A stretch of DNA of 64,000 nucleotides. Origin: Podarcis erhardii (lineage: Eukaryota). Shown here piece after piece: positions 1-64,000 of this stretch. The notes below the pieces were generated by a model, which made no database searches, was not told the origin of the DNA, and saw nothing but the letters and a program-made list of their open reading frames with translations. Made by a program: the position numbers and the translations under genes. The stretch is from the NCBI GenBank assembly GCA_964252035.1, contig OZ176200.1; one strand, written 5' to 3'. How positions within the stretch are numbered: position 1 is the first letter of the stretch; every line of letters starts with the position of its first letter.

Positions 1-759
1 ACTGATAACCATATAACTGAATTGATCAAGTTTTGAGATGAACGCTCTGAGAATTGACCCCTGTGCTGTGCCCATCAGGAAGTTTCATTTCATTTCATAT
101 GTTTATAAAACTGGGAATCATCGATCAATGCTAACACCACATTTATTAATCCACATACCTAGCACACACAGAAAAAGGCTGCAACAATAGGACAAAGATA
201 CCTACGCATTTCGGAGAGAGAAACTGAAACAACGACAAACAAAAATCTCCAAAGAGCCAGTTAGGGAAAGATATCCAGGACTAAGGTGGAAACAGAAATG
301 CATCCTTTTCTATGGCAGCACAGGCTTGCCTTAATCTCACATTTAAGCACAATAGGAAGAGGTATGGATAAAACAAAAGCTGCATTTCTCTGGTCTTTCT
401 TTCTCTCAATGTAGATTACAAACACATGGAGAAATTCAGAGGCTCCTCCATAGGTCACCCAATCCACCCTTCCCAGCCTATATAGATGTACCCGCCCTGC
501 ACTAATCCTTACGAATTTGCTTTGTTCGAATATAAATCTCAAAGAGATGGGAATAGGGCAGAGGGAGATATCCCTCTGGCAGGTCACTTTCTTACAAGAG
601 TCCCCCCCCCCCTCCACAACTATCATGCTCGTCCATTGTGCCGGCGCTGGAGATCTTTCCCCTATCCTACATGCGGAGAAGACTGAAAGCGCGACCTCTG
701 AAAAATAAAAAAAAGGAGCCAAGATGCGAAGCCCAAGCAATTTTGTCCCGCCCACCCTG

Positions 760-1660
760 GCATAGTCTTTCACCTACAGAGGATCCCGCTCGCTCATCAT
801 CCCCGCTCGCCATCCAGCCAGCTCTGCAGCTCCAGACAATGCTCTCCCTTCGCGCTCCCCACCCGCACACCGCCCTCGCCCTCGCTCCCCTCCCCCTCCA
901 AGCCCCCTGCCCAGGCAGATCCCGGGCAACATGACAGTGCAAGGGCGGGCGGGTGGGAATACCTGGCGGCGGAGGCTGTGGCGCCGACACTGGAGGCGGG
1001 CGCAAAGATATTTGGACTCCTGCACGTCCTAAAAGAGGCATTCAGACGAATGGGAGCAGCAGAAGCCTCTAATCCCCGCTGCTGCTCCTGCTGCTGCAAT
1101 GCATGGCTGATGCTCTTCTCCGCCCCTGTGTTGCCGATAAAGCTGCAGCTTGGGCTTGGTAAGAATGGAACCTCGGCGCGCAGGCGCACTCGCCGCTCGC
1201 TAGGAAAGACTGAAGTGGGGGGGCGGTGCTGCACATGCGCCGTAGACCAAAGCACAGGGGCATGCGGTGAGCATGCGCCTCTTGTTCCTGGCTCTTCTAG
1301 GGACCATCACGCATGTGCTGCCCGAGTCTCTTCCCTGGCCGACGCTCCCGCCGACAGTCATAGAGGTCCGTCAAAGGCTAGATAGAACCAAGCGGGGGGG
1401 GGGGACATCTCTATGGTGACGTGAATCCGATACTGAAAGGCGTGGGGCGAAGGGATGCAAAGTGTGTAGCTGAGGCGATGAGCTCACCGCGCGTTGTACG
1501 CATGCGTCGGCCAGCCGTATTCTAGTAATGACGTATGTGCACAAAACGGCTGCTGCATTCCTTGATTAATATTAATAAGAGGGCGGGAGGGGACGGAGTT
1601 ACGGATTGGAGATGAAGGCTGAGCGCACCGGTCTCGCCTTCCGGGGTCAAAGGTCATAAG
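760..1660. promoter_or_regulatory. CpG-island promoter, probably bidirectional, with clustered NRF1-like motifs, GC boxes and a reversed CCAAT box
   Basis: High CpG/GC density against an AT-rich background; GCGCAGGCGCA 1178-1188, GCACATGCGC 1231-1240, GCATGCGC 1271-1278, CGCATGCG 1499-1506; GGGCGG boxes; ATTGG near 1605. Confidence 0.75.
963..1250 (-). other. Putative non-coding first exon of a minus-strand gene leaving the window (CLASP1 expected by synteny with TSN); 5' end approximate
   Basis: Minus-strand donor CCGCCAG|GTATTC (GT at 962-961) inside the CpG island; only a short uORF (MHCSSRSSSGD*) in the exon; identity inferred from the human CLASP1-NIFK-TSN gene order, no coding sequence seen. 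Confidence 0.45.
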
Positions 1661-1943
1661 AAGGCAATGCAGTATTATTTCAAAATAATTAGGAAAGGGG
1701 GGGGCGGGATTGCGTCCTAAAGACACACACTGTACAGGGAAGCTTCTAAGGCAGTAATATTTCCTTCCCTCTCCCCGTTATTATTCCTGATTACCTGTTG
1801 AATTTCTGCCTGTTGTCCTAGTGTTAAATGCACAGGAGGAAAGAAGGTAGCCCTATTGCAGGAATAGTGAGGGAGGCTGCTCCTCCAGACAAAACTGCAT
1901 TCAAAGACATTTCAACTGGTGTTGCCTTTAAAAGATCTCTATC

Positions 1944-1974
1944 TGTGTGTGTGTGTGTGTGTGTGTTTGTGTGT
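1944..1974. repeat. (TG)n microsatellite
   Basis: Direct read. Confidence 0.95.
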
Positions 1975-2619
1975 ATTTGGGCAGTGGGAGTGAGAATCTT
2001 ATGGCACCTTAAAAATTAACTGCAAAATGTGTATACATGTCTACTCAGAAGCTTCACTGTAAAAAAAAATGCATTGTTTGTATTTGGTTTGCCATTACCA
2101 TTCTGCAAAAGTGAAGAACAGTTATGTTTCAATAAGCAGTTAACCATTTAAATGATCTAATAAGGCAGCTGTGATTATACTTGGTTGCAGTGTGTTCCTT
2201 ATTGGTAGCCCTTGTCCATCATTTGCCAGGTTAAGAGGTACCCCTGCTGAGTGGAACTTACTGAGAGGATTGCTCACACAGAGAGGCATCCTAAAATCCT
2301 TCCATTTTGCTCTTTGTCTGCCTGCCTCTCTGCTGACTCTGTTCCAGGCCATCAAAAAGAACCATCAAGAGGAAATCACTGGACTGGCCAAGTCATTGTC
2401 CTAACAAAAGACAGAGAGAGAAGCCATCAGCAAGACTAAGACTATGTGCCCCATCCTGCACCCTACACTCTGGGTAGTTAGCAATGGAGGATGCCAGAGA
2501 GGAGGAGGGAAGTTCCAGGTTTGCAGTGGGGAATGATGTAACCAACAGAGAAAAGTGTCAGTTTTGCAAATGGGGTGGGGGTGCATGTGAATGCTCTGTA
2601 CTCTAGGCTCAGGTTGTAT

Positions 2620-2764
2620 GTATGTGTAAATAAACCATATATCATAAAGATGTCATAGTCTCTGCTGTGCCTCATTGTCCAAAAAGAAACACAGACCCTG
2701 CTAAGTGTACCTGATACCCCTGGAATCTTGCACTGCTCAGAAATTGGGGTGTCGTGTAACAATA
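2620..2764 (+). mobile_element. 3' part of an LTR-like interspersed repeat (may extend back to about 2445); second copy at 57434-58008 on - strand
   Basis: About 140 bp (tatgtgtaaataaaccatat...ggggtgtcgtgtaacaata) aligns by eye with the reverse complement of 57431-57578; AATAAA followed by a CA end. Confidence 0.5.
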
Positions 2765-3023
2765 TCCTCTGCCCAGATCTCTGTAAGTGAGGACTGCATG
2801 AATGGGTGATTAACTTAGAAGGGCCATAACCTTGTGCCTATTGTGTAATTTGCCACCACAGAAAAAGTAACATTTAAACAACAGTCCTAATCAGGACTTA
2901 CTTCTGAGGAGGCATGCATAGGTTTGCAGTGTTAGTTTGTGCAACTTCTGTACGTTGGAGATACGCGAGGAAAAGGCCAAAAAGATTCCTGTAGAAATGC
3001 AAGTACTGTCTCCCTTGCTCAAA

Positions 3024-3042
3024 AACACACACACACACACAC
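3024..3042. repeat. (CA)n microsatellite
   Basis: Direct read. Confidence 0.9.
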
Positions 3043-5089
3043 AACCCAAAAAAACCTAGAATGACAACAGTATGCTGAATTTTACACTTTTCTATCATGG
3101 GACTCCTGTTGCTGTGAAGTACACTTTTTCCCTTAAAAGATTTTCACACATCCCTAGCTTTTTTCAACAGTTCACTACAAAGCACGGTGTGTTGATTATT
3201 CACAACTCCCAAGCTCAAACAGCATGAAGAAAGCATGGATTCAAATAAATCTTCTTATGCCATATCGTTCATAGTCCACGTCACTATGGTGTGAATGGTG
3301 CACTGAGCATCCCCTTTACACACATCCCAATAACCATAGACAGTGCGGTTGAATGATTTCTGAAATTCATTTGTGTCTAAACAAAAGTATTATCAAGTGC
3401 CCCTTGGAAGAGACAATTTCAGCTGCTGTGTCACACTGTCAGATTGTGAAATAACTGCTGTCACTCAAAAAGAAGAAGAGACGTTGGAATCATGGTGGAT
3501 AATGCCCTAAAAATATCAGTACAGAAGACTGCAGCTATTTAAAAAGCAACAGTGCACTACCATTTTACTTATCTGATATAAATAACACAGAATATAAACC
3601 TCCTCCATTAACTGTTAATGGAAATGGTCAAAGTGGGGGCAGGCATGGTTGGATATTTCCATTTCAACTCCATTCATGTCTATGGTGGGATGGAAAAGGC
3701 CTGATTCCAATATCCAGTGTGAACAGAGAGGACTTCTGAATGAATACATCTCACTTCCTCTTTCAGGTATACTTAAACCTCACTGTGCTGAAGAGCATAA
3801 AGACTGCAGAAAGGGCAGAAGGTCTGTGCAGAAAGACAGCAGTGATGAAAAGGGAATACCAAGAAGCTCCCCCTGACCCTGTAACAGAAGCAGAGCTGCC
3901 TTTGTGACCAATGCTTGCTCTGCATAGAGTGAGGCTTTGCTCTCTGCAGTTTGCTATAAACTAATCCAATGCAAGGACTATATATGCATATCTTTGACCG
4001 ACCTTGAGAGGAATAACTTACACATACAAGTCATAATGTAAAAGGCTACTTTGCATACATTTCCAATGCACACAAATGGTGCGTTTCTTTTCGCACCTCA
4101 TTTCCTTTCCTTTCACTCCCCCGCTCTTCCTCTTCCTTTATTAACATGTTTCTCACCAGTAGTACACAGCAAGCCATCATAATCTCTTCAAGTCCTATTC
4201 CTACACTTTAAAAGCCCACTTACCATATTAATTCCACCTAACGGCAAGCCTGCTGTAATATGATGGGAGTTTTAAGACTGTGAATGAAACAAGCTCACAT
4301 TAAGGGAGATTCGCTAGTTCTGTATAAAAGGCTGTGCAAAATCAATGAAGGTTGCCATCCTCGGAATACTTACTTGGGAGTAAGTCTCACTGAAAATGAT
4401 GGAATATTACCTAAAGGATCATCTTCTCTAATAACATGGGCAGATGAAGGGGGACTTGTTTATCTGCACAGGCAAGTCCCTTTTCATTTAAACAGGACTA
4501 ATGAGGTGATTTGTTCTTCTCTGCTGGCTGCCATTTTGTTTCCATTCTTTATCTGCTCTTACCCTATTTCTATATGGTTTTATCATGTTGCTTGTTACGT
4601 TATGTGGATTGGTTAGTTTCTATTGTGAATTTTATTGTTCATTCCCACATTGGGCATTTTAAAATGGAACATGTTGGTGTAAATGTAACAAACAAAAATA
4701 AGTGAGTAAGTCCCATTGAACTTAATGAGATTTCTGGGTAGAGAGGCATAGACTAGTGATGGAGGCCAATAGGAATACAATAACTGACCATTCTGAGGGG
4801 GAAAGTGCTATACTTTTCAGAACAAAAGCTGGAGAGATGTAACTGAAGTTGCAAAAATGTCCTTTATATGTCAGCATCATCTAAACTCCTTGTTGTAGTA
4901 TAATACACACATTAAGGTTTCATAAAGAAGACCAGGATCCACAGAACTGTGCATCTAGTTATCTGAATCCATGAGTTTTTCTGAGGGGAATTTCAAGAGC
5001 AGTTTCTGGTATTGCATAAGATCAGTCGCTCTATCTCTACTGTCAGAGGAAGGAAGAGTGCTGTTGTACTCAGGTTCTGCTTGCAGGTT

Positions 5090-5190
5090 TCCCACAGGCC
5101 TCTGGCTGGCCACTGTGAGAACAGAATCCTGGACTAGATGGGCCACTGGCCTGAACCAGGCGGCTTTTACACTCTTATTCTTAACCTCCT
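5090..5190 (+). mobile_element. CR1 LINE 3'-tail fragment
   Basis: ggccactgtgagaacagaatcctggactagatgggccactggcctga... resembles the lizard CR1 3' end; similar copies at about 25905-26000 and 35010-35115. Confidence 0.6.
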
Positions 5191-6139
5191 AATATTGGAA
5201 GCCTCTGAACCTAAGTTCCTAGCTGACCTACTTCTTTTAAAAGAAAGTTAAAAATCAGAAGAGGAGTTTGAAAAAACTGCAATGAAAAGCAAATAGATAT
5301 GCAAAATGGTAAATAAATTGTATATATAAACAAGAGAGATTACCGTTAAGCCATTTTTAGTCTAGCATTTTTATTGTGTTTATAAAAAAAAACCATCTGG
5401 TTAATTAAAACCCTTCTTACTGTTTTCATCTCTCATTAACTTGCAACAGGGGAAAACCCTTACTATCCATGAACATTATTAAACTCATTCGTTTTAAATG
5501 TACATTTAAACAAAAGCTTTTAGTGTTCATACATCAAAACAGCATGACATTGCAATGAAGGTACAATTAAGGAATTAAATGTTGCACTTTCATTTACAGC
5601 GTGTATGCTTCGCCCAGATATATCCTCAGCAATCTTGCTTGTGGTCTAAGGAGCATTTGGAGCTGAGACGTTAAAATCAGAGATGGCCCAAGACTTTTTT
5701 GTGTCTCAGAGAAAAAACCAGCAACATATGGGCTCTTGTGGTGGTTTTATATAGTTCTAATAGATAAGGCTCAGTTTTTATGTATCCTTACTTTGGAATA
5801 AGCTCCTGCAGCAAGATTGCACCCCACCCATCTATTCCACATGGAAGGTAGATAGTGCTGTTGGCATAGAAAAGTGAGAATTATACAGAATCTTAGCTGG
5901 CAGCTGCATTGTGGCTAGCTGAGTCATGCTCCTCTCCCAACTTCTCAGAGTGCCCACTAGCAAGCCCCCAGCTCCAGTCTTCCCCATCACTGACATTGCC
6001 GTCACTGTTCCCTAAAAATTCCTCCATACTACTGAGTATAGAATGGTTTTGGCAAGGCAAAGAAAAGGAGGCAAAATTTGGATTGGCAACTGGAAAGTTT
6101 GCATTTGAACCAGGGGACAGCAGCTACCAGCTTCTAGCG

Positions 6140-6235
6140 CAGAAGTGGGAAACCTATGGCCCTCCAGATGTTGCCCATTGACCAATGGGAGTCGTAGTTC
6201 GGCAACATCTGGAGGGCCACAGGTTCCTTACCGCT
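6140..6235. mobile_element. Short palindromic MITE (internally deleted copy)
   Basis: Inverted arms ggccctccagatgttg / caacatctggagggcc; same family at 27958, 46205, 49695 and 56790. Confidence 0.65.
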
Positions 6236-9200
6236 ATCCTAGCATAAAGGCTCAAACAGAAGCAGGGTGTGTTTAAACTGATCATGTGAGAAGACTCTGC
6301 AAGTTTTACTGCTTTTATCTTTATCACTTTTGGTACATTTTAGCTGCTTTAATTTCCACTGTGGAAGTACGTGGAGGAAAAAAATCCCTACCCTAACAAA
6401 GACAACAACTGCTAGACAAAATGTTTTTATTTTCATGCCTCTAAAAGCATTTCCCTTGTGGTTATATGTATGAGTCAGCAACTCATCAATTCTGCAGTAT
6501 TTTTAAAGAGTTGCTTAAGGGGCAATATGGCAAAGCAAACCTTCTGAAATTAGGATATGCAAAAGCTTCCAGGGCGGGTGGAACTATCCAGACTCTGGCT
6601 CTACCAATTGATTTTGAACGAGGTAGGGGTGGAATACCAGGATTATTATTAATAGCCTTCTAGCTTTCTGGGAAATGATCTCACCAAGCTGGACTAATCT
6701 TTTAAATTCACATTATGGAGGCAAAATGTCTTTTTTTAGAGGCAGCTACTTAAATCGATGGGTCATTTCTAACTATATAATACGTTATATGTTGCTCTGA
6801 ATCTTGGAATATCCCCAAAATTCCAACATCAAAAAGGAAGAGCAGAATATCTCAAAAGAGAATGCTGTGCATTTTCTCTCATTGCAGGTACACAAAACGC
6901 AAATCAACCCAGTCCCAAAACACTAAGCCCCTTCCACGCAAGGGGTCTGCAAGATGCTATTGAGCTTTAAGTGGCCTGCCTCCTTAATTAATTACACATG
7001 TAATCCTATTTAAAAAATCCACTGAGAGGATATGCTTTGAATTCCAATTTGTTTATGCCCCGCCTGTGTTCATCTTGAGCTTACTTAAGGATGCGCCCCA
7101 CCCCCTTCCAGAGGCTCCCTTTCCCAGAGGGAACAGGAGCAACTTCTCCCTTACTGTTATGCTATTCTTGCCTTGGTCTGGCTGCTGTATTGATAAGTGC
7201 AAAAATGAATTGGGTAGGAGGAGGCAGAAAATAAACAACTGCAGCAGGAACAAGCTCATATAAATGTTCCCTTCTGCAGGTGTCCAACCACGTCAGAATC
7301 TGCTTTGATGTTGCAGAGGTTTCCAAGGTACTTGCTTGGTGTACATGGGGAGAGCCGGTTAGGCCAAAACAGCACACAAGACTTTGCCCTCCTAGATTTG
7401 TAAGTCACCACAAGTAGCTGATCACTAGTTGCCCCTTAAGAGAAAACCCAAATTGTTGGAAAGGAGGCATGCACATCCCTCATGGTGGGATGGGGAGGTT
7501 TTTTGTTTTAATTGAGGTTCATGGCAGGGCATTGCTGCAAATGAAAGAGCAGCTTTTATCCGCTGTCCCGTTTGTGGCAGTCTATTTATTTATTTAGTTA
7601 TTTATGGACTGTCTTACCCGCCCTTCACCATGAGGCTCCAGGGCAGGTTATGGCAACACAAAATCTGTGGAATCTACATCTATCTATCTAAACTGTCAAA
7701 GGCCAGGATGTCTTCGGCATTTGGTAAAAAAAGATGTTGCCAGATGCAGCTCTGTGGAGAGGAAACTTAGAAGCTATCCCAGGGAATGGGCTACCTCAGG
7801 GAATATGCCCTTTCCTGGGCTGTCCCCCCACAACCTTCCAAGAGCGATCGAACTACCAAGGAGGCCTTTTTGCTGATCTGAACACCTGAGAGGGCCTGTG
7901 GCCTTCCATACATTGCAGAGGAACATTAGTAGCTGCACGTCTGCAGGGAAGGTTTCCGATCTGCAGCTACTTCCCAAAGTGCTATGAATGCAATGCGACA
8001 GTGAAACGCCTCAATAAATCTGTTAGTCTTTCAGTTGTGTGCACAAATGTATTCAAACTGGAATTCCAGTGACGGCAATGAGGAAAAAAGATTATTGTGC
8101 ATATAATGTGCTCGGGAAAAGAAGGGATGAAAGCCATTGCGTGTCTGTGAAAATCAATCAGCTGCACAACCCTTAGAATTTGAAGCAGGTTTAGAGACAC
8201 CTGCTGACTTATTTCTGTATGGCAGTTAAATATTTCTTAGAGCTTTGGAATCAGAATTTAACTGTGTGTCCCAATGCAAAGGATGACAAAAACCTGTATT
8301 TTTAAATAATGAAGTACATGGAGAGCTTTTGGGGGAAAAACCAACTTGTCAAGTAGCAGGGAGGAAAGTCTGAGCATGCTGAAATTTTCCCTTCTGTGCA
8401 ATTAGGAAATGTATAGACACCCAGCCCATTTCTGCATCTGATTGCATGATTTGCATGACATTCCTGTTTCTCTTTCATTCCACCTTTCCAAAACTCAGCT
8501 GGAAGCTTATCCCTTTCTCTCTTCCTTAGCCTCCCCAAACCCTACTCCTCATACATTATGTCATCTCTCTACTGATATTTATGAGGTGAAATGAATTGCA
8601 ACAGGGTATATACAGCAATGTTTGCTGACCTGGTGCCTTTCAGGTGTTTTGTACTACAACTCTCATCACATGCTGGCTGCGGCAGATGGGAGTTCTGGAA
8701 AAGGCTGGCATACGGAGTGTGTTGAATGTTGAATACAAGGAGCAGAGCAGTACATTTTGACCGGCCTAACTTGTTGTGAGAGTTTAGAAAAGCTGCACCT
8801 TCTAGAATTCTCTCTTCTTTATAATTATGTCTTTCTCTGTATCTGGACAAATTAATCCAAACAGCAGATCTCCTGGCTATGTGTTCTTCCTGAACTTCCT
8901 CACTTCTATAGGAATAAGGTTTTGTGTTTTTTTCCAATAAGAGGATCCTGCATCTTTAAGCATTGTGGAGGGACAGGAATTATGGCATGTGAAGCTTATC
9001 ATGCAGGGCTTTCACTTAATCTGACTCATTTGGCTGGAACAACAAGAACTAAACAGATTCATTTCTTTTTAATACAACTTGTAGATAAAAGCATGTTCTG
9101 AATAAAAACAAATACTGCAACAGCCCACTGGTGACTTTTGAGTGCAGTTGTGGTGGAATCAGAGAGGTTATTTTTATTATTTATATTATTATCTACTATT

Positions 9201-12200
9201 ATTTTTGTTTGTTTGCTTGAAAACACTGGCAAGTATAGAAGCATGCTGCATTTTGTGGGATGAAGTCAGGGCTTTGATTCCACAAGACAAAGCAGGTGTG
9301 ACAGTAATTCATTCCAGTTCCCAGGGCTAAATGAATAACTGACAGCTCTTGCTCCTTCCACATTCTTATGCTGGGTGCACAGAAGAGGGGCTCAGCATTC
9401 TCCAGGCGGGGAAGACGCTTTGCTGACACTTCACTCTCTTAGGGCTCAATAACTGTTTCCCTTATTACAGCAGCTAACAGATTTTGTCAGTAAACTGGAT
9501 TCTGCAGCATGCTGCGAAGAAAAGAACGATAGGTGCCAACAGAGTCATTTCTGGACCCTTTCTAAGTTAAATATGGGACACTGCTGATATGCCTCTTTAA
9601 CTGCTGTAGATGAGAGACAATTTGGGTTGATTCTGCTTTTTCTACCACTGTGGCACCAAGCTGCACAATTTCCCCTTCTACATAATCTGCATTTGCAGGC
9701 ACAGGTAGAAGCCTTAGTCCAATGTTACATGCCTTAGTCTAAAAGTAAATTTTCTGGAGGTCATCAGTTACATTACCCTGAAGTCTCACTGTAGCTTTTG
9801 TGAATAATATGATTGAAAATGGCTCAAAAGTTATTCTAACCCATCTGCCCTAATATTTGCCAGTTTTAAACACTCTTGTTCCTCACACAGCCATGCCTCC
9901 TGTTTATATAATTGCAAAGCTTTCTTTCTATCTCACTTAAGGTCACCAGAGTGTTTCCTGGCGTGGCTGGGTTGATTTGTAAGAGCTGCATAATTGGCAG
10001 AGATTCATCTGGCGAATCTTTCCTTCCTGCACTGCATCACTATGCCAAAGAATCATCTACTGAATTTTCTGCCAATCATGCACTGTTAAAGGCAGATGAG
10101 ATATGCCAGCAAAAGGGTTGCTAACCTTTCTGTCTATAAGTGTGCAAATACAACCAGCAGAGTTGAGAGGTTTTTATTTATTTCTCTCCCCTGCCGCCCC
10201 CCCCCCCCCCGTAGTAAAAATGATGCAAGTGAAGCTTTGCCTGGGAAACCTTAATAATGAATTTTGACATGTCATGCACCTGTTAAGTAACCATGATGGA
10301 AGACAGTTGACAACCTTATTCTATCTTCCACCATCCCTCTCCAAATCTGAACAAGACTGTGCCTCACCCTGATCCTAAACATGTTTCCTTAGGAAGATAA
10401 TAAGATTTATTACAAGTAATGGCACATAGGCTTAGATTCTCGGTGGAAGGGCTTTTATGTGATGAGCAGAGTCCAGAGCATAAAATCTTCCTATGAGTGG
10501 CTGAAGCAGAAGTCATGACACAGCATGCCTGTTCACTTGCTATGGAAACTATGTTTGGTTAAGTATCAAGTGTCCAGATTTCTGCCCATGTGCTTAGCAA
10601 GGAAGCGCTGCATATTTATAACTTAGGCAGCCTAAAGACTACAACAGCAAAGCAATTCCCTTATGGGCCAGCAAATTCATTCCACAGCTTGGCCTGAGCA
10701 ATGTATTAATTATTGTTGTTTTTATATTGCCAGAAGAATGTGGAATCTCTTCTAGACCAAGATAAATTGATACCAGAAGGATTAATGGTCTAAATTAGCT
10801 ACAACACAGGAAGGCGTGTGATAAACCAAAGAGTGGGGACCCATATTGAGGCCTGAGGGTTGTATCCAACCAAGTTATACTCAGAGCAGAGTCCATTAAA
10901 TTAATGGACCCGTTAGTCATGTCCATTCTTTTCAATGGGTTTACTCCAGGAGTAAGGAAGCTTTGACCTGTGAACCAAACCTGGCCCAGCAAACCTCCCC
11001 ATTTGGCCTGCTAGGCTGCTTTTCTTAAACCAGGCCTACCTGCCCCACACCTGATGTATAAGATGTCAGGTCTGGGGCAGGTATCAATGTGGCTACAAAG
11101 TAACAATCAGGAGTGTAAAGTGAGTGACCGATTGTTCCTTGCTGGAGCATGGTGTACTTCAGACGTTGGATGAAGGGAGTGTACCTTTTTCTGAGAGCAC
11201 CAAGCAGTTTGCATTAAAATTTCTGCTAAAACAGGTTTCCCCCTCCACTTCAATGCAACCTGCTAGGCACTACAGGATTAGCAAAGTCCCTTGTTCTGCG
11301 GTTCCCAGTTGCCAACTGGCTGTCAGGCGCTTGACATAATGATGCCAAGTGATTGACAAGTGAGTTGTCCAACCCACCTGTCAAAGCTGGCCCACAGGTT
11401 ATGGTCAGATAAGGATCTGGTTCACTGGTCCAAAAAGGTCCCCCATCCCTAGTTTACTCTGAGTAGTACTAATATTGGCTACAACACTGAGTAATCCAGA
11501 ATACCATTCCGTAGGGGCATGTTGGAGCTGCAAAAAGAACCTGGATGAAGGGTGTGTTTGAGAACATATATGAACACCTTAAATTTGGAGGCTACAAAGG
11601 TACATTGAATCAATTACCACCTTGTTGGTGAGATCCCGAAGCAACATAACTTTTTATAACATGTCGAGATTGGAAGCTTGGCAGGCTCCCCAAACAACTT
11701 TGTGATCCTCCCACACCCACAATCTGCGCTGTTGTTGAGACGCACACTTCCCTCTAGTACAAAGTGTATTACTTAGGAGAAAATGTGGGGATTCTTTTTA
11801 CCAAAGTTATGTTTGTGCAGAAAATGTGCTGCAAATGAGAAACAGATGTGTACCGTTTTAAAAAAACCCTGAAATTAAAAATTTGTGCAGAAAGTATGTA
11901 AACTGGTAAACTTGCTGCCCCCTAGTGTATCAATGTATTCATGGATGGAGACTAGCTTTTCTCTCTCCTATTATAAGGACTTACGGTAATAATTGGAGCT
12001 TTGCACACTTCATAACATATAGCAAAACACAGATTTGCCATAATTAAAGAAATCGTTGCTTAAGCAACAGCATAGATTTGTGAAATAAAAATAAATTTTT
12101 AAGTACACAGTATGAAAATCAAGGTTTGATCATTAATTTAAATTCCCAAGAGATTGCATGAACATGCTACATACCTAAATGCACACAGTAAAGAACCTGA

Positions 12201-13299
12201 TTTTCTGTTTGGCAACAGCTTTCACAAAGAAATAGACTTTTGTTACATGAAACTATCAACCTGGTTTAAATTTGATGATGGTAAACTACTTGTGATTCAC
12301 ATGGGATCTGGGTCTGTGACAGCCTGTTCAGATACTTGGCTCAACACATTTAATGTCAAACATATAATAGAAAATAATGATGAGTTGTGAAATTGGTACG
12401 ACATCTTTGGCTATAATAATAGGGTAAGACTTTGAGTAGGACTTATCAGATGCAACCCTTTAAATCAGTAGAAGTTACTTTCTAGTACTATGAATTGCTT
12501 AAAAGCTGTTGAATGCAATCTGAATTCACTCAAGCTCAGGATCTATATCTCTATCCTTGGTAGTAACATTACATGACCCCAATATTGGCTAATGGTTAGA
12601 AACCAAACAAGCCAGTTCTCTTTAATATGGTATTCATTGTATGAACATGCTCTGTGTTTTTTGTACTTGCAAGGCAAAGGCATGTGAAGTAGCAATTACT
12701 ATCGGATAGGTAAAAATATTGCCCCAGCTCAACACTATGACCAAGCTAAGATGCCTCAGTGAGATCAGGAGACATCAAAAGAAAATGGTATTTCACATAC
12801 TAGGGAGTCTACTAACTCAAGAGGTGATAATGCTAAGCATTTACATAGCTTCCCTAATATTATGTCTTGCAAAACTGTGATAATGATAGTGTAGCTGGAT
12901 CCAGTACTGCATTCTCATTATAATTTGTGAATTAAGAACTCCTAAATATGTTGTACAGTCATTGCATTATGCGCAGAAAGTCAGCTCCTAAGACTCTCGG
13001 CTTGTAAGAACAAAGCAAGCTTTTAGCTGACATAATTGGCATGTGTTCAAATGTTGGGTGGCCTGATGCAAAAAGAGACAAAGCTTTTGCACCCTTAAGA
13101 GCTGTGAAGAAAAATGGAATTTCAGGAGGCATGGCTTGTCATGCAAGCTACATCTGCTGCAGTGCCCTCTTCTGCAGAGCTATTGATTTTATTTATTAGT
13201 TATATTTATTTCTAGCCAGACTTTCAGCCTACCCACACCACTATCCCCATCCCCAGTAATTACGGCTGGCATTTTGGCGGTCTTGTAATAACAAAAGGG

Positions 13300-14200
13300 A
13301 GAAAGGGGTACTCCTGAAGAGAGAGCGGCCCCTCGCTATCGCCTAACGTCAACCGTGAGCCCCTGAGCCCCTCTCTTATTAGAAGAAATCAGAGAGGACG
13401 TCGCTTTCGAGCCCGCAGCTCGTCAATTGCACCGATCGCGCAATCCCAAACCTGGAGCTAAAAACCAGCGTTTTGAAGGTGGCGATTCCTATCTTTGCCA
13501 GCCAAGAAAGCAGCGCCTCCTTCCCAAATTTATTATTATTCTTGCTATTCTATCTTTGCCAGCCAAGAAAACAGCGCCTCCTTCCCAAATTCATTGTTCT
13601 TCTTGCTATTATTGTTGTTACATATGTACTGAATTCTGATGGGATGTTGTTTAGGCTGCTGCTGCTAATTTAAGATAAAACATGCGAAAAGGTATTTCAT
13701 TCAATAAGGCAGAGCGTATCCCGCGCCAGCCATAGGAAAGGCCCCCTTTTCTTTCGCTGCGGCTGAGACTGAACCACAGACTAAGCGGAAGCTGAACCAA
13801 GAGGCGGGGGGAGGGCTATTGCTCAATCGATCCAGCGAACGTATTTCATCCGTCAAATTGGAATTTAACAAGGAGCCGCCATCTCGAGGCAGCAATAAAC
13901 TCACGTGCAGCCCGAGAGGCAAATACCCCACAAAAGGGTTAGAGCTGCTTAGAGGGTGGGGAGCGGGGACCCAGCCTGGTTTGTTGTTCTGCAGTCCAGG
14001 TTTGGTTTGTCTTAAAACAGCGTGTCCTAACGTGGTCATTTAGCTTCTGGTTCTTTTCGTGGCAAAGGCGATATATTACCACTAATAACGGAGGCTCAAG
14101 CGGCAGTTTAAACAGCAAAGTTACTCCCACGGAGCTATATAATACCAGGTCGACATGGATAGGAATTGCAGCCTGAAGGGGCTGACCTCAAAAGCCACCC
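13300..14200. promoter_or_regulatory. CpG-rich promoter-like segment upstream of TSN with no assignable transcript
   Basis: Local CpG enrichment; minus-strand YY1-like GAGATGGCGGC at 13875-13885; GC box near 13803. Confidence 0.45.
13489..13610. repeat. Tandem duplication, 2 x 61 bp
   Basis: ctatctttgccagccaagaaa(g/a)cagcgcctccttcccaaatt...cttgctatt twice, 4 mismatches. Confidence 0.95.
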
Positions 14201-14299
14201 ACCCTTGCATCCTTTTGCTTTGCAATGGGGAATATTGCAAGCACCACCCAACACTGTGGGACCGACTTCTGTGTAAAGCAGAGGCTCAGCTGTCCAGCT

Positions 14300-15060
14300 G
14301 CGGCTTCGTTGCTAGAGCCACCCACCTTGCGCGCGCATGGTCCCACGTTCAATTCCCGGCATCTCCCAGGAGGCCTTTTTTTTTTTTTTTTTTTAAAGCA
14401 CTCCTGCCTGAAATCCTGGATGGGTGGGCCAAGAGCCTGACTTGACTTAAGGCAGCATCTTAAGCCTTAAGCCCACCGTAGACCTGCCCTGTTTATAGAG
14501 CTCCCCCAGGTAGAAAGCGATATGTAAAATGTTGCCAAGACGACGAGTAAGCACCTTGGAGCCGTTTAATCTCTCCACTTAGGCTGTGCAGCTGCCTCTG
14601 CCCACGTCTACTTGCCCCCATGGAAGCCAACGGGGGGCTGACTGCCCTGCGAAGAACGACGCCTAGGGGCTGGGGCTGGGACACGCACGAGAGCGGTGCG
14701 TTTTCCTGTCAGGCAGCGAGCGGGGCAGCCCCGCGACGGCAGTGTGGAAGGACCCGTCCCTTTGGCGGCACGGAGAGTGGTGGGAGTGCCCAGAGCGTTG
14801 TCCCTGCAGCCCGTCCGACTCGCAGCTTCTCCTCGGCGGCGTCGCCATGTCCGTCAGCGAGATGTTCATCGCTTTGCAAGGGGTGCTCACGGCCGACCAG
14901 GATATCCGCGAGGTGAGAGAGGGTCGCGCCGGGGCGAGGACCACGGACGCTTCGCCAGAGCTCGGAAGGGGGATCCCTGCCTTCCCTTTCGCTGCTCCTC
15001 GGATCACGGGGATTAGAGCCCTGGTTTTCCTACCTTCCAAACCGAGGGAGCCAACCTTTT
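14300..15060 (+). promoter_or_regulatory. CpG-island promoter and 5' UTR of TSN
   Basis: CpG-dense region around the TSN start codon, which has a strong Kozak context (GCCATGT). Confidence 0.8.
14847..14912 (+). CDS. TSN: TSN coding exon 1
   Basis: MSVSEMFIALQGVLTADQDIRE, donor GAG|GTGAGA. Confidence 0.97.
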
Positions 15061-18000
15061 AACAACTGCATGCCTGAAACATGGGACCCATTTCTATCAC
15101 GTAAACCCAAAACCGCCCTATGTGCCTCTGTTGTGGCTCCTGTGACATTTACATAACGGCCCAGGAGAGGGAAATTTAGTTGTTGCTGCTTGTTACGCTA
15201 AGTGTGAGAGAAATTGCATAGGCTGAAATCTTCTGCCCTGCACCACCACCGTTAAAGATCTTATTCTCCTTTGCGCCTATTCTTTGTCAAAGCTGAACAA
15301 AGAAACAACAACAACAACCAGTGATGGTTGCAAGCACTGCCACCCATCTTGGGTCAAGGTGTGATCCTCTATGGGGTACTGACCCATCACAAGTAGCAAT
15401 ATGATGAACAGAATCATAGTAACAACCTAATTGCCTCATAGATAACCATTAGTTAGCTAAGTAGTGCAGACCCCGTTTTTCAAAAGCCAAGCTATGGACC
15501 CACTACTTTAAAAAAGTTTGATATCCCTATGGTAGTTTTTGTTACATGAATGGTGCCACAGATCTCCCGGGTGGATTACTGGGACTCCCTGGGGTCCATG
15601 GGCCCCCAATTAGGAACCAGAGGTCTAGAAATTTACTAGAGAGAAAGACGGGCAAAATTGAACAGCAGCTTTGTGCTAACACATTGCATGTTTTTCTGTA
15701 CCATCATATTCTGAGTATTTTATTGTTGTTTACAGGAGATCAGGAAAGTTGTTCAAACTCTGGAGCAAACAGCCCGGGAAATTCTTACAGTGCTACAAGG
15801 AGTCCACCAGGGGTCTGGATTTCAGGACAGTAGGTCATGCTTTGTTTGCCTATTGAGAAAAAAAAGTCACAAACATGTTTACATGCATAAAGGATGGTTA
15901 CAGAAGATGAGGATAAAAGATGCTACTCAGTAACGTAAAAGTGAAATGGTTATGTGTTTTGTGAAAAACATTTTTCTACTTCAGTTTCTTTGTGAATTGG
16001 AAATGCAGGAAAGTGAATCATGTACAATAGATTATAACACTAAATTTGACTGTTTCATTATTGGGCACTTAACTAGTCAACAAAGACTTATTCAGCTGTG
16101 AAATCTTAAAACAAGTCTGGTTTCTATATCCTATCAGACAGGGCAGGGCAGCTTGTGGGTTCTACTCTGCTTGAGCAGAGCCTGGTACAAAAGACATACT
16201 ATTAGAATGAAAGAATTCAGAACCTGGAAATTTTTTAAGGGCCAGAACTGAGCAAAGCACACAGTCTTTCCACACAATAATCCACTCCCTCCCCATTTCA
16301 GCAGTACAATTTAGTGGGTCATTTTGTTGTTGCAAGTGTTAAACACATCTGAGTAAGAAATCCTTGCTGATCTGCTTCAGATCACCCAGAGAATTACTAT
16401 TCAGTCACAGTTTACCTTCTGTTCACTCCAGGTGTGGGGAGCCTAAACAAGTAGAAGCAGGCTTCCTGCTTCAAACTGCCACCCTCCAATTCATGGGGAT
16501 TAGGGGTGGGTAGTGCTAGCACATTTGCTTCCACACCTCTACTCATCTGCCAGCTTACCCAGTTGCAGGAGTGAATCTCCCAGTAGAGCAGAGTGGCTGC
16601 AATAACATTCCCACAGCAGAGTCATTGCCATTTACTTTGAGGGTAGGAAGGGGTAGGTGGTGTGAAGGTCAGGGCTGTACAGACGAGCTAGCTAGCAGGA
16701 GCCCTGGATTGCCTCTTCCAGTGCATCCACAGAACCCTAACTCACCCACCCACCTAGTCTTTCCCTGTAAATGACAGTGACTGTTTCCAGGCACCTATTG
16801 CTGCAGCTGAACCACTCCTGTCATTATGAACTTATTTCAGTGGGACTAAACCATGACTAACTTAGGTTTCAGTCCTGTATCCACTTAGCTAGGAATAAGC
16901 CCCATTGAACTTAATGGAACTTAGTTTTGATGCATAGGATTGTGGTGTCCTATGGATGGATCCAGTGAATCAAACTTAATAGAAAATTAATAAATATATA
17001 AATGCTGTTGGGGTTGTTGTTCATTATTATAGTGCATACATTTGTGTTTTTATGTTGTAAACAACCCAGTGTTCTTCAGAGGGAGGTACAGATAGCAAAT
17101 AAATAAGAAACCTGTTTCTTTTAAGTATCACAGTATTGTCTTTGCTCATGGTTCTATGCCTAAAGGGTGTTTTCTTTAAAGAAACTCAAAAACAAATAAC
17201 TAGCCTTTGTTTTCGAGGTTAAGTGGTGTTTGTTTTTAATTTCAGTACCAAAGAAGTGTCAGAAGGCTCGTGAACACTTTGGTACTGTTAGGACACAGTT
17301 GGCCTCTCTGAAAAACAAGTTCCCTGCAGATCAATATTACAGGTTAGTAAATGTCCACTTTCCTCCTGCCTTTTGTGGTCTTTTTTATAATATTTTAATC
17401 TTTTTTCCATATAGAAAGTTACATTTGTTACTGAGCAATTTCAAACCAATCATTTTAATATGGGTGGCTATGATTTATTTCCACTGTTGGAGGCAGCATG
17501 CTTCAGCATACCAGTTACTAGGAATCACAAGTGGGGAGGATGCTATTGTACCACCACAAGGATAGGATTTAGGACTAGATGGGCATTTTGTCAGATCCAG
17601 CAGGAGTCTTCTGTTTAAAGTGCCAGGAATCACTTTCTCTTTCCCCCCCATGCAGATTTAATGAACATTGGAGATTTGTGTTACAACGTTTGGTGTTCTT
17701 AGCAGCATTTGTTGTCTACTTGGAGACAGAAACCTTAGTGACTCGGGAAGCTGCTACAGAAATACTTGGAAGTAAGGAAATGTTTTTCCACTTAAACGCA
17801 ATGACATTTGGCTTTAGCAAGGCTCCCTGTCTAAGAAATTCAGTAAAATGTTAACCTAAATTGGCATGTCAGAAAGCTTTTACATGTCACTTAGCCTTCC
17901 TTCTAAAACCTTTTGACATAGTTTGACAGTGAAATAAAGACTAGACCTCTGCTTCAGCTCTGCCAAGGTTCCCTTTTTAACTGAAAAAATTAGTAATTGT

Positions 18001-19593
18001 TAGTAAAAAAAGGAGTCCATATATGCACTGCTCGAGAGCTATGAGTTAGCAGAGTTGCAGGCTCCCTGGAAAGGTAGAAAGTCCACAGTGAAAGACAGGG
18101 GAATGTGGGAAGATTAGGTATACACATTAATTATATGAAGCTTCTATACATTCTTATTTACTTTGAAGAAGCCACACTTGTATTCAGTGAGGCTTACTAA
18201 ATGTTTAGGATTGCAGCTCTACTCCAGCAGTGTGGACTCTAAATGGCAGCTACTCATGAGGATCTTGGGCAGAGGTTTTCCCCATGAGCCCTGCTACCTG
18301 AAAATCCTTTTAACTAGAGATGCTAGGGACTGAACCTGGGGCCTTCTGCATGTAAATAATGTGGTCAGCCACTGAGCTTTGGTGCTTGGGATTTGGGGCT
18401 CAGATATGTAACCCTACAATCCTTTCTAGAGTCTGAGATTAACATCCGAGGTACTTCTCTGTGTGCACCCACCGAGAGATGTCGGAGTGTGGCAATGAGG
18501 GAATGGGCCTTTTCAGTGGTAACCTCAGTTATAGGATACTCTCCCCAGGGAAACTCACCTGACACTGGCTTTGTCCTCTTTCAGCCAATAGGTGAAGACA
18601 TTTTTATTCTTCCAGGCATTTGGACAGCAGCACTGATATTGGAACTTTTGGTGGCTACCAGGGTATACATCCTGTGTGAAGGGCGTGGATGCTTTGTGCT
18701 GTTTCAGATTACTTTTTCTTTGGATGAACACTTTTAGTATTTTATATTTGAATTGATCAGTGTAATTAACTAACCATTAACCTAAAAGGAAGGCCTAACT
18801 TGAATTGGCACTCCTTTCATTTTGCAGTCTTCTAGCCCAGATGATTTGTATTAGCAGAGTTGAATCCAAATCCATTCATTCTTTTTGCAGTTGAATCTGA
18901 AAGAGAGAAAGGCTTTCACCTGGACATTGAGGATTACCTCTCTGGGGTGTTGACTCTGGCTAGTGAGCTGGTAAGTAAAGAGTATTGAGAAGTTTTAGAA
19001 CTAATGCAGCATGACTTACCTAGTTGGACTGAAAGTAATATCCAGGGCCTTGTGTGGACAAAACTAGAGGTTACATACCATGGCTCTTTCTTTAATGAAG
19101 TTGCTAGTTGCTCTTTTTCTGCAAAGGGAGGCTTATGGTTGCATATTACTCTACTAATAGTAAAAGTTCACAAGATTGAGGCTTCTTCATCAAATATGCT
19201 CTAAAAGCCAGTATAATTTATCCTCTGGAAGGAAGACAAAGTGCTGAATACCCTGTTCAGATGTTAATACTGTTGTGGGACTCCAGTAAGGCCTACCTAG
19301 CCCGATTTGGTCTCTGCACCTCTGCTTATCTTGCACCATTCTGCTTTCTTCCATAGGCTAGGTTGGCAGTGAACAGTGTCACAGCTGGAGACTACGCCCG
19401 TCCCCTCCGCATCTCTGCTTTTATCAACGAGTTGGATTCCGGATTCCGCCTTCTCAACCTGAAGAATGACTCCCTGAGGAAGCGCTACGATGGCCTCAAG
19501 TACGATGTCAAGAAGATAGAGGAGGTGGTTTATGACCTGTCAATCAGAGGACTCAACAAGGACTCAATTGCTAATGCTGGTGGGGAGAAATAG
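14847..19593 (+). CDS. TSN: Translin, 229 aa; join(14847..14912,15736..15829,17246..17342,17656..17771,18891..18970,19357..19593)
   Basis: Spliced translation MSVSEMFIALQGVLTADQDIRE EIRKVVQTLEQTAREIL...RFNEHWRFVLQRLVFLAAFVVYLE...GFHLDIEDYLSGVL...NSVTAGDYARPL...LRKRYDGLKYDVKKIEEVVYDLSIRG; exons 66/94/97/116/80/237 nt = 690 nt; all introns GT-AG. Confidence 0.98.
15736..15829 (+). CDS. TSN: TSN coding exon 2
   Basis: TTTACAG|GAGATC...GACA|GTAGG; EIRKVVQTLEQTAREILTVLQGVHQGSGFQD. Confidence 0.97.
17246..17342 (+). CDS. TSN: TSN coding exon 3
   Basis: TTTCAG|TACCA...TACAG|GTTAGT; IPKKCQKAREHFGTVRTQLASLKNKFPADQYYR. Confidence 0.97.
17656..17771 (+). CDS. TSN: TSN coding exon 4
   Basis: ATGCAG|ATTT...GGAA|GTAAGG; FNEHWRFVLQRLVFLAAFVVYLETETLVTREAATEILG. 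Confidence 0.97.
18280..18382 (-). mobile_element. Squamate tRNA-derived SINE fragment (Squam2-like) in TSN intron 4
   Basis: gagatgctagggactgaacctggggccttctgcatg...ccactgagct is the reverse of a tRNA-like head; related copies near 27085-27355 and 28335-28490. Confidence 0.55.
18891..18970 (+). CDS. TSN: TSN coding exon 5
   Basis: TTTTTGCAG|TTGAA...GCTG|GTAAGT; IESEREKGFHLDIEDYLSGVLTLASEL. Confidence 0.97.
19357..19593 (+). CDS. TSN: TSN coding exon 6 (stop TAG)
   Basis: CCATAG|GCTAGG; ARLAVNSVTAGDYARPLRISAFINELDSGFRLLNLKNDSLRKRYDGLKYDVKKIEEVVYDLSIRGLNKDSIANAGGEK*. Confidence 0.98.
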   Translation, partial: ARLAVNSVTAGDYARPLRISAFINELDSGFRLLNLKNDSLRKRYDGLKYDVKKIEEVVYDLSIRGLNKDSIANAGGEK

Positions 19594-19995
19594 AGGGGGG
19601 CTTGTTGAACTGAAGCAATCATTACCTCAGTCTTGCTGCCAATGAAGGAGAAGCTTTAACCTGAGCTCTCCAGCAGTAGTTTAGAGGAACCACAAAGCTG
19701 CATACCACTGTTGTTTTTTCCTAAAGGAATGTTTAGTATGTCCAAGCAGAAGCACTCATTCCCCACCCCCCAAGCCCCTCTAGCAGGCGCTGCTTGGAGT
19801 CCTAAGTCACACTGGTGTAAGCAAACTGTCATCTCTGAATTACAGCTGTTGCTATCCCATTATCCCTGCAGAACCAAGCATGGGGATTATTTTCCCCCTG
19901 CGTCACAGCCTTTGTTCAAGCCTCATCCTTTTTGGATCTCCACGTCATTTACATGTAGCACAGTTTATGCACACTGCTGCCCTGGGCTCCTTTGT

Positions 19996-20005
19996 AATAA
20001 ATAAA
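19996..20005 (+). terminator. Proximal poly(A) signal(s) of TSN
   Basis: Overlapping AATAAA hexamers about 400 nt after the stop codon. Confidence 0.55.
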
Positions 20006-20946
20006 AGTTCAGTACTTGGCTGCAGCTGATGTGTAAACAGCTTGTCAAAAAGCATTCATTTTCTGCTCATCTGTGTAAACCAGATAGATTGCTGCATAAA
20101 ATCAAGAGTTCAGAACTAGGATGATCAGTTCAGTAGAAATATTGTTGGGAATATATGTTTTCAAATAGTCACCATTATATAGTACACATATATTTGTATC
20201 CTTAAACATGCTGATTTTTACATTTGGGAAGAGACGTGAAATAGTCATTGAAGCTGAACAGTTGCTTGTGGGCATGTTCCAAGTATATATATATAAGTTT
20301 TAAAAAGCAAATCCTGGAACATGTTTTAGGTGATTTTTTTGTGGGGGGAGGAGCACAGATTTCAAGGAGGTAAGTAGTTACGTAACAGGGCAAAGGTGTT
20401 TGTGTTCCTTTGAATTCTAAGTGACCTGTTTCACATTTCCTTCATTTTGTATCGTATCTTTTTTATATAACATTCTTGGTCCATCATGCAGCAAAGAATG
20501 TGTTTGGCCTTAACAAAAAACGGTGACACTTACCTTGATCCTAAATACATGTACATGGAGGCGAGTTGCTTTGTGCATAGGAGCACAGCTTTTGTATGTA
20601 GGGTGCAGGTGCAAATCACTCTTCTTTCACCTCCACTGTATTAGTATTTAACATCCATCTTCTGAATCTCATTTATATGTGCAAAATTTGTTTCTGCAAT
20701 ATACTGTGTTGTTTTGTCTGAGCATTTTTCATATTGTGTGCTGTATAGGATCTGTTTTCCCCCTGCCCTAAAGTTTTTCCTTTGACAAATATCACCTCCA
20801 AAAGATAAGAAAAATATTTGTACTTTACAATATTAGTGGCTGTAAGTATCTTTTGTTTGTAAATCTTTGCCTTTTTCTGGTTACTTTTTGGGATGGGTGG
20901 GGGAAAGTTCATTGAAAAGCAAATTCTTCCTTTGTTAATGTGGGTA

Positions 20947-20952
20947 AATAAA
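20947..20952 (+). terminator. Distal poly(A) signal of TSN
   Basis: AATAAA followed by a GU/U-rich tract (tgtgtgtctatgattttgttatgttt). Confidence 0.6.
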
Positions 20953-21826
20953 AGACACTGTTCTTTAATACTGTGTGTCTATGATTTTGTTATGTTTCTT
21001 ACAAGCTTGCACCCTGTAATTCACAATAACTTGTTAAGTGTACAGGTATCATATTTTCTTCATTTTAACGAAAACCCCTTCTTTCAAGACACTGCAATTC
21101 TACAGCGCCCATTTTGGGAGGAAGGCTATGATAAAGGGTTCACAACTGGTGCAGAAAATCTTGCTAAATGATATTCTTACAGGTTTTTTCCTGTCGGCTA
21201 TAGAATAGAAAAGTGCTGCCACATATTTTGTTCTCTAATATTCTACAGAGTTCTTTTTTATTATTATTCTCATGTGTCACTAGGATAGGAGTGATCTGGT
21301 ATGGAAAACAAAAAGAGAAGTTAATTAAAGTGCAAGGAAACATAATTATTAAAACATTTTATGTTAATCTACAATAATGTAACGGATTCCTTTTTAATTA
21401 AAATTTTGAAATACACTAGATTACATCATTTAAATAATCACAAACTAGAAGAGGTAATTGAGCCTTGTTAACAGAAGCGTATTTCAGAACGATTTCTGAT
21501 GTTAAGACATTCCTTGGATTTCTACAATGGGTTTTTAACCATTTACAAACAAATCCAGTGATCCGTAAAGGGAGAGAGTATTGCTTATCCACAGGATTAT
21601 ACAGGTATTCTGGAATGTTTGTGAGTGAACTCTGAATATATTTCGGCTTCCTTTTCCATTTACGTGTTACATGCATTCAGTGCAAAGTAAAACTCGGTAA
21701 ACTGGTTCCTACATGGGCATGAGGGTAGAAGTAGAAAACTGATAAGCTAACAAAAGATGGATGAATTAAATGTTTCCTGGGAGAGCAAGCTGAAATGAGG
21801 CTAATTATACTGTCTAAACATTCTCC

Positions 21827-21832
21827 TTTATT
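21827..21832 (-). terminator. Candidate poly(A) signal of the RhoGEF gene (alternative at 21257-21262)
   Basis: First minus-strand AATAAA I found downstream of the stop at 23141. Confidence 0.35.
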
Positions 21833-23140
21833 GTGTTAATACTGCTCTAAATTTGACTGGATGTTGCCTAATGCTGTTATAATATATGCACAATGAAACC
21901 AGTCTATCATATATGGTCAAAATTCCTTTTTCCCAGCACAATCATGCAGTGTCAGACATCTCACACTCCTATCTGATCCCCACATTATTAACAATATTAG
22001 CTCAATATTTTCTCTCTAGAGACCTGCTCCTCATGATCTGGTGCCAATAACCCCTAATTACCATAGAGGAAGACATCCCAAGTAGGCCACAAATCTGAAG
22101 GGCCCGCCCTGCCCCCCTTGAGCAAGTCTTCACAGGGTAAAGCCTATTTGCCCTCAGACAGACAACACACATTTTGTTGTCTTCACTGTTATACCTATTT
22201 ACAAAATGTGCAAAAGATTCCCATTACCCAGAATCTAGATCTCACTCCTCTTACCACTTAAGAGCCTCCTCTGATTTCTCCTCAGGCCAAGTTGTGCTGA
22301 AGTGATTATTTTGGCTAGCCAGAATAACTCCTTATGTTCCTACAGCTCATTCTCAACTTTCACTCCACACTTAACAGGCAGTCTTCAAACTAACAACACT
22401 CTACCTTTTCGCTACCAGCTCAGTCAGTTACACTAAGCAGAGGGTCGGCCACCAACCTCCTCTCAAGATGACAGCCTCTTTTTGACAGTTCTTGTTCAAT
22501 GGGGCCCTCACTTTATCACCTCATCAGGCAATGCCCCTAAAATTGGGGAATGTGGCCTCCAGAAGGGTTTGTGGGGCACCTACAAGAGAGGGGGCAGCAT
22601 TTTGTAAGTCTTATTGATAAGTAGGTCTATAAAGAGGCTCAAGATTTCCCACAATCTGAGTGTCTACCTCGTGGATTTGCTGACAGGGAAGGGTGGAATG
22701 GTCAGTCACAGACTGCTGTGGGTTACCTGAAGCTAGAGACCATGGGCTGTGGAGCAGCTGAGAAGAGGAGTAGCGGAGGTAAGGGAGCAACTGTGTGTGT
22801 AGGAACCACTCAGTTGGGAGCAAAGCAGACATAAAGGTTGTAGGAGCCAGGTAGCTACACCTAATGAGGTTTCTAAGTTGGGTTGTATGGAAGATCTAAC
22901 AAGCTTAAAAACGGGGCACATTTTTTCCTTCAATTTGAGAAACACTCATTTAAGTGGTACTCGTCACAAATGAATTCTCAGTAGAAAATGACATCGTTAC
23001 GGATAGCTCCAATGCTAACTGGCCAGGTGAAGTTCATCCTTGGTGCAATTTTTGTTGAAAAGGAGATCTTCAACCCAAAGCAGGTTGTGAGGAAATTTCT
23101 GAGCTTACTTAGCCAAGTCATTTCACAGTCAGCAATCCTT

Positions 23141-23936
23141 TCATGACCTATTGTGCGATGCGCTTATCATGATGTTGGGCAAGGCGTTGCGCCGCTTCTT
23201 CCAGGAGCCCAGCTCCCGAGAGTACCTCCGTATCTGCCTGAACCAGTGGTGAGTTCGTGCCTTGTCTCCATCTCGGAACACAAAAGACTCCCGCCTGATC
23301 TCAAGGAGTTCAAACGTGTCGTCGCAGTCGGGATCCACAGAGACCACACAGTTGCTGAGTCTCAAGGGCTCCCTGAGCAAGCTGAACTTCCCATTGTTTT
23401 TGTCCCTAATCAGTACCAGTACTGCATCTTTCACAGGTCCTGGCTCTCCGGGTTCAAAGCTAGACTCAGAGGCGCGTCTGATGTTGACCATGAGGAGCAC
23501 TTGCATGTTCTGGAATTTTAAGGTCTTGCTGCCCTTTTTGACCCACTGTCCATCAGGAGGCTGGGCCAACTGCAAGGGCCCTTCCATCACAAAGCGGGTT
23601 TCTTCCCGCAGCCAGCCCACAGTCTTGATAGCGGTTTCCCTCATTTCAATGTTAATGACCTCCCTGTTCTTCTTGCTGTCCTGGCGGAAGGAACGCAAAG
23701 TCCACGAGTTTCCTTCCTGCTTGGTCTTCATGTTTATGTGCTCCAGGTGGGACTCAATGCGGCTTTTGGCCTCCCTCAGGCTGCTGTGATCTGGGTGGTA
23801 CTCAGTGGTGGCTTTGATGATGCGGCTCAGCAGAAGTGGGTACTTGGTGACTCTCTGCAGTGGAGCCATGAGGAAGGACCGCAGATTCATGCGGCGAAGA
23901 GCTGTGTTGTCGTTCTGGGAAACATTGAGGAAAATC
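23141..23936 (-). CDS. RhoGEF last exon: end of DH domain, PH domain, C-terminal tail
   Basis: Acceptor TTTTTACCTCCCTGCAG|GATTTTC; IFLNVSQNDNTALRRMNLRSFLMAPLQRVTKYPLLL...KKRRNALPNIMISASHNRS*. Confidence 0.95.
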
Positions 23937-26900
23937 CTGCAGGGAGGTAAAAAAAAAACGTATTTTGTAAACAGGTACAGGAAAACAGAAAAGCTTACAC
24001 CGAGGGTCTTGTTCTTACATACACATGAGGCCTTGTTATCTTTAATTGATTAACATTTACAAAGTAATTATGACTTAAGATCCCATATATATACTGCTTT
24101 CCTGCAAAACCATTTACTTGATTTGCTAGACTCAGGAACGTTTTTTATTTTTTCCCTGTTCTCAGGCTTTGTTTAATGCATCACTAAGGTAAGGTTCAAT
24201 AGACTTGCTGTTGATATCTTAGCTGTTAAATATTACTCAATTTATGCAAATGTAGACACAGGACAGTATCTAGCATATTAGTTGCAATAGTGCAGGGAAT
24301 GTTTTCACCCTCTCCTTGTCCTATGTGTCCTCTGTGCACCCCCTAAATCTGTTCTGGGGGTTCCCCCAGCCCTCTAAAACGGATTTGGGGAGGAGGTTGG
24401 AGGTGCAGGGAGCACTCAGACACTGTACTGGGAATGTCACAGGTGGATGGGCACGGCCTTTCTATCGTTCTGATAAAGCCCCAGTTGGTGATGTGCCTTT
24501 ATTGGTAAACTCCTCAGCTCTAGTTGATGCCATGTATCCTGGTGTAAGTGCCTGGTCATTGAAGAACCCCCTCTGCCCAAAGCATACTTGCTTCAAAGTA
24601 TGGGCTCATAGACAAACTTTTGCATATCTGAATTAATATGTACAGATGCAAATTCAGAATTTTAATATTACAGACAATAAACCCATCGGACACCCCAAAT
24701 ATGTTCAATTATATTGCACCCCACTCCAGATCTGTCCCCTCTTCAATTAATTTACTCTCGTTTTCCCAACAGATCCTTCTCCAAATCCATTTAATCCCCT
24801 TACAATTGCCCCCATTCATTATTATCTCTAGGTACGATCATTTCAAATTCATTTATTTCCACAAATTTATATCTTACTAACCCAGATCACACACCCCTCT
24901 GACACACACCCAGTTAATCTCTTGAATACATTACCTACCCAGAAACGCTCAATACATTTAGGAAAAGATACGGGGTCTGTGCCCCAAGGCATATACTCCC
25001 TACCAGGCCTGTGCAAGGGGGCGGGGACAGCTGGGTACACTTGCCCTGGGCCTTGGAGGGCTAGGGTGACTGGGGGGCTCCACCAGGGGCCTGCAGGACT
25101 TACGGTGTCATGTCAAGAACAAGACTTCCATGCTGGGCTTCATACAAGCTCTGAATGGTCCTGCTACCAACCCAAGATTAAGAGGTCTCCTCACCTGAGT
25201 AACTCCTTCTCTTTTTCCAGTGCATTGAGCATGTTCACTGAAGATGACTGCTGGAGGCAGTACGTCTGGAAGGCAGGCAGCATATTGACAAATTCCAGGA
25301 ATATCTCACCGATGCACACAGTCATGAGGTCATCATCGCCCTGCGGACACACAACACACAAGGCAATACATCACCCAGAGACGTGGAGGTACTAGAGGCC
25401 ATTAAAAGCCACCGGCCTAATATTCAGTTGTGGCGAATGTGCTGGAGTGGAGCTGGTGACATTGGTGTCTCCGCAGTTTACGGAGCTGAGGTGGGGCAGG
25501 GCAGCAGCAAAGGCAAGGCTGTGTGGACATACCAGCAGGAGGAACAGATTGGTGTCCACACAGCCCTGACCGCATCACCGCCCTGCCCCGTCCCAGCCCT
25601 ATCCAGGTAATATGCAGCCCAGACCTACCACCTTGACTGCAACTGCTAATATAATTGAAAGCTGATCTTGGACTACACGTTAGCAACACACCTCATGATA
25701 GCTGTTTCAACAGTGAGTTTCTTTTGGCCATGAACTACAGCTTGAATGCATTCTGAATAATTAAGCTCTTTCCGCACTGAAAACAAGGAAAAGTGCTACA
25801 CGTTTTTTCCTTGAACTGCAATCTATTCTCCAAACAGTGGCCCAAGCCCAGTCACTAGGAATCACAAGAGGGGGAAATGCTGTTATACTCAGCTTCTGTT
25901 TGTGAGCTTCCCATAGGCATCTCATTGGCCACTGTGAGGACAAGATGGTAGGTGAGATGGGCCTTTGGCCTGATCTAGTGGGATCTTCTTATGGTTTTCT
26001 ACTGACTCTGGTAGAACATTAAAAGTGTATGCAAACACAATGCAAAAGTGATTAATCTCAGCTTGACAACCATGTTGTTATTCCCTTCCATGTCTTTTAA
26101 TGATTTACTCTACTGATGTATATTTTTAGAATCTGTTACATTTTGATTCCTAATTAAAAAAAGATAAAAGTATTTCACAAAAGACTATTGCAAGACCATT
26201 CCCCTTTTTTGCCAGCATGAGGTGCTGTAGCACAGAGGTTCAATTATGACAGAGAGTACTACACTATTGCTGAAACAAAAACAAACATTCATAATTAAGG
26301 AAACATGCCACCCAACTTAAATGGTTTGCTGAAATCCATCAGCAGACAGCATCCTTGCAAGTTAAACTGGATTTCAGTTGAATTCCATGGATTAAATCTT
26401 CACTTTTGAGGTTTTGAAACTGGAGACTGTACCACTCTATTCCCCCCCAAAATTTCAACCCCATATATGTCAAAATAGAATGCTCAACATCTGAACCCTT
26501 TAAACTTACTGCATTAAAATCTGAAGAAGTGTGCATGCACACGAAAGCTCATACCTAGAACTAACTTAGTTGGTCTTTAAGGTGCTACTGGAAGGAATTT
26601 TTTTATTTTGTTTTGACTATGGCAGACCAACACGGCTACCCATCTGTAACTGCATTAAAATGTGCATGCACACAGATTCCCACAAAGTATTGCAATGCAA
26701 ATTTTGCATATATGATTTTGAGTTCTAAATTAATTTTTAAAATTGTGACTGGCAGAGCTGGAAATGGCTCACAGGATCTCTTTTACGCCTTTGGTCTTAT
26801 CCCCCAGCTCCTCTATTATCCTTGATTTCCCTCCTTGGCTCCCCAGCATCTTAAAAAGTTCAACTACATCTCTGACGCAGTGGATAGCATTATCACATTT

Positions 26901-29900
26901 CCCCATTTTGGATGATTATATCTTGGCTTTAAAAGACACAAACCTTTTGCCCGCTTGCACCACCAGCATGCAGTCCCTGGAAGGTCAGCTATGAGGAAAT
27001 ACAACACTTGAACTGAAAAAGGTTCCTTGACCCTCGTCCAAACTGGCTGGGAGTGACCCCCAAGGGTTTCACACAAGACCCTTTTCCAACCCTACCTGGG
27101 AGATGCCAGAGATCAAACCTTGAACCTTTGTATATAAAACATGACCTCTGACACCAAGAAGAATCCCTGTCCTGCCTACTTGTCCATATACCCAGTACTG
27201 TCTTCTCTGATGGCCCTCTAAGGCAGAGGGTCTTCACTGCACCTGCTACATGATCCTTCCCCTTCCCTCCCTTTTAAAAATGGCTAAGTCAGAGACTGAA
27301 CCTGGAACTTTCTGCATGAAAAGCATGTGTTCTCCTGCTGAGCTCTGGCCCTTCCCCAAGGCGATTATCCGGCCTTCAAAATAATACTCTCTCCTGCATT
27401 TGACTTGCAAAGTTCAGCAACAGGGCGCAGAGCCGTGTGCCGTACACAGGGTGCTAGTCTGTAATAATGAACCATCAAGAACTGCTGTTCCAGCAAATTA
27501 TAAGTAACCTTGAGTACGTTCAAGAAAGAGAGCCAGTTTGGAGCGTGGCTCAAATAACACTTAAAGGATTTAACTAGCCTTGCGTCTGTTCTTGGCCACC
27601 GGCAATTGTTGGCAGGCAAGGCTGCTTTTAATTGCTCTCCTGTGGGCAAGATGGGGTTCTTTGAATGCTGCTGTAAAAATTAATTTCATGGTAAAAGGGT
27701 GTTTTGTTTCTTTCAGAGCCCTTAATAAAGCACAGGGCATAATATAAATACACAGCGGCGTGTAAAAGCCATTCTCTTTGCTGAGGTGCTAGCGCAACCG
27801 TCTGCCTGCCGGCATTGTTTTCCTTCAGCCAATGGAAATGCGGCAATATTTGGAACTGATGGTAGGCTTCGCTGCGCAGCAAATTGAAAGTGCTAAAGGG
27901 GCAATTCCACATGTCATAAAGCTAGCCCCAGACTGGTCTGTTCAGGAGCACATGGGGCCTTCCCCAGCCTGGTGCCTGCCAGATGTTTTGGACTACAACT
28001 CCCACCCCTTACCATTGGACATGCTGGCTGGGGCTGATGGGAGCTGTAGTCTAACAACACCTAGAGGGCACCAGGCTGGGGGAGGTTGGCATAGGGATTC
28101 ATGCATTGCAGGGGGCTTTCTTAGGTGATTCTATGATTCTACAAGGCACAAAGGATTTTTGAGTTGCTTATTCACCAAGTGGTCTTGAATTGACGTATCT
28201 TGTTGACAATCACAAAGAAACACAGGCGACCTATGGTAGACTGGGGGCATCCAATCAGAGCTAGAGGCAGATGTTTACTCACACAATTGAAATGACAAAA
28301 AATAAATAAAAAGTTGGTACCCTTTGGAACAAGAGCACAGGGAAGCTGCCTTATACCAAGCCAGATCAACTAGCTCAATACTGTCTTCTTTGACTGGTAG
28401 CATCTCTCCCAGCCCTACCTGGAGATGGTGGGGATGGAACCTGGGACCTCCTACACGCAATGCAGGTGCTCTTACACTCAGCAATGGCCCCTTCCCTCTT
28501 TCAGCAGCTAAAATGAGTCAGACAGAGGCATACCCATTCTCAATTCCCTTACCTGCTCATTAGGCATTGTGCCTTTCTAATGAGTGGCACAACCTTTGAG
28601 TGCCATAGTAACAAAGCTGCAGTGGGAAAAGTAGCTCATTATAACTGCACAGGGAAACGGAGAAGAAATCTGAGACCACACACTACCTGCTCAAAGGCCT
28701 GCTCAATCTCTTCCTGAAGGTACTCCAGGAAGTTTTCGTTGAGGTCAATGAGCTCCTGTATGTTGCCGAAAACCACCAGCAGCTGGTCCTGTGTTAGCAG
28801 GCCAGCAGCTTGCATGGGGAGGTAGAACTCTTCCTTGATGATGCGCAGGTCCTCCCCGTAGCTGGTTTCAGTGTTGACAAACTCCAGCACCGACTCCTTC
28901 CGCTCCGTCCGGCACTTCAGGCACTTCTCGCAGAGGACGGCCCGCCTCTTGTTCTGGTTCTGGACATCCGTCTCCAGCGGGAAGTGTCTCCCCCCACAGT
29001 CGGTGCAAGGCTGGTGGGCCTCCCACGCCTGCAGAGATGCCAGCGTCTCCGACGCCTTGCTCCTCCACTTCCTACTCAGCACTTGGCTGATGCCGCTGTC
29101 CGCCCGCTCCATCTCAGCCGGCCTCATCCTTGGCACCCCTCCACTGCTGGCATCGGCACTGTCCCTCTCGTCACTCCCGCCCACAATGCCGCTGTCGGCG
29201 CTGAGACTGCTGACGTTGCTCCAGCGGTGTTTGGAACGAAAGGAGCCGCCCAGAATGCCGTGGTTCTCATCAACGTTGCTGCTGTAGTTGAGGTTGGCTT
29301 TCGTCAGCACTGGGCCTGAGCGGGGAGGAAAATAAAATAAATCTATTTGTAGAACCTTCCCATTGTTTTGTTCCTCAGCCCTGTTCATCCAACAGTAAAA
29401 AACTTGTCCTGTTTTGTTTTGTTTTTCCCCTTGTGACCAGGAAGGATTCTGCAAAGTACCTGAATACAGAGACAGGGAGAATCTAGTTCTTAATGATATG
29501 TTGCTACATTCTGGCATTTTCATACATACATAAAGATTTTCTTTTTCTTCATGCTAAGAAAAGCTTGACCTGATCGCTAAGCATGCTCTTAAAGGTACAG
29601 TAGCAGGTCATTAAAAAAAAAAAATAGACAGAAACCCTCCTTGTATTGTACTGGTTAAATTGTCCATCTAGCCTAATGTTACCTCAAAGCCTTGGTCAAG
29701 GTTTCCTTAGCCTTGCCTGCTGAGATCCTTTAAATAGACCTAGACAACTTTTGACCCACCAATATATCCCACTGGCTACATTGCTTGCTGGGTGCTTCTA
29801 TATATTTGCAGCCCCCCAAAAGTAGAGGTTTATCAAACTCCTGGTGGGCCACAATGCACAACTGTGTTTAGTCTCGTGGGCCACAAGCTAGCAGGTCTAC

Positions 29901-32900
29901 TTGACAGTATGCAAAGAACATATTCCGCTTCTGAGCTACATTTCTCTCTTTAATTCAACAGCTAGGGAAGGACGCTCTCATTTGGAATTTGGCTCAGGTG
30001 TGTTGGAAGAAACAAGCCTGTCCTAATGAACTATGCAAACAACAAGTGGAAGCCACATATTGATGGCTCCATCTGCTCAGTATACTTGCAGAACAATTGT
30101 TCCAGGTTCTACTCACCTTTTGCTATATCATGCATGAAGTCAAAGAAAGCACTAGATTGAAGCTTAGCTCATGACACTGCCTTACCTTTGCATACCCCCT
30201 TTCCTGCATTTGCCAGGAGCCAGTTTGGTCCTGTATGGGCCCAGTCCAGGCTATTGGCTGTTGCTATGAATTGTACAGACAGAGAGTACACTGGAGGAGG
30301 AGCTGCTACTGTATTCCCTCTCCTCTGGAGGGACCCTGGAATAAGAGGCTACAGCCGGCTGCAAACATAATCCACGGCTGTTGAGTGTGAGATGTTTGGA
30401 GGCTATCTCTCTGAATGATGACTGCTAACCTAATGTCAAAACACACCCGGAACTATGAGTGACATGGACACACCCTGCAAATCACACACAAAGCAAGAGG
30501 CAAGGGGAGCCTACTGGAGTCTCTCTCTTGCCGGCGCTTCTGGGCATGCTGCCGTGCTGCTGCAGCGATCTTCAGCTCCAGTTGTTTCCTCTTCACAGCA
30601 TCTGTTGGCATCGGATCACTGAAATGAGGCCGCAGCCGACACTCCCGTTGAGCTTTGGTGCAGTCCGAAGTTTCGTAGGAGATGTCAGAACTTGATCGGC
30701 GGCAGTTGGGGCTGGAGCTCTGGAAGGAAAGCAAGGGGTGGTTGTGGGGAGAGGTTTCTACTAAACAATATATGAGATACTTAAATAAGGTAAAGGTAAA
30801 GGGACCCCTGACCATTAGGTCCAGTCGTGACCGACTCTGGGGTTGCGGTGCTCGTCTTGCTTTATTGGCCGAGGGAGCTGGTGTACAGCTTCCCGGTCAT
30901 GTGGCCAGCATGACTAAGCCGCTTCTGGTGAATCAGAGCAGTGCATGGAAACACCGTTTACCTTCCCACCGGAGCGGTACCTATTTATCTACTTGCACTT
31001 TGACGTGCTTTCAAACTGCTAGGTTGGCAGGAGCAGGGAGCAAGCAACAAGAGCTCACCCCGTCGTGGGGATTCGAACTGCCAACCTTCTGAACGGCAAG
31101 TCCTAGGCTCTGTGGTTTAACCCCCAGTGCCACCTGCATCCCTTGAAGATACTTAAATATACATGGCCAAATCTGACACCCAGCACCCACTGTCAACTTT
31201 TCCCTTTTCTTGCGAGGAATCCTATTCGGAATAAGGGCATTTCCCTTTAAAAAAAGGAAACGTTGACAGCTATGAGAATAATGTGTGGACAGTCCAGCGT
31301 CAATCCAACATGATCGCACTATTACTGCATGAATGACACACTATGGAATACACCTCCAAAATGCACCAGTCTGGAGGGGCCCTTAGTCACATGTAACTTT
31401 AGCTGGATTTGCACGGTAGTGTTGATGTGCCTTAGGTATCTTCATTCAATAGCTTGTTCCTCGCAGCCACCCAGAAGCAGGAAGGGTGAGATGGGGTGCG
31501 GGAAAACAGGAAAGAGAGAGAGGGGAGAGAGGTAGAAGAAGGGAGGGAGGAGAGCCAGAAGAGTATTAGTGACAGGGGTGCAAAATAGCTGAGAGCTGTC
31601 ATAGCAAGTAAAGTTACAGCTCCCTGACCCAACACTTCTGAGACCCCTTTCTGCTTCAGGCCACGCAACTCACGGTGGGTTGTTGCGAGTCCTCCACAAA
31701 AGTGAGGTCATCCTTCTTAAGTTCACAGAATCCTTTGGAGGGGGGCTCAGGGGTAGCTTCGCCACTGCAGCTGTGAAAAAAGGGACACCACCCCAATTAA
31801 TGTCCTGCACAAACAGCAGTCCAGAGCCAACTCCAAGGGTTGGGAGGAAAATGCATCTTTAAAGCTACAGTGTATTATTCTACAGGTTTTCTACCTTGTG
31901 AAGTCAAAAGCACCACATATCGTCTTTCTCTTACATATACCATTCCATAAATGTACTTCTAATGATGCAGTGGATAATAGGGTTGTGTGTGTGGTTTTTT
32001 TAATGAAACATGTTTGTAAATTTAAAGGGTTGCCCCCCCTTAATATTTCTGTATAAAAGCAGCATCTAAAGTGCATGAAATCTTTAAGCTTCTCGTCCCT
32101 GTTAGTTGTTTTATTTGCACTAAGATAGGAGACAACTTTCTGTTCTGTCATCAAAAAGAAAGTGCTCCCCTAAATTATCAGATACCATGAATAATTTCTC
32201 ATTCATAAATGATGAGGAAACTGTATATCCAAGCCCCAAGGGACAGAAGAGAGAGGACAAAACCTAGTCACACCCACATATACAGGATTAGCGGTGGCAG
32301 AAACAGAGATAACATTTAGCATTTACGTAGCTCACTTGAAGTGTTCACTACACTCGGCACACAATTATGAATGGGTGAAGGGGTTTAAGATTTCCAGGTG
32401 TCACTCACACACAAAAATTAATGCTTTGCTTATTTGATATATTGCATTTGGGGATCTTGTGAATCATCAGGAGACTGCAGTATCCTTCCTTCTGCCTGTG
32501 TTAAAGAACTGTATACCATTCTAGATAGTTGCCCTCTAGGCAACCCTTCATACAAAAACACAAAATACATCTTTTAAAATAAATATTCCCTGTGTGGCCC
32601 ATCACACATTTTCTCACAAATATACAGTGAATCTTTGGTTACTATGCTGCTTCATATAGCATTTTTAAAATAAAAAAATTACATCATCTAACAAAACAAC
32701 AACAGAGTAACTATACCAACTCTGGATAGTGACGTTGGATAATATCTATATACATATTATTCCTGTGGCTTGGCTCACTTTCATGAATCGCTTGGTATTA
32801 TCTGATATGAAGACAGCTCAGGGGTGTGTGACTTGTTCACTCCTGCTTTCAGCTTGTGGCACATTGTTCTGAATTGATCTGTAAGGAGCTGGTGCATGGA

Positions 32901-35900
32901 TAATCCTGCCTTGTGGGGAAGAAAAGGGAGGTTGGAGTCCATGCCAGTTCAGTGTTCTCCAACTCTATGGCTCTGCCTAACTGGGATGACAGCGCTTTCT
33001 GCCCCACAATATTATACACACTGTGGACGAATTCCCAGCTTAGAATGCAGCTAGCTTGTTCTATTTCTCAACTGAAGCTAGTTTGGAAGGAAAGGCATCA
33101 AAATGCAGTAAAAGTATCTCCCCGCTTACGCATGTTCGACTCTCGCGTGGCCATGTATATGCTCGGTGCAGGGAAACAATTAAATAAATAGATTTAAACT
33201 TCAAAAAGGCAAGAAAATGGCAAAAGCAGTCCTAAAAGAGCACAAGAACTACAAAAATGGTGTGAAAAGAGCAGAAAAAATGGCTAGCAATCCCAGGAAC
33301 CTTTGCAACTGCAATCTCATGAGCCTTTGAGTTGAGTTTGAGAAAGGAGGTTTGGAGGGAGCGATTGTGGTGGAGTTTGGCATGTTTTGGGTGGCACTTG
33401 GTAGGGAAGGTGTTTACAAGATTTAGATGTGGCTAATATTCTGTGTGCCCTGCTTCCCAAACCAGCTGTGGAAGTACACTGGATGCAGAATAAACAGAAC
33501 TGTGAACACCACCTCAGTTTTCCAGAGAAAGAGAGAGTACGGTAGGTATTTCAGGCGATATGCAAAATGGCAAATTATATTAAAACTACTGGGAATTTTC
33601 CTTTGTAGGAAGTTATTTCTCTTTATATTCAAGAAATCATATACACACAGTTCCATATTTATTGGATACTGGAGTGCTCTTATCTGTACAATAGTTCTCA
33701 TGATATATATCCTCTCAACTGACTCTTGGCCGACTGTTTTTGCATCTATTCTATCTCTTTCTCCCAGGTGAGAGTAGTTCTTCCATATGGTATTAGAGCA
33801 AGGAATTAATGTAATGGAAGATTTCTGGATGGGGGGGAAATGTACATAATGGTACTGCAACTATTTGTGGCTGAGGTGGTTCAATCAGAGATGTGGCTAA
33901 TTTGAATGAAGCTAGGATGATCAGTATATGAGGTGGGTGTTGTTTTTGTTTCTGCTAGACATGGTAACTGGCTTCAGTTTTTGGAGAAGGGTAGTCCATT
34001 TGCCTGCTTCACTGAAAAAAAATTGTTCCCAAGGCTCCACCCTATTTAGTACCTCACTGCTGCAGATCCCAAATGGTCCAACATCATCTTTGATTTTATT
34101 ATGGAACCATCTTTATCCACCTCTTAAATAACTGAGCAATACTTCAATCTTGAGGCACCCTGTCATCTAGCATTCCTTCATCTACTCTACAAGCTGGGCC
34201 TTTCTGTTATGGCTGAATTTTTCCTCTTCTCACTTCCCCCATATCATCCTTGACATTGGCTGCTGTTTTGACCTTGAAAGAAAACAATATTTTGCCCAGC
34301 AACTTCATGCACTTTAATATGCTCAAATCCAAATATTTTTATTTTTTATTTTTTTTAACCTTGGGACTTTTATTTCCTTAACTGCTTTCTCTGTCATCGT
34401 AAAATTTTTGCCTGTCTTTAATTCCTTATATACCGGATGATCTGATTTCTTGCCCATTCACTGACTTGACTATTAATAATGCCCTAGGTTTTCATCTTTC
34501 TCTGTCTTCAGAAGTCAAATTCCTCAGAAAGCCTGGTAAACACAATTCACAATCAAAAGGTAAAACAGGTAATAAATCAGAATCACCTTTCAATCATGCT
34601 TTCAACCATTTCTTTTTTGCTCAAGTAAAAAAAATGCTCTACAATTCATGACAGGTTTTAGATTATTCCATGAAGATAAAACACTACAAATTAGAGGCTC
34701 AGAATTAAAACATTAAGCTGCTTATAAATGTGTTGAGTAAATTACATTTGGAAGAAAGTTCAGAAATAAAGGGCAGATGTGTTGCATGTAATTCAAACAC
34801 ACGCACAAAATTCCAGCAGAATCTTAAGAAGCCAATGACAAGAATAACCCAGGAAGTCTTCCACTTCACATGAATGAATGCTAACTTAATCTGAAATGAT
34901 AAAATTGTCATGGATGAAAAGGGTATCAATTGCCAGTAGTTATGAAGGCTATATTACCTCCAGTATGCCTCTCACTACCAGTTGCTAGACAGCATAAGTG
35001 CTATTGCAAAAATGTCCTGCTTGTGGGCTTCTGGGTGGCCACTGTGGTAACAGGATGCTGGACCAAATGGACCTTTGGTCTGATCCAGCAGTGCTCTTCT
35101 TATGATTTTATGTGCTGAAAGGATGCTGCTCCATGTAAACAATTGACTGTATGCAGCAGCTCACCTTACGGACTGGCCTCACACCAGATCTCCCCATGTT
35201 ATTCATATTACTGAGGTTTTCTTACAACAAGCACTGGGTCAAATCATGCGGCATGGGGGAAATCCACACGGCAAGACAAGGCACATGAATACCTGGCCCC
35301 ATGGAGCAACTGCCACAAGGACCCAATTTCAAGCAGCCTCAGCGCCACATGTTGCTGAAGTGAACCTAAGGCTTGCAACCCTGTCATTTCACTGCCAAAT
35401 CCTGAGAATATGTTGCCTTTCAAATCTAGTGACACCCCTGCCACTGAGCCAGAAACTCCCATCGTCAAAACAAGATCCTCCATGAGATTGCTAAAGCTCT
35501 GGAAGAAAATGACAGCTGGGTTTTGAGCAAATAATGGCTCTCAGTTTTACAATTTCAAAGGGAAACTGTTTGGTCTCATAAGCTTTTGACTCAAAGTCAT
35601 GAGAAGCTTGGCAACTGGTTGAAATGACCATTGTGCTTTTCATAGCAATGAATTAATTTCAGAAAGCTCTGAATGTAAGCAAACTGAGCTTGATAAAGTC
35701 CATCTATTACTATGACCCTACCTGGCAAAAGGGATGTTGTGAACAAAAGAAAATAACACTGTGCGATGGATCTCAGTCCCATACTTGCAGAACCCATGGC
35801 TTACAAGAGCAGACACTGGCTCACCTGAGCAGGAGGAGGCGTTTTTCTGCACTTGGGACAATGGAATCTCTATGTAGATAAGACAAGAGTGCCTCAATTA

Positions 35901-38900
35901 TTTTAGACCAAAGGGCTGCATTTTCTCAGTCTCCAAGCTCCTGTGTGGTTTTTAATGTTTGAATACCCCTTTTATTGACTTTTGCTGCTCTGATGGGTTT
36001 CACCAGGCTGTATATTATGTATTTTCTGTTGAGTTTATAGTTTTCTTGTTCTCATTCTTGTTTGTTACTTTAATTTTCAAATTCTGTATTGCCTCATGTT
36101 TGCACATCGATAAACCAGATTTTCTGGTTTATTGTGAACTGCTTCTTTCCCCTCCTAGCACCAGAAAGATAAACTAGGAAGCCTTGGCTTCCTAGTATAC
36201 CTGAATCAGGGTTCATGGTTTGTGGCTTCCTAGTATACCTGAATCAGGGTTCATGGTTTGTGGCTTCCTAGTATACCTGAATCAGGGTTCATGGTTTGTG
36301 GCTTCCTAGTATACCTGAATCAGGGTTCATGGTTTGTTGATCCGTAACAAACAAACAAACAAACAAACCATGATTACAAGCAAACTTTAAGCCATTTAAG
36401 CCATAGTTGTTGGCCTATGACATGTGGACTTGTTAGGGAGCAACAAGTCATGATTCCTAGCTTAGATGTAATGGGAAGCCAAGACTTCCTGGTTTGTTCA
36501 TCCTGCCTGGGGGGAATGAGGTGGGAGTGATTGAGCATGTTGCTCATTTACAATAAACCACAATCTGCCAGAAAATCTGACTTATCATGATATGTGAATG
36601 TAGATGTGATAGAGCAGAGCATAAATCTTTATATATAAACCAATAAGGGTTCCATTCAGTCACCCCGTATGACCCTAGAATAGTGAATCCTAAGCTTATG
36701 GTTCCAACAAGGGAATTCAGTCTCTGCCTTGAACTCATCATGGAAACTATCCCTCATAGGATTTATGTTGTAGGTTGCCCCAAATACACACTGCAGGAAA
36801 TCTACCAATATATTAGGTCTCCATAACCATTGATAGCTTAGAAAAGGCAGCATTTTTTGAATTATTTGCCCAAGTCACCTGAAAGTCAGTTTTCAAGTGG
36901 TCACAGACTTTAATATTATGTTTTGTGTCACCTCCATTCACATGATTGACATTTCCTCCAACCTTCTGCCCAGAGTCAATAATTAACCCTCCCTGTGAAG
37001 ATCTAGATGTGTGTCAATGAACAAGGAGGACCAGTCATTTCAGTGCCTCAAGGAACAGAGCAAACACCCCCCACGGGGCAGAGGGAGCCCCCACCTCTCC
37101 ACAATCCCCAGACTACCCTTCTAGATTGTTAGGCAAACTCCTTCCTGACATCAGATATAGCAGTTAGTTAAAAACCCCAGCTTCATCAGTTCTCCCAAAG
37201 TGGCATATGGGAAAATGTCTGCACAAATTAACACAGCCCCAACACTGTCTCTTTCCCTACAGCTGCCTGATACCTCAAAGAAAGGAACTCCCCACAGGTC
37301 AAAAGGGGAAAAGCTATTAATGGCGTAAGTGTCTGTGCAAATTATTACACCTCTGCAGCATACTGATTCAGCAAGGAAATTCTATAAATTACTTAATGCA
37401 GCTAAATTTGAAAGTGCATTTATAAGTACCCAAAAACTGAAATTGCTCTCAAGAACTCTAACAGAGTTGGTTACCTCTTCTTAATGAGGTCCAGTGCAGA
37501 GCCTATAAATTCATCCTTCATTTTCTGCAGTTTAGCTCCATAGCTGGATATATCTGTTGCTTCTAATAGCAATGGGCAGCAAGAAGACTGGTTTTCAGGC
37601 ACCACTGGCTGTCCAGCATGGTGGAGGACTTCGCTTAGTTGTCTTGCATTCAATCCCTGAGTCTCCCCTTCAGCAAAAGTTTTCCCTCCCTCCTCCCTAA
37701 GGGCTGCAGCAGACTGTAGAGGTGGTCTTGGAATTGGACTCGAACAAATGGGGACCGGGATTCTATCTGAAGTTGGCACTTCATAGTGCTTGTCCCTAGC
37801 CATAGGCATGTTCATCAGGCAGAAGCTCCTGTCCCATGTAGATGAATTATCTTGATAGCCAACAAGGCCAGAAGTGCTCTGGGTATTTTCATGAAACACA
37901 TCATCATAATAATCTATCGTTGCAACCGTTTCTTTGGCAAGAATTTGCTGGGCACCTGAACAAGGGTTCTGATTTCTTTTTTCTTCCAACTTTTGGGTTC
38001 CTTCCTTCACATCTTTTGTCACATCACCGCTGCCACCGAGAAAACATGTCTCCTTGATTCTCATCCGCTTGAACTCTTCAAAAGTTGGAATGTAGAGTCT
38101 CTCTTTGAAGTCCCCTTTTTTGCTCAGCTCCAAAATCCTTTTGGTGTCTCCTTCCCCCTCATATCCCTTTAAGGATCCAGTTGTTTGGGACTTGACCATG
38201 TCCTGGCCATCACTGGCACAATGGAGAGTCAAGTTGGGTGAGCTGTTCTGTCTCCTGATCTGCAACCTTCTCCGAGCTTCTTGCTTGATGTCTTCTGGGT
38301 TTGTTAGTCGGCGAGAAAAGCAAGGCCGATGACTCCCCAGAGCTGTCCATGGCCCGTGAGTGAGGGTGGCATGCTGCACAAATATGGTGCAACAGTTCAC
38401 CGAACAACCGTTCTTATATTGCTGGCACGCCCGGCATTCAGAGCATTCCCTTGGAACCAGGTCATTCAAGGAAACCTGAGGTCTGAGAGGCTTGCAGATC
38501 TCTGCAGCTTTACTACTGTGAATTCGAAGTTTTTCCTTTAGGGTTTTTTTGGCATCCCCGTCGACGGAGGAGAAGAGCCACGGAGGCACTTTGGCACAAG
38601 GAGGAAGGGTGACGTCTCGCGCTGCAGGTGGAATTCTGTCCAACGTGAGAGGGAAGTGTCGGCAGCATTCAGGTGAGCTGGGGGATGAAGTACCTTCCGC
38701 AGAACACTTTGACCAATGAGCTGTGCCTTTGTAACGGACAACAAATTCTTTGTCTACATTTCCGTAGCGGGGATGGCAATGCGGCTCAGCCCCCGTGGCC
38801 CAGTGTAGATTCTCCACACTTCGATACAGATGTGCCCCTGCAGTGCTGTCTGCTTTGCTCACAGGATTAAAGTCCCCAGTAAAAATGCGAGCGTCCAAGT

Positions 38901-39027
38901 TCTTCAGTGGATGCATGCTGCTAACTGAGAAATCCTTTAAGCCATGTTGTGCATACAGCTGATTATTCTGGCAGCTCAAAATTACCCGACAGTGTTCCTG
39001 CCTCTCATCAACGCTGATGTATGTCAT
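23141..39027 (-). CDS. Uncharacterised Dbl-family Rho guanine nucleotide exchange factor (DH-PH), about 1141 aa; complement(join(23141..23936,25195..25340,28687..29315,30515..30719,31674..31770,37475..39027))
   Basis: Six exons (1553/97/205/629/146/796 nt = 3426 nt) join in frame with GT-AG introns, phases 2,0,1,0,2; DH motifs ERKESVLEFVNTETSYGEDLRII, VFGNIQELIDLN, FQTYC, LRSFLMAPLQRVTKYPLLLSRI, HPDHSSLREA; PH-like tail ending in HHWFRQIRRY; start codon position is the least certain part. Confidence 0.9.
25195..25340 (-). CDS. RhoGEF exon, mid DH domain
   Basis: GTGTCCGCAG|GGCGAT...CTCAG|GTGAG; GDDDLMTVCIGEIFLEFVNMLPAFQTYCLQQSSSVNMLNALEKEKELL. Confidence 0.93.
25905..26000 (+). mobile_element. 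CR1 3'-tail fragment
   Basis: tcccataggcatctcattggccactgtgag...gatgggcctttggcctgatctag...cttcttatg. Confidence 0.55.
27958..28085. mobile_element. Palindromic MITE with long inverted arms
   Basis: ccccagcctggtgcc..ccagatgttttggactacaactccc / gggagctgtagtctaacaacacctagagggcaccaggctggg. Confidence 0.75.
28335..28490 (-). mobile_element. Squam2-like SINE (tRNA-derived head plus CR1-like tail)
   Basis: Reverse strand reads gggccattgctgagtgtaagagcacctgcattgcgtgtaggaggtcccaggttc...atctccaggtagggctgggagag...cagtattgagctag...gtataaggcagcttcc. Confidence 0.65.
28687..29315 (-). CDS. RhoGEF exon: Ser-rich linker, Cys4 motif and start of DH domain
   Basis: TTTTCCTCCCCGCTCAG|GCCCAG...GAGCAG|GTAGTG; PCTDCGG...LCEKCLKCRTERKESVLEFVNTETSYGEDLRII. 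Confidence 0.95.
30515..30719 (-). CDS. RhoGEF exon (basic, helical segment)
   Basis: CTTTCCTTCCAG|AGCTCC...TCCA|GTAGG; SSSPNCRRSSSDISYETS...DAVKRKQLELKIAAAARQHAQKRRQERDS. Confidence 0.85.
30788..31142 (-). mobile_element. Full-length Sauria SINE with 13-bp target-site duplication
   Basis: tRNA-like head, internal AATAAA, (ACCTTT)n tail; TSD AGATACTTAAATA at 30775-30787 and 31147-31159. Confidence 0.92.
31674..31770 (-). CDS. RhoGEF 97-nt exon
   Basis: CCCTTTTTTCACAG|CTGCAG...CCCACC|GTGAGT; (S)CSGEATPEPPSKGFCELKKDDLTFVEDSQQPT; phases 2 to 0 bridge the flanking exons. Confidence 0.8.
35010..35115 (+). mobile_element. CR1 3'-tail fragment
   Basis: ggccactgtggtaacaggatgctggaccaaatggacctttggtctgatccagcagtgctcttcttatg. 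Confidence 0.65.
35293..35498 (-). CDS. Candidate alternative RhoGEF exon with its own ATG (35483), in frame with the 31770 exon
   Basis: Acceptor TGTCATTTTCTTCCAG|AGC, donor GGCCAG|GTATTC; open frame across all 206 nt; ends in phase 2 like the large exon. Confidence 0.35.
36186..36337. repeat. Perfect minisatellite, 4 x 38 bp
   Basis: ggcttcctagtatacctgaatcagggttcatggtttgt repeated exactly four times. Confidence 0.98.
37475..39027 (-). CDS. RhoGEF large first coding exon (517 codons); exon probably begins at an acceptor at 39219
   Basis: 1.66-kb stop-free frame; GCTATGA start (purine at -3); donor AAGAAGAG|GTAACC in phase 2; upstream acceptor CTTTCCTTCTTTGCATCATCAG|GTGTT with an in-frame TGA before the ATG. 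Confidence 0.8.
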
Positions 39028-39362
39028 AGCAAATCGACGCGGACAATCTAACAGGCTGATGCTTTTTGAAGGAAGAGGGCAAGAGGAGGAAGGAGTTGTC
39101 GGACTGCTCAGATGCTGTTCAGGAGTCCTAGCCACAGACAGCAGGGCTGTGCTATCTGGGTGCTCACATCAACGAGCAGGCACATCTCCACTGTGAGAGC
39201 ACGTGTGGATGGAGAACACCTGATGATGCAAAGAAGAAAAGGGAGCTTACAGAAGAGACACAGCATCCAAAGAGAAGACGGGCAGCCAACGATCACAGAA
39301 GTAACCCAAAGTGAAGCTCACCCGCTACCTCTGACTTTACAGCTGTTCAGCATGCTCTGTGT

Positions 39363-39520
39363 GGTGTGGTGTAGTGGTTAGAGTGTTGGACTACGACCTT
39401 GGAGACCACGGTTCAAATCCCCACTTGGTCATAAAGCTCACTGGGTGACCTGAGGCCAATCACTGTCTCTCAGCCTAGCCTACCTCACATGGTTAGTGAA
39501 AAGGTAGATTGAGGAGTGGG
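39363..39520 (+). mobile_element. Squam3-like tRNA-derived SINE
   Basis: gtggtgtagtggttagagtgttggactacgaccttggagaccacggttcaaatcccc...ctgggtgacct...ctctcagcctagcctacctcaca. Confidence 0.75.
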
Positions 39521-41072
39521 GAAATTATTCTCTCAGCATCACCCCAGGAACCTCATGGAAGCATGCAGTGTATTATTTCATTTTCTACCTTAAAACTTCT
39601 CTCTGTGGCTAAACGTGTGAATGTGCATTTCTTACAACAAGCCCACTACATGAACTACTACCCCACACGGGCTCTTTCTGATGTATATGGATTTTGTACT
39701 AGAGTACTTACACCTGCATATGATTCCCCCCCCCCTAAAAAATAATAATATAATAATGTAAAGCCTTGCAGAGCATCCCCAGTTTGCATGAATAAGATGC
39801 CCATGTTTTCCCCAAGGTTATTTTCTCTTATCCGCTCACCACCTCACCTGGTCGTCTCCGAGCCTAGGAGGGCTTGTTTTGAGATGCCTGATTTTCTTCA
39901 TGCTTTAATTATTTCTCCTCTGCTGTTCTCTCTGGGGAAGGCTGCAGGTAACGGCAAAGAAGCATTTCTTGTGTGATCAAAGGGTACAACTTGATCTGCC
40001 AGGAAAGACAGAATAAAGACAGCACGAGAGGTGAACGTTTAGCAGAGAACAAAGATGGCTCACCACAGAGCAGCACTGGCATAGAGGGAGGTGGGAATCT
40101 GCCAGTGAAGAAGTTTCATAGTACGATTCTATAGATTCAATGGAAATTACTCCCAGCAAATTGCAGCTACTGAAGCAGTCGTTGTGAGTTCTTCTCCCAC
40201 AGTGTGAACCTGCTGCTGTGCAAACTATAGACACACCAGCAAGCCAAGTGCTAGATATGTCAGTGAGTCAGTACGTATGGTCTCTCTGACTTAAATTTAT
40301 TTTTAAAAATAATAATAGATACACACTTGCACTTATGCATATGTGTGCTCATTTTTCCCACTACGTTAAAATAATGCTCCTCGGACTATGTGAATTGGCA
40401 TGTTGGTGTTGTCACAGTGATTTGCTAATAGATGCTTAACACAGCTGCAACACTATCAGCATTCAGTCTGAAACCAAACAGAAAATCTACACTCCCCACC
40501 CCCCACCCCAGAGCTTATACCAGGTCTGAAAAACTTTATAAATGTCCAATTTATCCTGCTGTTCTTTGTCTTCAAATAATTTGGCATATCACTTTGTGTA
40601 AATATAAAAGTAATTTTTAATAAGAAGTCATGCTGATGGCATTTGACTCTGCACCACCTCACAAAAATCTATCCAAATGTCAGCAAGACATTCTGAAAAC
40701 ATAAAGCAGGCTATATGTGTGTACCTAGGTGGAAAGAAAACCAGAAGTTTATGAGGGGAAATTGTTAATATTATGCAAAATATGATTTTTTATATTATAT
40801 AGCAGTGAGTCTGTTGCAAATTCTTCTAGGATATCTTAAAAATGTTATACACCCAGAACATTGTAATTGGAAAAGAAATCTGCTAAGTACAGCAAAAAAG
40901 GAAGAAGCTAACAACAACTCAGTGTACTGTGAGCGTACTCAGATAATGCCAACTGAACAAGAGTGGTTTAATAAACATGGCACATTACCTCACTGAGCTT
41001 ACTGCGATGTTATGATTAAAAGAAGGAAGACATCAGAAAATAACACTTTGAGAAAACTTGGTTGTTCTTTAT

Positions 41073-41197
41073 CAGTGCTATTTTTCTAGAAAAAGAGGTA
41101 CAGCAACTCACCATGAATGCCTCCCTCCTTCTCTTATAATGGCACTGGCACCCACCTGAAAGGTGCTGGAACTCAGTTCCGTTGAAAAAAAGCCCTG
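41073..41197. mobile_element. hAT-type MITE
   Basis: TIRs CAGTGCTATTTTT / CAGGGCTTTTTTT; 8-bp flanks TTCTTTAT and CTCTTTAC (6/8). Confidence 0.65.
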
Positions 41198-42632
41198 CTC
41201 TTTACCAATCAAATGGAACAGAAATATAGTTTGGAACTATTTTAAGCCTTTTAGTTGCTGATATAAATTTGAGATTCTTGGCTACTCCAGATGTCATGTT
41301 GATGGTGCATTCATGATTATTTGTGTGCTCGTTGTGATATCAAGCCATTATACACGATCCCACTTTTAACATTGTTTGCACCTGAAAAAGATTTGGGGCG
41401 GAAATACTGCTTTGTTCCCAGTCACAGCATGTCCCATAACTTTCCTGCTGAAATCCTACAACTTTTCATACCAAAAAATGTCCTGGTTTATTTTATTTTA
41501 TCTTTGTCCTGCTTTTATTTATTTCCGCTATTTTTACACCACTTAATCACCAAGCTTTCGAAGCCGTATACATACACGTTCCAAAAAGCATACAGTAGGT
41601 AAAATCAATCAAAATTAATCATGAAACCAGACTGTTGTGCTACAGTGCCCCTCCAGGCAGCAATAATGCAATAACATTGGGGAAGCATATAGAGCTGGAC
41701 AGGGGATTGATGTGTGGAAGGTTCAATATAAATCCACTACTAATGCACTATTGCTGTGTCAGTGACATGTTGCAGAATACACCTGACAAAAAACCGCATC
41801 AGTCTGTCAGATGAATTGCATTTGGAGAGTTTATAATATAATGAGCTTGCAAGGGAAAGGCCTTTTTTCTCATCATTGTTGCATTTAGTTGTAAATGTGT
41901 AAGTTTTATGTTTGTGTGCGTATAAAATGAAAAACGAAGAAAAAAAGGACTTCATCCTAAACCAAGCAATAGACAATAGAATTCAGAAGGGGGCTGAGAG
42001 CTTAGACACCAGCTAGGAACCCCCATCTAACCAGAAGGTCCAGAAAAGAACCACCTGTATGAGGGCTTCTTCACTTCCTAAGAGGTTGCCTGGATATGTT
42101 TAGATGTGGCAAGGCTTGCTGTGTGATTTGTGCTTTGAATATCAAGGACAGTTGACAATAAATTTATAAAAGCTGCTGAATACCTGCTGTTGCTGTGGTA
42201 GAGTTCCAAGGCTAATCACTAATAACTTACAGACTGTTGAGGAGCTTAAGAATACTACCTGGCTTCTTACAAACTGCCTTGCAGACGTCTCTTGCCCATG
42301 CACTTTGGAGCTCATGTTCCTCACTGGACCACATTTGGAGCCAATCTCCATGCCTGAATGAGTCATCACACAAGAGAACTTTCAGAACACTGAAGATGAA
42401 AGGTCACCTAAATTTTCTTTTTGGTTGAATCAGTTCGCACATTTAGCTGTGATCCATCAAATGAGGCTAATTCAAGTGGTGTAGATATGTGCATGCAGAC
42501 CTCTTATGTCACTTCATCTCCCAAGATTTCAGATTTTAAGAACCCTTTCACAGCAGATCATGTCCCAGCTTCTGTAAGCTTCTCACATGGGATGCAATTG
42601 TGCCTGGGCTAATTTGCAAGATGACTGTATCA

Positions 42633-42815
42633 AGGCCTGAGATAACTGAGGTTCAAATCCCTACCCAGCTCATTGGGTGACCTTGGACCAGACACAGCCT
42701 CTCAGCCTAACTTATCTCACAGGGTTGTTCTGAGAGTAAAATGGGGAAGATGAGAACCATGTATTTCACTCTGGGCTCCTTGGAACAAAGGTGGGGTATA
42801 AACGGAATAATAATA
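42633..42815 (+). mobile_element. Squam3-like SINE, 5'-eroded
   Basis: ggttcaaatccc...tgggtgaccttggacca...ctctcagcctaacttatctcacagggttgttctgagagtaaaatgggg...aataataat tail. Confidence 0.7.
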
Positions 42816-42983
42816 TTAAAAAACTGAAGGTTTGAATGAGTCCTATAGCTTAGCCGGAGCTGATAAGCCTCTGTGGACACTAGTCAGAGTTTTTTGCTAC
42901 ACCAATCCATGTGACTCCTGGGAGAAACAAATCTCATTGCTTACATAACATTTGCTAATTCGCCTGACTCAAAAATTGTTTAA

Positions 42984-43003
42984 ACACACACACACACACA
43001 CAC
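42984..43003. repeat. (CA)n microsatellite
   Basis: Direct read. Confidence 0.9.
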
Positions 43004-44415
43004 ACCACAAACGCACTGTTCTTTGACAAGCACTCGGCAAGCAACAGGACTCCTGCCCACAGACCATTATTTCTTCCCCATCTCCCCTTGAACCTAGTAC
43101 AGGACAGATTTGACACCACCAGCACCAAAATCACTGAAACAGGTTTAAATGACTTCCATTCCAGTGACACTGTACTGTACTTAGCTGGCTCATAAAGCTG
43201 CTGCCCATCTTCTATTCTATTCAAAATCCCTCCCCACCCGCACCACAGCAAAGAATCTGACATATTTAGAGGATTATGCCTCACTGGAATAAATTATTTC
43301 CTCCCAAGTCTGCCTCCTGCTTGCCTGCCTGGCCCAGCTTTATTAGAATTAGTGGGAACATCAGGAGGATGAAAACAGACAAACAAGACAGGAAGAGAGA
43401 GGTAGGAGGGGAGAGGGGGGAAAAAAGGAGAGAAATATTTCAGCACAAATTGGAAAGGACTTATAAAAGGAGCAAGGCAGCCTACAAAATCACCACAGAC
43501 CTGAGCTAAACTGGTATGTCAGGCGCCCAATGATAATAGGCACATCTCAAAGCAATGGCAAAAATTAAAAAACTGCAGCACAGGTTGTTCACTCTGCTCC
43601 TGTAGGGATTAGCTAACATAGCGTTTTGATTCTGGAGAGCAGGTTCCTTAGATTGTCAAAGAGGAGATGGTTGACTCCATGCCTGGGAGAAAACTGCTCT
43701 GCTTGCATTTTTCCACTTCAGTTGACACCTCTGCCTGCTCCCTTCTTGCATTCCACATAGTTAAATGTGGCACTGGCCCAAGGGACTGGGGGGGGGGGGA
43801 GCAGTTCCACGGCACATTACCCTGCACCTCCCTCTATCATCTACTTCCTGGAATAATAGCTCCCAATTAGTAGAGAACAAAGCACCTTGTGACATAATGC
43901 CAAACATGACTCTGGGGAGCAGAATGTAAGGAGCAGAGGCCAGAGCAGCTGGCTTTGCTGCAGCATTGGCTAGCAGCGGGCAGATAAAGTGTGCCTGGTA
44001 TCGTACCTCTCTAATTCCCACAATTGATGCTTCTCAAATCTCAGCAGTAAATTGGCAGTGGGACAGCATCACTTAAGAGCATCCAGCAGGGAGCCCTCAA
44101 TTTTATGGCCCTTCTCCTAGATATTTAACCTATATATCTAGCAGAGAGAGCACATATGTTTTAAAGGATCTGATATCAAGAAACAGAAGTTATACAGAGT
44201 GAAGCATATCTCCTAATGCATCTCCCCCTCCTAGGCAGACAACAGCCGCCACCCCAAACTAATTTTGGTCATGCCATCGTATGATACACATGGAACTGGT
44301 TGACATCAATGATCCAATGTGCATTTGCAAATGCATGCTGTTGAACCCATTGAATAACACAACTCCATGTGAATCACAGCAAAAGGTGAGTGAAAACATT
44401 GCTTCATGGTGGGTG

Positions 44416-44467
44416 GATTGATTGATTGATTGATTGATCGATCGATCAATCAATAGATAGACAGACA
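44416..44467. repeat. Compound tetranucleotide repeat (GATT/GATC/GATA/GACA)
   Basis: Direct read. Confidence 0.85.
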
Positions 44468-46204
44468 GGACCACCAGCAATGCAGGTAGGCAGAGGATTG
44501 TAAGGAGCCTTATGTAACCTTTAATGGGATTTTATAAGTAAAGAGCAAGTAGCAAGAAGCCAAAAGATGCTCAATGAAATTAAAAGGCATTTGGAGTCCA
44601 CTTAAGAACCACCTAAGAGGGGCTACAAAACATTTTTAAGAAAAGCAATTCCAGAGATGCAGGCGCATCACTAAAAAGGCCCTGTCCATGGTACCCAACA
44701 GCTTGATCTTCTTTAAGGGTGAACCAGAGCAATAGCACCTCTGAGGCAGATCCTATGGCATGAGCAGGTTCTATATGGGTGCAACCAGTCCTTAAAATAA
44801 CCTCCAAAGCATTCAGGCTCCAAACACCAGCCTGGCTCACAGCCCTCTTGTGGAGCAACATCGCAGAAGAGTGGTTTCAGGCAGCCTCCATATGGAGGCT
44901 GTAACCTTTGGATCAGCATCATGAGACTTTCATTTCTCAGACATCACTTTGGGGATACTGTTAGCTTTTTATTGCAGATAAAGCAGGCAAGATGACTGTG
45001 CCATTTGGATAGCAAGTTCTCCAGTAGTTCCAAGTCTTCACTTCTGGTAAACACTGCTTCTCGGTTGACATGCAAAGTCTCCAGCATGCTCAGCATCAGT
45101 AGGAGGGACATTGTCTCAGCTCCAAAGACATCCCTGGGTGGTTAGCAGGCAGCAGGGTTCTGGCATCGCCCATATCCAAGCACTGTAACGCCATCTGAAT
45201 TTTACTTGAGCAGCTTGTTTCTTTGCTGGGAATGAGGCACCATTTCGGACAGAGGTTTGGCCTGTGCTTTGGTTGTGCCTGACCCCATAGCTTCTCAGAA
45301 AGACTGAATGGGAAAACAAGTCTGCAAAACAGTTGCAATCTTGCACCAGGAGGGAGTATTTGGGAGTTTGCTGGGGTGAACCAGGGTAAGGTTTGGATCT
45401 GAAGGAACTAGCACCTTCACAGACCCCCAAATGCCCCCAAGCTGGCATGGTTAAATCCTCTCCACTTGTTTACAGTGGGAGAGAAATCAAGTTTTTTAAA
45501 TAAAAACAAAAACAGAAAACGGCTGATGAGTGCAAAACTGCTTACTGCCAGTCTGAGTGCCTAGCAGGGCACTGGATTAAGCAGTTCGATCACATTCAGC
45601 CCCTCACCCCATCCTGGACTTTAGTATTTCATTCTAAAGCTGAGACTTATCAGGATTCTGCTGATATACTATCAGTAAAATGGCAATCATGCAGATTTCT
45701 AAGTGAGCAAATATAAAATATTTTAAAATGTCATTTTATTTACCATCATGTATGGATTTTAGTTAACATCCACGGGTATAAGCAAACTGGATATTTATTA
45801 ATAACTTCTAATTCTACCATACCTGCTGATGCAATGCAATGTGTATGTATACTGTGCCATATACAACTGATTAGCTTCAGGAAAAGAAAAGAAATCTAGA
45901 TCCGAGTCCCTAAGATGAGTGGATGGTAGCTTGCACCCAACCTTCCGGTCAGCAACTGAACAGCAATCCACCCATCACCTATTATTCAGTATAGTTTCCA
46001 GTAATCAGATATTTGAGAACATAAAAGGAGTCTCAGGCCCTGCAGTTCTCACCCAGCCGATGGTACCATTCTGTTACAGATTTTTTTTAAAACCACTGAT
46101 AAGTGGCAGATATGTGGTGAAATATGAGGTAAAGTGGTACCCTACCATCCTTAGGGACAAACTAAATGTGACATTAAAAGCACAGCTTGGCATAGAACAT
46201 ATAA

Positions 46205-46340
46205 AGAGTAGCCAATGTGGTGTCCTCCTGATGCTGTTGGACTATAGCTTCCATAATTCCTAATCACTGCCCATGCTGTCTAAGGCTGATGACAGTTGTC
46301 ATCCAACAACATCTGGAGGGCATCAATTCAGCTACCTCTG
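46205..46340. mobile_element. Palindromic MITE, degraded
   Basis: ctcctgatgctgttggactatagcttcc...gacagttgtcatccaacaacatctggagggc. Confidence 0.55.
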
Positions 46341-48054
46341 GTGTATATCTTTTAACAACTGCAAATAGCAGCTTCAGGGGGTGATTTTTTTATTGGGACT
46401 ATGGTGTGGGGAAGAGGGTTCTGCAGTTGCGATTCTTATTCTGCCCTTTTTTGGTAGCTATGATTTACAGTTGTTGCTGTTGGGTTTTATTTTGTTTTTT
46501 TAAAATATACATACCACACCAAATTAAGTGCTTTACGTCACATATAATTTAGTCCTTCCGAGTATCCCCAAAACATCTCTCATGCAAGGGAGCTTGTTTG
46601 CACAAAAAGACCTTCTGACAAGTTGGGTAATGGATTTGTTTAAATTGCAATGGGCATATTGTAAAATAATCACAAAATTTGATTACCTCTATCAGCATGC
46701 TGCTGTTTAATTTAATGAAATGAAGAACTCATCAGCATTCTTGTATTTTTCTCTCTTAAGCAGTTTACCTGGGAGATGTGCCACAGATCAGTGCCCTTGG
46801 CAATAGCATCATTGATACAATCCGAATTGCCCTACAAATTAAGTCTGCTTAAGCTCTCTGCATCTGTGACTCAAGAAAAGGCATTTCAGGCATGGGTGCA
46901 GGAACAGAGTCAGTTAAGTTTACACTCCCCCCCCCCCACAACCTTGGCAGAAAATCTGACAACCTTAATGCTATGACTGACTCCAGAGCCAGATCCCAGG
47001 TCTTCCTCTCAATGCACAAATGGGTGCATCTTTCTCTATCCACCTAACCCTTTTCCTAAAAAAAATACCCAAAAGTAAGGCTGAACATTTTACTGGAAGA
47101 AACTTTTCTTGGATTTTCCCAGACTAACCCCATCCACCCAACTGCTTTTGGTGGGAATAGATTTTGCTATTACTTCAAAGCTGCAAGCTCTCCAAAGTCT
47201 TCAGAAGGAAGGTTAAGTATCTAGGGATTTGGTTAACATCAAGGAATATAAACTTATATAAAAACGAACTATGAAAAAATCTGGCTTGATGATGTATTTT
47301 TGTTAAAATTATTGTGTTGAAATATGTAATAATAATAATAAAAATTCTTCAGAAGGAGAAAAAAAATTAAAAATGGGAAAAGATCTGTTTTGGACATTAT
47401 CTGTGGGTAAAATTGACCATAACAAAAAATGACAGAAATGCAGCCAAGTGCCAGATTTTTGTAGAACTAAATTTGCTTTTATTGAATTGTTATTCTTTAT
47501 TTATAATATGTTACCGTATATGCTGATTTGATTATTGTGATCAAAATGCTGCTTTTTATTTGGTTAAGGATTGGTTACTGTTTCGAACTGCTTTGGGCTC
47601 AGCTTGGTTGTTAGAAAAAGCAGCACACAAATATCAAGGTAACACAAATCAAGAATTGTGCAAGCCCCTTCCCCTACTGATCTTCACTCCCAAAGTCTAT
47701 TAAACACTGGTATGACAGTGAAGATAAGCTTTTAAGGGTTTTGCTGATGCATGAAATTAAAAAGAGTAAATTAGATGCTACTTTAACGGTATTATTAGAA
47801 ACCATGTGTGGTTTAAAAAAAGAAAATGAATAGTAAAATTTTGTGTATGAGTGAGTGTGCAAGCACATTTTTATCAAGACTGCAGTGCTGGGAGGAGGTT
47901 TTGCTCTTCCCTTCTCAATAACTCTCCTTCCTCCACACACACCAGGCATGGGGAAAACGTCCACATGCATGCTACAGTCCTGATGAAAATCACACACACC
48001 CTTCAGTTTACTATTAAGATTCTTTTTTTGGGGGGGGGGAGAGAAGTGTGGTTG

Positions 48055-48150
48055 CCAGCATGGTGCAGTGGTTAGAGCGCTGGACTAGGAACCGGTCGAA
48101 AAGGATCAAATCCCCATTTAGCTATGAAGCCAAATGGTTGACTTTGTGGG
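48055..48150 (+). mobile_element. Squam3-like SINE head fragment
   Basis: catggtgcagtggttagagcgctggactagga...tcaaatcccc...atgaag. Confidence 0.55.
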
Positions 48151-48367
48151 GCCAGAGCTGTGAAATGCACAAGGGGCACAATTCCTAGAACACTGCGTTG
48201 CTAGCTAGCTAGTCACTGCCTCTTGACAACGCGTATTTCCCCATCCACGTGTCTGCTGTACAGATGGCAGGAGAAACCTATTGTTGAAAAATGAGAGTTG
48301 CAATTGGTTCATTTAAATCTATATGTTACTGGTGTGGCCTGATAAGATTGGTCTAGAAACGGGAGGG

Positions 48368-48372
<5 letters not shown>

Positions 48373-48418
<46 letters not shown>
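48373..48418. repeat. (GA)n microsatellite
   Basis: Direct read. Confidence 0.97.
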
Positions 48419-48423
<5 letters not shown>

Positions 48424-49179
48424 GAGGAAGAGTCCTTCCCCCTGTTTCCTCTTTTGCCATTTTTACCATATAAGGAAAGGAAGCTGCTAGCAGGATGCCC
48501 CACAGCAACCACCATGCAGTCTTGACTCTCACTGCGAACTCTGCCTCCTGTCCTGGTGACTGAGGATGTTGCAGGAAGGAAAAAAGCCACGTGCCCTTTG
48601 CCTGATCTGGGGTTCCTGGCAGGAGGGCATGCCAGCTGGCAGCCTCCTATGCCAGATCCTAGGAATCACCCCCAGTAACGTGGCCAGTGAAAACAGCCTT
48701 CCCTAATTAAGATCAGGAGCAAGAAATTAAATGGAGCAGCAAGACATGCATTGTAATTTTATTCTGTCATCCTGCCTAACCTTTTACTTTTAAACATGAA
48801 AACGTTTTGAATGAAATTATTCTGGAGGAACCATATTTTGTGGCACATTGCCCAGCTCTGCACTGTTCCGAAAAACTTACAGCTTTTTATCTGCTTTGGC
48901 AAGCATTACGTGTAAAGGTGGCTGTGCCTGTTTTGGGAACTGAGCACCCTAAACCTGAGCCTGAACTGAGGAGAGAGAAAGGGGGGAAACAACCCTCAGT
49001 TAAGCAGCATGGCTCTGTGAAATGGGCTGCACGGTTACTTTATGACAGCTGATGGACTTTAGGATCTTTCACGGAGCAGAAGAGCTCAGGATTTCTGAAA
49101 CAGGAGCCCGAGACTTGGCAGAATTGGGTTTCCCCATAGGCAGTGTCCCACTTAATGACTTCTTGTTGCTATGACATTA

Positions 49180-49421
49180 CAGTGGTACCTCAGGTTACAG
49201 ACGCTTCAGGTTACAGATGCTTCAAGTTACAGACTCCGCTAACCCAGAAATAGTACCTCAGGTTAAGAACTTTGCTTCAGGATGAGAACAGAAATCGTGC
49301 TCTGGCAGTGCGGTGGCAGCGGGAGGCCCCATTAGCTAAAGTGGTACCTCAGGTTAAGAACAGTTTCAGGTTAAGAACAGACCTCCAGAACGAATTAAGT
49401 TTTTAACCTGAGGTACCACTG
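49180..49421 (+). mobile_element. Tc1/mariner-type MITE, copy 1
   Basis: TIR CAGTGGTACCTCAGGTTA at both ends, TA on both flanks; close copies at 55560 and 57577. Confidence 0.9.
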
Positions 49422-49694
49422 TATTGACCCACAGACTTTAGATAGAGGGAAGTTCCAGCGAAGCCATCATAAAAGCCAGGGACCCTTTGGGAAAGGCCAG
49501 TATTTGCACACAGATGGAATGAAAGGACTAACTAAACTCCTTTGATGATACTCCCTGCCTTTTAGCTTACTTTTGTCATTTTTAAAAAAAGGGTATCAAT
49601 CAGCAAATGTCCAAACATGTAGGTATAGAAAAGGGATTGTGACAGAGGGCATGGGAAACAGTCAGGTAGGCACATGGGGGGGGGGTGCATGCGC

Positions 49695-49845
49695 ATACTA
49701 GTAAAACAGGTGTGAGGCAATCTATGGCCCTCCAAATATTGCTGAACTACAACTCCCATCACAGCTGGCTATCGGCCATGCCTGCAGGGGCTGATGGTAA
49801 CTGTCATTCAGTAACATCTGGAGGGCCAAAGGTTCCCCCACAGTG
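49695..49845. mobile_element. Palindromic MITE
   Basis: ggccctccaaatattgctgaactacaactccc...cagtaacatctggagggcc. Confidence 0.65.
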
Positions 49846-50426
49846 GCTATTACTTATTTTATTGATTTATTTAATCCACTCTTCTCTAATGCTCTTGCAG
49901 TTTATCCCTTATGATAGACAACCGGCGCAAGTTCCACTGGCTGAGCACAAGATATGCCGAATTCAAACTCCCTCATCCCAGCAGATATTGGTTTTGGATT
50001 GAGCGAGCTCTAAGTCTTGAGGGATACTTAAAACACAAGTATCACACGACCTAAGAGCAGCCAAGTCCCAGGATGAGAGGTATCTGGTTGCCACTTCTGT
50101 AGCTGCAACTTTTTTCTTGTCACTTCCTATGCCACGGGGTCTATGGTGAGGATTAAAAGGCATAGGGCTTGCAAATTTCTGCTGTGCCTTTGAACACACT
50201 CATGAGCTGATCAGCAGCGCCTTCAAATTCTGCTTTTGACAGAGAGCCACATCTTTACCCGCCCACAGATGTAGTGTGGTGGGTATTGCTTGGGAAGTTG
50301 GACAAAATGGCCTGGTGAGCCAGAGATTCCCCATTGCTGCCCAACAGTAATGCTGAAAGAACCCAGCACTCAAACTGTCTGATTCAAAAAGAGGTGTGGA
50401 ACCCAGCCTTAAGCAAACAGTGGATT

Positions 50427-50699
50427 CAGGGCCATCTTACCCTTAGGCACTAGGGGTGCAGGGCACCCAGGCGCCGGGCTCTCAGGGGCACCAGGCCGAG
50501 AGCCCGTCGGTCGGAGCACTGCAGCAGGTTGTTCTGCTGAGGGTGGCTCTGCGCCACGAGTTCAGGGGCAACCAAGCCAGTGAGACACTGAGGCAGCCAG
50601 CCGGCTCTGCCCTCCTGCGTGCCTGGGACTGGGAAGCCGGGGGGGGGCTGCCGGGCAGATCTTTGCACCCCAGCACCGCATATGCATAAGACAGCCCTG
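50427..50699. mobile_element. GC-rich hAT-type MITE
   Basis: TIRs CAGGGCCATCTTA / CAGGGCTGTCTTA; 8-bp TSD AGTGGATT / AGTGGAGT (7/8). Confidence 0.8.
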
Positions 50700-53600
50700 A
50701 GTGGAGTGGACTGCATCACACATGCATGCACACATGCACGTGATTTCTCTACACTTGTTTACTGAATACGTACTAGTTAATAACTGACACCTGAATGTGT
50801 GGACCCACTCTAACGTAAAACATTACACTGGATCCAGCGTTCTCACGAACAAGACTTCTCTGAGGACACACCTGCTGGAAGAAAGGCATTGGGTGATTTT
50901 TGCTGGTTCCTCCTTCCCATTGTGCCTCCTGTATATTTGCTGTGGAGGGTTGAGGGTTGGAGGAGACCTGGTGCAATGGGAATCAATGAACACTCTGCCT
51001 TCTCCTCTCCTTCCTCCAGCAGGAGCCTCCACTGGACCTCAGTCCCAAGAGATTGATAGGAGCCCTTCTGTTCACAGAAGAGTCACTCAGAAGCTAACAC
51101 ACTGCATTTGTAAAAGTTCTGCTCATGGTATTCAACTTGTGATATGGCCCATCCATGCATGCCCATCCCTTCATGCTGCAGAGAGATAAATGTGCATTGA
51201 TGAATGCTTTAAAAGCTCGAGGGTGGGTTGGGTTCCTGCCAAAGGGGAGCACAAATATACTTGGGCCTGGCCAGGTCTCCTTCAGTACAACCCTTCCCCA
51301 CGTTTTTGATGCAATTGCATCACATGCTGGCAGGCACAAAGCTAGTTCTGCAATATTCTTTTCCAATATATGGGGGCTGTTTTATTCCTGTGCTTTCAGC
51401 CATGGCAGCAGAATGCTAGAATGCTCCTTTAAAAGAAATCAGAAACAAGGTTCCATAGTTAGAAATGTCCTTCGAGAAAAAGGAAATAAAAGGCTCAGAA
51501 AGCTATAAAATCAGCCAGCATGGAAATTAATAAAAAGAGCAGCAATAGAAAGGGAAGCAATTTATATTGGACACATATTCCATTTCGCTGTCGCCCTCGT
51601 AGCAGTGGCACTCTCTCTGAATGCAAAATCAGAAGCAGTCAGATCCAAGAGATGGAGAAACCCTGCATCTGAAGAGGACAGGGGAATCCGCTTCGATTCT
51701 GCCAAATGCTAAGCCAGTATTGCTTTCCATGCTCGTCCATCAGAGGGCAGTTATCGTAGCCTTCCATAAAGACATGCCACAAAAGAAACTTTTTCAAATT
51801 CACAGCACAGAGCCGGGTTATCTCTGAATTCAATGGCTAGGCCTACAGCAGGTAAAAGAGAATAGAGGCAAAAGCCTATTCTTTTCAGATCCAGCAAGAG
51901 AATGGAAAAGAATAGATTCTACACACTTATTGGCAGGGGATGGGGAAGGAAGAGGGCCGGCTAGTGAGGATGGAAAGCTGTCTGATAACATCCCTTCACT
52001 AGCAAAGCTGCTCATATCCTACAAAATCAAAGGCTTTTCCTCAGAGGATATCATTTCCAAAATCTATGGGTGCACTTTTATTGCTGGGATACATGGTGCA
52101 GTCGAGTTGCTTTAATATTTCCCCCCCTATTGTATGACACTCCAAAACCTCACCATCTGCAATTAACTAGCGGAGAAAAATTCATCAATCACAAGCAAAA
52201 CAAAGGTCCTTATTAAAGTGTTCCTCTGACACCGATAATGGGAAAGAAATTTGTCCACTAGTATCTTCTTCTATGGCGGTCAAGGGCTAATGGGAGTCAT
52301 AGTCCAAAATTAGTAGAGGGCGCCAGGTTGGCACTGGTTGCTGTACTATGAGCTGCTGTGCTGAAGTCTGAGGCACCTCAGAATCTTCTGTGAGATGTGA
52401 GGGTTCTGCAGCAGCTATTCAAAAGTCCCTTAACACGCAGATTTATGTGCAAAGGATCTCCTGGATCAGGACCTATTAAAACATCTGCCTTATAAATGAG
52501 AGGCTGCATTGCAGTAACCACACCCCCACTGCTTTGTTGATACCATTACATCACACAGCAAAGAGTAAAAAATTACTGGCAGCTATAGGATGAAGCAACA
52601 AATATTTTGATCAATGGGGTGAGGCTGATTCAGTGCAATCTCCAAGAAAAAAACTCCCCAATAACGTACTGCTTTTTCAATTTCAACAGTCCTTTTCTGA
52701 CAGGAAAAACTGTGTGTTTGGGTTGTACTTTAGACTGCCAGTAGAGCTCCCATGACAGAATGTTCCTCAGCACTGTAAATAAATAATAAATAAAACTCCT
52801 GCATGCTGAAAACTAGTCTGTCAGGGTAAACACCAGGCTAGACTCCTCCTCTCTAACATCTAGTTTTCTGTATGCAGGAAACACTCAGCACTCCTCCAGA
52901 CTACCTGTCTATTGGGCGTTCATCCCAATTTGATGGTATGAAGCTTGCACAGCAGTTAGAATATGCTCTGTCTTCATTTGAGTTCTCAATTTGAGTGGGG
53001 AGATTATGCAACAATGAGCATTCATCATCCTTTTGATTTGTTGTGTGGTAGTTACACATCTTCCCATTAATCTTCATTCATCACACAGTTTTACTTTCCG
53101 AACTGCAAAAAGTCTTTGTGTTGTTTTAAGATGGGTTTGTTGCACCAGGACGACAGAGCACTTTAATCCCCATTAATTGCGCAAACCTAAATTTCTAGCT
53201 TGTGTTTTAATCTCTCCTGCAAAATATAGTGACAGTCAACTGGAGGCGATCTCAGTCATGGGAGCTCCTACCTACAGGGGTACAACCAAGAACTAAGCTT
53301 CCCTCTTGGCACTTGTGAGCACTTACAATAACATTTCTGAAGGTTTATAACTCTGCGCCTAGTTCATGTTGTACGAAAAGGTGGGAAACTAGTAGAAAAG
53401 AATAGAAAGCAGACTTGCTCCTTTTTGCAGTGTCAGAAGCAGTTCTAAACACAGGATCCCTTTGCTCCAAAACAACAACTGCCTTCTGCTGCAATCAAAC
53501 TGTAATTTTTGCCTGAATGGTGATGAATGGCATTGTTCGGAATGAGCAAAGGCAATGAACTAAACGAGTAATAGGAATTGCAAGAGTCCCTTTGCTCTGT

Positions 53601-55559
53601 GGCTCTCCTATTATTTGATTTAGCTTCATGATTTAATTAAAAACTCCATGACTCCACTGCTGGGTAAGGCGAGAATTGCTCATGTGAGCCAGAACGCAGA
53701 AGGCTTGTGATCTTTCTTACTTGGAAACTTAAGCATAATGAGCTACTTACTCATGTAGGGAACCTTAAGATAGATGGCCTAAATCTGCTTTCAGAGTTGA
53801 CCACAAAGCTAACCAATGTTAAATTGCCCTTCAGTTTTCCAGAGATATCACTGTTTGCGGTTACATATTCAGACACCCTTTTAATTCAGCAATAAGATTG
53901 TGGGAGCTGGCTGCTGACGTTATCTACCATTGTATAGACTGTCTGGCTCCTAAAAAAAATATCCCTGAACCATCAGAGCGAACAGCTCAAAAATGTTTGG
54001 AAAGGTCTCCACTGCAGTTGTTGGTTTCAATCCACAAACAGTATGTAATGCTACATAATTTATGACTTTCCTCCCCCCAATTTACACTGGGTTTCTTCTG
54101 AATTGAAATGAATGGTGAGGAATAGCATAATTAATTATGTAACATTTCACCATAATGGACAGCAAGATAAATAATGTAGTTTTTTGTCGGAAGATGAACT
54201 GCAGTGGAACAGAAACAATGCTGCGTGTTACGAGAATACAGGGTGGGATGGAATCTGATGCATTCTTACATCACTGGTCAGGATTGGGTAATAGCTGCCA
54301 GATGGGCAACCTGGACATACTTTTTACCTTTACCTAATACAATGGGAGATGCAGCTGGTGAGGTGAGGGGGGGGAGTAGTACTTGGCCACAGGGATTTAG
54401 GGAAGCAGCATGTTCTTACAGGTGGGGGCTGAGACGCAACAATAGCAACAGAGAGAGGCTGGCTCTGAGCTGAATAGGTGGCCACCCAGTAACAGCACAG
54501 CAAGATACAGATGTCAGGTATAGGATGTTGCTGGTGCAGCACCTTCCACTTCTGATTGCAACTGACCAACCACTCCCTGAATCCACTGCCACTTATCAAC
54601 ATCTCCTACATCCTTTATGTAGGAACCAATGTAGTTATTGGTGTGGTGGAACAGAGCTGCCTTTTCAGCACCAGCATCACTAGAGTACACCTGGATCTTC
54701 TTCTTCTTTGGCGATCACTTGTAGCCGAGTAAGATTGTCTTCCATAAACAGTTTTTACATCTGGATGGGACCAGAGTGGGTAACCCTGCCCAACCCCATC
54801 CCTGTCCAGATACACCACCTGTGTCAGGAAGGAGGCTCTGTCCCACCACACTGACTGCTACTGTGTGGGTCCCCCTCCTGCTTGGCCTCTGCTCAGTGGC
54901 TGTTGCAGAGTACCACTGTAGGAGTTATAAAAGCAAACATCTCAGGATTGCGGTGTCCTTCATAGATCCTTGTTCCCCTCTACAGTTGGCAAACACAAAA
55001 TTGGCAAGTACCCTTATGAATATTAACTGGCACAATGTGTCAGAGAATTCAGCATTCCCTAGTGCAAAATACTAGACTGTGGTTTTGTTTTAAAGCACAG
55101 CTCTGTGCATAGATACCACAGGCAAATAACTGAGCAGATGAACCCTGTGTATGAAGCAGCTCCTCACTTAACCTTTATACATCAGAGAGAGATTTTACCT
55201 TGTTTGTAAATACCATCCGGCTGTCACCACTACGTGTAGTTACGATGTCTCAGAGAACTTAATGATCACTTAAGGAAGGCAAGGGGAAAATGAGTTGCAT
55301 GACCTTTGTCATCCCATATCCTGTAGGTCAGCATTATTTAAGGCAACTGGGACAACGAGGAACTGAACATTAGGCCTGCCAGATGAACAGATGGATGGAT
55401 GAAAGCCAGCGCAATCCATCTTCCAGCTTTCCCCTCCACAGAGCAGAGTGACATTCAAGCCCATCTATTTCCTCACATACGTGGGGAAAGCACGTGGAAT
55501 TTCACAGCAGCTCTTTGGCTGATGTGGAGGATTACCACAATATGCTTTATGGCACAATA

Positions 55560-55800
55560 CAGTGGTACCTCTGGTTATGAACTTAATTCATTCCGAGGTC
55601 CGTTCTTAACCTGAAACTGTTCTTAACCTGAGGTACCACTTTAGCTAATGGGGCCCCCCACTGCCACTGCACCGCTGCCGCGCGATTTCTGTTCTCATCC
55701 TTAGGTAAACTTATTAACCTGAGGTACTATTTCTGGGTTAGCGGAGTCTGTAACCCGAAGTGTTTGTAACCCAAGGTGTTTGTAAACCGAGGTACCATTG
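55560..55800 (-). mobile_element. Tc1/mariner-type MITE, copy 2 (inverted)
   Basis: CAGTGGTACCTC...GAGGTACCATTG with TA flanks; reverse complement of the 49180 copy. Confidence 0.9.
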
Positions 55801-56789
55801 TACAAGCAACCGTGCGAAAGAGGAAGCACAATTTAAGGAGGCAAGCAATATAATGACCACTAGGGCTTTTCTTGGCAAACAATATAAAAATTGGGCACAA
55901 ACCATTTGCTTTTATCTTGAAATATTTCAAATGAGTTGACCTTTAAATCATAATGTTGGGATCAAATGATACATTATATGTATCTATGTATCTTTTCCCT
56001 TCTGTTTTAACTGAAACTAGCCTCAAAAATTGTGTGTTTTAGGCAAGGGAACAAGACGTTTCTTAACTTTTTTGCTCTAGTTGTTTCTGGACTCAAAACT
56101 GAAAGCAAGATTTCTTTTTCCTTTTTCTGTTTTATAGGGAAAACTATGGCATATCTTTTCCTCCATGGGGTAAAAAGCAGCTGGGGAAAATTTGGAATAA
56201 AACAGCCAGGAGGGAAAGACTTACAAAGTCCTTCTGTTCCTGCCCCTAAACTCCTATTCTGAGATTTACTGGCATGAAGACTACATTCAATTTTTTTTTT
56301 AAAAAAGAAAAACATAGTTAAATAATGGATACACATGGCCGCATGTAATACGTCATTTGGCCTTTAGATGTTGCTACCAAATAAGATGCCTAATTGCTTC
56401 TTGGCAACAAATATGTTTGGAACAAATATCTTGGAAGGCAAATATGTTCCAACTGGCTTTGCACAGGTCTAGGCAGGTTTCCATAGCTCTTGAGTTTGGA
56501 TCAGGTATGTAGGAGGAGAGACTTGACTGACCCTAAGATGGTACTGGCATAGGCTCATCTCACACATAACACAGGTACAGACAGCCATCCCTCGCCATAC
56601 GTAAGCTGCTTATAAACTCACCACAGGACAATTAAAACCTTGTGGGGAGATGTCTGTGGTGTCCAGCCACGGAATAAGGTATGCTCTCTCACGAAAAGGA
56701 TGCCCAACATCCTAAGCACAAGGACATCATGAGGGTAGGTAAAAGTGGAAGCTGGGTTGGAGGGCATCACTGCCCCCCCCGTCATGTTA

Positions 56790-56905
56790 ACTTTATATAT
56801 CACAGTTGTTGCTGGACTACAGGTCCCTCCAGGGATGTTGTCCCGACCCACTGGCTGAAGCTGATCTGAGCCCTTCGGCGTCTAGAGGGCTGAAAGTTGC
56901 CCATC
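56790..56905. mobile_element. Palindromic MITE, degraded
   Basis: gttgttgctggactaca...ggctgaagctgat...tctagagggctgaaagttgcccatccctg. Confidence 0.45.
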
Positions 56906-57236
56906 CCTGTATTTTCTTAAAATCCCCATTTAATCTCCAAACCTCTTTCCTTTCAGCACAGTCCTTGTCATTTCAAATCTCTATGAAAGTCTATGATTTT
57001 TTTTTTAAGAAAATGAGCCAGCTCTTACACATTCAGCTCTCACTCATACCTCCATACAGATGACAAAGATCTAATAAAACAGGCAAGCCTTTTCTAATTA
57101 AAGGTTCAGCCATATGAGCCAGCATCTCCTTTCACCCGACCTCCTCCTCCTCCTGCATTTCCTTTATAAAGATCTACTGATATCACTGATTGCTGAAGAC
57201 ATGACTATATTTCACACTGCGTGGTAATCTTCTTCC

Positions 57237-57349
57237 ATGGGCTGCTCCCAGAAGCCAGACTATAAAAACTCCCCTAATGGCAAAGCCCCTTCTGCAAGGT
57301 CTGTCTTTGAGAAATTCATCCAAAAAGATCCCCATTGTCAGGTCTGCAG
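57237..57349 (+). CDS. Candidate first coding exon of an unidentified small plus-strand gene
   Basis: TCCATGG Kozak, upstream in-frame TAA, MGCSQKPDYKNSPNGKAPSARSVFEKFIQKDPHCQVC, donor GCAG|GTGAGC; no recognisable homology. Confidence 0.25.
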
Positions 57350-57433
57350 GTGAGCTGCTCCACTTTGACTCTCCCTGATGACATATTTCCATTGGAATGG
57401 AAGCCAGAAACACACCACTGGTAGGTTAAATAT

Positions 57434-58008
57434 TGTTGCACATCACCCCAATCTCTGAGTGGTGCAAGATCCCAAGGGTTCCAGGTTTGTGGAACAAACC
57501 CAGGGTTTGTGTTTCTTTTAAGAATAAGGCACAGAGGAGACTGTGGTGTCTTTAGGACATATGGTTTATTTACACATAGTGGTACCTCGGGTTACATACG
57601 CTTCAGGTTACAGACTCTGCTAACCCAGAAATAGTACCTCAGGTTAAGAACTTTGCTTCAGGATGAGAACAGAAATCGGGCTCTGGCGGCGCGGTGGCAG
57701 CAGGGGGCCCCATTAGCTAAAGTGGTGCTTCAGGTTAAGAACAGTTTCAGGTTAAGAACGGACCTCCGGAATGAATTAAGTACTTAACCTGAGGTACCAC
57801 TGTATAGGCAGTCTGAGCCTACGATGGAGGGTTGCACACCCCCAAAGGGTCTTGTTTCTCGCACAGAGCCCCCTTTCCTTTGTTCTCTTACTGGCCCATC
57901 ACCCAGGCTATCACCTCATCAGGAAGCTAGCCTGGCTTATATTTTAACACTTGGTGGGTCCAGGGTTAGAAGGGTCTCAACTTCCCACCCCACCCCAAAC
58001 TCCTAACA
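57434..58008 (-). mobile_element. LTR-like repeat interrupted by a MITE
   Basis: TG...CA ends on the minus strand with AATAAA; shares about 140 bp with 2620-2764; no TSD found. Confidence 0.5.
57577..57802 (+). mobile_element. Tc1/mariner-type MITE, copy 3, nested in the LTR-like repeat
   Basis: TAGTGGTACCTCGGGTTA...TAACCTGAGGTACCACTG-TA. Confidence 0.9.
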
Positions 58009-58151
58009 GTGTTCAGGAGGAAATCACTGATTGGTACTGAAGGCTCACACTCAATGTGGCTACTTGTCTAAATGTTTTGTGCCAAATACTTAAATTCTCT
58101 CAAGCCCACAGCATTCCCCCTGCCTGCCAAGACTTAAGCACAGATTTCTGC

Positions 58152-58372
58152 ACTTTTTATTTATTTTATTTAACAAGATTTATATACTGCTTGATTGTAA
58201 GAAAGCCTCTTAAGTGGTCTACAATAAATATTATCAATAAAACAGTTAAAAACATTAAAAACAATTAAAATGATCAGCAAAAAAGATTTAAAAACATCAA
58301 CATATTAAGTGTCTGGATAGGCTAGCCTAAACAAAAATGTTTTTAAGTAGGCACCGAAAAGAGTGCTGTACT
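58152..58372 (-). mobile_element. L2/CR1-group LINE 3' fragment
   Basis: tttatttattttattt...tttatatactgcttgattgtaagaaagcctc..aagtggtctacaa...aaatgtttttaagtaggcaccgaaaagag resembles the reversed 3' end of lizard L2-type elements. Confidence 0.5.
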
Positions 58373-58427
58373 CTTTCTGCTTCTTATCATGCTGCAGCTG
58401 TGACTGTAAGAACTTAAAAGCTTGCTG

Positions 58428-59928
58428 TTCTGCTGGTTGAAAGATTGGCTACTTCTTGAGAACACTGACATTTTGGATTTGGAAGGTTTTAATAATGCTT
58501 TTGGATGGCATGCATATTTGTGGTACGCCAAGGTTAAAGTGCACAAAAACTTCAAACACCATATTGTCAGGAAAGCATTGTTTAATGTCTGGATTAGGTA
58601 CAAAGATTTATTGGAGAATAAGACCCCAAGGTGGTTGTCACCCATGGAAGCAAAGGCTCTGAAAAGACTCAATATGGAGGCCAAATGGCCGAAGTATTGG
58701 GAGATATTAGAACAAGAAGGAGACAAAATGAATTTGCAGAGTTTTGAGAAATTAAAAGACAAAGTGCGAGATTGGCTTCACTATTATCAAATAAGAGAGG
58801 CCTATAATTTGGATAAGAAATTGGGCTTCCAGGTGGAAAAATCGAAACTGGAGACAGAACTGTTAGAACCTAAAACTAAGATTCTTTCAAGAATGTATAA
58901 CTTGCTGTTGAAATGGAACACTCAGGATGAAACAGTTAAATCAGCCATGATTAAATGGGCGCAGGACATAGGTCATAACATTTTGTTTGCTGACTGGGAA
59001 AAGTTGTGGACCACCGGTATGAAATTTACGGCATGTAATGCCCTAAGAGAGAATATTATGAAAATGATTTATAGGTGGTACATGACCCCAGTCAAGCTTG
59101 CTAAAATTTATCACCTGCCTGATAACAAATGTTGGAAATGTTAAGAAACTGAGGGTACTTTCTTTCACCTTTGGTGGACGTGCCCGAAGATTAAGGCTTT
59201 CTGGGAGATGATATATAATGAATTGAAAAAGGTATTTAAATATACCTTCCTTAAGAAACCAGAGGCCTTTCTCTTGGGTATAGTCGGCCAATTGGTGTTA
59301 AAGACAGATAGAACGTTTTTTATGTATGCGACAACAGCAGCAAGAATACTTATCGCAAAGTATTGGAAGACACAAGATTTGCCCACCCTGGAAGAATGGC
59401 AGATGCAAGTAATGGACTACATGGAGATGGCAGAAATGACTGGCAGAATCCGAGACCTGGGAGAAGAAGCGGTGGAAGAGGACTGGAAGAAGTTTAAAGA
59501 TTATCTACAGAAATACTGTACAGTTTATGAATGTTAAAACGATGTTGGATTTTAAAATAATACGGCATTGGTGATATAGGTTTAAAAGTTATGTAAAAAT
59601 GTAATTGAAAAAAGGTGAAAGACTAAAGTTATATTATGTCAAAAGTAAATAATATGTTAAAGGTGTTTAAACATAAGGAGGAAGGATTGGAGACATAATA
59701 GAAAGATTTTAATAATCAGAAATGAGCTTTGAAAGTGGGTAAGGATTTGCTGTATCTGAGTGAGTAAAGAGGAACACAAAAAAGGGAGGCGGGAGGAAGT
59801 CAGGAAAGAAAGTTTTGCAAATATCAATCTAAAAGCTGGAATTTCTATTTTTAATTTTTTCTTTTTGTTTTTTTCTTGATGTTTTTTATCTTCTGTAAAA
59901 GCAAATAAATATATATATATTTTTTAAA
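58428..59928 (+). mobile_element. 5'-truncated L1-clade (L1/Tx1) LINE, C-terminal part of ORF2 plus 3' UTR
   Basis: ORFs 58422-59144 and 59208-59537 share one frame split by a single TAA; CCHC motif CWKC*ETEGTFFHLWWTC; AATAAA 59904-59909; 20-bp TSD AAGAACTTAAAAGCTTGCTG at 58408-58427 and 59929-59948. Confidence 0.93.
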
Positions 59929-60010
59929 AAGAACTTAAAAGCTTGCTGGATTAAGTCAGGGGTCCATCTATCCCCTGCCGTGGTCACAATCAGAACCAGA
60001 CCACACACCC
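59929..60010 (-). mobile_element. CR1 3'-tail fragment that served as the L1 target
   Basis: aagaacttaaaagcttgctggattaagtcaggggtccatcta...gtggtcaca resembles the reverse complement of the CR1 tail seen at 5090 and 35010. Confidence 0.55.
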
Positions 60011-60834
60011 CATACTTGCTACTCACAATGGGAGGAAAGTGGCAGTAAGAGCTTCTCCTCCTGGGGAATGGAAGGGCTACGGGATGGGATTCCAACTGGG
60101 TCCATGGAAGGTAGAAAAGCTTAAATCCTGACCCTGACTAGGGTCCTTTTCTAGCTCACCCTCATGCCTCCCATGCTAGTTATTTTTGTTTTGCTTTTAT
60201 AAAGAACCACACACCAGGGCTAACCATCTGATTTAGTATCATGTCTAGTTGGACCCAATTTATCTCAGTTTTCCGACATGCAATGTGATGGTTTGAAATC
60301 ACGATTCGAAAGGAGAAACAAGAAAACAGTGTGAGCTGCCGAGAACCGCTCCCTGCTTAATCCCGCTCCAGCTGAAACAGAGCTTAATGCTTCCCTCCTG
60401 TACACATCAGCCAAGGGATTAAGTCCAGCGGAACACAGGCTACAGAAACACTATACCTTCAAAGCTCATGCTAAGAACAATCGGCTCCCGCTCAAAGAAT
60501 TCTGGGCACTGTAATTTGCTGCAGGTTGCAATTGTGAGACATAAACTACCCAGTGCCCAGAATTCTTTGAGGGGGGGGAGCGCTTTGGGGGTATAGTGTG
60601 CACAAGGCAACAATGGCACTTACTCCAAGTAAGCATGCAAAAGATTGCCACCACATGCAGGTGTAACTGCATTTGCCAAGACTCATCTCTTGTTACCTTG
60701 CCTCTCCTTTCCTACCCACTCCTCGGCTGCCCCCCTGCCAAAATGCAGAATGTAACCTACTCAAGGCAGGGACCTGTCTTTTCTTTGGTTGTGAAACTCT
60801 GTGAAGAACTATGTGCACAGATGGCATATGGTGG

Positions 60835-61193
60835 ATAAAGGTAAAGGTAAAGGGACTCCTGATCATTAGGTCCATTCGTGACCGACTCTGGGGTCGCGGC
60901 GCTCATCTTGCTTTATTGGCCGAGGGAGCCGACATACAGCTTCCGGGTCATGTGGCCAGCATGACTAAGCCGCTTCTGGTGAAACCAGAGCAGCGCACAG
61001 AAACACTGTTTACCTTTCTGCCGGAGTGGTACCTATTTATCTACTTGCACTTTGACATGTTTTCGAATTGCTAGGTTGGCAGGAGCAGGGACTGAGCAAC
61101 GGGAGCTCACCTCGTCGCGGGATTCGAATCGCTGACCTTCTGATTGGCAAGTCCTAGGCTCTGTGGTTTAACCCACAGTGCTACCCATGTCCC
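60835..61193 (-). mobile_element. Full-length Sauria SINE
   Basis: Highly similar to the 30788 copy; (ACCTTT)n tail; TSD ATATGGTGG / ATACGGTGG. Confidence 0.92.
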
Positions 61194-61282
61194 ATACGGT
61201 GGTAATGGACAGATAAATAAATAAATAGCTTCAACAGCACTTCACAGCTCACATGGTGTATGTAAAGCATGGACAATAAAGA

Positions 61283-61338
<56 letters not shown>
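61283..61338. repeat. (TAT)n microsatellite, about 18 units
   Basis: Direct read. Confidence 0.97.
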
Positions 61339-61339
<1 letters not shown>

Positions 61340-64000
61340 AGAGCTGCTCCTACGCAGGAATTTTTGACCTAAACAGGATTTAGGGTTCATCCACACTTCC
61401 GTTCATCCCAATACGCCCCTCCCATTTGTCCCGTGAATTCTAGGCACAGGTCTGAGAGGTTATTTTTTTGTCCCACTGCTTTCCCTGTGAAAATCCGCTG
61501 TTTACTGCTGAGTTGGAACAAACAACAATCCTCAGAAAACCCAACTGACGTTTGTTCCAATCCAGCAGTAAATATGGGTCCATGAGCCCTCACTTCCTGG
61601 TAAGCATACTTAGTTTTGCAGCCTTGGGGTGCCAACAATTACAATGCAACCCAAGGCATGTATTTACTCAGAAGTAAACCCCATTTCTTCCTTGGAATGT
61701 GTGTTTAGGATTGCAACCTTAGGCTTCTTAACTCCCCTTGGTTTCAACTGACTGTGGGCTCATCCAAACTTTCTCTTGGCCCACATTTTGATCTTACTGT
61801 GTACCAATTAATTTCCCTGGGCCTGAGAGCTTTTCTTCTTCGTCAAAAATCTGAACTTAACAACTAAAAAGAAGCTCAGTTAAGCAAAGTCTCTCTTCGG
61901 ATTTCTCACACATCTGGTAAGATCCAGTTCAGCAGGTAAAATCAGATTTTCTCAAGGTACAGACGCAGAACAATGAGAAAAGCTGTTTGGCTCAGGGGAA
62001 TTAATCAGTACACAATATGATCAATATACTGATCAAGCAAGTGTGCATGAGCCCTGTGCACAGGTTTGCAGCCTTGGTCTACTGCTTATCATCAGCTATT
62101 CTGACTTAAAAATGGCTTACTATGTAATATTTTATTTTGAACTGCTATCCATGGCGGTACCAAATATAGTCATTGTTTGCCTTGTTTGTCCCCTTGCAAT
62201 GAACGCCAAGCATTGTTCTCAGTGTATTGTGAAACCTTGCTACAAACATTGCTCTTTTGTCAAATAGTGTTATCCAGTTGTGAATTTGAACAAAGGCTGC
62301 CCAAGGGGAAAATCAATGTGAGAGTTTCATCTCTTAGCTATCAGCTTTCAGGTGGTCATTCGAGCTACCATGCTGCTTTGAAGGAGTTTATCTTCACACA
62401 GCGAAAAGAAAAGGGAAGACAAGGCTCCAGGCTCACAGACCCCATGCATTGTGTGTAGGATCGGAATTGTGCCCTCTCTGCCCACTGGGCATGGCAGTCC
62501 TGCCTGACACCCACTAGCTGGGTGCAATGTTTGTACAGTATAAGAGCCCACATGCATAGGTATCCTTGGCAGCAATTCTGCAAGGCATTTGCAAAACGTA
62601 ACATATTAAATGCTTAACATTATTTTTCTGAAGGTTTGTCTCAGCTTAGTTGCAATGTGAACTTTATTCTCAAGAGTTTGGGGCAGGGGGTCACTGCCCA
62701 ATTGCATCCATTCAAAGCTTCTTGCAGAACAGTGTTTCCCAAAGTGAGGCAGGCATGCACCATGCTAAATGTACATGCAGAGGGGCACAGGAGCTTCTTC
62801 TCCTCTTGATTCTTGCATTCCTGCCCCCCATTTTTGTGTGTGCCCATTTATCCTTTTTTCCCCATGTTCTTCTGCTGTGTCACCCAAAGTTGCTCAGGAC
62901 CCTAAGAGTGCTTTAGTGGTTCTGCAGGAGGTTGCCTCCTCTGAAAGACGCCTTAACACAACATTGCAATACGTACAAAATATCATCCAGTCTCTATTCT
63001 GGCCTAACCTCACATTTTTAGGGGAACTTGCTGAGAAAGCTGCAGCAATACTCTGCACCAGCACCCGGACTGGGATCGGTAACTGACGAAAGGGGTGGGA
63101 TGTAAATTAAATAAAAATGAAACAGATTCCAAAAACATTTTCCAGTTGGGGCTCCAGTCCTCCTGTGGGATAGATGTGGCACTTGTCAGGATAGCAAATG
63201 ATTTATTTGCTAATGATTTCAGAACTGAGGACCGATGGCAACTGTGGTTACAGCAGACCTCACAGCACATTCAATACTATTGAGCATGGGTTGCTGTTTC
63301 AGCAGATGAGAGACATTGCAGGGTGTGACCACAACTGCCAGTGTCATAGGCACAAGAAGAGAGTCAATCAGTGATGATGGATAGCTATTCATCATCCCAG
63401 AGATGCTTAAAATGTAGCATCCCTCAGAGATGCAATCTGCAGCTCACTTTGTGAACAATAAATATAGGGGCCCCTGAGGAATGTCATGCTAAGAGCAGAG
63501 ATTCAGTTTGCTGATAATATGCAATTGAACGTTACTTGCCCTGTGAGGAACAGCAGCTCTTCCTGCTCCAGAGGAAGTGCCTGAACTACGTAGGACTGCC
63601 AGCTGCATAAACAGCTTGGGATCAGGCTAACTGAAAGTTTGCCTTCCTCTTCATGCATCTACTTGAACTTTAAAGTCCTCTTCCAGGGACCTATTCTGGA
63701 TACCCCTGCCAAACAGTGAGGTGAGTAACTCCTAGGGAGTTGGCCTTTGCAGTAATGGCACCTGAATTTGAATGAATTTACCTTATTACAGTCACAGACC
63801 AGCATAAGCAAAGCATCTAAATAAATAGCATAACAGTGAACGGCACCTTTATTATGGAAGAGCCTTCCCTGGGAGGCTCACCTGAGGAGGCTGTTGGGGT
63901 CTGGTGAACCTTCCGTTTGGGCAGACCTTTTAACCAACTTAGATAATCTGGGCTTCCATTTTTCAAAGTCTGTTTTTACTTTGGGTGGTGTGACGAGTTC

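Follow-up and report, generated by a model that had tools for sequence, protein, structure and literature searches.

The window, a stretch of 64,000 nucleotides from Podarcis erhardii (assembly GCA_964252035.1, contig OZ176200.1), contains six GT-AG coding exons on the minus strand between positions 39027 and 23141 which join into a protein of 1141 residues without internal stop. The exons were located by tblastn with the Elgaria orthologue, and splice borders and reading frame were then verified. The joined coding sequence of 3426 nt comprises 1141 amino acids and a single terminal stop codon, and every intron begins with GT and ends with AG. Exon 1 (37475..39027; this and all following exons on the minus strand) encodes residues 1-517 and two bases of codon 518 and corresponds to a disordered N-terminal region. 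Its conserved short motifs include RLYIPTFEEFKRMR and the block SSYGAKLQKMKDEFIGSALDLIKK, and motifs of this exon are common to lamprey and a hemichordate; orthologue identity is 80% in Elgaria and 50% in birds. Exon 2 (31674..31770, 97 nt) was found with the Elgaria orthologue and has verified AG/GT borders and frame. In exon 3 (30515..30719) a basic, helix-like stretch comes after an RSSSD / LRPHFSDP block; the DNA of this exon is 100% identical to that of P. muralis, and the exon is partially conserved in amphioxus and abalone. The motifs SNVSSLSADSG and ERADSG, the four-cysteine motif and the first third of the DH domain are encoded by exon 4 (28687..29315), the mid-portion of the DH domain by exon 5 (25195..25340), and its last third, the PH fold, the conserved tail and the stop codon by exon 6 (23141..23936). 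The RefSeq model of P. muralis (LOC114603832) has equal length and the same start MTYISVDERQ, which supports the gene model in the window; it is 98.4% identical, and every one of the 18 differences lies within residues 1-684. Splice borders and RefSeq match confirmed the exon structure of the earlier note, which had joined six exons without a stop into a long N-terminus, a Cys4 motif, a DH domain, a PH-like domain and a basic tail.

The protein is composed of a disordered N-terminus, a four-cysteine motif, the DH domain, a PH fold and a basic tail. The DH (RhoGEF) domain (Pfam PF00621; residues 762-945; 23732..28887, minus strand) extends across exons 4-6. Exon 4 (E=2.6e-11) and exon 6 (E=1.9e-13) matched the profile separately, and residues 762-945 of the P. 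muralis protein, which is identical to the window there, matched with E=1.1e-37. In an alignment of 28 sequences from 6 invertebrate and 22 vertebrate taxa the CR1 glutamate (T-E in NTETSYG) and the CR3 block P-x-QR-x-x-KYPLLL were invariant, corresponding to alignment columns T78/E79, P213, Q215, R216, K219, Y220, P221 and L222-224. These CR1 and CR3 positions contact the GTPase in established DH structures. On the segment that follows the DH domain, Pfam PH profiles stayed below threshold, and the PH fold (residues about 990-1119; 23210..23599, minus strand) is visible in the AlphaFold2 model only, as a beta sandwich with a C-terminal helix and a pLDDT of 84-92 over most strands. Foldseek aligned 380-420 columns of the model to solved DH/PH tandems with E-values down to 3e-14. 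DH profile, CR1/CR3 signatures and a PH fold behind the DH domain are thus all present, as in members of the Dbl family. The domain search found no SH3, PDZ, RGS or C1 module, in line with the earlier note, and no SH3, EH or WD40 domain either. Moreover, a Protein Atlas feature search with exon 6 returned generic RhoGEF/PH clusters only, with scores <0.9.

Two further segments stand out by their conservation. Directly before DH helix 1 lies a CxDC...CxxC motif (C722, C725, C747 and C750; 28921..29007, minus strand), whose four cysteines and D724 are invariant in the 28 sequences from lizard to flies. We regard it as a putative zinc-binding knuckle; the segment was modelled at low confidence, and Pfam searches with the N-terminus and the Cys4 segment gave no family above threshold. 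The second segment is the C-terminal tail G-x-W-(K/R)(K/R)-RRNAL-(P/A)-N-(I/L)-M (residues 1120-1134; 23165..23209, minus strand), in which G, W, RRNAL, N and M are invariant in 28/28 sequences from fly to lizard. Its basic KKRRNAL lies at 23180-23200, and the tail is disordered in the model. All 28 sequences terminate within 10-15 residues of the tail, which places DH-PH at the extreme C-terminus. The invariance of the cysteine motif and of the tail is apparently unreported in the literature consulted, and both are possibly new details.

The neighbouring gene, which serves as context only, is TSN (translin; 14847..19593, plus strand; with an open reading frame holding MSVSEMF...). It lies tail to tail with the RhoGEF gene at a distance of 3.5 kb, so the description of an intact DH-PH RhoGEF of about 1141 residues beside TSN was correct. 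The TSN reading frames of the window match Pfam-Translin genes that adjoin the orthologue in Amia and sparrow. The proposed synteny with TSN was found tail to tail in bowfin, sparrow, Anolis and Podarcis, but not in Monodelphis or bamboo shark, where TSN was absent from flanks of 10 kb, which are too short to demonstrate a loss of synteny. About 1.7 kb downstream of the stop codon there is an AU-rich element (21337..21446, minus strand) that is conserved between lizard and sparrow, with 87.5% identity over 112 nt to positions 22714-22823 of the sparrow locus. It lies probably within the 3' UTR; searches for an Rfam match and for a stable fold were negative.

The protein grouped with the insect "RhoGEF at 64C" and with amphioxus, horseshoe crab and mollusc proteins in a clade with support of 98/98, and the branching followed the species tree; the outgroups were limited to the best-scoring Dbl proteins outside the family, a smaller sample than the 71 human Dbl members. 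Tree grouping, shared C-terminal architecture and the published taxonomic pattern all place it in the RhoGEF64C group. We therefore consider it very probable that the gene is the lizard orthologue of Drosophila RhoGEF64C and of the fish gene arhgef49, a single-copy Dbl-family GEF of bilaterians that was lost in placentals and whose DH-PH tandem would act mainly on RhoA. The only member with a tested function is the fly protein described by Bashaw et al. in 2001 (PMC2199320). Like the lizard protein it has DH-PH at the extreme C-terminus, the invariant CxDC...CxxC before the DH domain, the invariant W-basic-RRNAL-x-N-x-M tail, a long low-complexity N-terminus and a PH domain too diverged for profile detection. 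However, insect proteins have 2000-2600 residues compared with 1141, their N-terminal regions are unalignable beyond a few short motifs, and DH-PH identity is 43-44%.

Orthologues were found in squamates, turtles, crocodilians, birds, amphibians, lungfish, coelacanth, ray-finned fishes, sharks and lamprey. DH-PH identity between the frog and the other jawed-vertebrate orthologues listed is 72-79%, and the lamprey protein is more diverged. Direct orthologues are annotated as arhgef49 in fish (si:dkey-91i10.2 in zebrafish) and under LOC names in sauropsids and amphibians; they are about 1100-1250 aa long, have N-terminal motifs in common and show no difference of substance from the window protein. 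Among annotated proteins the only mammals matched were three marsupials, Dromiciops (LOC122745940), Sarcophilus (LOC105749828) and Monodelphis (LOC103104764), whereas placentals and monotremes gave no family match. The marsupial orthologues retain all invariant columns of Cys4, CR1/CR3 and tail; they sit on a long branch, with 0.6 changes per site on the stem compared with about 0.04 for sauropsids, and their DH-PH identity to the lizard (62-65%) is below that between shark and lizard (71%). This pattern agrees with the distribution published by Fort and Blangy in 2017, who reported GEF64C in fishes, coelacanth, other vertebrates and marsupials, its loss in placentals and its absence also from platypus (PMC5499878). 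The gene had been taken for an ancient vertebrate RhoGEF that was lost or relocated in mammals. Its age and a loss on the mammalian side hold true, but the gene is bilaterian and predates vertebrates, and marsupials keep a fast-evolving copy.

The likeliest mechanism is that of a RhoA-directed GEF. GEF64C of the fly exchanges on Rho more than on Rac, shows no exchange on Cdc42 and acts in a RhoA-dependent manner (PMC2199320). Moreover, an apical role in Rho1-driven invagination has been described for the fly protein (PMC9707551). The GTPase preference proposed for the vertebrate protein is carried over from the fly protein at the DH-PH identity given above. The literature search found no study on function in vertebrates, and to this extent the gene was rightly called unstudied. 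By analogy with the fly, RhoA would be the main GTPase from which the DH-PH tandem releases GDP, with Rac perhaps a weaker substrate; the result would be local actomyosin contractility in polarised cells, for example in epithelia or growth cones. Where the protein localises and how it is regulated would be set by its N-terminal motifs together with the cysteine motif and the tail. A protein of the same RhoGEF64C/arhgef49 identity might instead act in vertebrates mainly on Rac or on another GTPase of the Rho family. In vitro, the fly protein catalyses exchange on Rac as well as on Rho, which it prefers only modestly, and it binds all three GTPases (PMC2199320). Among solved structures, the sequence is matched best by the intersectins, which are specific for Cdc42, and by TIAM1, which is specific for Rac. 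However, fly genetics and stress-fibre assays were RhoA-dependent (PMC2199320), and the top structural neighbours in Foldseek, by small margins, were the RhoA-specific tandems p115, PDZ-RhoGEF and NET1. We therefore regard a preference for Rac or another GTPase as unlikely.

Judged from the alignment, the tail, the CxDC...CxxC motif or both, invariant over about 600 million years, might constitute an undescribed regulatory device of the RhoGEF64C family, although we consider this distinctly doubtful. The tail fits the R-R-x-A-hydrophobic pseudosubstrate form of PKI, so that docking or inhibition of PKA or of a different basophilic AGC kinase is conceivable. Another possibility is that it prolongs the PH helix as a binding site for a partner, comparable to the G-alpha-q site of p63RhoGEF. 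For the CxDC...CxxC motif, which lies at the start of the DH domain, the role might be that of a zinc knuckle governing access to this domain.

It is highly improbable that the gene corresponds, in diverged form, to a human Dbl gene (ITSN2, ARHGEF17 or NET1, for example) as its orthologue or co-orthologue. This reading could refer to the automatic names of some records, like 'intersectin-2-like', 'rho guanine nucleotide exchange factor 17-like' and 'myosin-M heavy chain-like', and to ITSN2 as the top PDB match. However, in the PDB sequence search, which revealed no close relative, ITSN2 reached 90 bits over the DH domain alone, followed by TIAM1, NET1, ARHGEF11 and ARHGEF3 with about 71-72 bits. 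In an exhaustive search the invertebrate relatives from amphioxus, horseshoe crab, Anopheles, Musca ('RhoGEF at 64C'), abalone and a hemichordate scored 336-429 bits over DH-PH, and the best Dbl proteins outside the family scored <=112 bits. Human ITSN1/2, NET1/ARHGEF3, ARHGEF1/11/12 and TIAM1 share the fold of the DH/PH tandem and the catalytic signature. Unlike the lizard protein they lack the Cys4 motif and the tail and have different accessory domains, and with an identity of 17-21% and <=90 bits these human GEFs of solved structure are paralogues, not orthologues; the SH3, EH and WD40 domains looked for above are missing from the lizard protein. Furthermore, the published phylogeny places GEF64C outside the 71 human members, as the 72nd vertebrate member of the Dbl family (PMC5499878). 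A human orthologue is thus excluded on the basis of score gaps, of the families with solved structures and of the published phylogeny. The earlier note had named a 1:1 orthologue among characterised human ARHGEF/PLEKHG genes as the finding that would speak against it. No such orthologue emerged from bit scores and solved human DH domains, and the absence of a human counterpart was borne out by a best solved human DH domain of about 20% identity and by family matches free of placental proteins.

That the gene is an undescribed, vertebrate-only RhoGEF without a characterised relative anywhere is hardly credible. Most vertebrate records are indeed annotated as 'uncharacterized protein LOC...', and in our literature search si:dkey-91i10.2 appeared in no paper and arhgef49 in a single one. 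However, invertebrate orthologues align across DH-PH, Cys4 and tail, one of them bears the name RhoGEF at 64C, and vertebrate GEF64C has been in print since 2017 (PMC5499878), which refutes this reading. The idea of an undescribed signalling component therefore has to be abandoned, as the gene is the orthologue of the characterised RhoGEF64C, is named arhgef49 in fish annotations and has a published distribution (PMC5499878). The gene family is already known; its function in the fly and its loss in placentals have been published, and it is annotated in hundreds of genomes.

In comparison with P. muralis, dN/dS was 0.17 overall, which indicates purifying selection, and DH-PH contained 0 nonsynonymous and 7 synonymous changes. 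RNA reads of a related species contained the junction between exons 5 and 6, with 23935 joined to 25194, as the sole junction seen. Transcription was low, with a few reads in single-cell runs of a related species and zero reads over the exons in two bulk RNA-seq runs. Deep read piles at 26.3-26.7 kb and 27.9-28.1 kb were rejected as exons and represent partial matches to intronic repeats. The gene is intact, spliced, under purifying selection and weakly transcribed. A decaying or non-functional copy, to which the low RNA coverage, the loss in placentals and the fast evolution in marsupials might point, has a negligible probability in view of 1141 open codons, canonical splice sites throughout, the low dN/dS with zero amino-acid changes in DH-PH, and spliced reads.

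The rediscovery of this gene from raw sequence alone is a good check on sequence reading and not a discovery. RhoGEF64C/arhgef49 is the one Dbl-family GEF that vertebrates inherited and that is nevertheless missing in humans.

The minus strand of the window between 39027 and 23141 carries an orthologue of RhoGEF64C/arhgef49 (hereafter the GEF). Long open frames are found in this region, two of which match the Pfam RhoGEF profile as halves of one domain. Orthologous proteins from a word search were used as tblastn guides and the exon borders were then read directly from the DNA. This placed six coding exons on the minus strand: E1 (39027-37475), E2 (31770-31674), E3 (30719-30515), E4 (29315-28687), E5 (25340-25195) and E6 (23936-23141). 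All introns have GT..AG borders and compatible phases, and the joined coding sequence of 3426 nt encodes 1141 residues, its only stop being the terminal one. An intact RhoGEF of about 1141 residues, built from six exons and lying beside the translin gene TSN, had been described in the earlier note. Every detail of this observation was confirmed: the size is exactly the one proposed, there is no internal stop, and TSN lies tail to tail with the GEF on the plus strand at about 14.8-19.6 kb.

The RefSeq model LOC114603832 of Podarcis muralis has the same length and start, and its 18 residue differences all fall before residue 685. Between the two species the exons are 96-100% identical (dS 0.04), which marks the source of the window as a lacertid closely related to P. 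muralis. The E5/E6 intron is only 93% identical and contains indels. The dN/dS ratio was 0.17 for the whole coding sequence and 0.23 for the N-terminal 684 codons; in the DH-PH region we counted 0 nonsynonymous and 7 synonymous changes. A single-cell run of a related species contains three raw RNA reads, each with its own start, in which 23935 is joined to 25194. The joint skips 1258 bases with minus-strand GT..AG ends and coincides exactly with the E5/E6 junction of the gene model. Both exons are covered at a depth of about 1x in two single-cell runs, and no coverage was seen in two bulk RNA runs. Because of the junction reads and this exon depth, the GEF is transcribed and spliced as predicted, either weakly or in a small number of cells.

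Reads of a related species also pile up in intron 4 (26340-26740 and 27940-28140) to a depth of up to about 260. These are partial matches only, which pass into dissimilar sequence and show numerous variants and strand-switch joints. Such piles were rejected as GEF exons, since partial matches and strand-switch joints are the behaviour of a dispersed repeat. About 1.7 kb downstream of the stop codon lies a 110-nt AU-rich stretch (21337-21446, minus-strand sense) that is 87.5% identical to sparrow sequence some 800 nt past the stop codon of the orthologue there. This stretch is probably a regulatory element conserved in the 3' UTR; neither an Rfam match nor a stable fold was found for it. Upstream of the GEF, two adjacent plus-strand ORFs of 240 and 109 aa (58422-59537) look by eye like a transposable-element protein fragment, possibly of a LINE or similar element.

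With the E1 product alone as query, the word search recovered the family from squamates, birds, a frog and many teleosts. The name arhgef49 or "Rho guanine nucleotide exchange factor 49" is attached to several of the fish records, and si:dkey-91i10.2 is the name derived from zebrafish. The frog DH-PH region as query listed 120 proteins at E < 1e-174, from frogs, salamanders, caecilians, squamates, turtles, crocodilians, birds, lungfish, coelacanth, bichir, gar, bowfin and teleosts, with DH-PH identities of 72-79% from frog to bird and frog to fish. An exhaustive search of cluster representatives and cluster names added skate and lamprey. Invertebrate members scored 336-429 bits among the cluster representatives (amphioxus, acorn worm, abalone, horseshoe crab, amphipod, Anopheles, hoverfly and Musca, the last named "rho guanine nucleotide exchange factor at 64C"), in alignments that start about 100 residues ahead of the DH domain and run to the last residues. 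The next-best proteins, amoebozoan Dbl proteins and an ARHGEF11-like frog protein, reached at most 112 bits. With these as outgroups, a maximum-likelihood DH-PH tree of 35 rows separated the family with 98/98 support, and its internal branching follows the species tree, as expected of a single-copy orthologue. Among solved structures, human ITSN2 gives the best sequence match with 90 bits, and TIAM1, NET1, ARHGEF11 and ARHGEF3 come next with about 71-72 bits; no 1:1 human orthologue was thus found, in line with the earlier proposal. Dozens of short Logan contigs (2-5 kb) from many species hold only the 505-517-residue first exon; as a long single exon, E1 may turn up often in data sets from capture or transcriptome work.

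The DH domain (residues 762-945) is the only one detected by Pfam. For residues 690-1141, an AlphaFold2 model (28-sequence alignment, mean pLDDT 78) contains a helical bundle for the DH domain, a linker helix and a PH fold made up of a seven-stranded sandwich and a C-terminal helix; the last 16 residues are disordered. Foldseek aligned about 400 columns to solved DH/PH tandems at 17-21% identity, with p115-RhoGEF, PDZ-RhoGEF and NET1 first, then intersectin, LARG and Dbs. Likewise, the PH domain of fly GEF64C is barely detectable by profile (Bashaw et al., PMC2199320). In the family alignment, the GTPase-contacting signatures are invariant from flies to lizard, namely the CR1 Glu and the CR3 helix P-x-QR-x-x-KYPLLL. 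The same holds for the Asp and four cysteines (C722, C725, C747, C750) of a C-x-D-C...C-x-x-C motif directly before DH helix 1 (Cys4 motif), and for the tail G-x-W-(K/R)(K/R)-R-R-N-A-L-(P/A)-N-(I/L)-M, within 10-15 residues of the C-terminus. This tail, which contains KKRRNAL in the lizard, is invariant throughout Bilateria. The Cys4 motif is a putative zinc-binding site; a C1 domain was rejected, and no Pfam family fits this segment. The N-terminal 700 residues contain no domain but short conserved motifs with counterparts in lamprey, hemichordate, amphioxus and abalone, namely RLYIPTFEEFKRMR, an SSYGAKLQKMK...IKKSC block, RSSSD, LRPHFSDP, SNVSSLSADSG and ERADSG. Their invariance indicates that the Cys4 motif, the tail and the N-terminal motifs matter. 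Two conserved D-S-G motifs, SADSGIVGGS and ERADSGIS, lie in E4 (residues 648-695, about 29085-29230, minus strand); in the alignment their insect counterparts read DSGVGS, which has the form of a beta-TrCP phosphodegron.

The GEF family has been described before. In a survey of Dbl-like GEFs across 175 genomes, Fort and Blangy (Genome Biol Evol 2017, PMC5499878) described RhoGEF64C as conserved in Protostomia and Deuterostomia and its absence in placentals as a specific loss. The suggestion of an undescribed protein thus does not hold, as both the family and its placental loss had been published. At the level of sequence searches, this distribution is independently reproduced here. The gene is ancient, as proposed, but its origin was placed imprecisely, since with fly, abalone and amphioxus members the family is bilaterian rather than vertebrate. 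Similarly, a loss did occur on the mammalian side, yet marsupials keep the gene: Dromiciops, Sarcophilus and Monodelphis are the only mammals among the family matches, and no monotreme or placental orthologue was found among the matched annotated proteins. The marsupial orthologues retain every invariant column, including the DH, Cys4 and tail residues; they are about 100 residues shorter, with some N-terminal parts missing. Their stem branch in the DH-PH tree measures 0.6 changes per site, that of the sauropsids about 0.04, and marsupial and lizard DH-PH regions are only 62-65% identical, below shark versus lizard. Given this long stem, the low identity and the placental absence, the mammalian lineage is marked by fast change in marsupials and loss in placentals. 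The tail-to-tail arrangement of the GEF and translin recurs in bowfin (4 kb between them), house sparrow (8.7 kb), P. muralis and Anolis sagrei; therefore, the linkage dates back to bony fishes or earlier. In Monodelphis and bamboo shark, where the downstream sequence covered was 10 kb, it contained no translin exon.

In the GEF, the catalytic signatures of the DH-PH exchange module are intact. Fly GEF64C acts as an exchange factor for Rho and to a lesser degree for Rac, with no exchange on Cdc42; the stress fibres that it induces are sensitive to C3, and dominant-negative RhoA suppresses its phenotype in axon attraction (PMC2199320). Moreover, it is apically localised and helps to restrict Rho1 activity in spiracle invagination (PMC9707551). 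By analogy with this orthologue, the vertebrate DH-PH module would exchange mainly on RhoA, and we regard RhoA as the somewhat favoured candidate for its main substrate. That the vertebrate protein instead acts on Rac or a broader range appears unlikely. The interest of this GEF is modest and lies in the function of the vertebrate protein and in its two invariant motifs.
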